Shown here: positions 1-64,000 of the stretch, one piece after another | How the letters are laid out: each line of letters opens with the position of its first letter | How positions within the stretch are numbered: position 1 is the first letter of the stretch | Assembly (NCBI GenBank): GCA_965246755.1 | Contig: OZ251979.1 | Location: 385,970-449,969, forward strand | DNA: 64,000 nt | From: Alphaproteobacteria bacterium | GTDB lineage: Bacteria; Pseudomonadota; Alphaproteobacteria; UBA11073 | Direction of reading: 5' to 3' | Notes under the pieces: model-generated | Database searches by the model: none | Told to the model about the DNA's origin: nothing | Seen by the model: the letters and a program-made list of their open reading frames with translations, nothing else | Position numbers and translations under genes: made by a program

Positions 1-107
1 CTTTGCGAAAATCGGTAATTGTCATATAGGTGAACATATGTACATAATAACGTATCCTTGGACGTATGTCAAATAATTAAAGAATATTGTATATTGGGTT
101 CGTATGA

Positions 108-296
108 TTTCTAAATGATGTCGTTTACCCTGAACAGACGCACAACCTGCCCGCCGTCATTTCAGTGCGGGATGAGGAAGTAAAACAGCGTAACGTTGCA
201 CACGGCACGCAACTGGGCCTGTCACCCGCGTTTGTTGAACGGCTGTATACGCTGATCATTGATGAATATTGCCGGTTGGAGGCGGAGAAGTTGTAA
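108..296 (+). pseudogene. Possible 3' remnant of a chorismate mutase-type gene (no usable start codon)
   Basis: The open frame ends at TAA 294-296 and translates to ...VRDEEVKQRNVAHGTQLGLSPAFVERLYTLIIDEYCRLEAEKL, which resembles the C-terminal helix of AroQ-type chorismate mutases. An in-frame TGA lies at 105-107 and there is no ATG after it. Upstream sequence is visibly AT-rich. Confidence 0.3.
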
Positions 297-334
297 AATT
301 AAAGTAAAGCTATCGAAAATGTAATCAAAAGATC

Positions 335-1933
335 TTACCGATATTCATTCCACACCTCTATATTCGAATAATTTCTATCTTGAGAAACAGCATAACGTGC
401 ACCAGGTGGAATAGTTACTGTTAATGCCCGATCACCTGCACTATCTCCAGTAAGATGATCTACTGCCAATTGTCCAACCATTTTAACATCAAATAAGGTA
501 TGAGTTGCATAATTTTCTATTATAAACACAGCAAGTTCTAAATCATCGTCTGAAACGCTTATAGTTAGCTGAATTGGTGTCGATGACGAATTATTAAACC
601 AAGTATTAACTTGGCGACAAGGCTGCGTGTAGTCGAGAACAGATGCTGTTCCGGCAGATAGCACAGACCTATTTGGTGGAGCAGAGGGAAAAGCTGTGCA
701 TATTGCGTCTTTTGCTTCTTTATTTGTAATTAGCTGACCATCAAGGTTTGAAGGCTGGCCGCCAATACCCGGTAGGGTCCAGCCATGAGAAAAAGCATCC
801 CTGTGTTCACCATAAACATAATTGTGTGCTGCAACTAATGGAGAAACTGCCGCCCACTTCCAATTGCTACCTACAAGCTGACATTGATAAAGTTTATGAT
901 CTGCCAAATTCGTTACAATTGCATTGTGCATTTTTTCATTAGGCACGCTAAATTCAAGCTCTGGCGTTGTGTCATTGGCTTTGTATGCAATAACATTTAC
1001 CGCAGAACTGGTTGTACTCACACATGAAGTATTGACAGCAATTGTTGAGCCACCGACGGATTGTACGGAACGCATGCCCAAAAATGCAGCATCTGTTACC
1101 GCTTGTGCCCCCATATTTAAATCTGCACGCATCGTGTTGGCTTCATCATTACCGGTTCGAACGCGCGAGATTTGGTTGGTATTCATTTGCACGGCATCAA
1201 GAATGGTATAGCCAACAAGCGAGCCAGCCTGTACCTGACCGTTACCAGCACCAGTTGGAAAATTAAAATCTGTACTTGCGCGCGCAGTCCAGGCGCCATT
1301 ATTACCTTGAACAACCAAATCATTACCGGTTGAACTATTGGCAATAACCCCGCCCTGGGTGCCCATCAGGCTCGCAATACGCGACAGACGCGCATCGCTT
1401 AAATTCTGATCGGGTTTGCGCACGACAATCGCACGAAAGACCGCCGTATCCTGATTATAAGCGTTTTTAATATCCTGGAACCGGGAAATACTGATTTTAT
1501 AGATCGGTGTGCCATCAGAATTTTTCAATAAAAACCCGGGCGGCAGATATTTAAGCAGTGCCTCTGAAAATAATTGGCCAGTTGTATTTGTCATATCGTT
1601 TCGATCCGGATAAACGACTTCTTTGCAGATTGGTGCACCCGTGGTGATACAATTAGCCGGTGGCTTACTAGCACTCGCAAATGGGGATGAGCCAGCAGGG
1701 TCAAGCCAATAAGCCTGATTGTCATTAATCAGCCGCTGCACGGCATTGGTCACCGTCCGCATATCGGTCGCAATTACCTGGTCGCCACGGCCTTGCTGCG
1801 CCGATGTTGTCAATTGAATGGCGCCGGCCAGCACCAGGCCGATGATCAAAACCACAATGGCAAGTTCGATGAGGGTAAAGGCCCGCTGCGGAATTAAATT
1901 TGGCCGTTGCGTCGTAGATTTAAAATGTGTCAT
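335..1933 (-). CDS. Large type IV prepilin-like protein (PilV / shufflon-N-like minor pilin or adhesin)
   Basis: The N-terminus MTHFKSTTQRPNLIPQRAFTLIELAIVVLIIGLVLAG carries a canonical prepilin cleavage/methylation motif (A/G|FTLIE plus a hydrophobic helix). The segment LSRIASLMGTQGGVIANS..GNNGAWTA resembles the constant region of IncI PilV-type pilins. The protein is 532 aa and the 3' (C-terminal) half is visibly AT-richer. Confidence 0.7.
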   Translation of the reverse strand: MTHFKSTTQRPNLIPQRAFTLIELAIVVLIIGLVLAGAIQLTTSAQQGRGDQVIATDMRTVTNAVQRLINDNQAYWLDPAGSSPFASASKPPANCITTGAPICKEVVYPDRNDMTNTTGQLFSEALLKYLPPGFLLKNSDGTPIYKISISRFQDIKNAYNQDTAVFRAIVVRKPDQNLSDARLSRIASLMGTQGGVIANSSTGNDLVVQGNNGAWTARASTDFNFPTGAGNGQVQAGSLVGYTILDAVQMNTNQISRVRTGNDEANTMRADLNMGAQAVTDAAFLGMRSVQSVGGSTIAVNTSCVSTTSSAVNVIAYKANDTTPELEFSVPNEKMHNAIVTNLADHKLYQCQLVGSNWKWAAVSPLVAAHNYVYGEHRDAFSHGWTLPGIGGQPSNLDGQLITNKEAKDAICTAFPSAPPNRSVLSAGTASVLDYTQPCRQVNTWFNNSSSTPIQLTISVSDDDLELAVFIIENYATHTLFDVKMVGQLAVDHLTGDSAGDRALTVTIPPGARYAVSQDRNYSNIEVWNEYR

Positions 1934-2017
1934 GCTGGTGCCTTAGCCCTATGATTTTTCGTCTTTGTCAGTATAGCGCCTTTATAAAATGCGCGCCACT
2001 TCCTTTGCATGAAACAT

Positions 2018-3064
2018 TTATGACATCTCATCCGCCGAATTATTTAAATTCAACTGCGGCTGTACTGTTTGCGGTGCCTTTAGGCCCAACACGTCATAGG
2101 CCTTAAATGACGCCAAGCGCCCTTTCGGCGTGCGCTGGATGTAGCCCTGTTGCAGTAGAAACGGTTCAATGACGTCTTCCAAAACATCGCGCTGGTCGCC
2201 CAGCGCCGCGGCCAGTGTATCAACACCGACCGGGCCGCCGCCAAAATTTTCCAGCATGTAATTTAGATAACGGCGGTCCTGGGCATCCAGTCCGGCCTTG
2301 TCCACCTCCAGCCGCTGTAATGCGTTATCAGCAATTGCGGCATCAATAGTATGGTTGTTGGCAACCGCGGCAAAATCCGCGACGCGCCGCAGCAGCCGCC
2401 CCGCAATGCGAGGCGTGCCGCGCGCGCGGCGGGCGATTTCGGCGGCGCCATCCGGCGTCATTGTAATATTCAGCAATTGCGCGGCGCGCGCGACAATAGT
2501 GGTTAAATCCGCCGCACTGTAAAATTCCAGCCGCAGGGGAATGCCGAAACGTTCGCGCAAGGGCCGCGTCACCATGCCGGACCGCGTGGTGGCCCCCACC
2601 AGCGTGAAACGCGGCAGGTCGATACGGACGCTGCGCGCCGCGACGCCTTCGCCAATCATGATATCCAGCTGGAAATCCTCCATCGCCGGATAAAGAATTT
2701 CTTCCACCGCGGGATTCAGCCGGTGAATTTCATCGATGAACAACACATCACCCGCTTGCAAATTGGTCAGCAAGGCGGCCAAATCGCCGGCGCGTGCAAT
2801 GACCGGACCCGACGTCATTTTAAAATTGACGCCGATTTCGCGCGCGATAATTTGCGCCAGCGTCGTTTTGCCCAACCCCGGCGGGCCGTGCAGCAAGACA
2901 TGGTCGAGCGGCATATTGCGCGCCCGCGCCGCCTGGATAAACACATTCAGATTATCGCGCAGCACCGGCTGGCCGACAAAGTCGGTTAATTTCTGCGGGC
3001 GTAATGCGGCGTCGAGCGCGTCGCTGTCGGTTTTTTGGGCGTCGATGATGCGGGCCGTTTCCAT
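2018..3064 (-). CDS. ruvB: Holliday junction branch migration helicase RuvB
   Basis: Walker [20 protein letters not shown], and full-length similarity to RuvB. It sits next to ruvA and ruvC. Confidence 0.97.
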
Positions 3065-3120
3065 TGCTAATAACCCCCACCCAAAAATTCTGCGGCTTGC
3101 TGCGCCGCGCCTTTAATTTT

Positions 3121-3214
3121 TGTGCCTCCCCACAAGGGGGAGGCTAATCTTTGTCGCCTTTCACATGTTGTGGAAATTAAGCAGTGTGTAGCCTCCCCCT
3201 TGTGGGGAGGCACA
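3121..3214. repeat. Perfect 26-bp inverted repeat pair (TGTGCCTCCCCACAAGGGGGAGGCTA / reverse complement) in the ruvA-ruvB spacer
   Basis: Positions 3121-3146 and 3189-3214 are exact reverse complements. Each arm is itself an imperfect palindrome. A further hairpin CCGTTTCAC-CTG-TGAAACGG follows at about 3229-3249. Confidence 0.9.
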
Positions 3215-3281
3215 AATTTTCCAGCCCGCCGTTTCACCTGTGAAACGGTAAAAGGGCGATGAAAATTTGGGTGGGTGTATG

Positions 3282-3881
3282 TCATGCTGCTAGCTCTTTC
3301 AAACCCAGCTTAATCACATCATTTAAACTTACATTTTCATGTTGCGCAATGATGCGTGATACCACCGAAGCCGCATCACTGCGGCCATAGCCGAGGTTAA
3401 CCAGCGCGGAAATTGCATCACCGGCAACGCCGGTTGCAATGCTGGCATTTACCGGCATTATGTCAGTCGCAAAACCAACCCCCACCGCTTTGTCTTTGAG
3501 TTCGGTAATAATACGCAGCGCGAGCTTCGGCCCCACGCCATCGGCGCGCGATACGGCCGCCTTATCTTGGGCCATCAAGGCAAGTTGCAATTTATCGGGC
3601 GGCAACACGGTAAGAATGGCCAGTGCAACCCGCGCGCCAACGCCCTGCACGGTTTGCAACAGCCGGAACCAGGCCTGTTCCTCGGCATTTAGAAAACCAT
3701 AGAGATGAATATGATCCTCACGCACATGCGTTTCAATAAACAGTGTCGTGGCGCTGTTAATTGCACCGATGCGCGCCAACGTGTTGGCCGCGGCGAACAC
3801 CAGATAGCCAACGCCATTGACGTCCAAAATCAGGCGGTCGGTATCGATGTGACTTAGTATTCCCGTTAATTTGGCGATCAT
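3282..3881 (-). CDS. ruvA: Holliday junction DNA helicase subunit RuvA
   Basis: MIAKLTGIL...VNGVGYLV N-terminus, typical length, and ruv synteny. Confidence 0.95.
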   Translation of the reverse strand: MIAKLTGILSHIDTDRLILDVNGVGYLVFAAANTLARIGAINSATTLFIETHVREDHIHLYGFLNAEEQAWFRLLQTVQGVGARVALAILTVLPPDKLQLALMAQDKAAVSRADGVGPKLALRIITELKDKAVGVGFATDIMPVNASIATGVAGDAISALVNLGYGRSDAASVVSRIIAQHENVSLNDVIKLGLKELAA

Positions 3882-3892
3882 CTTATGACCTT

Positions 3893-3943
3893 AGCAGACG
3901 AGCAGACGAGCAGACGAGAGGTTTTTTGTCTGCTCGTCTGCTC
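3893..3943. repeat. Simple-sequence hairpin: (AGCAGACG)x3 followed by its complement
   Basis: GAGCAGACGAGCAGAC (3900-3915) and GTCTGCTCGTCTGCTC (3928-3943) form a perfect 16-bp stem with a 12-nt loop. It lies between the ruvC stop and the ruvA start. There is no U-tract on either strand. Confidence 0.85.
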
Positions 3944-3953
3944 AATTATGCGT

Positions 3954-4418
3954 CTACTGGTGATGCGCGCAGCAGATGGCGGTGGCCAGCGCATCGGCGG
4001 CATGTTCGCTGTCTGGCACGGCGGCAGGCAGCAGGATTTTCAGCATATGCTGGATCTGATGCTTGTCGGCATGCCCGGCGCCGACGATGGTTTTCTTGAT
4101 TTTATTGGCAGGATATTCATGGACAGAAAGATTGGCCGCCGCCAGCGCATAGATGGCAACACCGCGCGCCATGCCCAGTTTTAAACTGGTCGCGGCATTG
4201 TTATTGACAAAACTTTCTTCAATGGCGGCGACATCCGGCAGGTATTGCGTCAGAACTGCTGCAAGGCCATCACCAATTGCGCGCAGACGTACTGACAATG
4301 CATCGGTATTTTTGGTGATGATGGCGCCGCTGGCAATAAAGCCCAACTTGTTCCCTTCATAAGTAATGATGCCCCAGCCGGTATTGACGAGACCGGGGTC
4401 GAGCCCCACGATTTTCAC
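3954..4418 (-). CDS. ruvC: Crossover junction endodeoxyribonuclease RuvC
   Basis: MKIVGLDPGLVNTGWGII N-terminus with the catalytic Asp, 154 aa, and synteny. Confidence 0.95.
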   Translation of the reverse strand: MKIVGLDPGLVNTGWGIITYEGNKLGFIASGAIITKNTDALSVRLRAIGDGLAAVLTQYLPDVAAIEESFVNNNAATSLKLGMARGVAIYALAAANLSVHEYPANKIKKTIVGAGHADKHQIQHMLKILLPAAVPDSEHAADALATAICCAHHQ

Positions 4419-5171
4419 TTACGCCGCCGCGAGACGTTCCAGCGTCTCATCATCCAGTTCGAAGTTGGCATAAACCGTCTGCACGTCGTCATGATCGTCC
4501 AAGGCATCAATCAGTTTCAGTAATTGCGTGGCCTGGTCTTCATTTGGCGTCGCGGTCAGGTTCGGTTGCCAGATGAGTTTCGCGGCTTGTGCCTCACCAA
4601 ATTTTTTTTCAAGACTGTCGCGTACCGCGGCAAAATTTTCAACACTGGTGATAACCTCGTGTTCGTCGGTCCCGCTGTCAACATTGTCTGCGCCGCATTC
4701 AACGGCGGTTTCAAACATGGCGTCACTGGTCGCCGTCGCGGTAGGATAAATAATTTGCCCGACATGGTCGAACATAAAGGCAACGGAATTGGTCTCGCCC
4801 AGGTTGCCGCCGTTTTTGCTGAAGATGGTGCGCACATCACTGGCGGTGCGGTTACGGTTGTCGGTCAGCGCCTCGACAATAATCGCGGTACCGCCGGGGC
4901 CATAACCTTCATAACGGATTTCAGCATAGTCGGTACCGTCACCCGCGCCGGCGGCAGCCTTGATCGCGCGGTCAACGCGATCCTTGGGCATATTGGCGAC
5001 GCGCGCCGCCTGGATCGCAGTGCGGAGGCGCGGATTGGTGGCAGGGTCCGGCGCGCCCATTTTGGCCGCGACGGTCAATTCGCGCGAGATTTTGACGAAC
5101 ATCCGCGCGCGCTTGGCATCCTGCGCGCCCTTGCGATGCATGATATTTTTAAATTTGGAATGTCCGGCCAT
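4419..5171 (-). CDS. yebC: YebC/PmpR family DNA-binding transcriptional regulator
   Basis: [21 protein letters not shown] signature N-terminus. It lies immediately upstream of ruvC, as in many bacteria. Confidence 0.95.
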
Positions 5172-5291
5172 ATGTTTAAATAGCTGATTTTATTAAGCCC
5201 AAGCAAGATTCAAACGATGAAAGTAAATAATTGTTTGAAAATTTCCGTTAAGTATGAGATGCTTAAATTCTAATAAAAGGAATTTCTTAAA

Positions 5292-5762
5292 ATGAAACGT
5301 TTATCTGCATTGTTGCCACTTGCTGCACTCGTCATCGCTGGTTGTGGTGGTGAAAAATCTCGGGAACAGCAGGATGCAGAAAATTCTGCTAGATTTTTTG
5401 CATACCGGTATAATTTAACTTATCTCGTTGGCGTACATGTTGTCGGGCATGCCACACAAATTGGACAAACTAATCTTACCGCGTCAGGCCTAAAAAAAGA
5501 TGATGGCATGGAAATTAATATTTATGCCGATAATCTTCTTGCCGCGTCTTATCAATTTCCCAAAGGGGTGCTGGGATCAGCTGTTACTAAAGATCAAGCA
5601 ATTTACTTTCAACCTGCAGATGATAAGCAATTGTATGAGGCAAGAAGTTTTGCGCGCAGATATGGAGATGATATTAAGTTTGAAAAGGTTTTAACTGCAA
5701 TTTTTAAGATTGGCAAACCTGACCCTAATAAGTTTTCTGAAGCAATAGCACCTGCCCCATAA
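5292..5762 (+). CDS. Hypothetical lipoprotein
   Basis: Signal peptide with lipobox LVIAGC. The gene is visibly AT-richer than its neighbours. No recognisable family. Confidence 0.55.
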   Translation: MKRLSALLPLAALVIAGCGGEKSREQQDAENSARFFAYRYNLTYLVGVHVVGHATQIGQTNLTASGLKKDDGMEINIYADNLLAASYQFPKGVLGSAVTKDQAIYFQPADDKQLYEARSFARRYGDDIKFEKVLTAIFKIGKPDPNKFSEAIAPAP

Positions 5763-6167
5763 TCATTTGCGACGGTCCACCACATCGAACCATAGCGGGC
5801 TGTCGCTGCCTTGGCCTTCGCCGTTGTAATTGATCAGGATTTCGGCGCCTTGTTTAATCGGCGCCACCGCGACAATTTCGGAATATTTGCCGGCGAAGTC
5901 ATGCTGCAGTTTCGCATTGGGCGTGTAGGAGTGATTATAGATCATACCGTTGCCAAGCACCAACGCGCTTTTGCCGCCTTGCCAGTCAAAGGCATAATGT
6001 TCCAACATGGTTTCCAAAATCTGTTGCGTTTCGGTGCGGTTGAAAATCAGCACATGGCATTGTTCCAAAATTTCCCCTTTGCGAAAATCTTTGAGCGCGA
6101 AGACGCCGCGGCCTTTGCCCGGCACGTCGCGCACCTGCACATAATGGGGAGTTTTACTTTTTTTCAT
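5763..6167 (-). CDS. SET domain-containing protein (putative protein-lysine methyltransferase)
   Basis: GRGVFA near the N-terminus, a YNHSYTPNA (NHSxxPN-type) motif, and ELLINY-like EILINYN. Confidence 0.8.
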   Translation of the reverse strand: MKKSKTPHYVQVRDVPGKGRGVFALKDFRKGEILEQCHVLIFNRTETQQILETMLEHYAFDWQGGKSALVLGNGMIYNHSYTPNAKLQHDFAGKYSEIVAVAPIKQGAEILINYNGEGQGSDSPLWFDVVDRRK

Positions 6168-6176
6168 TGAGATGTA

Positions 6177-6995
6177 TTACATAGGTAAAGTGTTGATAAG
6201 CAGCTGACCATATCGCACTGGCATCGCACGGCTGGCAAGCCCGGTTCTATCGTCTGTTTCCAAATAAACGCCGCATAAGGTTGCAGGGCCGGTCATGATC
6301 TCGCCGCGCTTGTCAGGATTAAAACTATGGGTAAAGCGTTTGACAGCCGCCGCCGCCACCATGCCCAATACCGAATTATAATCCCCGCACATGCCGCTGT
6401 CGCTTTGAAAGGCGGTGCCCTGCGGCAAAATCATCGTGTCCGCCGATGGCATGTGGGTGTGCGTGCCGATGACCGCTGAGACGCGCCCGTCACAATAAAA
6501 ACCCATGGCCATTTTTTCCGAGGTTGCCTCGCCATGAAAATCGATAACGATGGCGTCGGCGGTGCGTTTCAGCCCTTCGTTGGCAAGAATTTTTTCCACC
6601 GCATGAAACGGATTATCCACCATCTGTGGCATAAAAGTTTGCGCAATGGGATTAATCACCAAAACCTTCTGGCGATTTTGCAAGGTGATAGTGGCGGCGC
6701 CGCGCCCCGGCGTGTTAGCGCTAAAATTCAGCGGCCGCAACAGTTGCGGATACTGTTCAAAAATTGCCGCTTCCTTTTTTTCGTGAAAGGCATGATTGCC
6801 GGTCGTGATGCAATCAACCCCAGCCTTCAGCAACAATTCTACCGTTTCGCGGTTGATGCCCATGCCGTTGATTGCGTTCTCGCCGTTGACAATCACACAA
6901 TCCAGTTTCCAGTCGCGCCGCCACACCGGTACCTGCGCCGCCACGGCCTCGCGCGCGGTTTTGCCGACAATATCGCCTAAAAATAAAATTCGCAT
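6177..6995 (-). CDS. YmdB-like metallophosphoesterase (TIGR00282 family)
   Basis: MRILFLGDIVG...VIVNGENA...GNH...DFHGEATSEK...GTHTH metallophosphoesterase motifs. Confidence 0.85.
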   Translation of the reverse strand: MRILFLGDIVGKTAREAVAAQVPVWRRDWKLDCVIVNGENAINGMGINRETVELLLKAGVDCITTGNHAFHEKKEAAIFEQYPQLLRPLNFSANTPGRGAATITLQNRQKVLVINPIAQTFMPQMVDNPFHAVEKILANEGLKRTADAIVIDFHGEATSEKMAMGFYCDGRVSAVIGTHTHMPSADTMILPQGTAFQSDSGMCGDYNSVLGMVAAAAVKRFTHSFNPDKRGEIMTGPATLCGVYLETDDRTGLASRAMPVRYGQLLINTLPM

Positions 6996-7577
6996 TCAGG
7001 GACAGTAATGCGCGGCCTTATCCGTGACAACCCAATCCATGCGCGCATCGTGTGGTTGCGTGGGAATGAATTTATACAGCTGGATGTCATAACCAACGCC
7101 AACTGCCAGCAAAGCTGGAAACTCCTTGCGCAGTGCTGCCAGCGTGCGGTCATAATAGCCGCCGCCGGTGCCCAGACGGTCGCCAATGATGGTGAACGCC
7201 ACCGCCGGCACGATGATGAGATTGGGCCTAACCTCTGCCGCAGTATCCGGCGGCACGGTCATATTCAATAAATCTTTGTCGAGTGGCGCATCAAAATCCC
7301 ACTGTCGAAAAATCAGCGGCTGGTTCAGTTTTGTCACGACCGGCAAGGCAATCTGGTGCCCCAGTGCCGCCAGTTCCTTTAACAACGGCACCACATTCAA
7401 TTCGCCGCCGCGCGGGTGATAGCCGGCAATAATAGATTGCGGCGCCAGTTCAATATTTTTTATAAATCGTTTCGCCAGCATGCTTGCCGACCGCGCGCGA
7501 TAAGACGGCGACAGGCTTTGGCGCTTGGCACGCGCCAAGCCCCGCAGGCGGTCGCGTTCAGTAAGAATATTGTTCAT
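6996..7577 (-). CDS. 5-formyltetrahydrofolate cyclo-ligase
   Basis: 193 aa with a GTGGGYYDR motif. It lies downstream of zapA and a putative ssrS, matching the E. coli zapA-ssrS-ygfA arrangement. Confidence 0.85.
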   Translation of the reverse strand: MNNILTERDRLRGLARAKRQSLSPSYRARSASMLAKRFIKNIELAPQSIIAGYHPRGGELNVVPLLKELAALGHQIALPVVTKLNQPLIFRQWDFDAPLDKDLLNMTVPPDTAAEVRPNLIIVPAVAFTIIGDRLGTGGGYYDRTLAALRKEFPALLAVGVGYDIQLYKFIPTQPHDARMDWVVTDKAAHYCP

Positions 7578-7599
7578 CTAACGTACGCATGCGTCATGA

Positions 7600-7785
7600 G
7601 ATCCCGGGTCGCTGCGGCTGTGCTTTGCTGCCCGGGACGACAAATCTGTTGCCAGACAAAGGATGGTGTATTGCTTATCCACAATGGCCCGGTTGTACCA
7701 GGTGGGCGCCGTTTTGCGAAGACCACGGCCCGCGCAAGGGACAGCTCCCTATTGTGTTTTTAGCATCGGCCCTCGGGATATTTGC
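7600..7785 (-). ncRNA. ssrS: Putative 6S RNA (ssrS); boundaries approximate
   Basis: This is a 238-bp non-coding gap between zapA and the 5-FTHF cyclo-ligase gene, the conserved position of ssrS in proteobacteria. On the minus strand, AUCCCGAGGGCC near the 5' end can pair with GACCCGGGAU near the 3' end, giving a closing stem. The ORFs called here are GC-rich shadows. Confidence 0.5.
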
Positions 7786-7815
7786 AACCTGTCCAGATGT
7801 CCAGCAACGTTTATC

Positions 7816-8124
7816 TTATGCGCTTTTCAACTGTTGTGCAATGTTTGTGACACGGTCAGTCAGATGCGCAACCGCGCTGATCATAAGGTCGGTATCCGCC
7901 TGAGCCGCCGATTTTTCAGCCAATTCATCCGCCATTATCAATGCGTTAAGGACCAATAGATGGGAGTCGCTGACTGAGGTCTGCGGCCCCATTTGCTGTT
8001 TCAGGGTCTGCAAACGCTGGTCGATACTGGCGGCCAATTCCTGAAGGCGCGAAATTTCAGATGCGGCGCAGGCCATGGGATATTGGCGGCCGTTGATGGT
8101 GATAATAGCGGTTTGTTGGGTCAT
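7816..8124 (-). CDS. zapA: Cell division protein ZapA
   Basis: 102 aa. The N-terminus ...ITINGRQYPMACAASEISRLQELAASID is ZapA-like, and the synteny fits. Confidence 0.8.
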   Translation of the reverse strand: MTQQTAIITINGRQYPMACAASEISRLQELAASIDQRLQTLKQQMGPQTSVSDSHLLVLNALIMADELAEKSAAQADTDLMISAVAHLTDRVTNIAQQLKSA

Positions 8125-8324
8125 GCCGCCACCGCATCAGCACCGGACAATATTTTACGGACGCTTAAAATCATATCATCTAATGCAGCAGCGGTGTCAG
8201 CCTGGGGCATATGAATAACATTAGTATTCGCGCGTGATGTAGTCATCGCCTGCCCAGCGATCTCTTCCAACAGATCAATCGCTTCATCCAGTTTTTCGAG
8301 CGCGCTGCGCAGTGATTCACTCAT
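8121..8324 (-). CDS. Small coiled-coil protein (DUF4164-like, commonly upstream of zapA in alphaproteobacteria)
   Basis: 67 aa with a helical, acidic N-terminus. It has an ATGA overlap with the zapA start. Confidence 0.45.
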   Translation of the reverse strand: MSESLRSALEKLDEAIDLLEEIAGQAMTTSRANTNVIHMPQADTAAALDDMILSVRKILSGADAVAA

Positions 8325-8332
8325 AGCTTACG

Positions 8333-9040
8333 TTAAAGGATTGCATATGCATGACGCAAGATGTTGTTTGCCGCCGGCGTGGGCGTGTCATCTTCATTAA
8401 ATAATACGATACCGGGATGCAAGCAGCTGGGTGTTTTACGATCTTTCCGCGCGCGGATGATGACGCGCCGTGCCGCCTGGCCTGCCTTCGGCCACAGCGG
8501 GATGACTTCAATACTGCCGAAACCGTCCAGCAGCTGTACGATATCAGCAAAGCGGTCAGCGCGGTGGATGATGGTCAGCGCGCCGCCCTGTTTAAGTTTT
8601 TTACGCGCGACGCTGAGCCAGGCGCTGAGCGGTGTCATTTCAACAAAGGCGGTGGCGCGGCTGGATTCAAGCGGCGCCGCCTGATTATCTTGCAGATACG
8701 GCGGATTGATAATGATTTGGTCAAACGCATTACCCGGCACCGGCAGTGTGCGGTCTTCAATGTCACCGGTAATCACTTCAAAAGTGGTAAAATTATTGCG
8801 CGCGGCATTGTGACGGGCGAGATCCGCCATTTCCGGTTGAATTTCCACACCGGTAATGGAGAGATTGGTAATACGCGCCATCAGACACAGGCTGGCCGCG
8901 CCCACGCCGCAGCCTAAATCAAGCACCGCTTGCCCTGGCTGGGCAGGGCAGGCGGCGGCCAGCATCACCGCATCCAGACCGGCGCGATAACCGGTTTCAG
9001 GTTGCATTATTTTAACCCGCCCATTTAGCAAGGTATGCAT
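8333..9040 (-). CDS. SAM-dependent N6-adenine methyltransferase (tRNA m6A37 TrmN6/YfiC-like)
   Basis: LDLGCGVGA SAM-binding motif and an IINPPY catalytic motif. The ATG at 9040 overlaps the upstream stop (TAATG). The longer ORF reaching 9058 starts with GTG. Confidence 0.75.
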   Translation of the reverse strand: MHTLLNGRVKIMQPETGYRAGLDAVMLAAACPAQPGQAVLDLGCGVGAASLCLMARITNLSITGVEIQPEMADLARHNAARNNFTTFEVITGDIEDRTLPVPGNAFDQIIINPPYLQDNQAAPLESSRATAFVEMTPLSAWLSVARKKLKQGGALTIIHRADRFADIVQLLDGFGSIEVIPLWPKAGQAARRVIIRARKDRKTPSCLHPGIVLFNEDDTPTPAANNILRHAYAIL

Positions 9041-9699
9041 TATAGTTTGCGCGCGCACAGCAGGCCGTCACCAATCGGCAGCAGCATCATCTCGACGCGC
9101 GGGTCGGTGGCAATTATAGTGTTGAGCGCGCGCAGCGTATTCACCACCAGCGCGGTATTGTGCGGGTCCGCGACATCGCCATGCCACAGCACATTATCAA
9201 TCATGATCAGGCCGTCTGGGCGCAGCAATTCCAGCGCAGTCTCGTAATACACCGGATAACTGCCTTTATCGGCATCGATAAACACGGCATCAAAACTACC
9301 GGCGCCATATTCAGCTTTAATCTGTGTGAACGTTTCTTTGGCATCACCCAAATGCAAAGTAATCTGGTCAGCAAGACCTGCTGTAGCCCAGGCACGCCTT
9401 GCGATGTCGGCCCATTCGTCATTGATATCGCAACAGATCACGCGCGCATCCGCGGCCGCGCTGGCCAACCACAACGCGCTGTAACCGGTGAACGTACCGA
9501 TTTCTAACATGCGTTTGGCGTTCATGGATTTCAACAGCCAGGCCATGATCTGACCTTGTACCGGATCAATTTGCATCTGCGCTGCCTTGCCCAGGGCCAA
9601 AGTATCTTGGCGTAATTGCGCCATCACCGGCGTTTCGGCCGCGGTTAATTTTTGTAAGTAGTCCTGTAATTGCGGGGTGAGTTTAATATGGCTGCGCAT
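9040..9699 (-). CDS. Class I SAM-dependent O-methyltransferase (caffeoyl-CoA OMT-like)
   Basis: LEIGTFTGYSALWLA...FIDADK...GLIMIDNVLWHG, typical of the O-methyltransferase family 3. Confidence 0.85.
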   Translation of the reverse strand: MRSHIKLTPQLQDYLQKLTAAETPVMAQLRQDTLALGKAAQMQIDPVQGQIMAWLLKSMNAKRMLEIGTFTGYSALWLASAAADARVICCDINDEWADIARRAWATAGLADQITLHLGDAKETFTQIKAEYGAGSFDAVFIDADKGSYPVYYETALELLRPDGLIMIDNVLWHGDVADPHNTALVVNTLRALNTIIATDPRVEMMLLPIGDGLLCARKL

Positions 9700-9726
9700 T
9701 TGCCCGTGTTTTACATGACTTGACCC

Positions 9727-10764
9727 ATGGCCCCAAGCTTTTATTGTGGCGTCATTATGTTGGCCCGTGCGGAAAAACCTATCACTTTATCACCTGTGGA
9801 ACGGTTGGGCGCGCTGTTGGCGGCCGACCTTACCGCTGTGAATGATCTCATTTTGACCCGCATGGGCAGTGATGTGCCGCTGATCCCGCAGATTGCCGGT
9901 TACCTGATTGCCGCGGGTGGCAAGCGCCTGCGGCCGTTACTCACAATCGCGGCTGCGCGATTGGCAGGAGATGTCAGCGCACGCAGCCATCTGCTCGCGG
10001 CGGCGGTGGAATTTATCCACAGCGCCAGCCTCTTGCACGACGATGTGGTGGATGAAGGTGATAAACGCCGCGGCCAGCCATCGGCTAATGCCAAATTCGG
10101 CAACCAGTCATCAGTATTGGTTGGCGACTTCCTCTTCGCGCGCGCCTTTGAACTGATGGTTGAAGACGGCTCGCTCGATGTGTTGCAAATCCTGTCCAAG
10201 GCCTCGACCACCATTACCGAAGGTGAAATTTTGCAGTTGCAGATTGCGGGCGATGTCGATGCAACTGAAGACCAATATTTGAAAGTCATTCATGCCAAAA
10301 CCGCAGCGCTGTTTGCGGCGGCCACTGAAATCGGCCCCATTCTCGCGGGGCAGCCACACTTGCGCCGTGTCTTTCATGATTATGGCTATAACCTTGGCAT
10401 TGCCTTTCAACTGTCTGACGATGTGCTGGATTATACGCGCGCCGATCTGGATTTACATAAAACGCTGGGTAATGATTTTCAGGAAGGCAAGCTGACGCTG
10501 CCGGTGCTGCTGGCAATCCAGGCGGCAAATGCGGACGAAAAAACATTCTGGGCGCGCGTAATCGGCACACCGCAAACGCAAATCCCGGCGGATTTACAAC
10601 AGGCGCAACAGCTCATGCAAAAACATGCTGTATTTACCCGCGCGGTGGCGCGTGCGGCGGATTATGCCGCGGCTGCCAAAACAGCGTTGGCAGCGGCACC
10701 GCCATCACCCATCAAAAATTTGTTGCTCGAGATTGCCGATTATTGCGCAGCGCGGGCGCGGTAG
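9727..10764 (+). CDS. ispB: Polyprenyl (octaprenyl) diphosphate synthase
   Basis: Two Asp-rich motifs, LLHDDVVDE and QLSDDVLD. An alternative start at M11 (9757) is possible. Confidence 0.9.
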   Translation: MAPSFYCGVIMLARAEKPITLSPVERLGALLAADLTAVNDLILTRMGSDVPLIPQIAGYLIAAGGKRLRPLLTIAAARLAGDVSARSHLLAAAVEFIHSASLLHDDVVDEGDKRRGQPSANAKFGNQSSVLVGDFLFARAFELMVEDGSLDVLQILSKASTTITEGEILQLQIAGDVDATEDQYLKVIHAKTAALFAAATEIGPILAGQPHLRRVFHDYGYNLGIAFQLSDDVLDYTRADLDLHKTLGNDFQEGKLTLPVLLAIQAANADEKTFWARVIGTPQTQIPADLQQAQQLMQKHAVFTRAVARAADYAAAAKTALAAAPPSPIKNLLLEIADYCAARAR

Positions 10765-10872
10765 AAGCCAGAGATGAGACGCAAGATGCGAGATATAATA
10801 TTTGCTCCTTTCACAGGCAAATTATTACGTTTTTTATTTATCTCGCTTCTCGTCACTAGCCTCTCGCCTCTT
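10764..10872. repeat. Imperfect purine-arm / pyrimidine-arm inverted repeat overlapping the start of the next CDS
   Basis: GAAGCCAGAGATGAGACGCAAGATGCGAGATA (10764-10795) pairs with TATCTCGCTTCTCGTCACTAGCCTCTCGCCTCTT (10839-10872). The inner 8 bp (GCGAGATA/TATCTCGC) are perfect and the rest is imperfect. Confidence 0.6.
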
Positions 10873-11328
10873 TGCGCGCATGCCGATGATCCGCAATTGA
10901 TTGGCGTCTACAAAAATTGGAATGCTTACCGCGCAAAGGAAGATGGCGGCGTAGTATGTTACGCCTTGTCCAAACGGCTGGCCCCCAAAACCAAAGACAA
11001 AATATTCAAACACCGTGGCCAGGTGATGCTGCAGGTCACCAACCGCCCGGCCGACAATTCACGCAATGTTATTTCCTATGTCGCGGGACACAGTTTGAAA
11101 GCCGCCGATGGCGTGACGTTATTCATCGACAAACAAAAATTCAGTTTAAAAGCCAGCGGTGACAGCGCCTGGGCCAAGGACAGCGCCGATGATGCGGCAG
11201 TCACCAAGGCTATCCGCGGCGGCCACAGCATGTATGTGACACATGCCTATAAAAAACAAACCATCACCGATATGTTTTCACCGGCCGGTGCCAGCGCGGC
11301 TATCGACGCAATTGGCAATTGTAAATAA
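10774..11328 (+). CDS. Secreted protein, invasion-associated locus B (IalB)-like
   Basis: Signal peptide ...LSPLCAHA|DD. The length and the WNAYRAKEDGGVVCYALS segment resemble IalB-family proteins. Confidence 0.45.
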   Translation: MRRKMRDIIFAPFTGKLLRFLFISLLVTSLSPLCAHADDPQLIGVYKNWNAYRAKEDGGVVCYALSKRLAPKTKDKIFKHRGQVMLQVTNRPADNSRNVISYVAGHSLKAADGVTLFIDKQKFSLKASGDSAWAKDSADDAAVTKAIRGGHSMYVTHAYKKQTITDMFSPAGASAAIDAIGNCK

Positions 11329-11329
11329 A

Positions 11330-12547
11330 TTATTTCTCTACCCCAAAAAATTCCAGCTGCCATTGCATTTCCGCTTCGGTTTGCGGAAAGCTATCGCCGG
11401 CGTCTTTGGGATACAGCAATTGCCGCGGCGCGATTTGCCCCAATTTGCTGCGTTGCAATTGCAGCCCAAACCGCGGTGATAAATTGGCACGCCAAGCGAT
11501 GGCCATAATCCCTTTGGCGCTGTGCGCCTCAAAGATTTTTTGCACAATCGGCTGCGGTACCTTGGCCAACACCGCAATTGCAGCGGTCACAAAATCATGA
11601 TCATCAACCGCCAGCGCATCGCCAATTTCGGTATCGTTCAACTTGCCTTCTTTCAGCAACCGCTTGGCAAATTCAAACTGGCTTTCACCTTTTTTAGCTT
11701 CATTGACGCGTTTGACGCGGCGCGACACGCTTTCATGCACTTCAACTAACGTGGCGGCATCCAGCTCCTCACTTTTTTCCAACACATTAAGTACGCTGCG
11801 TTCGACAAAATTTTCAATTTTATCGGCGACAGTTTCCGGTAAGTTTTTGCGCAGTGATAATGCTGCGCGCAATGCCTGTACATTTTCTGCCTGGCGCATA
11901 ATGGTTTGAAAGGTTTCGACAGCGATCTGTGCGGTTTCATTCCCCAGCAAAGTCATGGTGGTATCCGCATCATCAATATTGACCAGGGCCCCCGAAATCG
12001 TGTTGGAAATATTAGCGCGCCCGGCAATAGCCACCAGCCGCCAGGTAACCGGATTGCGCATGATGATTTCGAGCAGATCGGCGTCTGACAGCGCCGCGCA
12101 AAACCGCAAAATCGGCTCCGCCACCAAACGCTCGACGTCTGCGGCCAGTTTGCGCGCCACATGTGGCGGCGTCCCGGCATATTCCGCCAGGGCGGCGGAC
12201 AGCGCGGCGCGCACCGCGGTAATTTGGTCTTCGACAATAATTTCAATCGTATCCACGGTCAGCTGATGGAGCAAACTTTGCGCGCCTTCATCCAGATGCG
12301 GTAACAACCGCGCGATCTTGGCCGCATTGGCCTGGCGTACTTCCAGATGCGCATCCTTTGCCAAAAGTTGAGCGGCGTGAATGGGCGAGGCCGGGTTGTT
12401 GGCAACTGCCAGGCGCACATCCTGGTCCGGATCGCCTGCCATGTAATAGAGAATTTCGGGGGGCGTATCGGGCGAGGCCGCGGCCTTTAAGCGGTCGCTG
12501 GGCTTTTCGCTCATCATCAGGCGTTTGGCAATTTCGTAATCCATCAT
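11330..12547 (-). CDS. DUF2336-like helical-repeat protein
   Basis: 405 aa, HEAT-like helical repeats (...DVRLAVANNPASP...), a family common in alphaproteobacteria. Called from memory only. Confidence 0.45.
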   Translation of the reverse strand: MMDYEIAKRLMMSEKPSDRLKAAASPDTPPEILYYMAGDPDQDVRLAVANNPASPIHAAQLLAKDAHLEVRQANAAKIARLLPHLDEGAQSLLHQLTVDTIEIIVEDQITAVRAALSAALAEYAGTPPHVARKLAADVERLVAEPILRFCAALSDADLLEIIMRNPVTWRLVAIAGRANISNTISGALVNIDDADTTMTLLGNETAQIAVETFQTIMRQAENVQALRAALSLRKNLPETVADKIENFVERSVLNVLEKSEELDAATLVEVHESVSRRVKRVNEAKKGESQFEFAKRLLKEGKLNDTEIGDALAVDDHDFVTAAIAVLAKVPQPIVQKIFEAHSAKGIMAIAWRANLSPRFGLQLQRSKLGQIAPRQLLYPKDAGDSFPQTEAEMQWQLEFFGVEK

Positions 12548-13641
12548 GACTCTCCAAAGTTGCCAAGATACGACGCCGACTGCATCTCCAGCAAGCGGCT
12601 AACCGTACGTTCGAATTCAAAGGCCTGCCGTCCGTCTGCATACAATCGCAGGGTCGGCGCGTCAGCAGACATTACCAATTTTACTTTGGCTTCGTACAAT
12701 GCATCAATCAGCGTCATTAGGCGCTTGACTTCATTGCGCAGTTCATCACTCAGGCGCGGTACATTGGCAAGGAATACCACTTGCGCCATTTTCGCCAGCG
12801 CCAAATAATCCGGCGCACCGCGCGCCGCCGCACAGGCATCAGCAAAATCCAGCCAGACGATACCCTTCGCTGCACGCGGAATGATCCAGTAACGTCCGCC
12901 AAGATTGAGTGAGAGCGGCGTGATTGTAGCATCTTGCGTTAAATTATTGAACAGCGTGATCATTTGCTGTTGGGCATAATGGCCCAACGGCGCATAATAG
13001 ACTGGGAGACTGTTCAGCCGCGCGAGCCGGTAGTCCGTAGGACTGGCAAGATGCAACACCTGCATGCGGCGTTTAAGTTCGGCGATGAACGGCAGGAAAC
13101 GGTCACGTTGCAGCCCGTCTTTATACAGCTCATCCGGCGCCCAGTTGGAGGTGGCGACAATCACAACGTTATTCTGCCACAGCGCATCGAACAGCCGCCT
13201 CAATAACATGGCATCCGCGATATCGACGACATGGAATTCATCAAAACAGAGCAGGCTGGCTTCGCGTGCCAGCTTGGCGGCAAAGTCCGCCAGCGCATTA
13301 TCCACCGCCTCACCGCGGGTTACCTGGCGGCGTTGGTGCAGATAGGCATGCAGCTCCAGCATAAAGGGGTGGAAATGTACGCGACGTTTGCGCGCGACTG
13401 GTGCCGCGTTATAAAACAAATCCATCAGCCAGGATTTGCCGCGCCCGACGCCGCCATAGATGTAAATGCCACGATGACAGACGTTCGGTTTTTTCCAGAA
13501 CTGCCAGGCGGGCGGTGCCTTATAATCCGCCAAGTCCTGCGCGAGATTTTGCAAAGCCGCTGCGACCACCGCCTGCGCGGGGTCGGGCCGCGCCTGACCG
13601 CTCGCCACCAATTGATGGTATTGCGTGATGAAATCCGTCAT
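12544..13641 (-). CDS. zapE: Cell division protein ZapE (AFG1-like ATPase)
   Basis: Walker A GGVGRGKSWLMD, Walker B LLCFDEFHV, and typical length. Confidence 0.9.
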   Translation of the reverse strand: MTDFITQYHQLVASGQARPDPAQAVVAAALQNLAQDLADYKAPPAWQFWKKPNVCHRGIYIYGGVGRGKSWLMDLFYNAAPVARKRRVHFHPFMLELHAYLHQRRQVTRGEAVDNALADFAAKLAREASLLCFDEFHVVDIADAMLLRRLFDALWQNNVVIVATSNWAPDELYKDGLQRDRFLPFIAELKRRMQVLHLASPTDYRLARLNSLPVYYAPLGHYAQQQMITLFNNLTQDATITPLSLNLGGRYWIIPRAAKGIVWLDFADACAAARGAPDYLALAKMAQVVFLANVPRLSDELRNEVKRLMTLIDALYEAKVKLVMSADAPTLRLYADGRQAFEFERTVSRLLEMQSASYLGNFGES

Positions 13642-14477
13642 GCTGACAGCGCATCCGCCAGTTTGAATTGCGCACTACCGCGTGTGAGCGGTTGTTGCTG
13701 GCTTGCCGCCGGACGCCAACCTGCCAGGTAAATAATGTTAAATGTTGCAGTGATGCCCGTCGGGCTGGCAAACATCTGCATATAGATTTCCGCAGCACGT
13801 AAAAATACCGCGCGCGGCGTAAAGTTTTTGCGCCGTGCTAACAACGCGCTGGATAAGCCTGCGCCGCGCAGATCGCGCAACAATGCAAACATGTCTGGGT
13901 ATTCGACTGTGACTATATCATGATCTGCCACCGGTAGTGCAAAACCGGCACGTTGCAATAAGCCTGCCGCGCTTGGTACATCAATCATCGGTGCGACACG
14001 GGGTGAGACGCCACCGGTAATTTCGTCTTCCGCCTGGGCCAGGCAATGGCGCAATTCCTGTAATGTCTCGCCGCCTAGTAACGCACCCAAAAACAAGCTG
14101 TCTGGTTTGAGCGCGCGGCCCAGCTGCAACAGCGCGCCCGGCACATCATTGACCTGTGCCAAATTCAGTGCCGATAGGATAATGTCAAACGCAACCTCAC
14201 GCAGGGGTACATATTCGTCATCCATAATCAGCTGTGCCGCAGGGTGCCAATGATTTTCCGTATGGTATAAATGGCTGATTTTTTGTGTATTTGTAAAAAC
14301 TGTTGCTTGATCGGCAAGCCCGATGGCACAGCCGGTTTCAAACCCGCGTGCGATATCCTGCAACCGCTCCGCCAGATTATCCGCAATCATGCCGGACAGG
14401 AAAAACGGCTGCTGGCGGCGCGTTTGCCGCTGGCGCAATAACGCGCGATCAAAAATCAGGCTTGGGGGTTCGGTCAT
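13638..14477 (-). CDS. SAM-dependent methyltransferase (BioC-like fold)
   Basis: The start is set at MTEPPSLIFDRALLRQRQ (ATG at 14477). The longer ORF to 14909 overlaps comF on the other strand. The stop overlaps the zapE start (ATGA). Confidence 0.7.
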   Translation of the reverse strand: MTEPPSLIFDRALLRQRQTRRQQPFFLSGMIADNLAERLQDIARGFETGCAIGLADQATVFTNTQKISHLYHTENHWHPAAQLIMDDEYVPLREVAFDIILSALNLAQVNDVPGALLQLGRALKPDSLFLGALLGGETLQELRHCLAQAEDEITGGVSPRVAPMIDVPSAAGLLQRAGFALPVADHDIVTVEYPDMFALLRDLRGAGLSSALLARRKNFTPRAVFLRAAEIYMQMFASPTGITATFNIIYLAGWRPAASQQQPLTRGSAQFKLADALSA

Positions 14478-14498
14478 GCTTAAGGTAGATATAGGTGG

Positions 14499-15239
14499 AT
14501 GCGCCACCCCTTGCCAGCCTTTATCATACATGCCACGCGGGCCGCGCTGGATATTATCCTGCCACACCAGTGTTTGAATTGCCGTGTATTGGTTGGCAGT
14601 GCCAGAACCGTTTGTGCCGCCTGCTGGTCGGTTTTGGAATTTATCGCACCGCCGTTTTGCCAAACTTGCGGTATACCGCTGCCGCATGACATGGGCGCGG
14701 ATATAACCTGTGGCGCCTGTCTGGCGCAGCCACCCGCCTATGATACGGCGCGTGCCGCGCTGACCTATAACGATGGCAGCCGCAGCATGATTTTGAAATT
14801 CAAACATGGCGATGCTTTGCATTTGGCACCCGCCTTTGCTGAATGGATGCAACGCGCCGGTTCCGTTCTGTTGGCCGAGACGGATATTATTACACCCGTG
14901 CCATTGCATTGGCGGCGGTTGGCGCTGCGCCGCTATAACCAGGCCGCGCTACTGGCCGCGCGTTTGGGCAGAGCGACACAAACGACTGTTATTCTTGATC
15001 TGCTGGAACGGCGTAAAGCCACGCCGTCACAGGGCCAGCGCAACCGCGCCGCGCGGCTGCAGAATGTCAAAGGTGCTTTTCAGGTGAAGCCAGCGCACGC
15101 CGCCCGCGTCAAGGGACAACGCATTTTGCTGATTGATGATGTGATGACAACCGGCGCCACGGTTAACGAATGTGCCGCCGCCTTGAAAAAATCCGGTGCA
15201 GCGGCGGTGAATATCCTGACCATTGCCCGCGTGGTTTAA
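14499..15239 (+). CDS. comF: ComF family protein (phosphoribosyltransferase domain)
   Basis: N-terminal Cys pairs (CLNC...CAAC...CQTCG) and a PRTase motif ILLIDDVMTTGAT. Confidence 0.85.
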   Translation: MRHPLPAFIIHATRAALDIILPHQCLNCRVLVGSARTVCAACWSVLEFIAPPFCQTCGIPLPHDMGADITCGACLAQPPAYDTARAALTYNDGSRSMILKFKHGDALHLAPAFAEWMQRAGSVLLAETDIITPVPLHWRRLALRRYNQAALLAARLGRATQTTVILDLLERRKATPSQGQRNRAARLQNVKGAFQVKPAHAARVKGQRILLIDDVMTTGATVNECAAALKKSGAAAVNILTIARVV

Positions 15240-16148
15240 TCAGCGCGCCCGGGGATGCGCGGCATTAAACACAGTCATGAGTTTTTCATTATCGACCGCG
15301 GTATAGCGTTGCGTAGTGGATAGTGACGCATGTCCCAGTAATTCCTGAATGGTGCGTAAATCACCGCCATGCGCCAGAATATGCGTGGCAAAGGAATGCC
15401 GCAAGGCATGCGGCGTCGCGGTTTGCGGCAGCCCGAAGGCCGTGCGTAATTGGCGCGTGGTGCGCTGCAGGTGCGTTTGCGACAGTGCGGTGCCGCGCGT
15501 ATTAACGAACAGCGGACGTTTCGGTTCCGCCGCATATGGGCAGTCATCCAAATATTGTTGCAGCGCCGCGCGGATGTTTGGCAACAGCGGCACCACGCGC
15601 TGTTTGTTGCTTTTGCCGGTAATTGTCAGCAGTTCGTTATTGAGTGCGTCACAGGTCAGCGATAATGCCTCACTGATCCGCAGGCCCGCGCCATACAGCA
15701 GCATTAATAGCGCATAATCGCGTTGGCCATCCCAGCGATTGACGTCGATTGCCATCAGCAAGGTTTGCGCATCGGTTTCAGATAATGGTTTGGGGAGGAG
15801 GCGCGGCAGTTTCGGGCCGCGCACAAAACCGATTGACGCATTGTGCAGCCGTCCGGTTTTATCCAGCCATTTAAAAAAGTTTTTGATGCCGGACAGATTG
15901 CGTGCACGCGACGCGGCAATGGCGCCGTCCTTGGCCCGCGCCGCGAGCCAGGCGCGAAAATCCGGCAGTTGCGCCGCACTCAAATCCGTCAACGATGGCG
16001 GGGCGCCATGATAATCCGTTAGAAATTCGATAAACAAATCCACATCATGCTGATAGGCGCGCAGCGTATGCGGCGACAGATTTTTTTGGGTAAGAGAATC
16101 TTGCCAGTTGGTTAATGCTACTTCTAAGTCTGCTGCCACGCTAACCAT
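15240..16148 (-). CDS. xerC: Tyrosine recombinase XerC
   Basis: HALRHSFATHIL...LLGHASLSTTQRYT catalytic region, with a DUF484 gene upstream. The start is set at ATG 16148. Confidence 0.85.
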   Translation of the reverse strand: MVSVAADLEVALTNWQDSLTQKNLSPHTLRAYQHDVDLFIEFLTDYHGAPPSLTDLSAAQLPDFRAWLAARAKDGAIAASRARNLSGIKNFFKWLDKTGRLHNASIGFVRGPKLPRLLPKPLSETDAQTLLMAIDVNRWDGQRDYALLMLLYGAGLRISEALSLTCDALNNELLTITGKSNKQRVVPLLPNIRAALQQYLDDCPYAAEPKRPLFVNTRGTALSQTHLQRTTRQLRTAFGLPQTATPHALRHSFATHILAHGGDLRTIQELLGHASLSTTQRYTAVDNEKLMTVFNAAHPRAR

Positions 16149-16545
16149 GCATAACCTGATTAAAGCGTAGCAAATAACCATCTGGGTCTTGCAAGATAAA
16201 CTGCAGCAAATGGCTCGTGTTGTTTTTTACAACGTAAGTCTTTTCCCACATATCTTTAAATATTTTAAAATTGTTGGTTTGGCAAATTTGATAAATAGCT
16301 TTGACATCGCTAACCTCAATTTGAAAATTGACACCACGCCCAAACGGCAATTCCATTTCTCCAGTTAACCAGCTCGTAGTATCAAACTCTTCCAGCATTA
16401 ATTGCGCACCTTCGCAATTTAGGAACGCAAATTTTTCAGCTGCGCGTTCATATACAATATTAAAGCCAATTATTTGATAAAAATTTAAACTGGCGGCAAT
16501 GTTGGTGACATATAGTTCTGGAATAAGACGGTTAAATTTAACCAT
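16141..16545 (-). CDS. VOC (glyoxalase / bleomycin-resistance) family protein
   Basis: IPELYVTNIAASLNFY...GAQLMLEE pattern. It is visibly AT-richer and wedged between DUF484 and xerC with 8-nt overlaps at both ends. Confidence 0.7.
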   Translation of the reverse strand: MVKFNRLIPELYVTNIAASLNFYQIIGFNIVYERAAEKFAFLNCEGAQLMLEEFDTTSWLTGEMELPFGRGVNFQIEVSDVKAIYQICQTNNFKIFKDMWEKTYVVKNNTSHLLQFILQDPDGYLLRFNQVMHG

Positions 16546-17245
16546 TAAACTCTAACCAAAAGCGCAAAGACCGCTCCACCGCGCGGGCCATGAATAGCAC
16601 CAGTTCCGTGCCGTGCATTTCCTGGAATAATAGCGGGTCACGGCTGCCAAGGGCGAGCATGCCAAGCGGCACATCTTCAGCCACTTCGAGCCGCAGTAGT
16701 AATTGCGATTTAACCAATGGCGCCGCGGGGCCAAACACAATCGGGTCGCCAACAATATTGCTGTCCAGCATCACGGCGTTATCTTCCAGCCAATATTCCG
16801 TCATGCCGGTCTGGACGATGCGGATGCCGAGTTTTTGCAATTCCGGCTGGATGGGATTATCAGATTCAATCATGATCGACACCGCATCGACATCAAAGAT
16901 GCTAACAAAATCATGCAGGATAATTTGCGTGAGGTCGGAAAAACTGACCGCCTCCATCAATAACAGCACGGCCTGGTGGATGCGGTTTAAATTATGCAAA
17001 TTGGCGCGCGAGTTGGAAATGAGTTCACGCTGCTGGGTTTTCAGCCAGTCATAATTGGCCTGCAGCCGCTTCAGCATAAAATCCTGAAAATTGACAATTT
17101 TCTTGCCGGTGCGTTCCTCAGGCGGCGTCAGCGCCTCCAATAACTCCGGATGTTCAATTAAAAAATTCGGTCGCCCGCGCAAAAACGCCACGATATCGTC
17201 GGGTTTTAAATCGGCAGTTTCGGTGGCGGTAGCGGGTACATTCAT
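16538..17245 (-). CDS. DUF484 family protein
   Basis: 235 aa. N-terminal ...VAFLRGRPNFLIEHPELLEAL plus a GAF-like C-terminus. It is the usual neighbour of xerC. Confidence 0.7.
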   Translation of the reverse strand: MNVPATATETADLKPDDIVAFLRGRPNFLIEHPELLEALTPPEERTGKKIVNFQDFMLKRLQANYDWLKTQQRELISNSRANLHNLNRIHQAVLLLMEAVSFSDLTQIILHDFVSIFDVDAVSIMIESDNPIQPELQKLGIRIVQTGMTEYWLEDNAVMLDSNIVGDPIVFGPAAPLVKSQLLLRLEVAEDVPLGMLALGSRDPLLFQEMHGTELVLFMARAVERSLRFWLEFNG

Positions 17246-17313
17246 AATGCCGCCAGTAAATCTGACTCGGGGACAGCCGATAAGCCGATTCGTAAGCGTT
17301 TTAGATAGTCATT

Positions 17314-17967
17314 TTAAATTGTCTGGCCCGACTTTTGCCAATCGGCGAGAAAACCGGCCAGACCCTTGTCGGTCAAGGGATGGTTAAACAGCTGTTTCAA
17401 AACCGCTGGCGGCATGGTTGCGACATCGGCGCCCAGTTTGGCGCATTCCAGAATATGCACGGGATGGCGGATGGAGGCCGCCAAGACCTGCGTTGCAAAA
17501 TCATAATTACTGTAAACCTCAATAATTTCGGCAATGAGATGCAGCCCGTCGGTGCCGGTATCATCCAGCCGCCCGATAAAGGGCGAGATATAGGTCGCGC
17601 CGGCCTTCGCCGCCAACAGCGCCTGGTTCGCCGAAAAACACAAGGTCACATTGGTTTGAATGCCCTGGTCGGTAAATGTTTTGCAGGCGCGAATACCATC
17701 ATAGGTCAGCGGCAGTTTAACGACGACATTGGTCGCAATCTCGGCCAGTTTATGCCCTTCCTTCATGATATTGGCATAATCGGTCGAAACCACCTCGGCG
17801 CTGACCGGGCCTTCGGTCACGCGGCAAATGTCAGCAATCAGTTCAACAAAGCTTTTGACACCTGATTTGGCGACCAGCGATGGGTTGGTGGTGACGCCGT
17901 CCAACAGGCCAGCCTCGGCCAGTTCTTTAATTTCATTCAAATCAGCAGTGTCGATAAAGAATTTCAT
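17314..17967 (-). CDS. Fructose-6-phosphate aldolase / short transaldolase
   Basis: [15 protein letters not shown]...GVTTNPSL signature, 217 aa. Confidence 0.9.
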
Positions 17968-19151
17968 GCGGTGATGTCCTTGATTTTTGCTTTGTTCAGC
18001 AGGTTACTTGTTAACGTATTTAAACAGCGCAGGCCAGAGGCAGTGGCGCCAAAATGCGTCGCGGTTTTCCATAATAAATCTTCATCGTAATAGGGCTGCA
18101 GCGTGGCGGTGGGCCATAATTCTTCAAAACTTTGGCCAGTCATGTCAGTTAACCTTGTAATAGAAATTCCCTCCACCAATCGCAAATTCATCAGCAGGAA
18201 TTCATCAAACTGGTCACGGGGCGGAATGGGCTTTAATGGATGCAAGCCATGGCCATGCTGTGCGACGCGTTCCAAATAAATCTGCGGCGCACGATGCGCA
18301 GTGGTGGCAAACTTTTGGCCGTCAAGCGTCGTGACGCGGCCATGCGCGCCGGGGCCGATACCAGCAAAATCCTCATACCGCCAATAGGTCAGGTTATGTC
18401 GCGACTCCTGGCCGGACCTGGCATGATTGGAAATCTCATACATTGGCAAACCGGCGGCGCTGGTTAACTCTTGCGTCAATTCAAACAGGTCGGCCGCCAG
18501 CTGTTCATCTGGAATTTGAAACTCGCCGCGCTTGTGCCGCATATAAAACGGCGTGCCCTGTTCTATTGTAAGTTGATACAGCGACAGGTGATCGGTGCCA
18601 CGCGCCAGCGCCGTGCGCAGTTCCTGTTCCCAGCTGTCTAACGTTTGGCCCGGCAGCGCATAAATCAAATCAAAGGTCATCCGCTCAAAATATTTTTGCC
18701 CGATGTCGAGCGCGGCCTGTGCCTCATGCGCACTATGTTCGCGGCCTAAAAACTTCAAATCACTATCAATGAAAGATTGAATGCCAATCGAAACGCGGTT
18801 GACGCCCGCCGCCGCAAATTCCTTAAACTTTTCTGCTTCGATACTGGTCGGGTTAGCCTCCAGCGTGATTTCAATGTCGGGCGTAAAGCCCCAGTGTTTT
18901 TGCAGATGGTTGATGATGGCCTCAACTGTTTGCGGCTGCATCAGGCTCGGGGTGCCACCGCCAAAAAAAATCGAGCTGACTGGCCGCGCGCCGACCAGCG
19001 TTTGAAAATGATCAATTTCTTTAAGGTAAGATTGCGCCCATTGTGCATGGTCGATGTTGTTGCCGAGGTGCGAATTAAAATCGCAATAGGGGCACAGGCT
19101 TTTGCAAAACGGCCAATGCACATAGACGCCGATGGGTTTATTATTTGTCAT
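17964..19151 (-). CDS. hemW: Radical SAM heme chaperone HemW (HemN-like)
   Basis: [16 protein letters not shown] radical SAM CxxxCxxC motif, 395 aa. Confidence 0.9.
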
Positions 19152-19185
19152 TTGAGTTTAAAGACATATCGCTTATGATAAAATA

Positions 19186-19593
19186 ATGAAAGCAAAACGC
19201 GAAGATTTTGAAATTTGGGATACACCCTTTGTGCATGGTGAAATTAACATAATTTCGATTGAACATGGATTTGGCAGTTACGCTGTGCCGAGTGGTTCTA
19301 ACAATATACATGGTTTAAAGATTACAATTTTTGATAGTAATTCAGAAAAATATTATGAGATTACAAATACTGATCCTATGTTGGCTTATCGCGTTATCGA
19401 CGAACTTAATTACGGCGAGGGCTGGGGCGGAATGATGTTTGAAAGCACGAGCTGGAAGTTTTCTGGTGGTTACTGGGCAGAAGAATGTCCTGTACTATCT
19501 CATCATGGATTAAGGTATCTTGTTCTTTCTGATCACTACAATGTAGAAATTTTTACATCACGTGAGCCAAAAATACGCGAAGCAACTTTTTAA
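19186..19593 (+). CDS. Hypothetical protein (AT-richer orphan)
   Basis: 135-aa ORF on the opposite strand, between hemW and rdgB. No recognisable motifs. Confidence 0.45.
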   Translation: MKAKREDFEIWDTPFVHGEINIISIEHGFGSYAVPSGSNNIHGLKITIFDSNSEKYYEITNTDPMLAYRVIDELNYGEGWGGMMFESTSWKFSGGYWAEECPVLSHHGLRYLVLSDHYNVEIFTSREPKIREATF

Positions 19594-20258
19594 TCAAAAC
19601 ATTTCTTCAACAAGGCATCAAACGCGCGGCGGCGATGACTGAACTGCTGTTTTTCGACAAAGTCAATTTCAGCAAAGGTTTTGTTGGAGTTTTGCGGCGT
19701 GAAGATTGGATCGTAACCAAAACCTTGCTTGCCGCGTGGCGGCCAGACGATTTCACCATCCACACGTCCCTCCGCAATTTCGACATGCCCGTCCGGCCAG
19801 GCCAGTGCCAGCACGCAAATAAACGCGGCGCTGCGATCCGCAACATCGCCCAATTCATTCTGCACGCGTTGCATGGCGGCCTGGAAGTTTTTGTCGTCGC
19901 CGGCCCAGCGCGCGGAATAGATGCCAGGCGCGCCGTTTAATGCTGTCACCGCCAAACCACTGTCATCCGCCAGCGCAGGATGGCCAGATGCGCTGGCCGC
20001 CGCCTGCGCTTTTAAAATGGCATTATCGGTAAAACTTGCGCCGGTTTCGTCCGGTTCGGGTAAATTCAGATCACCGGCGGAGATGATGTTTGGTATTTTA
20101 TCACCGAACAGATGCGCAAATTCTTTGAGCTTGCCAGCGTTATGTGTGGCAATGACGAGAGTGTCGCTAGTGAAGCGTTTTATTGTGGTTTCCCCCTCTC
20201 CCTTATAGGGAGAGGGTGCCCCTTTAGGGGCGGGTGAGGGGTAAATAAATTGCGCCAT
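19590..20258 (-). CDS. rdgB: Non-canonical purine NTP pyrophosphatase RdgB/HAM1
   Basis: ...LVIATHNAGKLKEF...FGYDPIF motifs. The first ~25 codons (..PSPYKGEGETT..) are encoded by a palindromic repeat, so the true start is uncertain. Confidence 0.85.
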   Translation of the reverse strand: MAQFIYPSPAPKGAPSPYKGEGETTIKRFTSDTLVIATHNAGKLKEFAHLFGDKIPNIISAGDLNLPEPDETGASFTDNAILKAQAAASASGHPALADDSGLAVTALNGAPGIYSARWAGDDKNFQAAMQRVQNELGDVADRSAAFICVLALAWPDGHVEIAEGRVDGEIVWPPRGKQGFGYDPIFTPQNSNKTFAEIDFVEKQQFSHRRRAFDALLKKCFD

Positions 20259-20320
20259 AATTAAACATACCCCTCATCCGGCGCTGCGCGCCACCTTCTC
20301 CCTATAAGGGAGAAGGAAAG
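20190..20320. repeat. Composite palindromic repeat element (nested hairpins)
   Basis: Contains CCCTCTCCCTTATAGGGAGAGGG, GCCCCTTTAGGGGC, TGAGGGGTA...TACCCCTCA and CCTTCTCCCTATAAGGGAGAAGG. It lies between rph and rdgB. A related degenerate copy is at about 48880-48915. Confidence 0.8.
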
Positions 20321-20326
20321 TTTTGC

Positions 20327-21055
20327 TTACGCTTTAAATGTTTGCACCGTCTGTTGCTGCAATACCGAAAGTTCACCAATGCCTTTGCGTGCTAGATTCA
20401 TCAGCGCGTTAAATTCATCCTGGTTAAAGGGATGCACCTCGGCAGTGGCTTGAATTTCCACGATGCCGCCGGAGGCAGTCAAAATAAAATTGGCATCGGT
20501 ATGCGCGGTGCTGTCTTCATTATAATCAAGGTCAAGAAATGGCACGCCGTTGACGATACCGCAGGAAATGGCCGCGACCATGTCTCGCAAGGGCCAGGCC
20601 TTTAATTTACCCGCGGTTTGGAGGCCGGTGCAGGCGGCATGCAGCGCCAGATAACTGCCGGTAATCGCCGCAGTACGCGTGCCGCCATCCGCCTGAATGA
20701 CATCGCAATCCACCTTGATCTGGCGTTCACCCAACAATGTCATATCCATGACGGCACGTAATGAGCGACCGATCAGCCGCTGAATTTCTTGCGTCCGGCC
20801 CGATTGTTTGCCCTTCGCGGCCTCACGGTCCATGCGTTCATGCGTGGAGCGCGGCAGCATACCATATTCAGCCGTGACCCAGCCGGTGCCCTTGCCGCGC
20901 AAAAACGGCGGCACCTTTTCCTCTACACTCGCGGTGCACAATACATGCGTTGCGCCAAATTTCACGAGGCAGGAGCCTTCCGCGTATTTGGAAAAACCCA
21001 TGTCGAAGGAGACGGGGCGCAACGCATCAGCAGCGCGGTCATTGTAACGTGACAT
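20327..21055 (-). CDS. rph: Ribonuclease PH
   Basis: RPVSF...[29 protein letters not shown] and [12 protein letters not shown] motifs. Confidence 0.95.
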
Positions 21056-22254
21056 TATTTAAATCCTAACTTTTCCATGACAGTGTAAATATCCTTATCG
21101 CCACGGCCTGACAGGTTGATGACGATCAAATGATCCTGCGGCAATTGCGGTGCAATTTTCATGACCTGTGCCACTGCATGCGCGGACTCCAACGCCGGGA
21201 TGATGCCTTCCAATTTGGCGCACAGTTGAAATGCCTCTAATGCTTCATTATCGGTGATTGACACATAATCGACGCGCTTGGTTTCAAACAGATGCGCATG
21301 TTCGGGGCCGATGCCTGGGTAATCCAATCCTGCCGAGATCGAATGCGCCTCGGCAATCTGGCCGTGATCGTCCTGCAGCAGATAGGTTTTATTACCGTGC
21401 AAAATCCCCGGCACGCCGCCGGTCAATGACGCGGCATGTTTGCCGCTATCTACACCATGCCCGCCAGCCTCGACACCGATCATTTTCACATCCGCATCAT
21501 CAATAAAAGGATAAAACAAGCCCATGGCATTGCTGCCGCCGCCGATGGCGGCCACCAGCGTATCAGGCAGGCGGCCCTCGGCCTCTATAATTTGGTCGCG
21601 CGTTTCGTGGCCGATGACAGCCTGAAAATCCCGCACCATCATCGGATACGGGTGCGGCCCCGCAACCGTGCCGATAATGTAAAATGTGTCATGCACATTG
21701 GTGACCCAGTCGCGCATGCCTTCATTCATGGCGTCCTTCAGCGTTGCGGCGCCTGACGTCACCGGCACGACCTCCGCGCCCAATAGTTTCATGCGGAAGA
21801 CATTTGGCTGTTGCCGCGCAATATCTGTTTCGCCCATGTAAATCGTGCAGGGCAGATTAAATAACGCGCAGACGGTGGCGGTCGCGACACCATGCTGCCC
21901 GGCGCCGGTTTCAGCGATGATGCGCGTTTTGCCCATGCGCCGCGCCAGCAAAATTTGCCCCACGCAGTTGTTGATTTTATGAGCGCCGGTGTGATTTAAC
22001 TCTTCACGCTTCAGATAAATTTTGGCGCCGCCCAGATGTTCGGTCAGCCGCTGTGCATAATACAGTGGTGACGGCCGTCCGACATAATATTTCAGATAAT
22101 AATCGAGTTCAGCCTGAAACGCCGGGTCGGCCTTGGCGGCAGCATAGGCCTCACCCACACCCAAAATTAGCGGCATCAGGGTTTCCGCAACATAACGGCC
22201 GCCGAATTCACCGAAATGCCCGGTCTCGCTGGGGTAGGCGTAAGAATTTTTCAT
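21055..22254 (-). CDS. trpB: Tryptophan synthase beta chain
   Basis: HTGAHKINN (PLP lysine) and GGGSNAMG, 399 aa. The stop overlaps the rph start (TAATG). No trpA is adjacent. Confidence 0.95.
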
Positions 22255-22328
22255 GGACCTAGGCTTAGCATGAAGATGGCTATTGAGGTCAATTGTTATT
22301 CAAAACTTACGCCGTTATATTACACATC

Positions 22329-23180
22329 ATGACCATGCGACACCTTGCCGTTTTGATTGTCCTGTTTGCCTGCCTGCCGGCATGCGCCCAGGGTTTAAGC
22401 TATAATAACGGCACCGCCGCCGCGCAAAAAGAGGCCTTGCCCACCATTGTTAAAAAAGCGCGTGGCAATGAAAAAAACGAGCGGCCGGACTGGTTCGGGC
22501 TGTTTCATATCTGGACCAAGGATAATGCAACGATTACGCTGAGTGGACTGCGCGATCCGGCCAGCTTTGAAAATCTGGTGCAATTTTACGCGTGCGATTA
22601 CACCCGCGATTTCCGGCATAACGATGTCGTTTGGGCGCAACGGCAAACGGCTATTGTGCAAAAATTCAATACACTGGCTTTAAATCCGCAGCGGCGCTTT
22701 CGTCTGCTCGCGCGCGGTGTCTTAGGTCCCTATGATCAAAGCACGCAAACTTTTGTCTTTGAACCGCTTAAAGGCGCGGCCTATAGCTTTGCCTTTCCAA
22801 CTGATAAAAACTTTGGCATTGAGGATGATTGCCGCATTAATGCCGCCCAACCGCAAGATCCGTGGCCGGCGCAATTTGTCATTACTTTTGGTAATCCGGA
22901 TTTTATTGGCACGCTACCGATGTCTGCCACCAAAGCGGCGGCATTCTTGGATGCTTTGCCCAAAGATAATAAAGGCGAAATTGACCGCCATATTGTTATA
23001 GAAATTGAAATGGAAATTACTGATTTTGCGCCGCTTCGCCCAGATGATGAGGCTATCCGCGCCAAAAAACCGCTGATTATTGAAACGCATGCGGCGGCGC
23101 GGCGGGCGGTGGTTTATGCGGATGCCGAACATCTGCACCCTATCTGGCGCTATGGTTTTACCATGCAATTGCCCCAGTAA
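22329..23180 (+). CDS. Secreted hypothetical protein
   Basis: Signal peptide MTMRHLAVLIVLFACLPACAQG. The start is set at the first ATG because the ORF-track start at 22293 is TTG. Confidence 0.55.
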   Translation: MTMRHLAVLIVLFACLPACAQGLSYNNGTAAAQKEALPTIVKKARGNEKNERPDWFGLFHIWTKDNATITLSGLRDPASFENLVQFYACDYTRDFRHNDVVWAQRQTAIVQKFNTLALNPQRRFRLLARGVLGPYDQSTQTFVFEPLKGAAYSFAFPTDKNFGIEDDCRINAAQPQDPWPAQFVITFGNPDFIGTLPMSATKAAAFLDALPKDNKGEIDRHIVIEIEMEITDFAPLRPDDEAIRAKKPLIIETHAAARRAVVYADAEHLHPIWRYGFTMQLPQ

Positions 23181-23289
23181 CCAGGATTTGGCCGTCAAAA
23201 AGCTTGACGCCCGGCGGCTTTATCCTTAAACATGCGCCTCCCAGCGGCAGGTTCGATCTGTCAGCACCAAGATTACAAAGGATTATTTC

Positions 23290-23568
23290 ATGGCACGCGT
23301 CTGTATGGTCACGAAGAAAAAGCCCCTGGTCGGCAATAACGTGTCCCACGCCAACAACAAAACCAAACGCCGTTTCCTGCCGAATTTGCAGGAGACCAGC
23401 CTCTATTCCGAAAAATTGAAACGGGCGATCCGTTTGAAAGTCTCCGCCAACGGCCTGCGCACGATTGAACACAACGGCGGGTTGGATGCATTTGTGATGT
23501 CAACGCCGGCCAGCAAACTGTCTTGCGTGTTGAAAGCGCTCAAAAAACAGCTGACCAACGCGGCTTAA
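23290..23568 (+). CDS. rpmB: 50S ribosomal protein L28
   Basis: [34 protein letters not shown] signature. Confidence 0.95.
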
Positions 23569-23572
23569 ACTT

Positions 23573-24088
23573 GTGCCGCTATTTTCGGCGGCACAACTTG
23601 TTGGTTATCTCGCCTATCTAATCACCGTCATTGCCTTTTGGCAAAAACGGGACCAGCGTTTACTGTTGTTAAACGCGGCGGGTGCGACCTGTTTTACTAT
23701 TCACTATATATTATTAGGCGCCACGGTTGGTGCGGCCACTGAAATTTTGGTGGCCTTGCGTTCGGCGGCCTCTGCCTATCCCAGCACTGATCGGCAAAAG
23801 CATCTGTTCGCGGCGCTGTTTACTGTCGGGTTTGTTGCAATCGGTGTGTATTTTTATAAAGCCTGGTATGATGTGGTTTCTGTCGTCACTTGCATCTTGG
23901 CCACTTTTTCGATGATTTATTTGCGCGGCCTGCAGCTGCGGTATGGTATGCTGGTCGTGCTGAGCTGTTGGCTGGTCTATAATTTTTGCGCCGGGTCGGT
24001 CGGCGGTTGTTTGACAGCGATCACGTTGATAGTTGTGCAGCTGGTGACAATTATGAGAATGAAAAAGCAGCTAATCGATATTACTTAA
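23573..24088 (+). CDS. YgjV-like inner membrane protein
   Basis: 171 aa with five or more hydrophobic helices. The N-terminus ...QLVGYLAYLITVIAFWQK resembles the YgjV family. It has a non-ATG start. Confidence 0.45.
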   Translation: MPLFSAAQLVGYLAYLITVIAFWQKRDQRLLLLNAAGATCFTIHYILLGATVGAATEILVALRSAASAYPSTDRQKHLFAALFTVGFVAIGVYFYKAWYDVVSVVTCILATFSMIYLRGLQLRYGMLVVLSCWLVYNFCAGSVGGCLTAITLIVVQLVTIMRMKKQLIDIT

Positions 24089-24101
24089 TAAGAGATGTGC
24101 A

Positions 24102-24539
24102 TTAACCGGCTAAACTCCGCGCCGCATTGCTTGCCAACACATCGACGCGTTCATTCTCGGGATGGCCGTTATGTCCGCGCACCCAGTGCCAGGTGATGGT
24201 ATGCGGCTGGGCCGCCTCCAATAAACCTTCCCAGATTTCTTTGTTGGCGACCGGTTTGCGGTCGGCGGTTTTCCAACCGCGCGCTTTCCACGCCATCACC
24301 CATTCGGTCATGCCGCGGCGCAAATATTCGCTGTCGGTATAAAGGTCAATTTGGCAGGGTTTTTTCAGCGCGCGCAACGCCTCCAAGGCGGCGGTCAGTT
24401 CCATTTTATTATTGGTGGTGTTAAGCGCGCTGCCGGTCAGCTCCTTTTCATGCGCGCCGATGCGTAGCAGCGCGGCCCAGCCGCCGCGGCCGGGATTGCT
24501 CAGGCACGCGCCATCGGTAAAAATAGAAACATGGTCCAT
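24102..24539 (-). CDS. rnhA: Ribonuclease HI
   Basis: [20 protein letters not shown]...TNNKMEL...DSEY...[16 protein letters not shown] motifs. Confidence 0.95.
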
Positions 24540-24544
24540 TGAAA

Positions 24545-24637
24545 ACAGAGGCTAGAAGCTGGAAGCAAGATTGACCAGATAAAATTCATACAAATGCAAG
24601 ATTTTTTCCAGCATCCTGCCTCTAGCCTCCAGCCTCC
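24545..24637. repeat. Imperfect purine-arm / pyrimidine-arm inverted repeat with 7-mer periodicity
   Basis: ACAGAGGCTAGAAGCTGGAAGCAAGA (24545-24570) pairs with TCCTGCCTCTAGCCTCCAGCCTCC (24614-24637). It lies in the divergent rnhA/sspB spacer. Confidence 0.6.
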
Positions 24638-24673
24638 GGGTGGCGTACTTATAAAAACTAAGATTCAAGGGTA

Positions 24674-25270
24674 GTGATGATGGCGGACAATATTTTGCGC
24701 TATGACAAAATGGTTGAAGATGCGTTGCGCGGCGTGGTACGCCAGACGTTAATGCAGGTAATGGAACACGGGTTGCCGGCGGAACATCATTTTTATGTGA
24801 CGTTCGACACCACGCACCGGTTGGTTGAAATTCCCGTTTATTTAAAAGAACGTTATCCGAGCGAGATGACGATTGTCATGCAGCATCAGTTTTATGGACT
24901 GAAAATCACCGATGAGCTGTTTACGGTAACATTGTCCTTCAATAACAATCCTGAACGGCTGGTAGTACCGTTTGAAGCGATCCGGATCTTTGCCGACCCC
25001 TCGGTCAGTTTCGCGCTGCAGTTTGAAAGCGCCTATGAAGAGGACGACAATGACAGCGGCGATGACGATGATGATTTTGATGAAGAAGCGCTGGATGCCT
25101 TGATCGCCGAAACCGAACGCGCGCTGGCCGAACGCGGCAAGCGCAGCGAATTGTCGAAAGAAAAAGGCAGCGCCAAGAAAGAGAAAAAGCCAGTCGCCGG
25201 CGCTGATGATAAACGCGGTGAAGTTGTTTCGCTGGCAGACTTTCGTAAAAAAACGGATAAGGATAAGTAA
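24674..25270 (+). CDS. sspB: ClpXP adaptor SspB-like protein (alphaproteobacterial type)
   Basis: YDKMVEDALRGVVRQ...HHFYVTF N-terminal domain, followed by an acidic linker and a basic C-terminal tail. Confidence 0.7.
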   Translation: MMMADNILRYDKMVEDALRGVVRQTLMQVMEHGLPAEHHFYVTFDTTHRLVEIPVYLKERYPSEMTIVMQHQFYGLKITDELFTVTLSFNNNPERLVVPFEAIRIFADPSVSFALQFESAYEEDDNDSGDDDDDFDEEALDALIAETERALAERGKRSELSKEKGSAKKEKKPVAGADDKRGEVVSLADFRKKTDKDK

Positions 25271-25408
25271 GTGAGCAGACGCGCACAGGAGCAGACGCGC
25301 AGACCCGCCACAGTGTTGTGCTTAAAACATTTTAATAATGCCCTAGGTTCACATTTTAGCAGTGTCGGTGCTGTTGGCTTTTCTCGTCTGCTCCTCTGCT
25401 TGTCTGCT
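25271..25408. repeat. Long-range purine-arm / pyrimidine-arm inverted repeat (GCAGAC-type)
   Basis: GTGAGCAGACGCGCACAGGAGCAGACGCGCAGAC (25271-25304) pairs with TTCTCGTCTGCTCCTCTGCTTGTCTGCT (25381-25408). The word family is the same as the hairpin at 3893-3943. Confidence 0.6.
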
Positions 25409-25443
25409 AATTATATAGTATTATCTTTTATAGGGCGTATTAC

Positions 25444-26397
25444 ATGACCTTGCGCGCAACCATTTTCGGCGGCAGCGGCTTTGTCGGCCGCACTATCGTA
25501 CAGCGGCTGGCGCGTCAGGGTTATGTCATCCGCATTGCCACGCGCAACCCGCAACATGTGCTGTTGGAAAAGACCAGCGGCACAGTGGGCCAGATTGTGC
25601 CTTTTGCCTGTCAGCCCACCGATACGGCGTCGGTCGCGCGCGCGGTAGAGGGCGCTGATTTGGTGATCAATCTTATCGGCACGTTATACGACAGAGGCAA
25701 ACACGGGTTTGATGAAACACATGTGCAAACGGCTGAACGCATTGCCGATGCCGCGCGTGTTGCCGGTGCCGCGCGCTTGCTGCATATGTCAGCCTTGGGT
25801 GCGGATGCCAATGCGCTGTCTAAATATGCGCGCAGTAAGGCAGCTGGCGAAGTCGCAGTACGCAAAGCCTTTCCAACTGTGACGATTTTCCGCCCATCAA
25901 TTATCTTTGGCGCCGGGGACAGCTTTTTCACGCGTTTCGCGCATTTGGGGCAACTGCTGCATTTTTTGCCGCTGATTGGCGGCGGCCGCACCAAATTCCA
26001 GCCAGTTTATGTCGGTGATGTCGCCGATGCCTTTATCAATGCTGCAGCAGATGAAGAGACCAGCGGTCGAACTTACACACTGGTTGGCCCCGGCATTTAT
26101 AGCTTTAAGCAATTATTTGAAACAATGTTGAAAATCACCGGTCAAAGTGTGCGGCTGGTCAATCTGCCCTGGGGTCTTGCGTCATTACAGGCGACGCTGA
26201 TGGAACTGTTACCGCGGCCGATGTTAACGCGTGACCAGGTCGAGAGTTTAAAAACCGATAATATTGCGCCCGCCGGCGCGCCAGGGTTGCAGGAACTCAG
26301 CCTCATGCCAACCGCGCTAGAGGCGATTTTGCCAACCTATTTATCCGCTTGGCAAAACGGCGGCGCTTTCGCCCACATTACGAAGCGCACGGCATGA
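25444..26397 (+). CDS. NAD(P)-binding SDR, complex I NDUFA9-like
   Basis: IFGGSGFVGR Rossmann motif, 317 aa, resembling the alphaproteobacterial NDUFA9-like family. Confidence 0.8.
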   Translation: MTLRATIFGGSGFVGRTIVQRLARQGYVIRIATRNPQHVLLEKTSGTVGQIVPFACQPTDTASVARAVEGADLVINLIGTLYDRGKHGFDETHVQTAERIADAARVAGAARLLHMSALGADANALSKYARSKAAGEVAVRKAFPTVTIFRPSIIFGAGDSFFTRFAHLGQLLHFLPLIGGGRTKFQPVYVGDVADAFINAAADEETSGRTYTLVGPGIYSFKQLFETMLKITGQSVRLVNLPWGLASLQATLMELLPRPMLTRDQVESLKTDNIAPAGAPGLQELSLMPTALEAILPTYLSAWQNGGAFAHITKRTA

Positions 26398-27314
26398 TGC
26401 GTATATCCGGCGCACTGATAATGCGCATATCCGGCGCACTGATAAAGTACATATCTGGTGCACTAGTGATACGTATTGTTGTCAGCGTGTTGACAACGCT
26501 ATGGCTGCTGCAACAACCGGCACTGGCCGCCGGGCCGGATTGGAAAGATTACGGCGCGCTGCAAAAAATTCACGACCTTGGCTATGAAATTACTTTTCTT
26601 GGCAACCAAGATAATTATCAAGGTTGGTTGGCGCAAAAACCGCTGCCGGACGGTCAAATGGATGCTCGAACCTTTTACACGCGCGCCGGCCAGCAAATTG
26701 TCTTAAGCGGTTTGTTGTTTAACAACAACGGCGATAATCTGACCGGTCAGCAGCTGCAAACTGCGCTACAAAACGGCACCATAAAAACAGTCCAGTCGGC
26801 GCCTGCGTCAGCCGTTGCACCACCGGCAGTTACGGCAACCAATAATCATGGCGCACAATTGTATAATGAACTGGGCGCGGCACATACTATCGATTTTGGC
26901 AATAATCCCAAGCTGCCGACACTTTACGCCTTTGTCGATCCGAATTGCCCTTACTGCAAAAAATTCTGGCAGGCGGTTGATATCGCGCAAGGTGCGGGTT
27001 TGAAATTTAACGTTAAGCTCATCGCAGTTGGTATTTTAGGTGATAATAGCGAGGCGCTGGCAGCAGCTATTCTGGCCGCGCCAGACAGCGCCGCGGCCTG
27101 GCGTGCCAATGCAGCTGGCCGGCCGCCCACGTTAATCAGCAATGCGCCGGCGCAAAAAATGGTTAGTGACAACGAAAACATCATGCTGCGCTGGGGGATG
27201 ACCAGCGTGCCGTTTATCGTTTACCGCACACCAACGCATGATGTTAAAATTGTGCGCGGCAATCCAACTGATGTCACCGGCTTGTTGGTCGATTTGGGCG
27301 TTGGTTCCAAATAG
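26394..27314 (+). CDS. Periplasmic thiol:disulfide interchange protein (DsbC/DsbG/TrbB-like), first gene of the pilus-like cluster
   Basis: Thioredoxin-fold active site DPNCPYCKKFW and a signal-peptide-like LWLLQQPALAAG. The ATG at 26394 overlaps the upstream stop (ATGA). The N-terminus is an MRISGALI octapeptide repeated three times. Confidence 0.75.
   Translation: MMRISGALIMRISGALIKYISGALVIRIVVSVLTTLWLLQQPALAAGPDWKDYGALQKIHDLGYEITFLGNQDNYQGWLAQKPLPDGQMDARTFYTRAGQQIVLSGLLFNNNGDNLTGQQLQTALQNGTIKTVQSAPASAVAPPAVTATNNHGAQLYNELGAAHTIDFGNNPKLPTLYAFVDPNCPYCKKFWQAVDIAQGAGLKFNVKLIAVGILGDNSEALAAAILAAPDSAAAWRANAAGRPPTLISNAPAQKMVSDNENIMLRWGMTSVPFIVYRTPTHDVKIVRGNPTDVTGLLVDLGVGSK
26398..26469. repeat. 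In-frame 24-bp tandem repeat x3 (third copy degenerate)
   Basis: ATGCGTATATCCGGCGCACTGATA / ATGCGCATATCCGGCGCACTGATA / AAGTACATATCTGGTGCACTAGTG. The first two units each begin with an in-frame ATG. Confidence 0.9.
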
Positions 27315-27404
27315 CGCGCGCTATGATATGCGTTACGTTTCGTCATTGCCGCGCCCTGGCACTCTATGGGACATTGAAGATGAATGTGAGATGATTCGGG
27401 GGAA

Positions 27405-27911
27405 ATGTTGCATTGCATGATGGGTAGGTTTTACCATCTTTGTCTGTGGATGATTATAACAGTTTTATTAACTGGGCCATCGCTTGCGCAGGATAGTGCT
27501 GCAGTACCCGCGGCAGTCGCCCCAACGGCGGGATCCGCAGTCATAAGCGCGCCAGACGCCGCTAAGCCAGCGGCACCTGCCACTGCGGACAAACCATTGG
27601 AAAATGTGATTACCAATCCGTTTGTATCCGGCGGTGTCGTCGGCAGCGGCCAGGTCATTACACGCGATGAGGTATTAAAGTTGATTGCCGATATGGAAAA
27701 ACGTGTCAAAGCGGATGTCACCCAAGGCATCGATGCCACGCAAGTAAATAGGTTAATCGCGCAGGCGACCACTGCGTCCAACGGGGCGGGCGGCGCCAAT
27801 AATTTTATCGGCTGTGTTAACGGCGTGCCGCTGTACCGCGCCAAGGACGGCTCGCTCAGTTTCGGCGCTGATGAACCGGGCGAACTGCGTTTGTTACGGT
27901 GCCGTAAATAA
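27405..27911 (+). CDS. Secreted protein of the pilus-like cluster (PilM-position; function unknown)
   Basis: Signal peptide ...LLTGPSLAQD, an Ala/Pro-rich linker, and a C-terminal Cys pair (CVNG...LLRCRK). The stop overlaps the secretin start (TAATG). Confidence 0.55.
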   Translation: MLHCMMGRFYHLCLWMIITVLLTGPSLAQDSAAVPAAVAPTAGSAVISAPDAAKPAAPATADKPLENVITNPFVSGGVVGSGQVITRDEVLKLIADMEKRVKADVTQGIDATQVNRLIAQATTASNGAGGANNFIGCVNGVPLYRAKDGSLSFGADEPGELRLLRCRK

Positions 27912-29938
27912 TGAGTGTTAAGCGCAACATGTTGACAAGATTTATCATGGCCTGTGGCATCGTCTTGCTGGTTGGCGGCTGCGGCACCGATGAACCGGAC
28001 TTCCGTGATTTTAAGCACAGCGATGTAACCAGCCCGTTCAACAAGGACGATCAGTGGGCAAAAGTGCCGGCCCTACGCCGCATTCCCGTCAGTTCCGATT
28101 TATTTTTGGCGCGTTCGGTCAGGCCAGCCATGCCGGAACGCATCGCTAGTAAACGGATCAGCTTGCGGCTTACCAAAGGCAATGCCACGATTGCGGATTT
28201 GATTGGCATTATGGATTACGAAGGTATTGCGGTAATTGCCCGGCCGGTCGGCAGTTCGGGCGCGGCGGATGAATTGAATGATATCGTGCTGCCGTTCCGG
28301 CGGTTTGACGGCACACTGGGCGGTCTCGCCACTAAATTATCACGGTCGCTGGATGTCGCGGTCTGGTGGGAAAATGATGCGCTAATGATCTCGGACCGTG
28401 ATCGTTACATTGTTTCGGTGCCGCAAAACCAGGATGTGATTGACAGCGTGGTTGGCGAACTGGAGGATTTCGGCGCCGAGGATGTGACGCCGTCGCTATA
28501 CGGCGGACGTATCGTTTACAATGCCCGTCCGCAACTGAACGACGAAGTGATTAAGTCATACTTAAGCGGCCTGGCCGGTAACTTGGCGGAAATCACCATT
28601 CAGCTGGCGGTTATTCAATTGAACTTGACCAAAGACGCCGAACGCGGTTTTGACTGGAGTTCATTCCAGCTGCAGTTTGGCAATCCCGCCAACGCGCCTA
28701 CTGGTGCATTAATTAAAGGCGGTGGCCTGGGCAGTGCGACGGGCTTGTCCGGCGCATTGTCATCAACGTCGCGTGCGGCGGGTTCAGGTGTAATTGGCGG
28801 TACTTACACGACAACAGTTGGTGATAATAATGTTTTGGGCGTGGGCGGCGCCATTTATTACCTCAGCCAGTTTGGGCGCACAACGACCCGCCAAATGGTT
28901 GAATTGCGCACTTTAGCCGGTATGCCGGTGCAATTGCGCAGCGGCCGCTCTACGCCGTATATTAAATCAATTGGTGCCACGACCACGCCGGGTTCAGCGG
29001 GCAGCGGCAATGTCACGTCGTCAACCGATACGGATACGGTTAAAACCGGCCTTACACTTAGCCTGACGCCTTATTATGACTCAATGATGGGTCTTGTTAT
29101 TATCGACGTGAACATTGAAATTGCTTCCATCACGCGTTTTGTGGTGTTGAATACGGCACCGGTCGCCAGTACCACCAGTGGTTCGACCAGCGGGACCTCT
29201 GGCACAACGGGCACCACCGGAACGACCAACAATGCCACCGCCACTAACAATGCGTCGCTCAGCCAGCCGGAAACCCAGTCAAATATCCTAACCGACATCG
29301 CGCGGGTGCCGGCGGGTGATGTGGTTATTTTGGGCGGTGTGCGCGAGGAGACCGCTAGCGATAACCGCACCGCGCCGTTTGGTGAATATGAGAGCATCGG
29401 CTCCAAAAAAACTAGCAATGAAAATACGTTGATTTTCTTCATCTTGCGCCCGGTCGTGACAATCTACGAACCGACTGGCGCTGCTGTCGCGGCGACTTTG
29501 CCAGGCGCGCCGGTCGAAACGATTGAACGGGCTGGCCAGCGCGGCAGCAAAACCGGTGCAGTCGAACAAATTCGCGATTTGGATGCGGTGCCAGAATTGT
29601 CGGCAGAAGATGCCGCAATTATTGAACCGCCCGCCTCAGGCACTGCTAAAAATACGCGTCCCAAATCCGCCCGCCGTGACATAAAGCCGGATGCCGTGCT
29701 GTCAACCCGCGCTGCTGCGGATGATGAGGAAGGTCAGGCGGCAGCCACCGAACCAGCCGTTAAATTAGTGGCACCACCACCAGTGTCGCCCCCGTTACGC
29801 GCTGTTGCGCCAAGTGAGGCCGCAGCGCCAGTAGATACTGCACCACCCCCGGCACCAGCGCCGATGGCGGGAGCCGATCTTAATGATGTTTTATCGGGTG
29901 GTTTTGGCGGCACGACTGGCGTGCTGTCCAATGAATAG
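27911..29938 (+). CDS. Lipoprotein secretin, type IVb pilus PilN/BfpB/TcpC-like
   Basis: Lipobox LLVGGCG. Secretin C-domain pattern: TLAGMPVQLRSGRSTPY, VKTGLTLSLTPYYD..GLVIIDVNIEIASI, VPAGDVVILGGVREE, TLIFFILRPVV. It also has a Thr/Ser/Gly-rich insert and a ~160-aa Pro/Ala-rich C-terminal tail. Confidence 0.8.
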   Translation: MSVKRNMLTRFIMACGIVLLVGGCGTDEPDFRDFKHSDVTSPFNKDDQWAKVPALRRIPVSSDLFLARSVRPAMPERIASKRISLRLTKGNATIADLIGIMDYEGIAVIARPVGSSGAADELNDIVLPFRRFDGTLGGLATKLSRSLDVAVWWENDALMISDRDRYIVSVPQNQDVIDSVVGELEDFGAEDVTPSLYGGRIVYNARPQLNDEVIKSYLSGLAGNLAEITIQLAVIQLNLTKDAERGFDWSSFQLQFGNPANAPTGALIKGGGLGSATGLSGALSSTSRAAGSGVIGGTYTTTVGDNNVLGVGGAIYYLSQFGRTTTRQMVELRTLAGMPVQLRSGRSTPYIKSIGATTTPGSAGSGNVTSSTDTDTVKTGLTLSLTPYYDSMMGLVIIDVNIEIASITRFVVLNTAPVASTTSGSTSGTSGTTGTTGTTNNATATNNASLSQPETQSNILTDIARVPAGDVVILGGVREETASDNRTAPFGEYESIGSKKTSNENTLIFFILRPVVTIYEPTGAAVAATLPGAPVETIERAGQRGSKTGAVEQIRDLDAVPELSAEDAAIIEPPASGTAKNTRPKSARRDIKPDAVLSTRAAADDEEGQAAATEPAVKLVAPPPVSPPLRAVAPSEAAAPVDTAPPPAPAPMAGADLNDVLSGGFGGTTGVLSNE

Positions 29939-29950
29939 GGACTGTTAGGC

Positions 29951-30769
29951 ATGGCGGCGCTGGTACCACCCAACCGTATTGTCATCGATTTTCTGGAAGG
30001 CATTACCAGTAAAAGCGATGCAGTGGCTTATGCGCGCGGTTTTATTCTCAGTCATTTCGACGTGCCGTCAGAATCCGGTTATTATGTGCATGCGTTTCAA
30101 GGCGGCTATGCCTATGAAGTTCATGAAGGCGGTTCGCGCCGGGCCTTTCTGCCGCGCATTTTAAAAATTATCCAAGATACGCCGGGCGCGATTGTGTCGG
30201 TGCGTTCCGGCAGTCGCGTGTTGCAAGTCTCGCGCGGCCCCCGCGACAGTTTCAACGCCGTGCTATTGCCCGAAGAGTTATCATCCTATTTGGAAAATGT
30301 GATTGAGCCAGATGAAAATGCGCCGCATCTTGTTGCCTATCAATTGGCCGGTACGGTATGGCTATTTATCGGCAGCTGTGTTGCGGTATTAGGCGGCCTG
30401 ATTATGCTGATTGGCCTATTGTCATTTGCCCTCTCAAAGGTAACCGGCCCGGCGCAAATTGTGACCACTCCGGCTGAACAATTGCCGTTTGCGCAGTGGC
30501 AAAATTTGGTCCAGAAAGTCGCTCCGGAAAATCACGTTGCGGCTTTAAAATTTGACGGCAAGAACTGGCAGATTGATGTTGCCCCTAATCCGTCACCAGT
30601 CACGGCAGCGCCAGTTACAAATGTCTTGTCAATGATGCCGGTGTCACCATTGGGTGCCGCGCAATTGCCAGCTGTGATGCCTGCTATTGGACCCCTAACC
30701 GCACCGGCACAGGCACCCGCGCCGCCGCCGCCAAGCGGCACACCGCCGCAAGCGGGAATAACTCCATGA
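29951..30769 (+). CDS. Bitopic membrane protein (PilO-position assembly component?)
   Basis: One central TM helix (VWLFIGSCVAVLGGLIMLIGLLSFAL) and a Pro-rich C-terminus. It has an ATGA overlap with the next gene. Confidence 0.5.
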   Translation: MAALVPPNRIVIDFLEGITSKSDAVAYARGFILSHFDVPSESGYYVHAFQGGYAYEVHEGGSRRAFLPRILKIIQDTPGAIVSVRSGSRVLQVSRGPRDSFNAVLLPEELSSYLENVIEPDENAPHLVAYQLAGTVWLFIGSCVAVLGGLIMLIGLLSFALSKVTGPAQIVTTPAEQLPFAQWQNLVQKVAPENHVAALKFDGKNWQIDVAPNPSPVTAAPVTNVLSMMPVSPLGAAQLPAVMPAIGPLTAPAQAPAPPPPSGTPPQAGITP

Positions 30770-31167
30770 AATTTGAGTTGCCCGAATTATCGCTGTCGTC
30801 ATTGCCGGTATCACCGCAACAATACCGATTGGCAGGCAGTATTATGTTGGGTATCGGCGTGTTTTGTTTAGTAGCGGGATTGATATTCATTTTTTTAACC
30901 AGAGCGCAAAATCATGGTGGCGGCAGCAAATTGGATATTTCCAGCAAAGAGTGTGTTTTAAAACTGCAAAAGCTTGGTTTTAACCCCCAGGCGGAGCATG
31001 ATTTGTTACGCGTTAACAAAGAAGGTTTGATCAATGGAATGGCGCTGCTTGCCCAAAGTTCGCAGGCAACCTCGCTGTGTCCCAATTGGGCGCTGCAAAA
31101 TTATTGTTTAGGAGAAACCTGTGCCATCAAAGGTGTTAGTTTCACTCTGAAATATACCAAAAAATAA
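30766..31167 (+). CDS. Small bitopic membrane protein (PilP-position)
   Basis: One TM helix (IMLGIGVFCLVAGLIFIFL) and a periplasmic domain with 4 Cys. Confidence 0.5.
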   Translation: MKFELPELSLSSLPVSPQQYRLAGSIMLGIGVFCLVAGLIFIFLTRAQNHGGGSKLDISSKECVLKLQKLGFNPQAEHDLLRVNKEGLINGMALLAQSSQATSLCPNWALQNYCLGETCAIKGVSFTLKYTKK

Positions 31168-31185
31168 TCTTTTGGGTGAGCATGC

Positions 31186-31458
31186 ATGCTGCCGTTGCTG
31201 AAATTTGGACAGTGGAGTGAAAAAAACCACGCGCATTTGCGGGTGTTCGATCTATTGTGTGCCGCCGGCATGTTGGGGTGGGGTGCCTATGCCCACAGCC
31301 GCAGCTGGCTCGCCTGCGGCAGCCTGGTCTTGCTAATCGTTTGGTATGATCCGTTGCCGCGCTTGCGCCGTTGGTTGCCGCAGGTGGTTGCGGCCAAGGC
31401 GAAACAACAGCAAGCACGGGGTGCCCCACCACGTCAAAATGGGCGCCGCAGCCCATGA
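31186..31458 (+). CDS. Small membrane protein
   Basis: Two hydrophobic segments and a basic C-terminus. Its stop overlaps the ATG at 31455 (ATGA), supporting both gene calls. Confidence 0.45.
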   Translation: MLPLLKFGQWSEKNHAHLRVFDLLCAAGMLGWGAYAHSRSWLACGSLVLLIVWYDPLPRLRRWLPQVVAAKAKQQQARGAPPRQNGRRSP

Positions 31459-33218
31459 TGAATGTGCTGATTATTTTAGTAATGGTGGTGGTGGTGGCGT
31501 TCAGCGCCGTATTCGCCGGCGTGACGTTTTTGCAAGGTGTGCGCAGCAGTGTTGAATTGCAAATCACCAAACAACGTTTATTGGAGGTTGCGAGTGCCAT
31601 TCAAACTCAGGCCCGTTATATTAATGGCGTTTATGCCTTACCGGCCGGAACCCAGGGCGCCGCGCCATCACCTTACCTTTATAACCAAGTGCCAGGTTGG
31701 ATTACGACCAACGCTAAATCCGCCCATGGCGTACCCTTTGTCTATTGTCCTTATGCAGCGGTGACCGGTGTCAATAACGCCACCATTTATGCACCGTCTG
31801 GGGGCAGCTATGGGGTGCAAACGGCCAGCAATGACACAACAGCAGGCCAGCCCTATGTTATCGCCAGCGCGCCCGCGCCCACGGCAATAACCGCGGTTGG
31901 TGCCACCGGTGTTTTAATTGCCGCCGCGCCGCAAAATTATAATCCGCCGGATTGTTCATCAATTACTGCTGCAGCAATTGACGCGACAACGCCGCTTGTC
32001 AGCGGCGGTGTCGTCATGCCGATCGGCGATAATTATTTAAATAAAATGCAAACCGGCACTGTGACATCGGAGTTATCTTATTATATTGGTGATGTGGCCA
32101 GTGGCGCCACTGGCGATTTAAGCGGCCGTGATCCTAGCAACCTCGCTACTTTAAGCGCGATTTTAACTGCTATCGAAGCTGCCAAGCCATCGTCAGCCTA
32201 TATAATTTTCCCCAGCGCTGCCGCAACCTATGATATTTCCGGCAACGCGACAGTCTCTACATCTTTGAACAACATATTGGTCAATGGTACACGATTGGGC
32301 TTTATGGTGGCCGGCGCCGGCTATCAAGCAACGGCAATTTTTAAATTTGGCAGTGGCACGATTCCGGAAGGCAATCATATTGGTATCAGAAACATGACCT
32401 TGCAATCGACCGGCACGCTGGAAGTACGCGGTCAGCTGGATATGGATAACGATGCGACGATCAAGGTGGGAAATGCGCTTTACATTAACGGCGGCACGGT
32501 AGTGTCCAGTACCTCCAATAACAGTATAATTGACGGTAATGTAACGATCGATGGCGGTGGTCGGCTGCAAAGCGCGCGGGGTTATGTCGTTGTTGTCAAC
32601 AATATCACCAACCGTGGCTTTAAAATTTTAAATGGGGCTTTTGATGGTTACACTATTAGCATTAACACTGCTGCCGGCAATGGTTTCACGCCGCTTTTAA
32701 TTGGTGCGGGTGGCGCGTTGCGCGGCGGTTATGTATATATAACCACGTCGAACGGCGGCGGTGCCATTGTTGAACCGGGCGGGTTGCTATTCGAGCAAGG
32801 CGGCACCCTACAAATTTATTATGCGTCGCTTTATGGCATTTATTTACATGGGCGTTTGAATGTCAATCCGGGCTTGTCCATTCCCACTCAAGGCGCGGGC
32901 GGTTTGCAATATGGTCTGATTTTGGCGAGCGGCGCCAAGGCCTATACTCCGGGCCCTTGTTTGGTTTGCGATGGTTATAATCCCATGGTGGGGATTTACG
33001 ATGCGGGCGGCTTCAGCATCGATAACGAAATGAACACCGGCGGCACCGTCTATGCGGGCACCAAATGCTGGCAGGGCAACAGCGGTTTTAATCTGTTTAG
33101 TGACAATAATGACAATGGCACCACGTTAAACGCTTATGGCTATACAAAAAATACCGCTGGTCTCGAATGGCTGCGTTTATATAATTCGAGCATTTTTCAA
33201 TGCCAGGGCATCCCATAA
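31455..33218 (+). CDS. Paralog 1: N-terminal pilin-like hydrophobic helix plus beta-helix-like repeat protein
   Basis: N-terminus MMNVLIILVMVVVVAFSAVFAGV. Motif QVPGWITTN..GVPFVYCPYA is shared with the next two genes. YYIGDVASGATGDLSGRDPSNLATL resembles the entry motif of right-handed beta-helix domains. It is G/N/T-rich with ~20-25 aa periodicity, and the C-terminus is ..SIFQCQGIP. Confidence 0.65.
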   Translation: MMNVLIILVMVVVVAFSAVFAGVTFLQGVRSSVELQITKQRLLEVASAIQTQARYINGVYALPAGTQGAAPSPYLYNQVPGWITTNAKSAHGVPFVYCPYAAVTGVNNATIYAPSGGSYGVQTASNDTTAGQPYVIASAPAPTAITAVGATGVLIAAAPQNYNPPDCSSITAAAIDATTPLVSGGVVMPIGDNYLNKMQTGTVTSELSYYIGDVASGATGDLSGRDPSNLATLSAILTAIEAAKPSSAYIIFPSAAATYDISGNATVSTSLNNILVNGTRLGFMVAGAGYQATAIFKFGSGTIPEGNHIGIRNMTLQSTGTLEVRGQLDMDNDATIKVGNALYINGGTVVSSTSNNSIIDGNVTIDGGGRLQSARGYVVVVNNITNRGFKILNGAFDGYTISINTAAGNGFTPLLIGAGGALRGGYVYITTSNGGGAIVEPGGLLFEQGGTLQIYYASLYGIYLHGRLNVNPGLSIPTQGAGGLQYGLILASGAKAYTPGPCLVCDGYNPMVGIYDAGGFSIDNEMNTGGTVYAGTKCWQGNSGFNLFSDNNDNGTTLNAYGYTKNTAGLEWLRLYNSSIFQCQGIP

Positions 33219-35081
33219 ATGACCGGTTTGATCATTATCCTGATCTTATTGGTCGCGGTTCTGGGCGGCGCCGGTTACGCGGTGGTCAGCAGCGGCACCA
33301 CCCTGCAAGCCACCATCGATAAAAATGAAAATATGGCGCGGTTGGAAACCGCTGCTCAAACCGTGCTGACCAATATAGTTTCGGTAACTTCCGGCAGTGC
33401 GCAATATTATGCTGTGCCTATGCCCGACAGTAATACCAGTCCTGCGGTGCCAACCTGGCTGCTGCCAACCGCACGTACTGTGGATGGCACGGCTTTTCTC
33501 TATTGCCCGTTCAGCAACGCCACCAGCGGTACCAAAGCCACCGCGATTACCACCCCCGGTGGCACCTATAATGTGAACAGTACTACACTTTACAGCGGCT
33601 CGCAAAATTATGTGACAATTTCAGATGCCCGGCCTGCCAACGCTCCCACCGCCCTGGTCATTTTGGTCGCGCCGGCTGCCAAAAACGCCATAGTGCCGGA
33701 TTGTCAAAACATCAACGCGGATTTGACATTGGCCGGCGCCACAGTGCGCGTGATTACCGAAGCTGAAGTGGAAGCGCGCCGTCTGGTGAATGCCAGCAAT
33801 GGCAGTGAAATCTACACTGCGCCCGCCACTACTGGCGATGGCAGCGGACGTAACGCCGCCAATGCCATGCCGCTGGATACCGCGCTGACTTATTATAATT
33901 ATTACCGGCCACAGCATCAAAAATTGAATCTTAGCGGCGGCAGCTACACCGTTACTAATGCGATCACCAGTTTTTTTGGCACCAATGCCACCACGGCGAA
34001 CGGCTGGCCTAATATGTCTGTACGCAACAGTTCACTCAATTTAACCGGTGCAGGGGCCAATGCGGCCATCCCAACCCAAATCAGTGGCGTGACATCGCCT
34101 TATAATCCGCTATTCCCCGCTAACCTAAGTGTAAAAAATCTGGCCATCTTGCGGCCAAACGGCGCCTATATCTATCCGCAACTCAGCGCGTTTCAAAACT
34201 ATAAACTGGTGTTAGACAGCGCCACAATTCCTTATTTTAATAATCTGGATGGCCGCGGCTATCTGTTTAATGCGGTCGGTTTGACGGGACAAACCTCGTA
34301 CAACAACGGCAGCGTTTATGACGGCAGTAATTTTTTTGCCGGTTCGCGCACTTACATAAATGCGGTGGTCAGCCTACCGGCCTCTGACAGCTATTACACC
34401 TGGGCCCTGGGTAATGCCGGCGGTGAGCTGTTTTTAGGGCAGCAAGATATTTTAAACGGCATCGGCACTTATGGCTATCAATTCATAAGGAATATTTACG
34501 GTGCACGCACCTATATATCCGGTATCTTAAATAATGTTGGCACCACCTTGGGCAGCCAATTTATAATCTCTTATTTTGGGTCGCAAAATTACCTTAGCAA
34601 CGTGGTCTTCAATGCCGCTGAAATATATGTAAATGGTAACATTTATATAAATGGTACCGCGTCAGCTACATTTTTTGATACGGCGACTATTAACATCACA
34701 GGTTTTGACAAACCGGCCACGGCCTTGGTGGCCGGACATGCGGAAATATTTGGGATCACCAATTCAGTTGTCGGCTCCATCAGCGACTCCAATTCGCGCG
34801 CGACCAACTTGGCCCTTACGGTGGATAGCAACGCCGCTGCCGGCACCCGGCAGATTGTGGGCGGCGCCAACGGTGGGTGGGCTCAATCAATATTAACCTC
34901 GGCCAATACCGCCTGTTGGAGCGCCACTTCCGTGGGGGGAACCTACCAATCAACCTATTATATTTTGAATGACACCAATTTTAACACGAATACCAACTAT
35001 TCATTACCGCTGGGCAGCAGCACCGCTAACGCGCCGCTGTTGGTCGCCAACCGTTCCAACTGGCAGTGTTTGCATCCATGA
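33219..35081 (+). CDS. Paralog 2: N-terminal pilin-like hydrophobic helix plus beta-helix-like repeat protein
   Basis: N-terminus MTGLIIILILLVAVLGGAGYAVV, followed by AVPTWLLPTARTVDGTAFLYCPFS, IYTAPATTGDGSGRNAANAMPLDTAL, and a C-terminal RSNWQCLHP. Its ATG directly abuts the upstream TAA. Confidence 0.65.
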   Translation: MTGLIIILILLVAVLGGAGYAVVSSGTTLQATIDKNENMARLETAAQTVLTNIVSVTSGSAQYYAVPMPDSNTSPAVPTWLLPTARTVDGTAFLYCPFSNATSGTKATAITTPGGTYNVNSTTLYSGSQNYVTISDARPANAPTALVILVAPAAKNAIVPDCQNINADLTLAGATVRVITEAEVEARRLVNASNGSEIYTAPATTGDGSGRNAANAMPLDTALTYYNYYRPQHQKLNLSGGSYTVTNAITSFFGTNATTANGWPNMSVRNSSLNLTGAGANAAIPTQISGVTSPYNPLFPANLSVKNLAILRPNGAYIYPQLSAFQNYKLVLDSATIPYFNNLDGRGYLFNAVGLTGQTSYNNGSVYDGSNFFAGSRTYINAVVSLPASDSYYTWALGNAGGELFLGQQDILNGIGTYGYQFIRNIYGARTYISGILNNVGTTLGSQFIISYFGSQNYLSNVVFNAAEIYVNGNIYINGTASATFFDTATINITGFDKPATALVAGHAEIFGITNSVVGSISDSNSRATNLALTVDSNAAAGTRQIVGGANGGWAQSILTSANTACWSATSVGGTYQSTYYILNDTNFNTNTNYSLPLGSSTANAPLLVANRSNWQCLHP

Positions 35082-44396: not shown

Positions 44397-45526
44397 CAGT
44401 TTCAGCAGCGGCGACAGACCTTACCTGGCCGGCGGAACCGCAGCGGCTGCATGAAGAGGATATCGATAGCCTGTTGTTGTGGTGTGTGGCTGAGCGTGCC
44501 TCTGACGTCTCAATTCAAACTGATCGTCCGGTGTTTATTGAAGTGGATGGCGAACTGCGGCCCGCGATGCGCCGCCACATTGATGCGGCGGATATGGCGG
44601 CGGTTTTAACCAAACTTTATGGGCCAGAGGCGTCGGCCCAGCTGGCGGCGGGGCACGATCTCGACCTGTCCTATGAGATTCGCCCTGACCGTTTCACGCG
44701 GCACCGTTTTCGGGTCAATATTACCGCGATTTTAAGCCGCGGCCGCGATGCCGCGCAAATTACCATGCGCGCTTTGCCCAATATCCCGCCGTCGATGACG
44801 GATTTGAATATTGAACCACAGATTATCGATAACTGGGCGCCGCGCCAGGGGATTATCCTGGTCACTGGCCCGACCGGCAGCGGGAAATCCACACTGCTGG
44901 CCGCTGGCAATCGCATGATGATTGAACGCCCGGAAGGTTGCGGCAAATTGCTAACCTATGAAGCGCCTATCGAATATGTTTATGACGCGATAACTTCCAA
45001 TCGCTCGCTCGTTGCGCAAACTGAAATTCCGCGGCATTTGCCGACTTTTGCGGCTGGGGTACGCAATGCCTTGCGCCGCAAACCCAATATCATCCTAGTG
45101 GGCGAGGTCAGGGACCGCGAAACGGTGTCAGCGGCAGTTGAAGCCGGGCAAACCGGCCATGCAGTTTATGCAACCGTGCATACCACGGGGGTCGCCGCGA
45201 CCGTACGCCGTGTGATGTCCATGTTTGATTCGTCGGAACGTACCGAGCGCGGTTACGCGCTAATGGAAACGCTGCGCATGATTGTGACCCAAGCCTTGGT
45301 GCCGCGGCCAGACGGTGGCCGAATCGGTATTCGTGAATGGATGGTATTCAGTGATGATGTGCGTGAACGCCTGCTCGACATGGATTCACAAAACTGGGCC
45401 TCTGAAATTCAGCGCCTTGTGCCGCAACATGGCCAGTCGATGACGACCAGCGCCCAGGCGGCGCTTGATGCAGGGCACATCGACAAGCGATGGTTTACGC
45501 TGCTATCAAAATCAGTGGGGCACTAA
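44393..45526 (+). CDS. dotB: DotB/TraJ-like PilT-family hexameric ATPase
   Basis: 377 aa, with ASDVSIQTDRPVFIEV, Walker A GPTGSGKSTLLA, EIPRHLPTFAAGVRNALRRKPNIILVGEVRD and TGHAVYATVHT. It has an ATGA overlap with the dotC-like gene. Confidence 0.85.
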   Translation: MTVSAAATDLTWPAEPQRLHEEDIDSLLLWCVAERASDVSIQTDRPVFIEVDGELRPAMRRHIDAADMAAVLTKLYGPEASAQLAAGHDLDLSYEIRPDRFTRHRFRVNITAILSRGRDAAQITMRALPNIPPSMTDLNIEPQIIDNWAPRQGIILVTGPTGSGKSTLLAAGNRMMIERPEGCGKLLTYEAPIEYVYDAITSNRSLVAQTEIPRHLPTFAAGVRNALRRKPNIILVGEVRDRETVSAAVEAGQTGHAVYATVHTTGVAATVRRVMSMFDSSERTERGYALMETLRMIVTQALVPRPDGGRIGIREWMVFSDDVRERLLDMDSQNWASEIQRLVPQHGQSMTTSAQAALDAGHIDKRWFTLLSKSVGH

Positions 45527-45528
45527 CG

Positions 45529-45879
45529 ATGGATTTACATTGGCGTAACACCATGAAACCAGCGCGTTTTTTCGCGGTTGATGCACGCTCGGCCATCGCT
45601 ATCCTGTTGGTCCTGGTGCATGCGCGTTACTATACTTTTGCCATTGCGATTATTGCGATGGTGGTTTTTTGGATTGTCGAACGGTTGGGCTACCGGTTTG
45701 AAGCGGCGTTGCGCGCGCTCCGCAACTGGTTTGTGGCGCCCGATCGGCCGGCCATTCCGCTTAATTTACGGCGGACCATGACTGATTTATCGCGCCGCCC
45801 ACCGGTTGAGCTAAGTGTCAGCGGCACAAAAGCACGCAAAGTCGACGGACAAGCGGCTGGACAAATGCATCGCAAATAA
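45529..45879 (+). CDS. icmT: IcmT/TraK-like small membrane protein
   Basis: MDLHWRNTMKPARFFAVDARSAIAILLVLVHARYYTF matches the IcmT/TraK signature (HWR..PRFF.vDa...). It follows the dotB-like gene, as traK follows traJ in IncI plasmids. Confidence 0.7.
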   Translation: MDLHWRNTMKPARFFAVDARSAIAILLVLVHARYYTFAIAIIAMVVFWIVERLGYRFEAALRALRNWFVAPDRPAIPLNLRRTMTDLSRRPPVELSVSGTKARKVDGQAAGQMHRK

Positions 45880-45944
45880 TTAGACATAACTATACCAGAA
45901 TTGCTTTTATGGTGTTCTGATTCTCTTTCATTCAGGTGTGCAGT

Positions 45945-47156
45945 ATGACGTTTCAAAAATTTTTGTTAACCACCGTGATGCTAACATCGTTTGGTGTCGC
46001 ACCGGCTTGGGCTGGCTTTACCTTAATCAATCCCGCTGCGCAAACGGGCACGGTGACGACAATCACCCCCGATCGGACGGTAACTGAAACAACCATTATT
46101 GATGGCGCGACCGCGCCGATCGAAACAATGCCGATTGTTTCGCAACCCTTGGCTACGCCGTCCGGTACAACCAAAACCACCGTGCAAACATTGGCGGCGC
46201 CACCTATGCCGATGCCGTCACGTGTATCATCACCTGTCTTCGCATCCGCCGCCCAGGCCGTGCGCGGCTTTGGCCGGGATATTCCTTTGATCATCGCGGC
46301 CAAGCAAATCGCACCTGAGGATGCGCAGATTGCGCTGGCCAATGGCGTTAATCCGCAGCAACCAATCTCGTGGCAAAGCGGCGCTGACTGGCATACTGTT
46401 TTAAACACTGCCTTGGCGGCCAAAAACCTGTCCGCAACCATTCAGGGTAATGTTGTGGTGATTGGCCCTAATGGCGGCGAACCTGTTATGCCCATGATTG
46501 CACAGCCTGTGTCAATGCCGGTGCCGGCGAGCGGCATGCTAAAAGATAACTTTAATTCGCCGCGTGATGCCGCCACACCGGTTGTGGAGCGCGTGGTGAA
46601 AACACCGGCATCACCAATGCCGGTCCCAGCCAGTATGAGTTTAGGACGCAAAACCGCTCCGCTGGTTGAAACAAAAACCGTGGTGACTATGGCACCTACG
46701 GTTATGGGGGATACATTGCCGCCCGCTGTTGATCAGCCGTTACCGCTGACCAGTGCCATGGATGCACCTGGCACCGTCACCACAGTTGCCGTGTCTCAAC
46801 CATCGGCAATGCCGCTGTCATCAACGGCCAATGTGACAATGCTGCCTGACACAGCTGGGGCCATGGGCGGTACCTTGGAAATTTGGAAGGCGAAAAGCGG
46901 CACTATGCTGCATGAAACTTTAACCGACTGGACTAAACGCGCTGGTGTTACGCTGCGGTGGGATACCGAATATGATTATCCGCTGCAAACGGCGGTCTCA
47001 ATTGATGGTGATTTTGAAGGCGCGGTGCGTACACTGTTGCGCGGCTTCGGCAGCGCCCAGCCACAGCCGGTGGCTAAACTTTATCGCGGTAAAGATGTGC
47101 CGTCGGTTTTATTGGTCACTCAGCGCGGCAATAATCTGGCAACAGTTAAAGAATAA
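45945..47156 (+). CDS. TcpQ / PilL-like periplasmic protein (putative secretin-associated factor)
   Basis: Signal peptide ...GVAPAWA. The mid domain is GFGRDIPLIIAAKQIAPE...ISWQSGADWHTVLNTAL. The C-terminal LEIWKAKSGTMLHETLTDWTKRAGVTLRWDTEYDYPLQTAVSIDGDFEGAVRTLL fits the TcpQ C-terminal domain pattern. Confidence 0.6.
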   Translation: MTFQKFLLTTVMLTSFGVAPAWAGFTLINPAAQTGTVTTITPDRTVTETTIIDGATAPIETMPIVSQPLATPSGTTKTTVQTLAAPPMPMPSRVSSPVFASAAQAVRGFGRDIPLIIAAKQIAPEDAQIALANGVNPQQPISWQSGADWHTVLNTALAAKNLSATIQGNVVVIGPNGGEPVMPMIAQPVSMPVPASGMLKDNFNSPRDAATPVVERVVKTPASPMPVPASMSLGRKTAPLVETKTVVTMAPTVMGDTLPPAVDQPLPLTSAMDAPGTVTTVAVSQPSAMPLSSTANVTMLPDTAGAMGGTLEIWKAKSGTMLHETLTDWTKRAGVTLRWDTEYDYPLQTAVSIDGDFEGAVRTLLRGFGSAQPQPVAKLYRGKDVPSVLLVTQRGNNLATVKE

Positions 47157-47486
47157 CTGTTTAGCAATTATAAACTGCAAACTGTTTGACAGAATGGTTG
47201 GGTTACTGTTATATCCTTAATATACTTTAAGGATTATTGTTGATGTCAATGATGCGTCGCATAGGTTTTATTTGTAATGCACAGGTTGGTGCTGTCAGTA
47301 TTGGCATGGCTGACTCAGCCGTAACATTGGCAGCTGTTTCTGATTACAGCAGTGCCAGCAATGAATTAGCTCACATCTATAGCTATCCCTTAAATGAAAA
47401 TGAAGCCCGCAAGGTCGGTCGGCGTTGGACGGGAGAACTTGGCTAGGCTTGCAGCGTTAAAACGTCAGGCGACCAATGCTGTGCTA

Positions 47487-48740
47487 TCAAATGCCAAGCT
47501 CCAGCCTTAGCTGTTCTTCCAACGTCCACGCACGGCGGATGAGTTTATGCGTATTGCCGTCAACCATAACTTCGGCAATCAGTGCGCGGCTGTTATAAGT
47601 ACCGGACATGACCGCGCCATAGGCACCCGCGCGGCCGATTGCCATTAAATCACCCGGCATCAAATGCGGCGGCAACAACCGTTGCAATGCAAAGGTATCG
47701 CTGGTCTCGCAAATCGGCCCCACAATGTCATAAGGATAGGCGGTATCATCAATCGTATTTTGCAACACCGGCACAATCGGGTGGTAGGCGTCATACAGTG
47801 CGGGACGCATCAGGTCGTTCATGCCGGCATCCAACACGACAAAGCGGCGGTGACTGCCATGCTTGATTTGAATAATGCGTGATAGCAATACGCCCGCATC
47901 ACCAACCAGATAACGGCCCGGTGCGATGATGATATCGGCGCCCAAATCATGAAAATAAAAGCGAATCAGCTGCGCGAATTCTGTCAGCGATAGTGGCCTT
48001 TCGTCATGATAGGGAATACCTAACCCGCCGCCGATATCGATGCGCGAAATGGCGTAACCGGCGGCGTGGCATTCCAGCACAAAATCGTGCATGACGCTAA
48101 AAGCCTCTTTATAAGGTGCCAAATTCATGATTTGCGAACCGATATGCATGGCAACGCCACACAAATTGATGTGCGGGTATTGCGCAGCCTGCGCAAAAAT
48201 CTGCCGCGCCAGCGCCAGGTCAACACCAAATTTATTTTCGGCAGTGCCGGTGGTAATCTTAGCATGCGTTTCGGCATTAACATCCGGATTGATGCGCAGC
48301 GCGCAATTGACCGGCGCCGCGCGCCCGGCAGCCAGGCGCGCCAATTGTTCCAGTTCTTCCAGGGATTCCAGATTGATCTGATAAATATCGTTCTGCAGCG
48401 CCGCTGCCAGTTCCCCATCCGTTTTGCCGACCCCGGAAAAAACAAGGCGCTGCGCGTCAATACCGGCGGTCAGCGCACGGACCAGCTCACCCCCCGATAC
48501 GATGTCCGCGCCCGCACCCAATTCGCCCAGCAGATTTAATATTGACAAATTGCTGTTGGCCTTAACCGCATAACAGATACCGATAGGCAGGCCGGTTTCA
48601 TCCAAGGCCGCGCGCAGTGCCTGGTATTGCGCACGGATGCGCGCTGCCGAATACACATACAGCGGCGTGCCATAAATTTCCGCGAGATCGCGCAGTTTGA
48701 TATTTTCGGCGCAATAGTCGCCGCCTTGATAATGAAACAT
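47487..48740 (-). CDS. lysA: Diaminopimelate decarboxylase
   Basis: AVKANSN (PLP lysine), GGGLGIPY, and 417 aa. Confidence 0.95.
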   Translation of the reverse strand: MFHYQGGDYCAENIKLRDLAEIYGTPLYVYSAARIRAQYQALRAALDETGLPIGICYAVKANSNLSILNLLGELGAGADIVSGGELVRALTAGIDAQRLVFSGVGKTDGELAAALQNDIYQINLESLEELEQLARLAAGRAAPVNCALRINPDVNAETHAKITTGTAENKFGVDLALARQIFAQAAQYPHINLCGVAMHIGSQIMNLAPYKEAFSVMHDFVLECHAAGYAISRIDIGGGLGIPYHDERPLSLTEFAQLIRFYFHDLGADIIIAPGRYLVGDAGVLLSRIIQIKHGSHRRFVVLDAGMNDLMRPALYDAYHPIVPVLQNTIDDTAYPYDIVGPICETSDTFALQRLLPPHLMPGDLMAIGRAGAYGAVMSGTYNSRALIAEVMVDGNTHKLIRRAWTLEEQLRLELGI

Positions 48741-48868
48741 TATTTATTGATCTCTGCAGGGTCAGGATAGGGATGCGGAAATTGATAGGTGCTACCTTCC
48801 GGCGCGCTGACATGGCCGGGTTTGATGCCGCAGGCGGTGAGCAAAAAAACTGAATTAATTAAAACCAT
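48740..48868 (-). CDS. Small lipoprotein (LptM-like) between argH and lysA
   Basis: MVLINSVFLLTACG lipobox. The start is set at the internal ATG because the upstream part of the ORF is encoded by a palindromic repeat. Confidence 0.5.
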   Translation of the reverse strand: MVLINSVFLLTACGIKPGHVSAPEGSTYQFPHPYPDPAEINK

Positions 48869-48948
48869 AAAAGTTATAACTGAGTGTCCGCCTCTCCCCT
48901 TTAGGAAGAGGATAACCCGAGAATAAATTGGTTGGATTAAAAGCGTAA

Positions 48949-50379
48949 TCATAAATAATGTTTCCGTGCCTCTTTAATTGCGGCCATCACGGTTTTCGGC
49001 GCCGTGCCGCCGAAACTGGTACGGCTGTTCAGCGCCGCATCAATATCCAGGATTTTATAAACATCATCAGTAATATCACGGCAGATAGCTTGCAAAGCCG
49101 CCAACGGCAACTGGTGCAGCTGGCAGTGCGCGGCTTCGGCGGCAGCGACGATTTGCCCCGTCACATGGTGCGCCTGGCGGAATGGCAGGTTTAATTTTTG
49201 TACCAGCCAGTCGGCAAGATCGGTCGCAGTTAAAAACCCGGCGTCGCAAGCGGCGCGCATCGCCGCGCTATTGACCTGCAGTTGTGCGATCATGGCTCGC
49301 ATCGCTTCTACCATCAACAGAAAGCTCTCAAAGGCGTGAAACACGCAGGCCTTATCCTCCTGCATGTCTTTGTTGTAGGCCAGCGGCAGGCCTTTCATGA
49401 CCGTTAGCATCTGCACCAACGCGCCGTTCAACCGCCCGACCATGCCGCGCACCAGTTCTGCGGCATCAGGGTTGCGTTTTTGCGGCATGATGGATGATCC
49501 GGTCGTCAATTGATCCGGCAGTTTGACAAATTGAAAGGCGGGCGCGGTCCAGACAATCAGCTCTTCCGCCAGGCGCGACAAATGCGTGCCGCTGATCGAC
49601 AGCGCACTTAGAAACTCAATAACAAAATCCCGTGCGCTGACAGCATCCAGCGCATTGGTCGCCGGGGCCGCAAAGCCCAGTGCCTTGGCCGTTTTGTAGC
49701 GGTCAATTGGGAATGATGTGCCGGCCAGCGCCGCGGCACCCAACGGCGATTGATTAAGCCGGGTCTGGCACGCCAACAAGCGTCCCACATCACGCCCCAA
49801 CATTTCGACATAGGCCAACAGATGAAAGGCAAAACTGATCGGTTGCGCCGGTTGAAAATGGGTCAGGCCTGGCAGCACGGTCTCACTATGCTCTTCGGCC
49901 TGATCCAGCAATACAGTTTGCAGCGTTTGCAGCTGTGCAACACAAGTGTCCACCGCATCGCGCAGCCACAAACGAAACGCGGTTGCCACCTGGTCATTGC
50001 GCGACCGCGCGGTATGCAAGCGACCGGCCGGTGTGCCGATCAGCTCTGACAGCCGCGCTTCGATATTCATGTGAATGTCTTCAAATTCATTGCGGTAAGG
50101 AAAACTGCCTTTGATAATTTCCTGTTCGATCTGCGCTAAACCATCCAGGATTAATTCAGCATCATCACGGCTAATGATATGACAGGCGCCCAGCATCTGC
50201 GCATGCGCGCGCGAACCAGTAAGGTCATGCAGCGCCAAACGTTTGTCGATCTGCAGCGAATTGTTAATGGCTTGCATAACGGCGGCGGGGCCGCCCTGGA
50301 AACGGCCGCCCCACATGGCGTTAGTTTGGGCATTGGCCGGGGCATTTGCGCCGCCGGTATGGTTTATGCTATCCGTCAT
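48949..50379 (-). CDS. argH: Argininosuccinate lyase
   Basis: WGGRF N-terminus, the GSSIMPQKRNPD signature, and 476 aa. Confidence 0.95.
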   Translation of the reverse strand: MTDSINHTGGANAPANAQTNAMWGGRFQGGPAAVMQAINNSLQIDKRLALHDLTGSRAHAQMLGACHIISRDDAELILDGLAQIEQEIIKGSFPYRNEFEDIHMNIEARLSELIGTPAGRLHTARSRNDQVATAFRLWLRDAVDTCVAQLQTLQTVLLDQAEEHSETVLPGLTHFQPAQPISFAFHLLAYVEMLGRDVGRLLACQTRLNQSPLGAAALAGTSFPIDRYKTAKALGFAAPATNALDAVSARDFVIEFLSALSISGTHLSRLAEELIVWTAPAFQFVKLPDQLTTGSSIMPQKRNPDAAELVRGMVGRLNGALVQMLTVMKGLPLAYNKDMQEDKACVFHAFESFLLMVEAMRAMIAQLQVNSAAMRAACDAGFLTATDLADWLVQKLNLPFRQAHHVTGQIVAAAEAAHCQLHQLPLAALQAICRDITDDVYKILDIDAALNSRTSFGGTAPKTVMAAIKEARKHYL

Positions 50380-50383
50380 CTCA

Positions 50384-50917
50384 ATGCGACCTTACAAAAA
50401 AATCCTCATCGCGCTAAGCGTTATTTTGCTGCTTGGCTTTGCCGATCCGGTTTTGGCCCAGGAAAAATTGGGCTTCACGCCTGATGCCGCCGCGCTTAAA
50501 ATTGCCGACCTGCAATTCACCGGGGAAAACGGCCAGTTACACAATATCCGTGAATGGCGCGGCAAGCTGGTGCTGCTAAATATCTGGGCGACCTGGTGCC
50601 CGCCATGCCGCGATGAAATGCCAGGACTAGCGAAACTGCAAAAACAGTTTTCAACGAATAGATTTCAAGTCTTGCCGGTTTCGGTTGACAGCAATCATGC
50701 CAAAGCCGCCGCGCGCAAATTTTATGATGCCAGTAATGTTAAAAACTTGCCGGTGCTGTATGACGCGGACGGCAGTCTCCAACAGCAGTTGGCCTTGCGC
50801 AGCATCCCGGTCTCTATTCTGATTGCGCCGGATGGCACAATTTTGGGCCGCGCGGTCGGCGATGCGCCGTGGGGTGATACGGCAGCAACCAATATGATTG
50901 CCTCGTATCTTAAATAG
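50384..50917 (+). CDS. TlpA-like periplasmic thiol:disulfide oxidoreductase
   Basis: Signal peptide and WATWCPPCRDEMP. It is divergent from argH, as in rhizobial tlpA. The start is set at the ATG at 50384. Confidence 0.8.
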   Translation: MRPYKKILIALSVILLLGFADPVLAQEKLGFTPDAAALKIADLQFTGENGQLHNIREWRGKLVLLNIWATWCPPCRDEMPGLAKLQKQFSTNRFQVLPVSVDSNHAKAAARKFYDASNVKNLPVLYDADGSLQQQLALRSIPVSILIAPDGTILGRAVGDAPWGDTAATNMIASYLK

Positions 50918-52390
50918 TCAGGGGGTTTTTTTAATCATGAGTTGTGCGGCAAACGGTGCAGTACTCTTTAAAAACGCGGCGATGGATGGCCAACAAGCAG
51001 CATCATGCGCTGATAAATCCAGATTTAAAAAACCGCCGCGGCGGATGACACGCAATGCTTCCTTGACTGCATATTGCAACAATGGCGGCGGGCAGCGTGC
51101 AGCATCGTACCAAACTTGATCAAACTGCGCGTCTTCGGACGGTATGTTAAAAATATTACCAGCGTGTTGCCGGTAAGGCAGCGCGGTCGGATTATGTATA
51201 TTTTCCAATCGGTCGGCAAAATGAATGACTGTGGTGCCTGCGGCCAGCCGAGCTGCCAAAATCAGGTTGTTAAAAACTGCCACCACCTGTTCCGGTGGCA
51301 CGATTATTTTTACATCAGATATTAGCGGGCTTACCTGATAGGTTTCTAAATTGGGAGTTTGCAATGCATCGCGCAAGCTGTTGCAGACCAGACGCGGTGA
51401 CAGACTGGCCATACATTCTGGCGGCGTAAGGCCGCGTAGGCAATTTTCCATCCAGTCATTTTTTATCCACCAGCAATTCGCACAAAGGTCGCTAATCAGA
51501 TTTTTATGGCGCGCATAGCCAAAAAATTTGGCATTGGTGGGACCGATTAAACAAATCGTCGGCGTATGCAAAGCACGTGTGAAATGCACAAGGCCGGATT
51601 CCGTGTCAATGTGGTGCGCGCTGTGTTTCAATACTACCAACGCTTCGGCAATCGAAATTTTACCACGTAAATCCAGATCAACGCCATCGACAGTCTGGCC
51701 ATTTTTTAACGAGCCTAATTGCACAATGCGCAAATGGGGATAATCCGTTTTAACTAGCCGCACGAATTCCTGCCAATAGGGCAATAGCCATACTTTGGTC
51801 GGACGCGTTGCGGCAGGCAGCGGCACGCTGGCATCCCAGCCGTCATGAATGGTAATATAATCTGCTGCCGCCAGCTCATATTTATCCAGCACATCAAAAC
51901 TGTCCGGTCGCAAATGCAGAATTGGCGTAGTGTCCCGGTGTTCTAATCCCGCGCTGTACAGCGGCAAGCTGCGCCGATCGAGCCCCCAAAAAACCGCATG
52001 ATTGGCCAATTGATTGTTCAGATGCGGTTGCGCCTGGCCGGGAAGGCCAAATTCTTCAAGGCGGGTCTGGCCGCGCGCCGCCAGTCTTATGAGTTGCGGC
52101 GCCAATTCCGCCAGCTCCGGTTTTAAATCATACAACACCAATTCATCGATACGGATGAGGCCTTGATAGGTTTCCGCAAAGGCCGTCCAAGCGTCTGGCG
52201 GCATGATGGCATTAATAAATGGCGCCTGATAATACAAATCACGCAGCAGTTCTGCTGGCTGCGCTGCAAACAAATCAAACTTTTGTCCGGTGATTTCATG
52301 TAAGGCGTAAAGATAAGGGGTGGCGACCAGCATGTCTCCCAAGCCGCCGCTGAAATAAAGGGCCAAATTATAGTGCGCGGGCGCAGCCAT
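50918..52390 (-). CDS. Glycosyltransferase family 9 (heptosyltransferase-like) protein with C-terminal extension
   Basis: GGLGDMLVATPYLYAL N-terminal motif, GPTNAKFFGY, and an extra C-terminal ~130 aa. Confidence 0.5.
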   Translation of the reverse strand: MAAPAHYNLALYFSGGLGDMLVATPYLYALHEITGQKFDLFAAQPAELLRDLYYQAPFINAIMPPDAWTAFAETYQGLIRIDELVLYDLKPELAELAPQLIRLAARGQTRLEEFGLPGQAQPHLNNQLANHAVFWGLDRRSLPLYSAGLEHRDTTPILHLRPDSFDVLDKYELAAADYITIHDGWDASVPLPAATRPTKVWLLPYWQEFVRLVKTDYPHLRIVQLGSLKNGQTVDGVDLDLRGKISIAEALVVLKHSAHHIDTESGLVHFTRALHTPTICLIGPTNAKFFGYARHKNLISDLCANCWWIKNDWMENCLRGLTPPECMASLSPRLVCNSLRDALQTPNLETYQVSPLISDVKIIVPPEQVVAVFNNLILAARLAAGTTVIHFADRLENIHNPTALPYRQHAGNIFNIPSEDAQFDQVWYDAARCPPPLLQYAVKEALRVIRRGGFLNLDLSAHDAACWPSIAAFLKSTAPFAAQLMIKKTP

Positions 52391-52392
52391 GT

Positions 52393-53706
52393 TTAATCAA
52401 ACCAGGCCTGAATGGTGTTGAAATCAAACGGCAGCTTTCGCATCATCCAGGGTTGCGGGGACAGGCAAATCAACCCTGTAAAAACCGCACCGGGCGGCGG
52501 TTGTATAACCAAAGGTGACGGGCCATCCCAGCTGCCGGTTACCATAATTGGTATCATGTGCGCGTTGGGATTTACCAGCGCGATTTGCTGAACTGTGTCA
52601 CCCAAGGTGACGGTTAACAAATTATTGGCATCATCTTGCGTCAAAAATAATGCGATCAGTGGTGCGCCGTTAACCGGCACCACCAGCCGTGCCTCATCAC
52701 CCGCCACCGCGCTGAACGGGCCGTAGTGCTGTTGCCATTTCGACCGCCAGATGCCTTGGAATGCGTCAGTTACTGCCGCCGCTAGCTGATGCGGAAAAAT
52801 CAGCCAGCCGTTTTCGGACGGATGAAAATGAAATTGGTTTAAATAATTAATCGGCGATGGCGTACTGTCAAACGCCTCACGCAATCGGGCTTGCAGTGTT
52901 GCGAAATTTAATGGCGCAATTTTAATTTTATTAGCGGGTGTCAAATCATTAAAGGTCATGCCCAACACGGCAGGGTCGATCACTGTCGCTTTGGGCGTGA
53001 CCAATCCTAACGATGCAAAGCCATGCCGCATCAAGGCGATATCATACCACCAGTCTGCAGATTGCCAGCTGGCCTGCGCCAGGTCAGGCTGGACGGATGC
53101 ATGTTCCCAATGGCCGCTGACATCGGTGTCCGACATATCATGGGCGGTTTGCCAGATATCCTGCAACGTACCCGTCATATAATTTTGTAAAACCACTTGC
53201 GCCGCAGTGCGTGATAACAACAACATACCGGCGCCAATATTGAACATGATAGCATAATCATTGTGTAATCCTAACACACGCTCAGTGTAGGTACGCGCAG
53301 AGACGCTGCCGACCGTAAGACCATCAGCGGCGCCTTTGGCAAACAGCGCGAACATCGCGTCAAACCAGCCCGGCGCCAGCAGCACGTCATTTTCAATTAA
53401 GCCAACATAATCGTAACCCTGGGCCAGCGCATAGGTTAGGCCATATGTAATTGCGGCATCCGGGCCGCCCACGACGCCGCTATGAATTTCTTTTAATTGT
53501 GGTGTCGTGGCCAGATAGTTAAAGGGCAGCTGTTGTCCCGCCGCAGTTTTACTGCCGTCGCACCAAATAATATCAAACCCGGATGCTGCTGTGACTGCGG
53601 GAAAGGTTTGCTGGGTAAATTCTATACGGTCCTTAGTGCTATAGACAAACGCCACGTTGTTGCGCGGCGTGTCATAGGCCCTATGGATCGCGGCAGGATA
53701 GGGCAT
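52393..53706 (-). CDS. Putative GT-A fold glycosyltransferase
   Basis: VAFVYSTKDRIEF...IIWCDGS...GLIENDVLLAPGWFD (DxD-like). Confidence 0.4.
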   Translation of the reverse strand: MPYPAAIHRAYDTPRNNVAFVYSTKDRIEFTQQTFPAVTAASGFDIIWCDGSKTAAGQQLPFNYLATTPQLKEIHSGVVGGPDAAITYGLTYALAQGYDYVGLIENDVLLAPGWFDAMFALFAKGAADGLTVGSVSARTYTERVLGLHNDYAIMFNIGAGMLLLSRTAAQVVLQNYMTGTLQDIWQTAHDMSDTDVSGHWEHASVQPDLAQASWQSADWWYDIALMRHGFASLGLVTPKATVIDPAVLGMTFNDLTPANKIKIAPLNFATLQARLREAFDSTPSPINYLNQFHFHPSENGWLIFPHQLAAAVTDAFQGIWRSKWQQHYGPFSAVAGDEARLVVPVNGAPLIALFLTQDDANNLLTVTLGDTVQQIALVNPNAHMIPIMVTGSWDGPSPLVIQPPPGAVFTGLICLSPQPWMMRKLPFDFNTIQAWFD

Positions 53707-54744
53707 CTAACGCAAAATTTTCTCAATATCGTTGCACCAGGCATGACCCAGTTCGCATACCACACCGGGCAAATAGTCTTTGCCCGCCAGGCCATAGTAA
53801 ATCTTGCGCAGTTGCTGAACGGGGGTGCCGTCGCCAATATCGATAGCTTCAAGATCGGTGACAAACTGCGTAGTTTTTTCCATACCCAGCATTTCGTCTT
53901 TCAAATTTGTCCACAGGTTTTGCAGATTACGTTCCTGCCAGACAAACGGTTTACCAAAGTGCACACCGTAACCATGTGCCTGCATAATCCGCTGCGTAAT
54001 ATAGGCCGCCCAAATATCGTCATAACGCCCCACCCCGCACAGCACCATCATCAACGGCGCGAATTTGCGCAGAAAGGCGGTGTTTTGGGAATTGAAAACC
54101 GTCCAGGTGCCGGGCGGCACGAACACGCCATAGTTAATAAGTGAATTGAATTCGTACACCATCGGCGCGTTGGTGATACGTTGCATGGCATCAATATCGG
54201 GGTCGCCATACCACAGGCCGGCCGCAAGGCCGATCTTGCCGTCCGTAATTGATTGCATGCCCACGCCCAGATCAATGTGCCGTTTAGGATATGGAAAACC
54301 GCGGTGATAAATTTTTGGCGTCGCCGTATGGCCGATGTCATACCAGCCGATTTTGGAGGTGACGCCCAGCCCGCTGAACGACGCAGCAAACAGTTTGCGA
54401 AAATCTTCAAAATAATTGGGATCAGCCGGCAAGTTGTCATCATCGATGGTGACAATAATGTCCGCGCCGCTTTTAATCGCTTCCAGCAGCGCGAAATTAC
54501 GGCGCATGATTTTATTCCAGCCGATGATGGGTGAAGATTCATAGCCAGCGGCTTCCTGTTGCTCCGGGCTGTAATAAAAAGCATTCGGTACGTCCTTTAA
54601 AAACGCACGTACCTCATCATGCGGGGTTTTCTTGTCACCGGCGATATAAAAGGCGATGTCGGCGCCAAAACTGCGGTACAGTTTTAAAACTTTTGGTACA
54701 TAAATCGTGGTGGTGATAAGCGCGATTTTGGGGGACATGATCAT
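53707..54744 (-). CDS. STELLO/DUF288-like glycosyltransferase
   Basis: IAGDKKTP and RRNFALLEAIKSGADIIVTIDDDN match DUF288 motifs from memory. The start is set at MIMSPKIALITT; the longer ORF overlaps the divergent gene. Confidence 0.5.
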   Translation of the reverse strand: MIMSPKIALITTTIYVPKVLKLYRSFGADIAFYIAGDKKTPHDEVRAFLKDVPNAFYYSPEQQEAAGYESSPIIGWNKIMRRNFALLEAIKSGADIIVTIDDDNLPADPNYFEDFRKLFAASFSGLGVTSKIGWYDIGHTATPKIYHRGFPYPKRHIDLGVGMQSITDGKIGLAAGLWYGDPDIDAMQRITNAPMVYEFNSLINYGVFVPPGTWTVFNSQNTAFLRKFAPLMMVLCGVGRYDDIWAAYITQRIMQAHGYGVHFGKPFVWQERNLQNLWTNLKDEMLGMEKTTQFVTDLEAIDIGDGTPVQQLRKIYYGLAGKDYLPGVVCELGHAWCNDIEKILR

Positions 54745-54874
54745 CACAATGTTAAAGATTCGGGTCCATGATACGCGGTGCGTAAAGCAAGTAAAGCCGC
54801 AGCCAGCTTCAACGGCTGTTGCATTGACCTGTCTTGAGTCCCTTCGTACCATTCCGTTGGTAAAGGATGTCACA

Positions 54875-55765
54875 ATGAAACTGCCGCGCCTCGATATTGA
54901 AGATCCCGTTGAACGGTTACGCATTGCACTGTGTTGCCGTGACGCGGATTTAATCCAGCGGGTGCCGGCCGCCGGCCAATATGCCGAGGTGGACGGCATT
55001 CCCGTGCAAATCATGCATAATGGCATGGTCGTGCGGCGCGATGCGTATTTCGGCCCCTATGTCAGCAGCATGATTCATTATTTGAAGGGCGTGCACGACC
55101 CCCAGGAAGAAAAATGCTTTGCGGAAATTTTGCCCTATGTTCCAGCTGGCGGCACCATGCTGGAACTGGGTTGCTTTTGGGCTTATTATTCATTGTGGTT
55201 TAATAAAACAATTCCCGATGCGCAAAACCACCTGGTGGAAATGAACCCGCCATATCTGGAAGTGGGCATGACGAATTTTGCGCTAAATGGCGCGCGCGGT
55301 TTTTTCACCAATGCGGGTCTTGCCGGTGGTGATGCCGATAGCGCGGAATTTGCAACCGTCGGCGACCAGATTTTGTGCAAGGCCAACGGCCGCTTTATTC
55401 CCACCATTACCGTAGATGGTTACATGCGTGATCATAATCTGCAGCATATCGATCTGTTGCATTGTGATGCGCAAGGCGCGGAATATGACATGTTGGCTGG
55501 GGCGGCCAATGCGCTCACGGCCCGCCAGATCAGTTACCTGTTTGTCAGCACGCATGTCACTGATGAATGTCGCGCTCATAACAACATTAATTTGCATCAT
55601 GAAAAATGCCTGGCGCGACTGCGCGATGACTATGGTTATCACATCCTTGCCGAACATAACTTGGAGGATACATATTCCGGAGACGGCTTGATTGTCGCCA
55701 AGGCGCCAAATGCCCTGGGTCCCGATCAGATTGAAATCTCCCGCCGCCGCGATAGCGTATTTTAA
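54875..55765 (+). CDS. FkbM-family SAM-dependent methyltransferase
   Basis: MLELGCFWAYYSLWF...VEMNP...IDLLHCDAQGAEYDML pattern. The start is set at MKLPRLDIEDP. Confidence 0.6.
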   Translation: MKLPRLDIEDPVERLRIALCCRDADLIQRVPAAGQYAEVDGIPVQIMHNGMVVRRDAYFGPYVSSMIHYLKGVHDPQEEKCFAEILPYVPAGGTMLELGCFWAYYSLWFNKTIPDAQNHLVEMNPPYLEVGMTNFALNGARGFFTNAGLAGGDADSAEFATVGDQILCKANGRFIPTITVDGYMRDHNLQHIDLLHCDAQGAEYDMLAGAANALTARQISYLFVSTHVTDECRAHNNINLHHEKCLARLRDDYGYHILAEHNLEDTYSGDGLIVAKAPNALGPDQIEISRRRDSVF

Positions 55766-55783
55766 AAGCAGCAATATTTTAGC

Positions 55784-55981
55784 TTATTTTTTGCCAGCCA
55801 GCATCGCCAGCGCAAACAGCACCAGCGCCGCCGCCTGCAACATCACCCGCGCGCGCATAAATTTATTGCCATGCTGGCGGTTGAATTCACCGCCGCGCGT
55901 CATGGCATACAGTCCCAGGCCCAGCGACCCAACGACGGCCAGCATGGCGATGATCATTAAGACAATTAAAATCCCACTCAT
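55784..55981 (-). CDS. HIG1-domain twin-transmembrane small protein
   Basis: Two TM helices joined by TRGGEFNRQHGNKFMRARV, which is the HIG_1_N pattern. Confidence 0.7.
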   Translation of the reverse strand: MSGILIVLMIIAMLAVVGSLGLGLYAMTRGGEFNRQHGNKFMRARVMLQAAALVLFALAMLAGKK

Positions 55982-56028
55982 GCACATATTATACGCTGCG
56001 CCGCGCGGCTTGTCATTTATGTTTCGGC

Positions 56029-56697
56029 ATGCGACACACGGGCATGACCTTATCCGCGGTTGAATATGCCCCTAAAAACAAAAGCAATCCCCGCCAGCTG
56101 GTGGTGTTTTTACACGGCCTAGGCGCCGATGGGCGCGACCTTATTAATCTGGCGCCCTATTTTGCCCGTGCTTTACCAGAGGCCAAGTTTTTCGCGCCGA
56201 ATGCGCCATCGGCATGTGATATGGCGCCCATGGGTTACCAATGGTTTTCGCTGCAGGACCGGACGCCTGAGGTGCTATGGCCGCTGATTGTCAGCGCCGC
56301 GCCGGTTTTGAATAATTATCTGGACGGGCTGCTCAAACAGCATGGTTTGGCGGATAAGGATTTGGCGCTGATCGGTTTTTCCCAGGGCACGATGATGGCG
56401 CTGCATACCGTGCTACGCCGCCCGCAGGCAATTGCTGGTATCGTCGGCTTCTCGGGCGCGCTATTGGGTGGCCAATATCTGGTTGCTGAGGCCACCGCCA
56501 AGCCGCCGGTACTATTGGTGCATGGTGAGGATGATACCATCGTCCCTTTTGCAGCAATGAAACAAGCTGCGGGCAGCTTGGCCAATGCCGGCATCAAGGT
56601 GCAAACGCTGGCGCGCCCGCGTCTACCGCATTCAATTGACGAAGCGGGGATTGAAGCAGCGGTGCAGTTTCTCGCCAGCTGTTTCCAGCTGGCATAG
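56029..56697 (+). CDS. Alpha/beta hydrolase (phospholipase/carboxylesterase family)
   Basis: VVFLHGLGADG, nucleophile elbow GFSQGTMMA, and VHGEDDTIVP. Confidence 0.85.
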   Translation: MRHTGMTLSAVEYAPKNKSNPRQLVVFLHGLGADGRDLINLAPYFARALPEAKFFAPNAPSACDMAPMGYQWFSLQDRTPEVLWPLIVSAAPVLNNYLDGLLKQHGLADKDLALIGFSQGTMMALHTVLRRPQAIAGIVGFSGALLGGQYLVAEATAKPPVLLVHGEDDTIVPFAAMKQAAGSLANAGIKVQTLARPRLPHSIDEAGIEAAVQFLASCFQLA

Positions 56698-56741
56698 GTT
56701 TAACGGCAGAATCGCGGTAAAGTCTTGCCAACGCGAAGGAG

Positions 56742-57305
56742 ATGCGCTTGCCGCCAGCCGATGCCTGCCAAGCTTTGGTATTGAATGCCGATTACCGGCC
56801 GCTGTCGTATTTTCCCCTATCGGTCTGGTCGTGGCAGGACAGTATCAAGGCAGTGTTTCTAGACCGCGTTTCCATCGTGTCGGAATATGACACCATCGTG
56901 CGCTCGGCGCGCCGCGCGATGCGGCTGCCGTCCGTTATTGCACTCAAGGATTATGTAGCTGGGGAACGCAAACCGGCCTTTACGCGTTTCAATGTGTTCC
57001 TGCGCGACCGTTTCACCTGCCAATATTGCGGTGTTACGTTCCCGACGCCAGATCTCACCTTCGACCATGTCGTGCCGCGCGCCAAAGGCGGGCGCACCAG
57101 CTGGGCCAATGTCGTCACCGCCTGCGGCTGCTGCAACCTGCGTAAAGGCGCGCAGGATTTGCACCGCTGCGGGCTTAGGTTGCGCACCCCGCCGCGCCAG
57201 CCGTCGAGCTTTGAACTCCAGGCCAATGGCCGCGCCTTCCCGCCGCATTTTCTACACCAAAGCTGGCGCGATTACCTGTATTGGGATAGCCCGCTCGAGA
57301 ATTAA
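56742..57305 (+). CDS. HNH endonuclease
   Basis: CQYCG...DHVVPRAKGG...NVVTACGCCNLRKG. Confidence 0.85.
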   Translation: MRLPPADACQALVLNADYRPLSYFPLSVWSWQDSIKAVFLDRVSIVSEYDTIVRSARRAMRLPSVIALKDYVAGERKPAFTRFNVFLRDRFTCQYCGVTFPTPDLTFDHVVPRAKGGRTSWANVVTACGCCNLRKGAQDLHRCGLRLRTPPRQPSSFELQANGRAFPPHFLHQSWRDYLYWDSPLEN

Positions 57306-57943
57306 ATCCTCTCACTTAACCAAATCGCCAGCTTACATCCCGTATTAATGGCTTTGTACAGGTGCGGGTAATGCCGCGCGGCTTCGGCATCATGCGCAAG
57401 GCCGATGTCGCGATGTTCCAACTCCTCAGCCTGAAATTTTTTGATTTTCTTTTTAAGGTCAGCTTCGCTGGTGGGCAGCTTGATCAACTGCTGCGCGTAA
57501 TGTTCGTCAATCGCCTCTTCCACCGCCACGGTACAGGCCATCGCCGCCTCACGCCCCATCAGCGCCGTGCCGGCACCCAATGCAAAACCGGCCACGCGCC
57601 AAATGGGGTGCAGCGCGGTGGGGCGGACTTGTCGTTCGACTAACTGGTTAGCAAAATAATTTAAATGCACCTCTTCCTGGTCAGCCATGTGACGCAGCGT
57701 ATCGCCAATCTCGCTATGGCCAAGTATCGCCAGTTGACCCTTGTAAATCTGCTGTGCGCCGAATTCCCCGGCGTGATTAACGCGGATCGAGCGCTCGATG
57801 TATTTGGCATCGTCAGCATCGCCTGGCAGGTTGGGCGGTAAACTGCGTGGCGGTTTGGGTGCCGCGGTTGTCGCTTTGGCTTTACCAATCGGCTGTTTAA
57901 GTTTTGAAGAATTTGTTTTTAAGTTTGCCACGTTGCGCTCCAT
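57302..57943 (-). CDS. coq7: Demethoxyubiquinone hydroxylase (Coq7 family)
   Basis: RVNHAGEFGAQQIYKGQ...EEVHL...AVEEAIDEHY...EELEH di-iron motifs. The called start overlaps the dsbB 3' end by 47 nt, so the start is uncertain. Confidence 0.85.
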   Translation of the reverse strand: MERNVANLKTNSSKLKQPIGKAKATTAAPKPPRSLPPNLPGDADDAKYIERSIRVNHAGEFGAQQIYKGQLAILGHSEIGDTLRHMADQEEVHLNYFANQLVERQVRPTALHPIWRVAGFALGAGTALMGREAAMACTVAVEEAIDEHYAQQLIKLPTSEADLKKKIKKFQAEELEHRDIGLAHDAEAARHYPHLYKAINTGCKLAIWLSERI

Positions 57944-58445
57944 AAACCGCGATAAAAGCCAATATCAGTGAGACGGCGGCATTCCACCCCGCCATGGTCA
58001 CGCCGAATAGCGACCAGGCAGGTTTATGACAGTCGCCCAATGGCGTGCCGCTCAGTTGCGTGTACAGCTCTTCCACATTTTGTGCGCCGAGAGTTGATGC
58101 CGTGCAGCTGCTGGCCTGATTCCACCAGCCTTGTTCAGTGCCGAGATGATAGACTGCCAGCCAGAAGCCAACGGTAAAGGCCAGCGCCATGATGTTTAAA
58201 ATAGTGCGCCACCCGCTGCCGTCACTGCGTGGCAGCTTGGGCGTGACAAGCCCACCGCGCCATAGTGTGGTCAGATGTAAAACCGCCAAAATACACACGA
58301 ACAAGTATGGCAACCGCTCATAGATGCATAAAATACATGGTGTCAGCCGCATGTAAAATTCCGCAAATAGCGCCAAGATTAGCGCCAGGAAGCTGGCAAA
58401 GCCTAATAAAGCGGGTACATCTTTGGTGGTGATGGGATGGCGCAT
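57897..58445 (-). CDS. dsbB: Disulfide bond formation protein B
   Basis: CILCIYERLPY active-site CxxC in TM1, a second periplasmic Cys pair, and four TM helices. Confidence 0.8.
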   Translation of the reverse strand: MRHPITTKDVPALLGFASFLALILALFAEFYMRLTPCILCIYERLPYLFVCILAVLHLTTLWRGGLVTPKLPRSDGSGWRTILNIMALAFTVGFWLAVYHLGTEQGWWNQASSCTASTLGAQNVEELYTQLSGTPLGDCHKPAWSLFGVTMAGWNAAVSLILAFIAVYGAQRGKLKNKFFKT

Positions 58446-58577
58446 CTTATCAATATAACTGCTATTACCGGTAAAATCTAATAGCTTTTACCGAAACATT
58501 TGACATCCGAATTTAAACTGATTATGCCATTTATTCTGATTTCAGACGTCAGGTTTCTGATTTCTATTTTCTGACCA

Positions 58578-58661
58578 GCCCCCGTGGTGGAATGGTAGAC
58601 GCGGTAGACTCAAAATCTATTGCCGCAAGGCGTGGGGGTTCAAGTCCCTCCGGGGGCACCA
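58578..58661 (+). tRNA. tRNA-Leu (anticodon CAA), encoded CCA
   Basis: Acceptor stem GCCCCCG/CGGGGGC, anticodon loop CUCAAAA, long variable arm, T-arm GGGGGTTCAAGTCCCTC, and terminal ACCA. Confidence 0.9.
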
Positions 58662-58823
58662 AACTTTGATTTTATAAGATTTGAAATCATCTAAAAAATC
58701 AATAAAATGATAGGAAACAAGGCAAATTAGGTTCCAAAAGGATTTAGCCTGATTTCTTGACATCCACGTTTTGTGGGGGCATATTTTAGATAATGTGCCC
58801 CCACCACTAAAGTTGTGCCCCCA

Positions 58824-60038
58824 ATGCCTAAAACTACCCCATTATCTCAGGTAAAATTAAAACAAGCTAAGCCTGCTGCTGTACCCTTCAAATTGTACGA
58901 TGGGGGCGGCCTGTACGTTGAAGTGCATCCAAATGGTAGCAAATACTGGCGCTTAAAATACCGTATTAACGGCAAAGAAAAGAAGCTGGCGTTGGGCGTG
59001 TTTCCCGAAGTAAGTTTGGCCGAAGCGCGTGACCGCCGTGATGATGCTCGACGGCTATTGCGCGATGGCATCGACCCTATGGCACAAAAACAAAGCAAAA
59101 AACGGGCAGCCATTTTAAATGCCGAAAACAACTTTGAGACGCTCGCCCGTGAATGGCATGACAAATACCGTCAACGGTGGACGCCAGACCATGCAGCACG
59201 CATTTTAGGGTCATTGGAAAGGGACGTGTTCCCATATGTTGGTAAACGCCCTATTGCTGAAATTGACACCCCGGAGGTCATAACCGTCTTGCGGCGGGTG
59301 GAAGACCGTGACGCGCTGGATGTTGCGAAGCGCATCCGTCAACGGATGGCAGCCGTCTTTGCCTATGCCAAACAAACTGGCCGGGTGCGGGATAATCCTG
59401 CACGTGATTTGGACGGCGTTATTAAAACTCGCAAGCAGCAACATCGCCTTGCCTTGAAGCAGGATGACCTGCCTGAATTTCTGGCTGCGCTCAAAAATTA
59501 TGGCGGCGACATTGTTACGCGACTGGCTTTGCAATTCATGTTGCTGACCTTTGTTCGTACCAAAGAATTATTAGGCGCTAAATGGACTGAAATTGATTGG
59601 AAATCCAAAATCTGGCGTATCCCTGCTGAACGCATGAAGGTACGCGAACCGCATATTGTGCCATTGTCTCCACAGGCTATTGCCATCTTAAAGCAAATCA
59701 AACCACTAACCGGCGACGATGATTATATTTTTGCCTCACGTACCGGTAAAACCCTGTCTACAGGCACAATGATTTATGCGGTGTATCGGATGGGCTTCCA
59801 CAGCCGCGCCACTGTGCATGGCCTCCGTGGAACTGCTAGCACCATCTTAAATGAGAATGGCTTTAATCCTGATGTCATCGAACGCCAACTTGCCCACCGT
59901 CCCGGTAATGAAGTTCGTGCAGCTTACAACCAAGCTGAATATCTACCAGAGCGTCACAAAATGATGAAATGGTGGGGAGATTATGTAGAGAAGGTTGCCT
60001 TGGCTAAAATACTCAAATTAACAAAGAAGGTAGCATAA
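58824..60038 (+). CDS. int: P4-type (DUF4102 arm-binding domain) tyrosine integrase
   Basis: KLYDGGGLYVEVHPNGSKYWRLKYRINGKEKKLALGVFPEVSLAEAR N-terminus, with HGLRGTAST...LAHRPGNEVRAAY catalytic residues. Confidence 0.9.
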   Translation: MPKTTPLSQVKLKQAKPAAVPFKLYDGGGLYVEVHPNGSKYWRLKYRINGKEKKLALGVFPEVSLAEARDRRDDARRLLRDGIDPMAQKQSKKRAAILNAENNFETLAREWHDKYRQRWTPDHAARILGSLERDVFPYVGKRPIAEIDTPEVITVLRRVEDRDALDVAKRIRQRMAAVFAYAKQTGRVRDNPARDLDGVIKTRKQQHRLALKQDDLPEFLAALKNYGGDIVTRLALQFMLLTFVRTKELLGAKWTEIDWKSKIWRIPAERMKVREPHIVPLSPQAIAILKQIKPLTGDDDYIFASRTGKTLSTGTMIYAVYRMGFHSRATVHGLRGTASTILNENGFNPDVIERQLAHRPGNEVRAAYNQAEYLPERHKMMKWWGDYVEKVALAKILKLTKKVA

Positions 60039-60679
60039 TGTTTGATGACCCAATGGATTATTGGCGGCTGTGCGATGATCTTTCCATTATACAAGCTGCA
60101 TTACTTATTACTGGAACAAACCCCTCCGATTGTCAGGAATACATAGAGACTACAAATGCTCAAGATCGTCCCTTGGGATATGATGCCGCATTTGCCGCAT
60201 TAACGCATGCTGTTAAAGAAGGTAAACTACCTGCAAATACCAAATATTCAGAAATAATACGTCATAAATATAGCTCCATTGGCCTTGCAATGCCTGAAAA
60301 CGCTATGAGCGAAGAACCTGATTGGCAACGGACAACAGTATCATTATCAGATTTAAAAATATGGCTTTCTGTGAGGGGCGTAAAATCAGGCTTCTTTTTT
60401 CCAGGTAAGGAAAATATCCCTGAATATTTGGATGTAAATAATGTTTTTCATGCTCCCAAACTCGCAGCCGCTATTAGTGCTTGGCAAGCGGTTACAAATG
60501 ATATGACACAGCTTGGAACGAAAACTCCTAAACAAGCAATTGAAATTTGGCTAAGGAAAAATGCTGATAAATTTGGCTTAACTAAGGATGATGGCAATCC
60601 TAATGAAACTGGAATTGATGAAATCGCAAAAATAGCCAATTGGAATACTAAAGGAGGGGCACCAAAAACGCCGGGTTAA
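60038..60679 (+). CDS. Hypothetical island protein
   Basis: 213 aa, AT-richer, with a TAATG overlap with the integrase stop. Confidence 0.5.
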   Translation: MFDDPMDYWRLCDDLSIIQAALLITGTNPSDCQEYIETTNAQDRPLGYDAAFAALTHAVKEGKLPANTKYSEIIRHKYSSIGLAMPENAMSEEPDWQRTTVSLSDLKIWLSVRGVKSGFFFPGKENIPEYLDVNNVFHAPKLAAAISAWQAVTNDMTQLGTKTPKQAIEIWLRKNADKFGLTKDDGNPNETGIDEIAKIANWNTKGGAPKTPG

Positions 60680-60879
60680 GCAAACCCGCCTACCCCTTTA
60701 AAAACCCTATATTCGTTAGATTTTGATAAATTCTGCACTTTTGGCTATCTTAGATATTACATAAGGGTAAGTATAGTTAGCATATTTAGCAGGGTAGGTT
60801 TTTTGAACCTGCCCATTTATTCAAACACCAAAAAATACTGTCTCAATGTTTCCAGAACAATTCTGGAAAGGACAGAAAT

Positions 60880-61080
60880 ATGCAACAACATCATGAGGGC
60901 AGAATTATCCGCCTGCGCGGCGTTATCGCCCTAACGGGTTTAAGTCGCAGCAGCATTTATGCGTTTGTAAAAGCCAATCGGTTTCCCAAGCCCATTCAGC
61001 TTGGCCTGCGCTGCGTTGGCTGGTTGGAAAAAGAGGTTGAGGCATGGATTAAAACCCGTGTTGAACAGAGCCGCTCTTAA
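60880..61080 (+). CDS. alpA: AlpA-family phage/island transcriptional regulator (excisionase-like)
   Basis: IIRLRGVIALTGLSRSSIYAFVKANRFPKPIQLGLRCVGWLEKEVEAWI. Confidence 0.85.
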   Translation: MQQHHEGRIIRLRGVIALTGLSRSSIYAFVKANRFPKPIQLGLRCVGWLEKEVEAWIKTRVEQSRS

Positions 61081-61518
61081 ATGAAAAAACGGCGTACCTA
61101 TAATCCGCGATTGGTAAAGGCTACCCAGTCCTATTATATCCAAGAAATTGCTGACCTCCTTGGGTTACATAAAAATGCGGTATTACGCTGGGTTAGGGAT
61201 AAGGGTCTGTCTGTCATAGACAACCAAAAGCCATATTTGGTGAATGGCAGTGACCTTATCATTTTTTTAAACACACAACAGAAATTACGCCGGTGTAAAT
61301 GCCAACCGGATGAATTTTATTGCTTGCGCTGTCATGCGCCGCGCCAGGCGCTAGTTGGCTCTATCACCCACAGTTTCATAACACCCACCAAACTACAAAT
61401 CCACGCAGTTTGCAGTTACTGCCAAGGACAGTTAAAGCGGATTGGCAATACGGCAACCCTAGCAATTTTCCAGCAGCGCTATGCTTTGCAGCATGAGGCA
61501 ACTATTGATGATGGATAA
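61081..61518 (+). CDS. HTH plus Cys4 zinc-ribbon protein
   Basis: YYIQEIADLLGLHKNAVLRWVRDKGL (HTH) and CKC...CLRCH...CSYCQG. Confidence 0.5.
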   Translation: MKKRRTYNPRLVKATQSYYIQEIADLLGLHKNAVLRWVRDKGLSVIDNQKPYLVNGSDLIIFLNTQQKLRRCKCQPDEFYCLRCHAPRQALVGSITHSFITPTKLQIHAVCSYCQGQLKRIGNTATLAIFQQRYALQHEATIDDG

Positions 61519-61769
61519 TCAAATTTACTTCTTAAAACCATCGTTTGGTTGCTCGGGAGAAGGGGAGCTAGAAGTCTATGGCTTTGACGTAAATAGACCG
61601 CTCCCATATCATTTTTATAACTCTAGGACAGTTTTCAAGGATGTCCTTTGCTTCTTCGTTACGAATGCCGAAACTACAACAAGCGCCTGCCGGTTAGTGC
61701 TGCAACTGCGGCGCATAATAGATAGCCATTATCCCTGTCTTAACTGTCGCTTGTTAAAGGAGATACAAG

Positions 61770-62846
61770 ATGCATAAATATAACCCCAAAAATGAGCGTA
61801 TAAAAAAAGCCTATTTCCGTCATTTGGCAGAAGCCTGTGGACGATCAGAATCGACTTTAGATAGTGTTCGTAAAGCCCTACATCGCTTTGAAAGCTATAC
61901 GGGTATGAAAGATTTGGCCACTTTCAATAAGGAGCAGGCCATCGGCTTTAAAAAACATTTGGAACGGCAAACCGGCCAGCGCAGCGGCCAGCCACTTGGG
62001 AAGGGAACCTTGCTATCCACTCTTAATGTTATGAAAGATTTTCTGCGTTGGCTGGTATGCCAACCGGGTTACAAATCACGCATTAAGGCCACGGATATTG
62101 ATTATCTTAGCTTGACCGATAAAGATGTCAGCATTGCTAAGGCGGGCAAATTGCGGGATTTTCCAACCCTAGAACAAATCCGGCAAACAACCTTATCCAT
62201 GCCCAATACGACCGATATTCAGCGGCGCAATCGTGCACTGATTGCTTTTACGATATTAAGCGGGGCGCGAGACAGTGCCATTGCATCGCTATCTTTGAAG
62301 CATTTTGATGAGGCCAAAAAGTTGTTGCGGCAAGAGCCGGACGCCGTGAATACCAAATTCAGTAAACGTATTGATACGTTTTTGTTCCCGGTAGGCAATG
62401 ATATTGAAGTCATTTTTCTGGAATGGGTCGCGGAATTAAAACAGGATAAACTGTATGGCAATGATGCCCCGCTGTTTCCGCGCACGAAATTAGGCCAAGA
62501 TGAAAATATGGCATTCATAGCTGATGGGCTGGAGCCTGTGCATTGGAAGACTGCCGCTCCTATTCGTAAAATATTTCGCGACGCCTTTGAAGCCGCTGGG
62601 TTGCCTTATTTCAACCCGCATGTGTTCCGTAACACCTTGACCGACTTGGGGCAGAAACGCTGTCAGACACCAGAGGAATTTAAGGCGTGGAGCCAAAACC
62701 TTGGTCATGAAAGCCCGCTGACCACCTTTACCAGTTACGGCAAGATTGACCCATATCGACAAGGTGAGCTGGTTAGAAACGTTGGTCAAAAAAATACACA
62801 ACAAGACATGCTGGAGGAACTTTTAAATATCGCACGCTCCCGCTAA
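61770..62846 (+). CDS. Second tyrosine recombinase / site-specific integrase
   Basis: ILSGARDSAIASL (Arg I), HVFRNTL (H-x-x-R), and LGHESPLTTFTSYG (His/Tyr). Confidence 0.75.
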   Translation: MHKYNPKNERIKKAYFRHLAEACGRSESTLDSVRKALHRFESYTGMKDLATFNKEQAIGFKKHLERQTGQRSGQPLGKGTLLSTLNVMKDFLRWLVCQPGYKSRIKATDIDYLSLTDKDVSIAKAGKLRDFPTLEQIRQTTLSMPNTTDIQRRNRALIAFTILSGARDSAIASLSLKHFDEAKKLLRQEPDAVNTKFSKRIDTFLFPVGNDIEVIFLEWVAELKQDKLYGNDAPLFPRTKLGQDENMAFIADGLEPVHWKTAAPIRKIFRDAFEAAGLPYFNPHVFRNTLTDLGQKRCQTPEEFKAWSQNLGHESPLTTFTSYGKIDPYRQGELVRNVGQKNTQQDMLEELLNIARSR

Positions 62847-63134
62847 AAGCGACTTGCTTTTGATAGTACCTGTACTATGTTGGATAAGTTGTTTGCCAAT
62901 GGTGGCAAATGATAGGGCGTTAGAACCTTTAGCTAAAGCGGCTGGCATTAGCCGTTACTTGGTGCATTTCATTTGATGAATTGCATCTTGGGATGTCGCA
63001 TCTCGGTCTTTGGCCGGGGCGCGGCAGTCATGTACAAGCCTCGGCTAAAAGCTGCTGGCCATTACTTTAGCAATGGTTCTAAACGTTCCCGGCTGCCAGA
63101 GCGATCTGGCGGCTTTAGATTTTCGGGGAAGACT

Positions 63135-63524
63135 ATGAAATTTTTGATAATATCTGCGATACTAGCAATAACATTAATGGGCCTATCAGCTTGTTCAACG
63201 ATTGTTGAGGGCAGGTCACAAGAGCTGGCCATTATTACAAATCCACCTAACGCATCTTGCCAAATGGTGCGTGAAGGTATTCCTATTGGAACAGTTAATC
63301 CCACGCCAGGCAGCCTATATGTAGAGAAAACTAAATACGATATCTTTGTTACATGTAAAAAAGCTGGATATGAAGATGCAACCTATCTTAACCATTCTGG
63401 TGCAGCCGGTGCGACGGTAGGCAACATTCTCCTCGGGGGTGGTATCGGATGGGCTGTCGACTCTGCGACTGGCGCCGATAATAAATATGACACGCCAATC
63501 AATCTAACTTTGTCAAAACAATAA
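63135..63524 (+). CDS. Lipoprotein
   Basis: MKFLIISAILAITLMGLSACS lipobox and a Gly-rich C-terminal segment GAAGATVGNILLGGGIGWAVD. Confidence 0.6.
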   Translation: MKFLIISAILAITLMGLSACSTIVEGRSQELAIITNPPNASCQMVREGIPIGTVNPTPGSLYVEKTKYDIFVTCKKAGYEDATYLNHSGAAGATVGNILLGGGIGWAVDSATGADNKYDTPINLTLSKQ

Positions 63525-63555
63525 ACATTCCACGTTCAACTTAAAAAGGACAGCT

Positions 63556-63999
63556 ATGCACCATATTGCAGCATTTTTATTAATTGTATCATTAGCAGCC
63601 TGTGCGTCGCCTTCTGGCGGGCGTTATGACGATACAAGCATGAGTTTATCTGACAAGAGTCTCGCGCAATTGATTATCTATCAGCCTGATATGTTTGGTA
63701 TGATGCGTTCGCCCAATGTTGAAGTTGATGGAAACGCGACTTGTGATTTGCCCGCTGGAAGTTTTATAAGCACTACCGCTATGCCAAATGGCAACACTAC
63801 CGTAAAAACTTCCCTGTGGGATACGCCGGGTACATCCCACCTATCGTTTGCTACACAACCTGGAAAACGATATTATGTCCGTGTGCAATTTGAGCGATCT
63901 ATAGGTCAGGCTTTTGGTCTAATTGGCTCTGTCATTGACAGTGCAACTAAAGATCATGACGGTCCATACATAATGACACTTGTTGATGAAGGCACCGCC
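63556..63999 (+). CDS. Lipoprotein, DUF2846-like (3' end outside the window)
   Basis: Hand translation from ATG 63556 gives MHHIAAFLLIVSLAACASPSGG...IIYQPDMFGMMRSPNVEVDGNATCDLPAGSF...GKRYYVRV, open to the window end. It is not in the ORF track because no stop is reached. Confidence 0.55.
   Translation, partial: MHHIAAFLLIVSLAACASPSGGRYDDTSMSLSDKSLAQLIIYQPDMFGMMRSPNVEVDGNATCDLPAGSFISTTAMPNGNTTVKTSLWDTPGTSHLSFATQPGKRYYVRVQFERSIGQAFGLIGSVIDSATKDHDGPYIMTLVDEGTA

Positions 64000-64000: not shown

Follow-up and report, generated by a model that had tools for sequence, protein, structure and literature searches.

The 64-kb window, by which we mean the whole stretch of DNA analyzed here, belongs to a host genome of 1.93 Mb and contains 18 same-direction genes between positions 26394 and 47156. 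According to the open reading frame list and the junction sequences, many of these genes are joined by short overlaps, of 4 nt (ATGA) at 26394, 30766, 31455, 35078 and 44393, and of 1 nt at 27911, 41262, 41768 and 43518. An earlier sequence-only reading had given these overlap positions and the co-directional layout, both of which were borne out by the gene calls and by inspection of the junctions. Its count of 19 genes becomes 18, and the overlap partner at 26394 is an unrelated NAD-dependent epimerase (25444–26397) outside the cluster. Overlaps between same-strand genes are ordinary operon structure; the cluster is non-trivial by its gene content. The component names proposed earlier (DsbC/G, secretin, SpeE-like, GspE, GspF, DotD, DotC, DotB, IcmT and TcpQ) were all backed by HMMs. 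Pfam searches detected no further Dot/Icm gene, relaxase, prepilin peptidase or lytic transglycosylase in the 64-kb window, and tblastn of the window with the Micavibrio DotI/H/G/F/N/O-like, SLT and 333-aa proteins found none of these, in agreement with what had been claimed.

All genes described below lie on the + strand. The first encodes a DsbC/DsbG-like periplasmic thiol:disulfide oxidoreductase (26394–27314; Thioredoxin_2, 35 bits; DsbG model NF008657, 116 bits, under the cutoff of 124), the start of which is uncertain because of a 24-bp tandem repeat within the annotated 5′ end. The other end of the cluster comprises a DotD/TraH-like outer-membrane lipoprotein of T4BSS type (42985–43518; PF16816, 89 bits; NF033882, 77 bits, under the cutoff of 140), a DotC/TraI-like T4BSS outer-membrane core protein (43518–44396; PF16932, 248 bits) sharing 54% identity with DotC of M. 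aeruginosavorus, and a DotB/TraJ-type T4BSS ATPase (44393–45526; TIGR02524, 402 bits with a cutoff of 463; TraJ, 242 bits; PilT family, 220 bits) that is 68% identical to its Micavibrio ortholog. These are followed by a small membrane protein of the IcmT/TraK family (45490–45879; NF038220, 84.5 bits, above the cutoff of 40) and by a TcpQ/PilL-family protein (45936–47156; PF10671, 55 bits) with a weak STN-like segment (22 bits, under the cutoff). The IcmT/TraK model matches the long form only from residue 18 onward, which makes 45529, 2 nt past the DotB stop, a more probable start for icmT than 45490.

Relatives of DotC occur in 304 species genomes, the best 80 of which are all Micavibrio-like. 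Among these best 80 of 304, DotD was found near DotC in 78 of 80, DotB in 67 of 67 and IcmT in 55 of 60; TcpQ, the final gene of the conserved Dot block, lies past IcmT, the same position as here, in 39 of 57, and an SLT gene lies upstream in 53 of 62. The Dsb gene is likewise part of the conserved block, with a homolog at most 4.5 kb upstream of DotC in 39 of 56 related genomes. Relatives keep the block with or without adjoining pilus genes. A genuine R64-type pil operon is present past TcpQ in 24 of 52 relatives; one example, L088, has the order TcpQ-secretin-PilO-x-ATPase-platform-PilS pilin, with an ATPase and a platform protein matching IncI PilQ and PilR (E values of 1e-70 and 1e-41) and a TcpQ protein 30% identical to that in the window. 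In IncI1, type IV pilus genes just upstream of traH(DotD)-traI(DotC)-traJ(DotB)-traK(IcmT) are the normal layout. M. aeruginosavorus, the closest cultured relative, has this Dot block too and, at a distance of about 6 kb from it, a Dot/Icm core: a DotI-DotH-DotG-DotF-like-TraQ-like-132 aa-DotN-1049 aa run, which is collinear with Legionella icmL-K-E-G-C-D-J-B. A Dot/Icm-type pT4SSi has been reported in Micavibrionales using MacSyFinder (PMC9418006). Among the 120 matches listed of 1109 DotI homologs, none comes from a contig of 1,925,773 bp, which says little about the host but lends no support to a T4BSS elsewhere in its genome. Homologs of the window's proteins, from which we took lifestyle and taxonomy instead of from marker genes, suggest that the host is a Micavibrio-like bacterium.

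Between dsb and dotD lies an insert of about 15.5 kb (27405–42937), at a spot where most relatives have just a 333-aa protein and a lytic transglycosylase. It opens with a 168-aa secreted protein (27405–27911) that has two C-terminal cysteines and no Pfam or NCBIfam match, followed by a 675-aa secretin (27911–29938; PF00263, 35 bits), the predicted outer-membrane channel of the filament module. The secretin sequence contains a lipobox-like LVGGC, scores 48 bits with the MshL model TIGR02519, far under its cutoff, and a search for PDB sequence relatives yielded none. Downstream are a 272-aa bitopic membrane protein (29951–30769) with a cytoplasmic N-domain, one TM, a Pro-rich tail and no family match in Pfam or NCBIfam, which from its position only is a candidate assembly-platform accessory protein, and two accessory membrane proteins that also have no family match: a bitopic one of 133 aa with cysteines (30766–31167), whose ortholog at the same position in L091 is 47% identical, and a two-TM one of 90 aa (31186–31458; L091 ortholog, 26% identity). 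A polytopic membrane protein with a C-terminal domain of spermidine-synthase/SAM-methyltransferase fold (38071–39627; PF01564, 40.5 bits) scores 95 bits with PRK03612, well under the cutoff of 472, and has GLGCG in place of the GGG[DE]G motif. Its gene (GC 0.43), present in L091 and absent from L005 and L094, belongs to the accessory, variable part of the module.

The assembly ATPase is of the GspE/PilB type (39679–41262; T2SSE, 295 bits; GspE, 290 bits; PilB, 280 bits), with a CxxC…CxxC motif, a weak MshEN-like N-terminus and orthologs of 81–85% identity in L005, L010, L090 and L091. The platform protein is of the GspF/PilC type and inner-membrane (41768–42937; T2SSF, 63 bits in two stretches), with orthologs of 66–73% identity in the same four. 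Since the ATPase is closest among PDB sequences to GspE (240 bits) and PilB (220 bits), far from BfpD (88 bits), the earlier label "type IVb" for the pilus module is wrong. The ATPase resembles IncI PilQ over the core alone (33% identity over 290 aa).

The remaining genes of the insert encode three giant proteins and a small pilin-like one. Giant paralog 1 (31455–33218; 587 aa), which begins MMNVLIILVMVV… and has an L091 ortholog with 42% identity, consists of a leaderless pilin-like N-terminal module and a C-terminal β-rich domain. Giant paralog 2 (33219–35081; 620 aa) has a 50-residue N-terminal helix, a β-sheet domain and a right-handed parallel β-helix, and giant paralog 3 (35078–37999; 973 aa), with ortholog segments in L005 and L091 (47–57% identity), adds to this architecture two C-terminal repeated Cys-rich modules. 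Judged by their mutual blastp matches (E values of 1e-19 to 4e-46, the latter between paralogs 1 and 3), the giants are true paralogs. The AF2 model of giant paralog 2 from a 62-sequence alignment (pLDDT 85.8, pTM 0.78) has a helix at residues 2–51 followed by strands. Foldseek matched its β-helix to tailspikes, AlgE4 and pectate lyases, with a best E value of 2e-3 in the PDB (probability up to 1.0) and of 9.5e-6 in BFVD; the β-helix dominates the whole-model search, and TM-scores are low (0.2–0.33). The candidate major subunit is a leaderless pilin-like protein of 168 aa (41262–41768) with two conserved cysteines. Its AF2 model has low confidence (pLDDT 53), with helices at residues 2–20 and 29–57 and then strands, and gave no structural match.

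All four proteins start directly with a hydrophobic helix and have no leader, Gly-1 or Glu5. The open reading frames at 33219 and 41262 use the first start codon past a stop, which leaves no room for an upstream extension. The first 22 residues are free of charge in 65 of 66 giants and in all 11 small subunits, which also begin M-x-x-L without exception, and none of these 66 and 11 proteins has a Glu at positions 5–8. The cysteines of the subunit families are invariant or nearly so. Both families are very rare; the small one has 11 members among 5.8 billion proteins. The N-termini of giants and small subunit align over residues 1–34 with an hhalign probability of 64%, and from AF2 secondary structure only, the N-terminal modules of the giants could have a pilin fold. 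A leader and Glu5 are thought to be necessary for the assembly of type IV pilins, so these subunits may instead stay membrane-anchored and not polymerize.

The insert recurs, conserved and collinear, in L005, L010, L091 and L094, and three more homologs of the pilin-like protein (g12; P0244, P0245 and P0248) appear to share contigs with DotC homologs (P0016, P0008 and P0021). In eight contigs of the sublineage, dotD directly follows the filament genes after a gap of about 45 nt; the genes of a shared machine would be expected to be linked as tightly. Each set of genes is also found without the other: GspE-pilin-GspF, with no Dot genes, in L090, and DotD-C-B, with no filament genes, in the close relatives L003, L004 and L093.

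With modest confidence, we favor two separable machines back to back, a Dot block and an inserted, rare pilus-like module, over one chimera. The insert might instead be a type-II-secretion-like exporter, in which the 168-aa protein would build a short pseudopilus in the periplasm and so drive the three β-helix proteins out by way of the secretin; the giants would then be polysaccharide-degrading enzymes, first signal-anchored at their N-termini and later released or displayed on the surface. The proximity of the ATPase to T2SS GspE, a secretin with no retraction ATPase, β-helix domains like those of depolymerases and lyases, and a Dsb enzyme in the cluster, as expected with disulfide-bonded exoproteins, are all consistent with this. 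However, HMM scans of the cluster proteins gave no matches to the GspC, L, M and G–K families, the giants share their leaderless hydrophobic N-terminus with the small subunit, and the continuous 50-residue helix on a β-sheet in the AF2 model is pilin-like and unlike a cleavable signal peptide, Sec or Tat signals being the norm for T2SS substrates. We thus regard the exporter as unlikely.

We give somewhat less credence still to mere neighborhood, a filament module serving, for example, adhesion, motility or DNA uptake, unrelated in function to the T4BSS and placed beside dotDCB by one ancestral insertion that a narrow clade inherited. The layout is indeed rare, occurring in 1 of the 62 species genomes whose upstream sequence is long enough, a single event could explain examples whose DotC proteins are all 61–71% identical to that in the window, the modules separate in L090 and L003, and the 47-nt gap between gspF and dotD (42938–42984) means that these two are not translationally coupled. 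Against it, synteny was retained while the pilin-like subunits diverged to 35–48% identity, and no convincing terminator separates gspF from dotD, terminator-like sites around here being no more frequent than chance. Moreover, these Dot genes are accompanied by an operon for a type IV pilus in I-type systems and, independently, in many relatives, a recurrence that speaks for a functional cause.

The proposal of a single chimeric apparatus without other Dot/Icm parts, in which DotC/DotD (with TcpQ) serve the secretin as pilotins or outer-membrane partners and the PilT-related DotB is the retraction-type ATPase that the module lacks, draws on the window's lack of further Dot/Icm genes, on the filament-dotD adjacency and on a DotD fold similar to secretin N0 domains (PMC2951367), but is improbable given a DotB so close to DotB proper, an IcmT with no role, the separate occurrence of both modules, and a block conserved irrespective of nearby pilus genes that adjoins a full Legionella-like core in Micavibrio. 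Of the sequence-only reading, the component names and the absence of other Dot/Icm genes from the window thus stand; the undescribed chimeric set does not, the IncI1 layout, the R64-type operons of relatives and the Micavibrionales pT4SSi also speaking against it, and the roles given to DotC/DotD and DotB are unsupported, as the Dot genes belong to a separable conserved block.

In the two-machine reading, dsb and dotD-dotC-dotB-icmT-tcpQ/pilL (42985–47156) would be a "region-I-like" block of a chromosomal Dot/Icm-type T4BSS, of the I-type, relaxase-less kind characteristic of Micavibrio-like Alphaproteobacteria. DotO, DotL, DotG, DotH, DotF, DotI, DotA and other parts would be expected elsewhere in the genome, as in Micavibrio and Legionella. 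The module inserted between dsb and dotD in this lineage would be a rare, divergent type-IV-filament relative, with the HMM-identified ATPase and platform in the inner membrane and the secretin in the outer membrane. ATPase and platform would extract and polymerize the small pilin-like subunit, and the N-terminal helix-plus-sheet modules of the giants could join the fibre. Their C-terminal parallel β-helices, which in the AF2 model resemble tailspikes and polysaccharide lyases, would be placed at the tip or surface, where they would bind or cut glycans of the target-cell surface. The four subunits being made without a class III leader, a prepilin peptidase would not be needed. More speculatively, the Dsb enzyme would make the conserved disulfides of the subunits, and the subunits may be modified by the membrane SpeE/methyltransferase-like enzyme. 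If the IncI thin pilus and the R64-type pil operon that many relatives carry past tcpQ are taken as analogies, the fibre would most likely contact target cells on behalf of the T4BSS, which would account for the module being kept beside dotDCB.

Positions 26394–47156 of the window carry 18 co-directional ORFs on the forward strand: a dsb gene, a filament module of about 15.5 kb (27405–42937) and, at 42985–47156, dotD, dotC, dotB, icmT and tcpQ, which together with dsb make up the Dot block. The sequence-only reading had described nineteen genes here; their common strand and order hold, but the count does not, the partner in the overlap at 26394 being an unrelated NAD-dependent epimerase (25444–26397). 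All the stop/start overlaps it had named are present, as 4-nt ATGA junctions at 26394, 30766, 31455, 35078 and 44393 and 1-nt junctions at 27911, 41262, 41768 and 43518; the more likely start of IcmT is at 45529, 2 nt past the DotB stop. A promoter and terminator scan found terminator-like sites at chance level, and the best promoter-like site (43003–43031) lies inside dotD and is probably a chance occurrence. A 24-bp tandem repeat at 26385–26464 (3.3 copies, with two exact 19-mers) occupies the annotated 5′ end of dsb, where it reads as repeated MRISGALI; dsb may in fact begin farther downstream, and alternatively the repeat may serve in regulation or slippage.

The cluster sits amid housekeeping genes: XerC, DUF484, HemW, RdgB, RNase PH, RNase H and SspB flank it to one side, LysA and ArgH to the other. 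Megablast with the complete cluster as query gave no match among plasmids or E. coli genomes. No relaxase domain was found in any window ORF scanned, and the 64 kb hold no prepilin peptidase, transglycosylase or further Dot/Icm gene, as had been noted earlier; absent from the window are the core partners DotH/IcmK, DotG/IcmE, DotF/IcmG and DotI/IcmL, the VirB4-like ATPase IcmB/DotO and the coupling protein DotL. Farther along the window, tRNA-Leu(CAA) (58578–58661) is directly followed by a P4-type integrase gene (58815–60038), a second integrase-like gene lies at 61770–62846, and the GC content is 0.42–0.46 up to the window end; the stretch 58578–64000 probably represents a prophage or other genomic island that entered at the tRNA gene. 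On the reverse strand at 50918–55026, three consecutive genes for proteins of about 440–490 aa (one weakly matching heptosyltransferases of GT9, one weakly matching RGP-type glycosyltransferases and one without family) may form a surface-glycan modification locus.

Profile HMMs supported each of the family names first proposed for the cluster. The DsbC/G-like protein matches Thioredoxin_2 (35 bits) and DsbG (116 bits, below the cutoff of 124), and the secretin (27911–29938) matches PF00263 (35 bits), the best model beyond it being MshL, weakly. The GspE-type ATPase (39679–41262) is recognized by T2SSE (295 bits), the GspF-type platform protein (41768–42937) by T2SSF (63 bits, in two stretches) and a SpeE-like membrane protein (38071–39627) by PF01564 (40.5 bits). 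In the Dot block, DotD matches PF16816 (89 bits), DotC/TraI PF16932 (248 bits), IcmT/TraK NF038220 (84.5 bits, above the cutoff of 40) and TcpQ PF10671 (55 bits), and DotB scores 402 bits with TIGR02524, just below the equivalog cutoff of 463, with TraJ at 242 and the PilT family at 220. By these matches, DotD, DotC, DotB and IcmT belong to the families of Dot/Icm-type T4BSS (MPF_I/pT4SSi), and the filament module has the GspE/PilB-family extension ATPase, GspF/PilC platform and secretin of the type IV filament superfamily.

The best solved relatives of the ATPase in the PDB are T2SS GspE (240 bits) and PilB (220), with BfpD at 88. Its CxxC…CxxC tetracysteine motif, the two T2SSF repeats of the platform and the order secretin…ATPase…platform are shared with T2SS, type IVa and MSHA machines. 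Unlike these, the window has neither a class III signal peptide on its candidate subunits nor a prepilin peptidase gene, and it adds three giant subunits and the membrane SpeE-like enzyme. The original label of a type IVb pilus (the Tcp, Bfp, Cof and R64 class) is wrong for this module: besides the low BfpD score of its ATPase, no protein matched Bundlin or PilS, and the only T4b-like traits are the secretin lipobox and the TcpQ-family gene. Pfam and NCBIfam searches of the 18 proteins found none of the type II secretion components GspC, GspL, GspM and pseudopilins GspG–K, and the PilM, PilN, PilO and PilP families had no match among the cluster proteins. In PDB sequence searches, neither the secretin and platform nor profiles built for the small subunit and the giants yielded anything usable.

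The candidate subunits of the module are three giant pilin-like paralogs of 587, 620 and 973 aa (31455–37999) and a small subunit of 168 aa (41262–41768). Among 5.8 billion clustered proteins the small subunit has just 11 relatives, and the giants account for 70 representative clusters in 1.84 billion. All four candidates and 77 homologues begin with M-x-x and then run through some 20 hydrophobic residues. The first 22 residues are free of charge in 65 of 66 giants and in 11 of 11 small subunits (76 of 77 in all), Glu occurs at positions 5–8 in none of the 77 homologues, and no Gly is conserved. None of the four candidates thus has a class III signal peptide, with its hydrophilic leader ending in Gly/Ala, its hydrophobic stretch and, usually, Glu5. 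At 33219 and 41262 the ORF begins at the first possible start past a stop, which leaves no room for a hidden leader. The source genome makes ordinary prepilins too, since a 532-aa protein encoded at 335–1933 on the reverse strand carries a canonical class III signal peptide (…QRA/FTLIELAIVV…; PF07963, N_methyl), and a prepilin peptidase for it is presumably encoded elsewhere in the genome. We found no literature on leaderless pilins.

Modelled by AF2 on a 62-sequence alignment (pLDDT 85.8, pTM 0.78), the 620-aa paralog shows one continuous helix over residues 2–51, eight β-strands to about residue 180 (pLDDT >90) and then a β-solenoid to the C-terminus. Foldseek matched the solenoid to PDB structures of the AlgE4 epimerase, the tailspikes of phages Sf6, CBA120 and HK620, pectate lyases and depolymerases (best E 2e-3, probability up to 1.0, TM-scores 0.2–0.33) and to tailspike and pectate-lyase-type proteins in a viral library (best E 9.5e-6). 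Because the matches span epimerase, tailspikes, lyases and depolymerases, they support a β-helix fold class and not a specific activity. Pfam gave one Beta_helix match and no N_methyl match among 62 giant-family members. The giants share a GDGSG motif, and of their four conserved cysteines two are invariant and two nearly so; these features fit the β-helix picture and agree with a Dsb enzyme being present. The small subunit has two conserved cysteines (one invariant, one nearly so). Its AF2 model (pLDDT 53) consists of helices at residues 2–20 and 29–57 followed by strands, with meaningless Foldseek hits. When the two families were compared with hhalign, only the N-terminal 34 residues aligned (probability 64%), and alignment confined to the hydrophobic N-terminus is usual between pilin families. 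From the topology of the 620-aa model, the N-terminal module may adopt the pilin fold, in which an α-helix of about 53 residues packs against an antiparallel β-sheet. At another locus (L092, 9443–10954), three tandem genes of 150, 157 and 141 aa beside GGDEF and PilZN genes represent a distantly related form of the small subunit (26% identity); an ATPase, a platform and Dot genes are all missing from the 10 kb around them.

In fusing a long helix and a β-sheet to a large C-terminal module, the giants resemble the modular type IV pilins PilB and PilC of Streptococcus sanguinis, whose C-terminal modules are thought to mediate adhesion or glycan binding (PMC8179133, PMC9934059). The S. sanguinis proteins, however, have canonical leaders cut by prepilin peptidase and carry vWA or lectin modules, whereas the giants are leaderless and carry a parallel β-helix of about 400 residues, of the tailspike or pectate-lyase type. 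The pilin-like N-termini shared by these subunits do not fit a T2SS-like exporter of β-helix proteins, an arrangement that would suit the type of ATPase and the absence of a retraction ATPase but that we regard as unlikely.

The soluble domain of the SpeE-like protein is distantly related to aminopropyltransferases (best PDB match 41 bits; catechol O-methyltransferases 21 bits) and carries GLGCG in the position of the spermidine-synthase motif GGG(D/E)G, which suggests that it may use SAM rather than dcSAM. Its gene has a GC content of 0.43 against 0.50–0.56 around it; a recent foreign insertion, to which the low GC might point, is weakened by an ortholog of 45% identity at the same place in L091, a metagenomic contig with the filament module. 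As the gene is kept in L091 and missing from two further such contigs, L005 and L094, it is an accessory part. We speculate that the enzyme modifies the unprocessed N-termini of the subunits, in place of the methyltransferase half of prepilin peptidase.

The named relatives of the window DotC are Micavibrio aeruginosavorus and uncultured MAGs labelled Rhodospirillaceae or Alphaproteobacteria, at 47–71% identity. An alignment of DotC against one genome per species found relatives in 304 genomes, the best 80 of which are all Micavibrio-like, and tblastn synteny over these 80 loci gave the consensus order (Dsb)–333 aa–SLT–(Dsb)–DotD–DotC–DotB–IcmT–TcpQ. Among those of the 80 loci long enough to show the given gene, DotD is present in 78 of 80, DotB in 67 of 67, IcmT in 55 of 60 and TcpQ in 39 of 57, with SLT upstream in 53 of 62 and Dsb upstream in 39 of 56. 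In M. aeruginosavorus, the block from Dsb to TcpQ is orthologous to that of the window and in the same order (DotB 68%, DotC 54% and IcmT 47% identical), but the space from Dsb to DotD, which in the window is filled by the filament module, holds the 333-aa protein and SLT. Beyond four opposite-strand genes, about 6 kb from the block, strain ARL-13 has a run of DotI/IcmL, DotH/IcmK, DotG/IcmE-like, DotF/IcmG-like, TraQ-like, 132-aa, IcmJ/DotN and 1049-aa proteins that has no equivalent in the window. This run matches the icmL-K-E-G-C-D-J-B order of Legionella (region II), and the 1049-aa protein, which has no HMM match, would by position and size be IcmB/DotO. The M. aeruginosavorus record CP002382 and an identical contig show both the DotD–DotC–DotB–IcmT–TcpQ block and the run from DotI to the 1049-aa gene. 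Core genes of the DotI, DotH, DotG and DotF types lie within 10 kb of the block in 5 of 52 relatives.

With the Legionella and Coxiella Dot/Icm systems the window shares the order DotD–DotC–DotB, the match to the DotB model and an IcmT family member. It differs in that its system is alphaproteobacterial, that its DotC has a signal peptide without a lipobox cysteine, and that it has a pilus-gene association, which Legionella lacks. In Legionella, dotDCB is an operon apart from the other dot/icm regions. The four window Dot genes are thus the orthologous copy of a block that in relatives forms part of a complete T4BSS, encoded at dispersed places on the chromosome. Among the 120 matches listed of 1109 to Micavibrio DotI, none came from the window's own contig. 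A MacSyFinder survey reported Dot/Icm-type pT4SSi in seven marine Micavibrionales (PMC9418006); we found no other literature linking Micavibrio with a T4BSS by name, and no functional study of the M. aeruginosavorus system. That system was missed by the 2011 Micavibrio genome paper, which stated that nothing indicated a type IV secretion system (PMC3189940).

Pilus genes adjoin the Dot block in relatives as well. Of the 52 Micavibrio-like genomes with enough downstream sequence, 24 encode a GspE-family ATPase past tcpQ, no more than 10 kb downstream from DotC. One locus (L088, 3193–11400) encodes TcpQ/PilL, a secretin, PAP_PilO, a PilP-like protein of 187 aa, an ATPase, a platform and a PilS-type pilin with a normal leader, and by the matches of its ATPase and platform to IncI PilQ and PilR (E 1e-70 and 1e-41) it is a genuine R64-type type IVb pilus operon. 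The IncI1 (R64-type) record has, on one strand, pilM…pilO–pilP–ATPase–platform–pilin–SLT–…–pilV–rci–traE…traH(DotD)–traI(DotC)–traJ(DotB)–traK(IcmT)…DotI–DotH–TraO…DotA/TraY. The gene-order comparison proposed at the outset thus revealed the layout seen in the window, with a secretin, ATPase, platform and pilin set directly upstream of DotD–DotC–DotB–IcmT on the same strand and a TcpQ/PilL-family gene in the set. Because both IncI1 and 24 of 52 relatives show it, the pairing of pilus genes with DotD–DotC–DotB–IcmT is ancestral to I-type systems, and because R64-type pil operons adjoin these genes in many Micavibrio-like genomes, the IncI-like synteny has been kept on chromosomes with no relaxase in view. 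The adjacency is therefore not the evolutionary bridge between type IVb pili and T4BSS that the sequence-only reading had envisaged, and the value of this negative answer is that inherited synteny explains it. Nor is the window an IncI-type conjugative element: in contrast to IncI1, it is chromosomal and lacks a relaxase, oriT, shufflon/rci, PilU peptidase, PilT transglycosylase and the thin-pilus genes.

The filament module itself lies between dsb and dotD, not downstream of tcpQ. Its ATPase is 28% identical to that of L088 and 33% identical to IncI PilQ over the core only, its platform is a remote relative of PilR (E 0.002), and its pilin-like proteins are leaderless; no PAP_PilO, PilS or N_methyl match was found in the cluster, whereas L088 does carry the R64-type set. 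These ATPase, platform and pilin comparisons rule out a relocated R64-type thin pilus. A collinear module is present in three metagenomic contigs (L005, L091, L094) and in one MAG, UBA11073 (L010), in the order small membrane proteins, three giants, with or without the SpeE-like gene, GspE, small subunit, GspF, DotD, DotC and DotB. In the contigs compared by tblastn, L094 being left out, identity to the window proteins is 81–85% for GspE, 66–73% for GspF and 37–43% for the small subunit, and three further small-subunit homologues, judging by equal lengths of the longest contig, appear to share a contig with a DotC homologue. The two parts also occur separately: locus L090 has GspE–small subunit–GspF amid housekeeping genes and no Dot genes, and loci L003, L004 and L093 have DotD–DotC–DotB alone. 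The survey of related genomes proposed at the outset found the Dot block conserved and the full window-type layout rare, with 1 of 62 species-representative genomes showing it. The GspF query had no match in the one-genome-per-species collection, from which the source genome and its close relatives are absent. So narrow a distribution would suit a mere neighbourhood of filament module and Dot genes, but type IV pilus operons have been paired recurrently and independently with the same Dot genes, and we judge this reading improbable.

A single chimeric machine running on an undescribed subset of Dot proteins, as first proposed, is very unlikely, since each of the two modules is found without the other and the Dot block has its orthologue in complete systems. 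Most likely the cluster encodes two machines, a T4BSS and an inserted filament-type machine. In the T4BSS, DotD and DotC would contribute to the outer-membrane core and DotB would be the cytoplasmic ATPase, with IcmT and the TcpQ-family protein belonging alongside; the remaining genes are probably encoded elsewhere in the source genome. In the filament machine, the GspE-type ATPase and GspF platform would assemble the leaderless small subunit through the lipoprotein-like secretin, and the three β-helix giants would serve as modular minor or tip subunits, their tailspike-like modules recognizing or cutting surface polysaccharide. The thin pilus of R64 and the R64-type operon found in relatives suggest, by analogy, that this fibre would give the T4BSS its contact with the target cell. 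Tentatively, the module could represent a new class of filament that dispenses with prepilin peptidase: its subunits would be made in the 'mature' form and perhaps modified by the SpeE-like enzyme, and its fibre, tipped by the three β-helix pilins to bind or cut glycans on a target cell, would in this lineage have taken over from the ancestral R64-type thin pilus as contact device for the chromosomal Dot/Icm T4BSS with which a Micavibrio-like bacterium attacks other cells.

What is of interest here is a rare variant of a type IV filament machine, apparently independent of a peptidase, that has tailspike-like modular subunits and lies in the dotDCB block of Micavibrio-like bacteria. The current definition of type IV filaments rests on pilins whose class III leader is cut by a dedicated peptidase, and a conserved GspE/GspF/secretin machine with only leaderless candidate subunits would test that definition. 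The fusion of a pilin module to a tailspike-like β-helix suggests a fibre for penetrating or recognizing the glycan coat of another cell, and the location within the dotDCB block ties the module to Dot/Icm-type secretion in Micavibrio-like bacteria. Since Micavibrio species are epibiotic predators, the Dot and filament genes are candidates for the attachment and killing apparatus of the predator.
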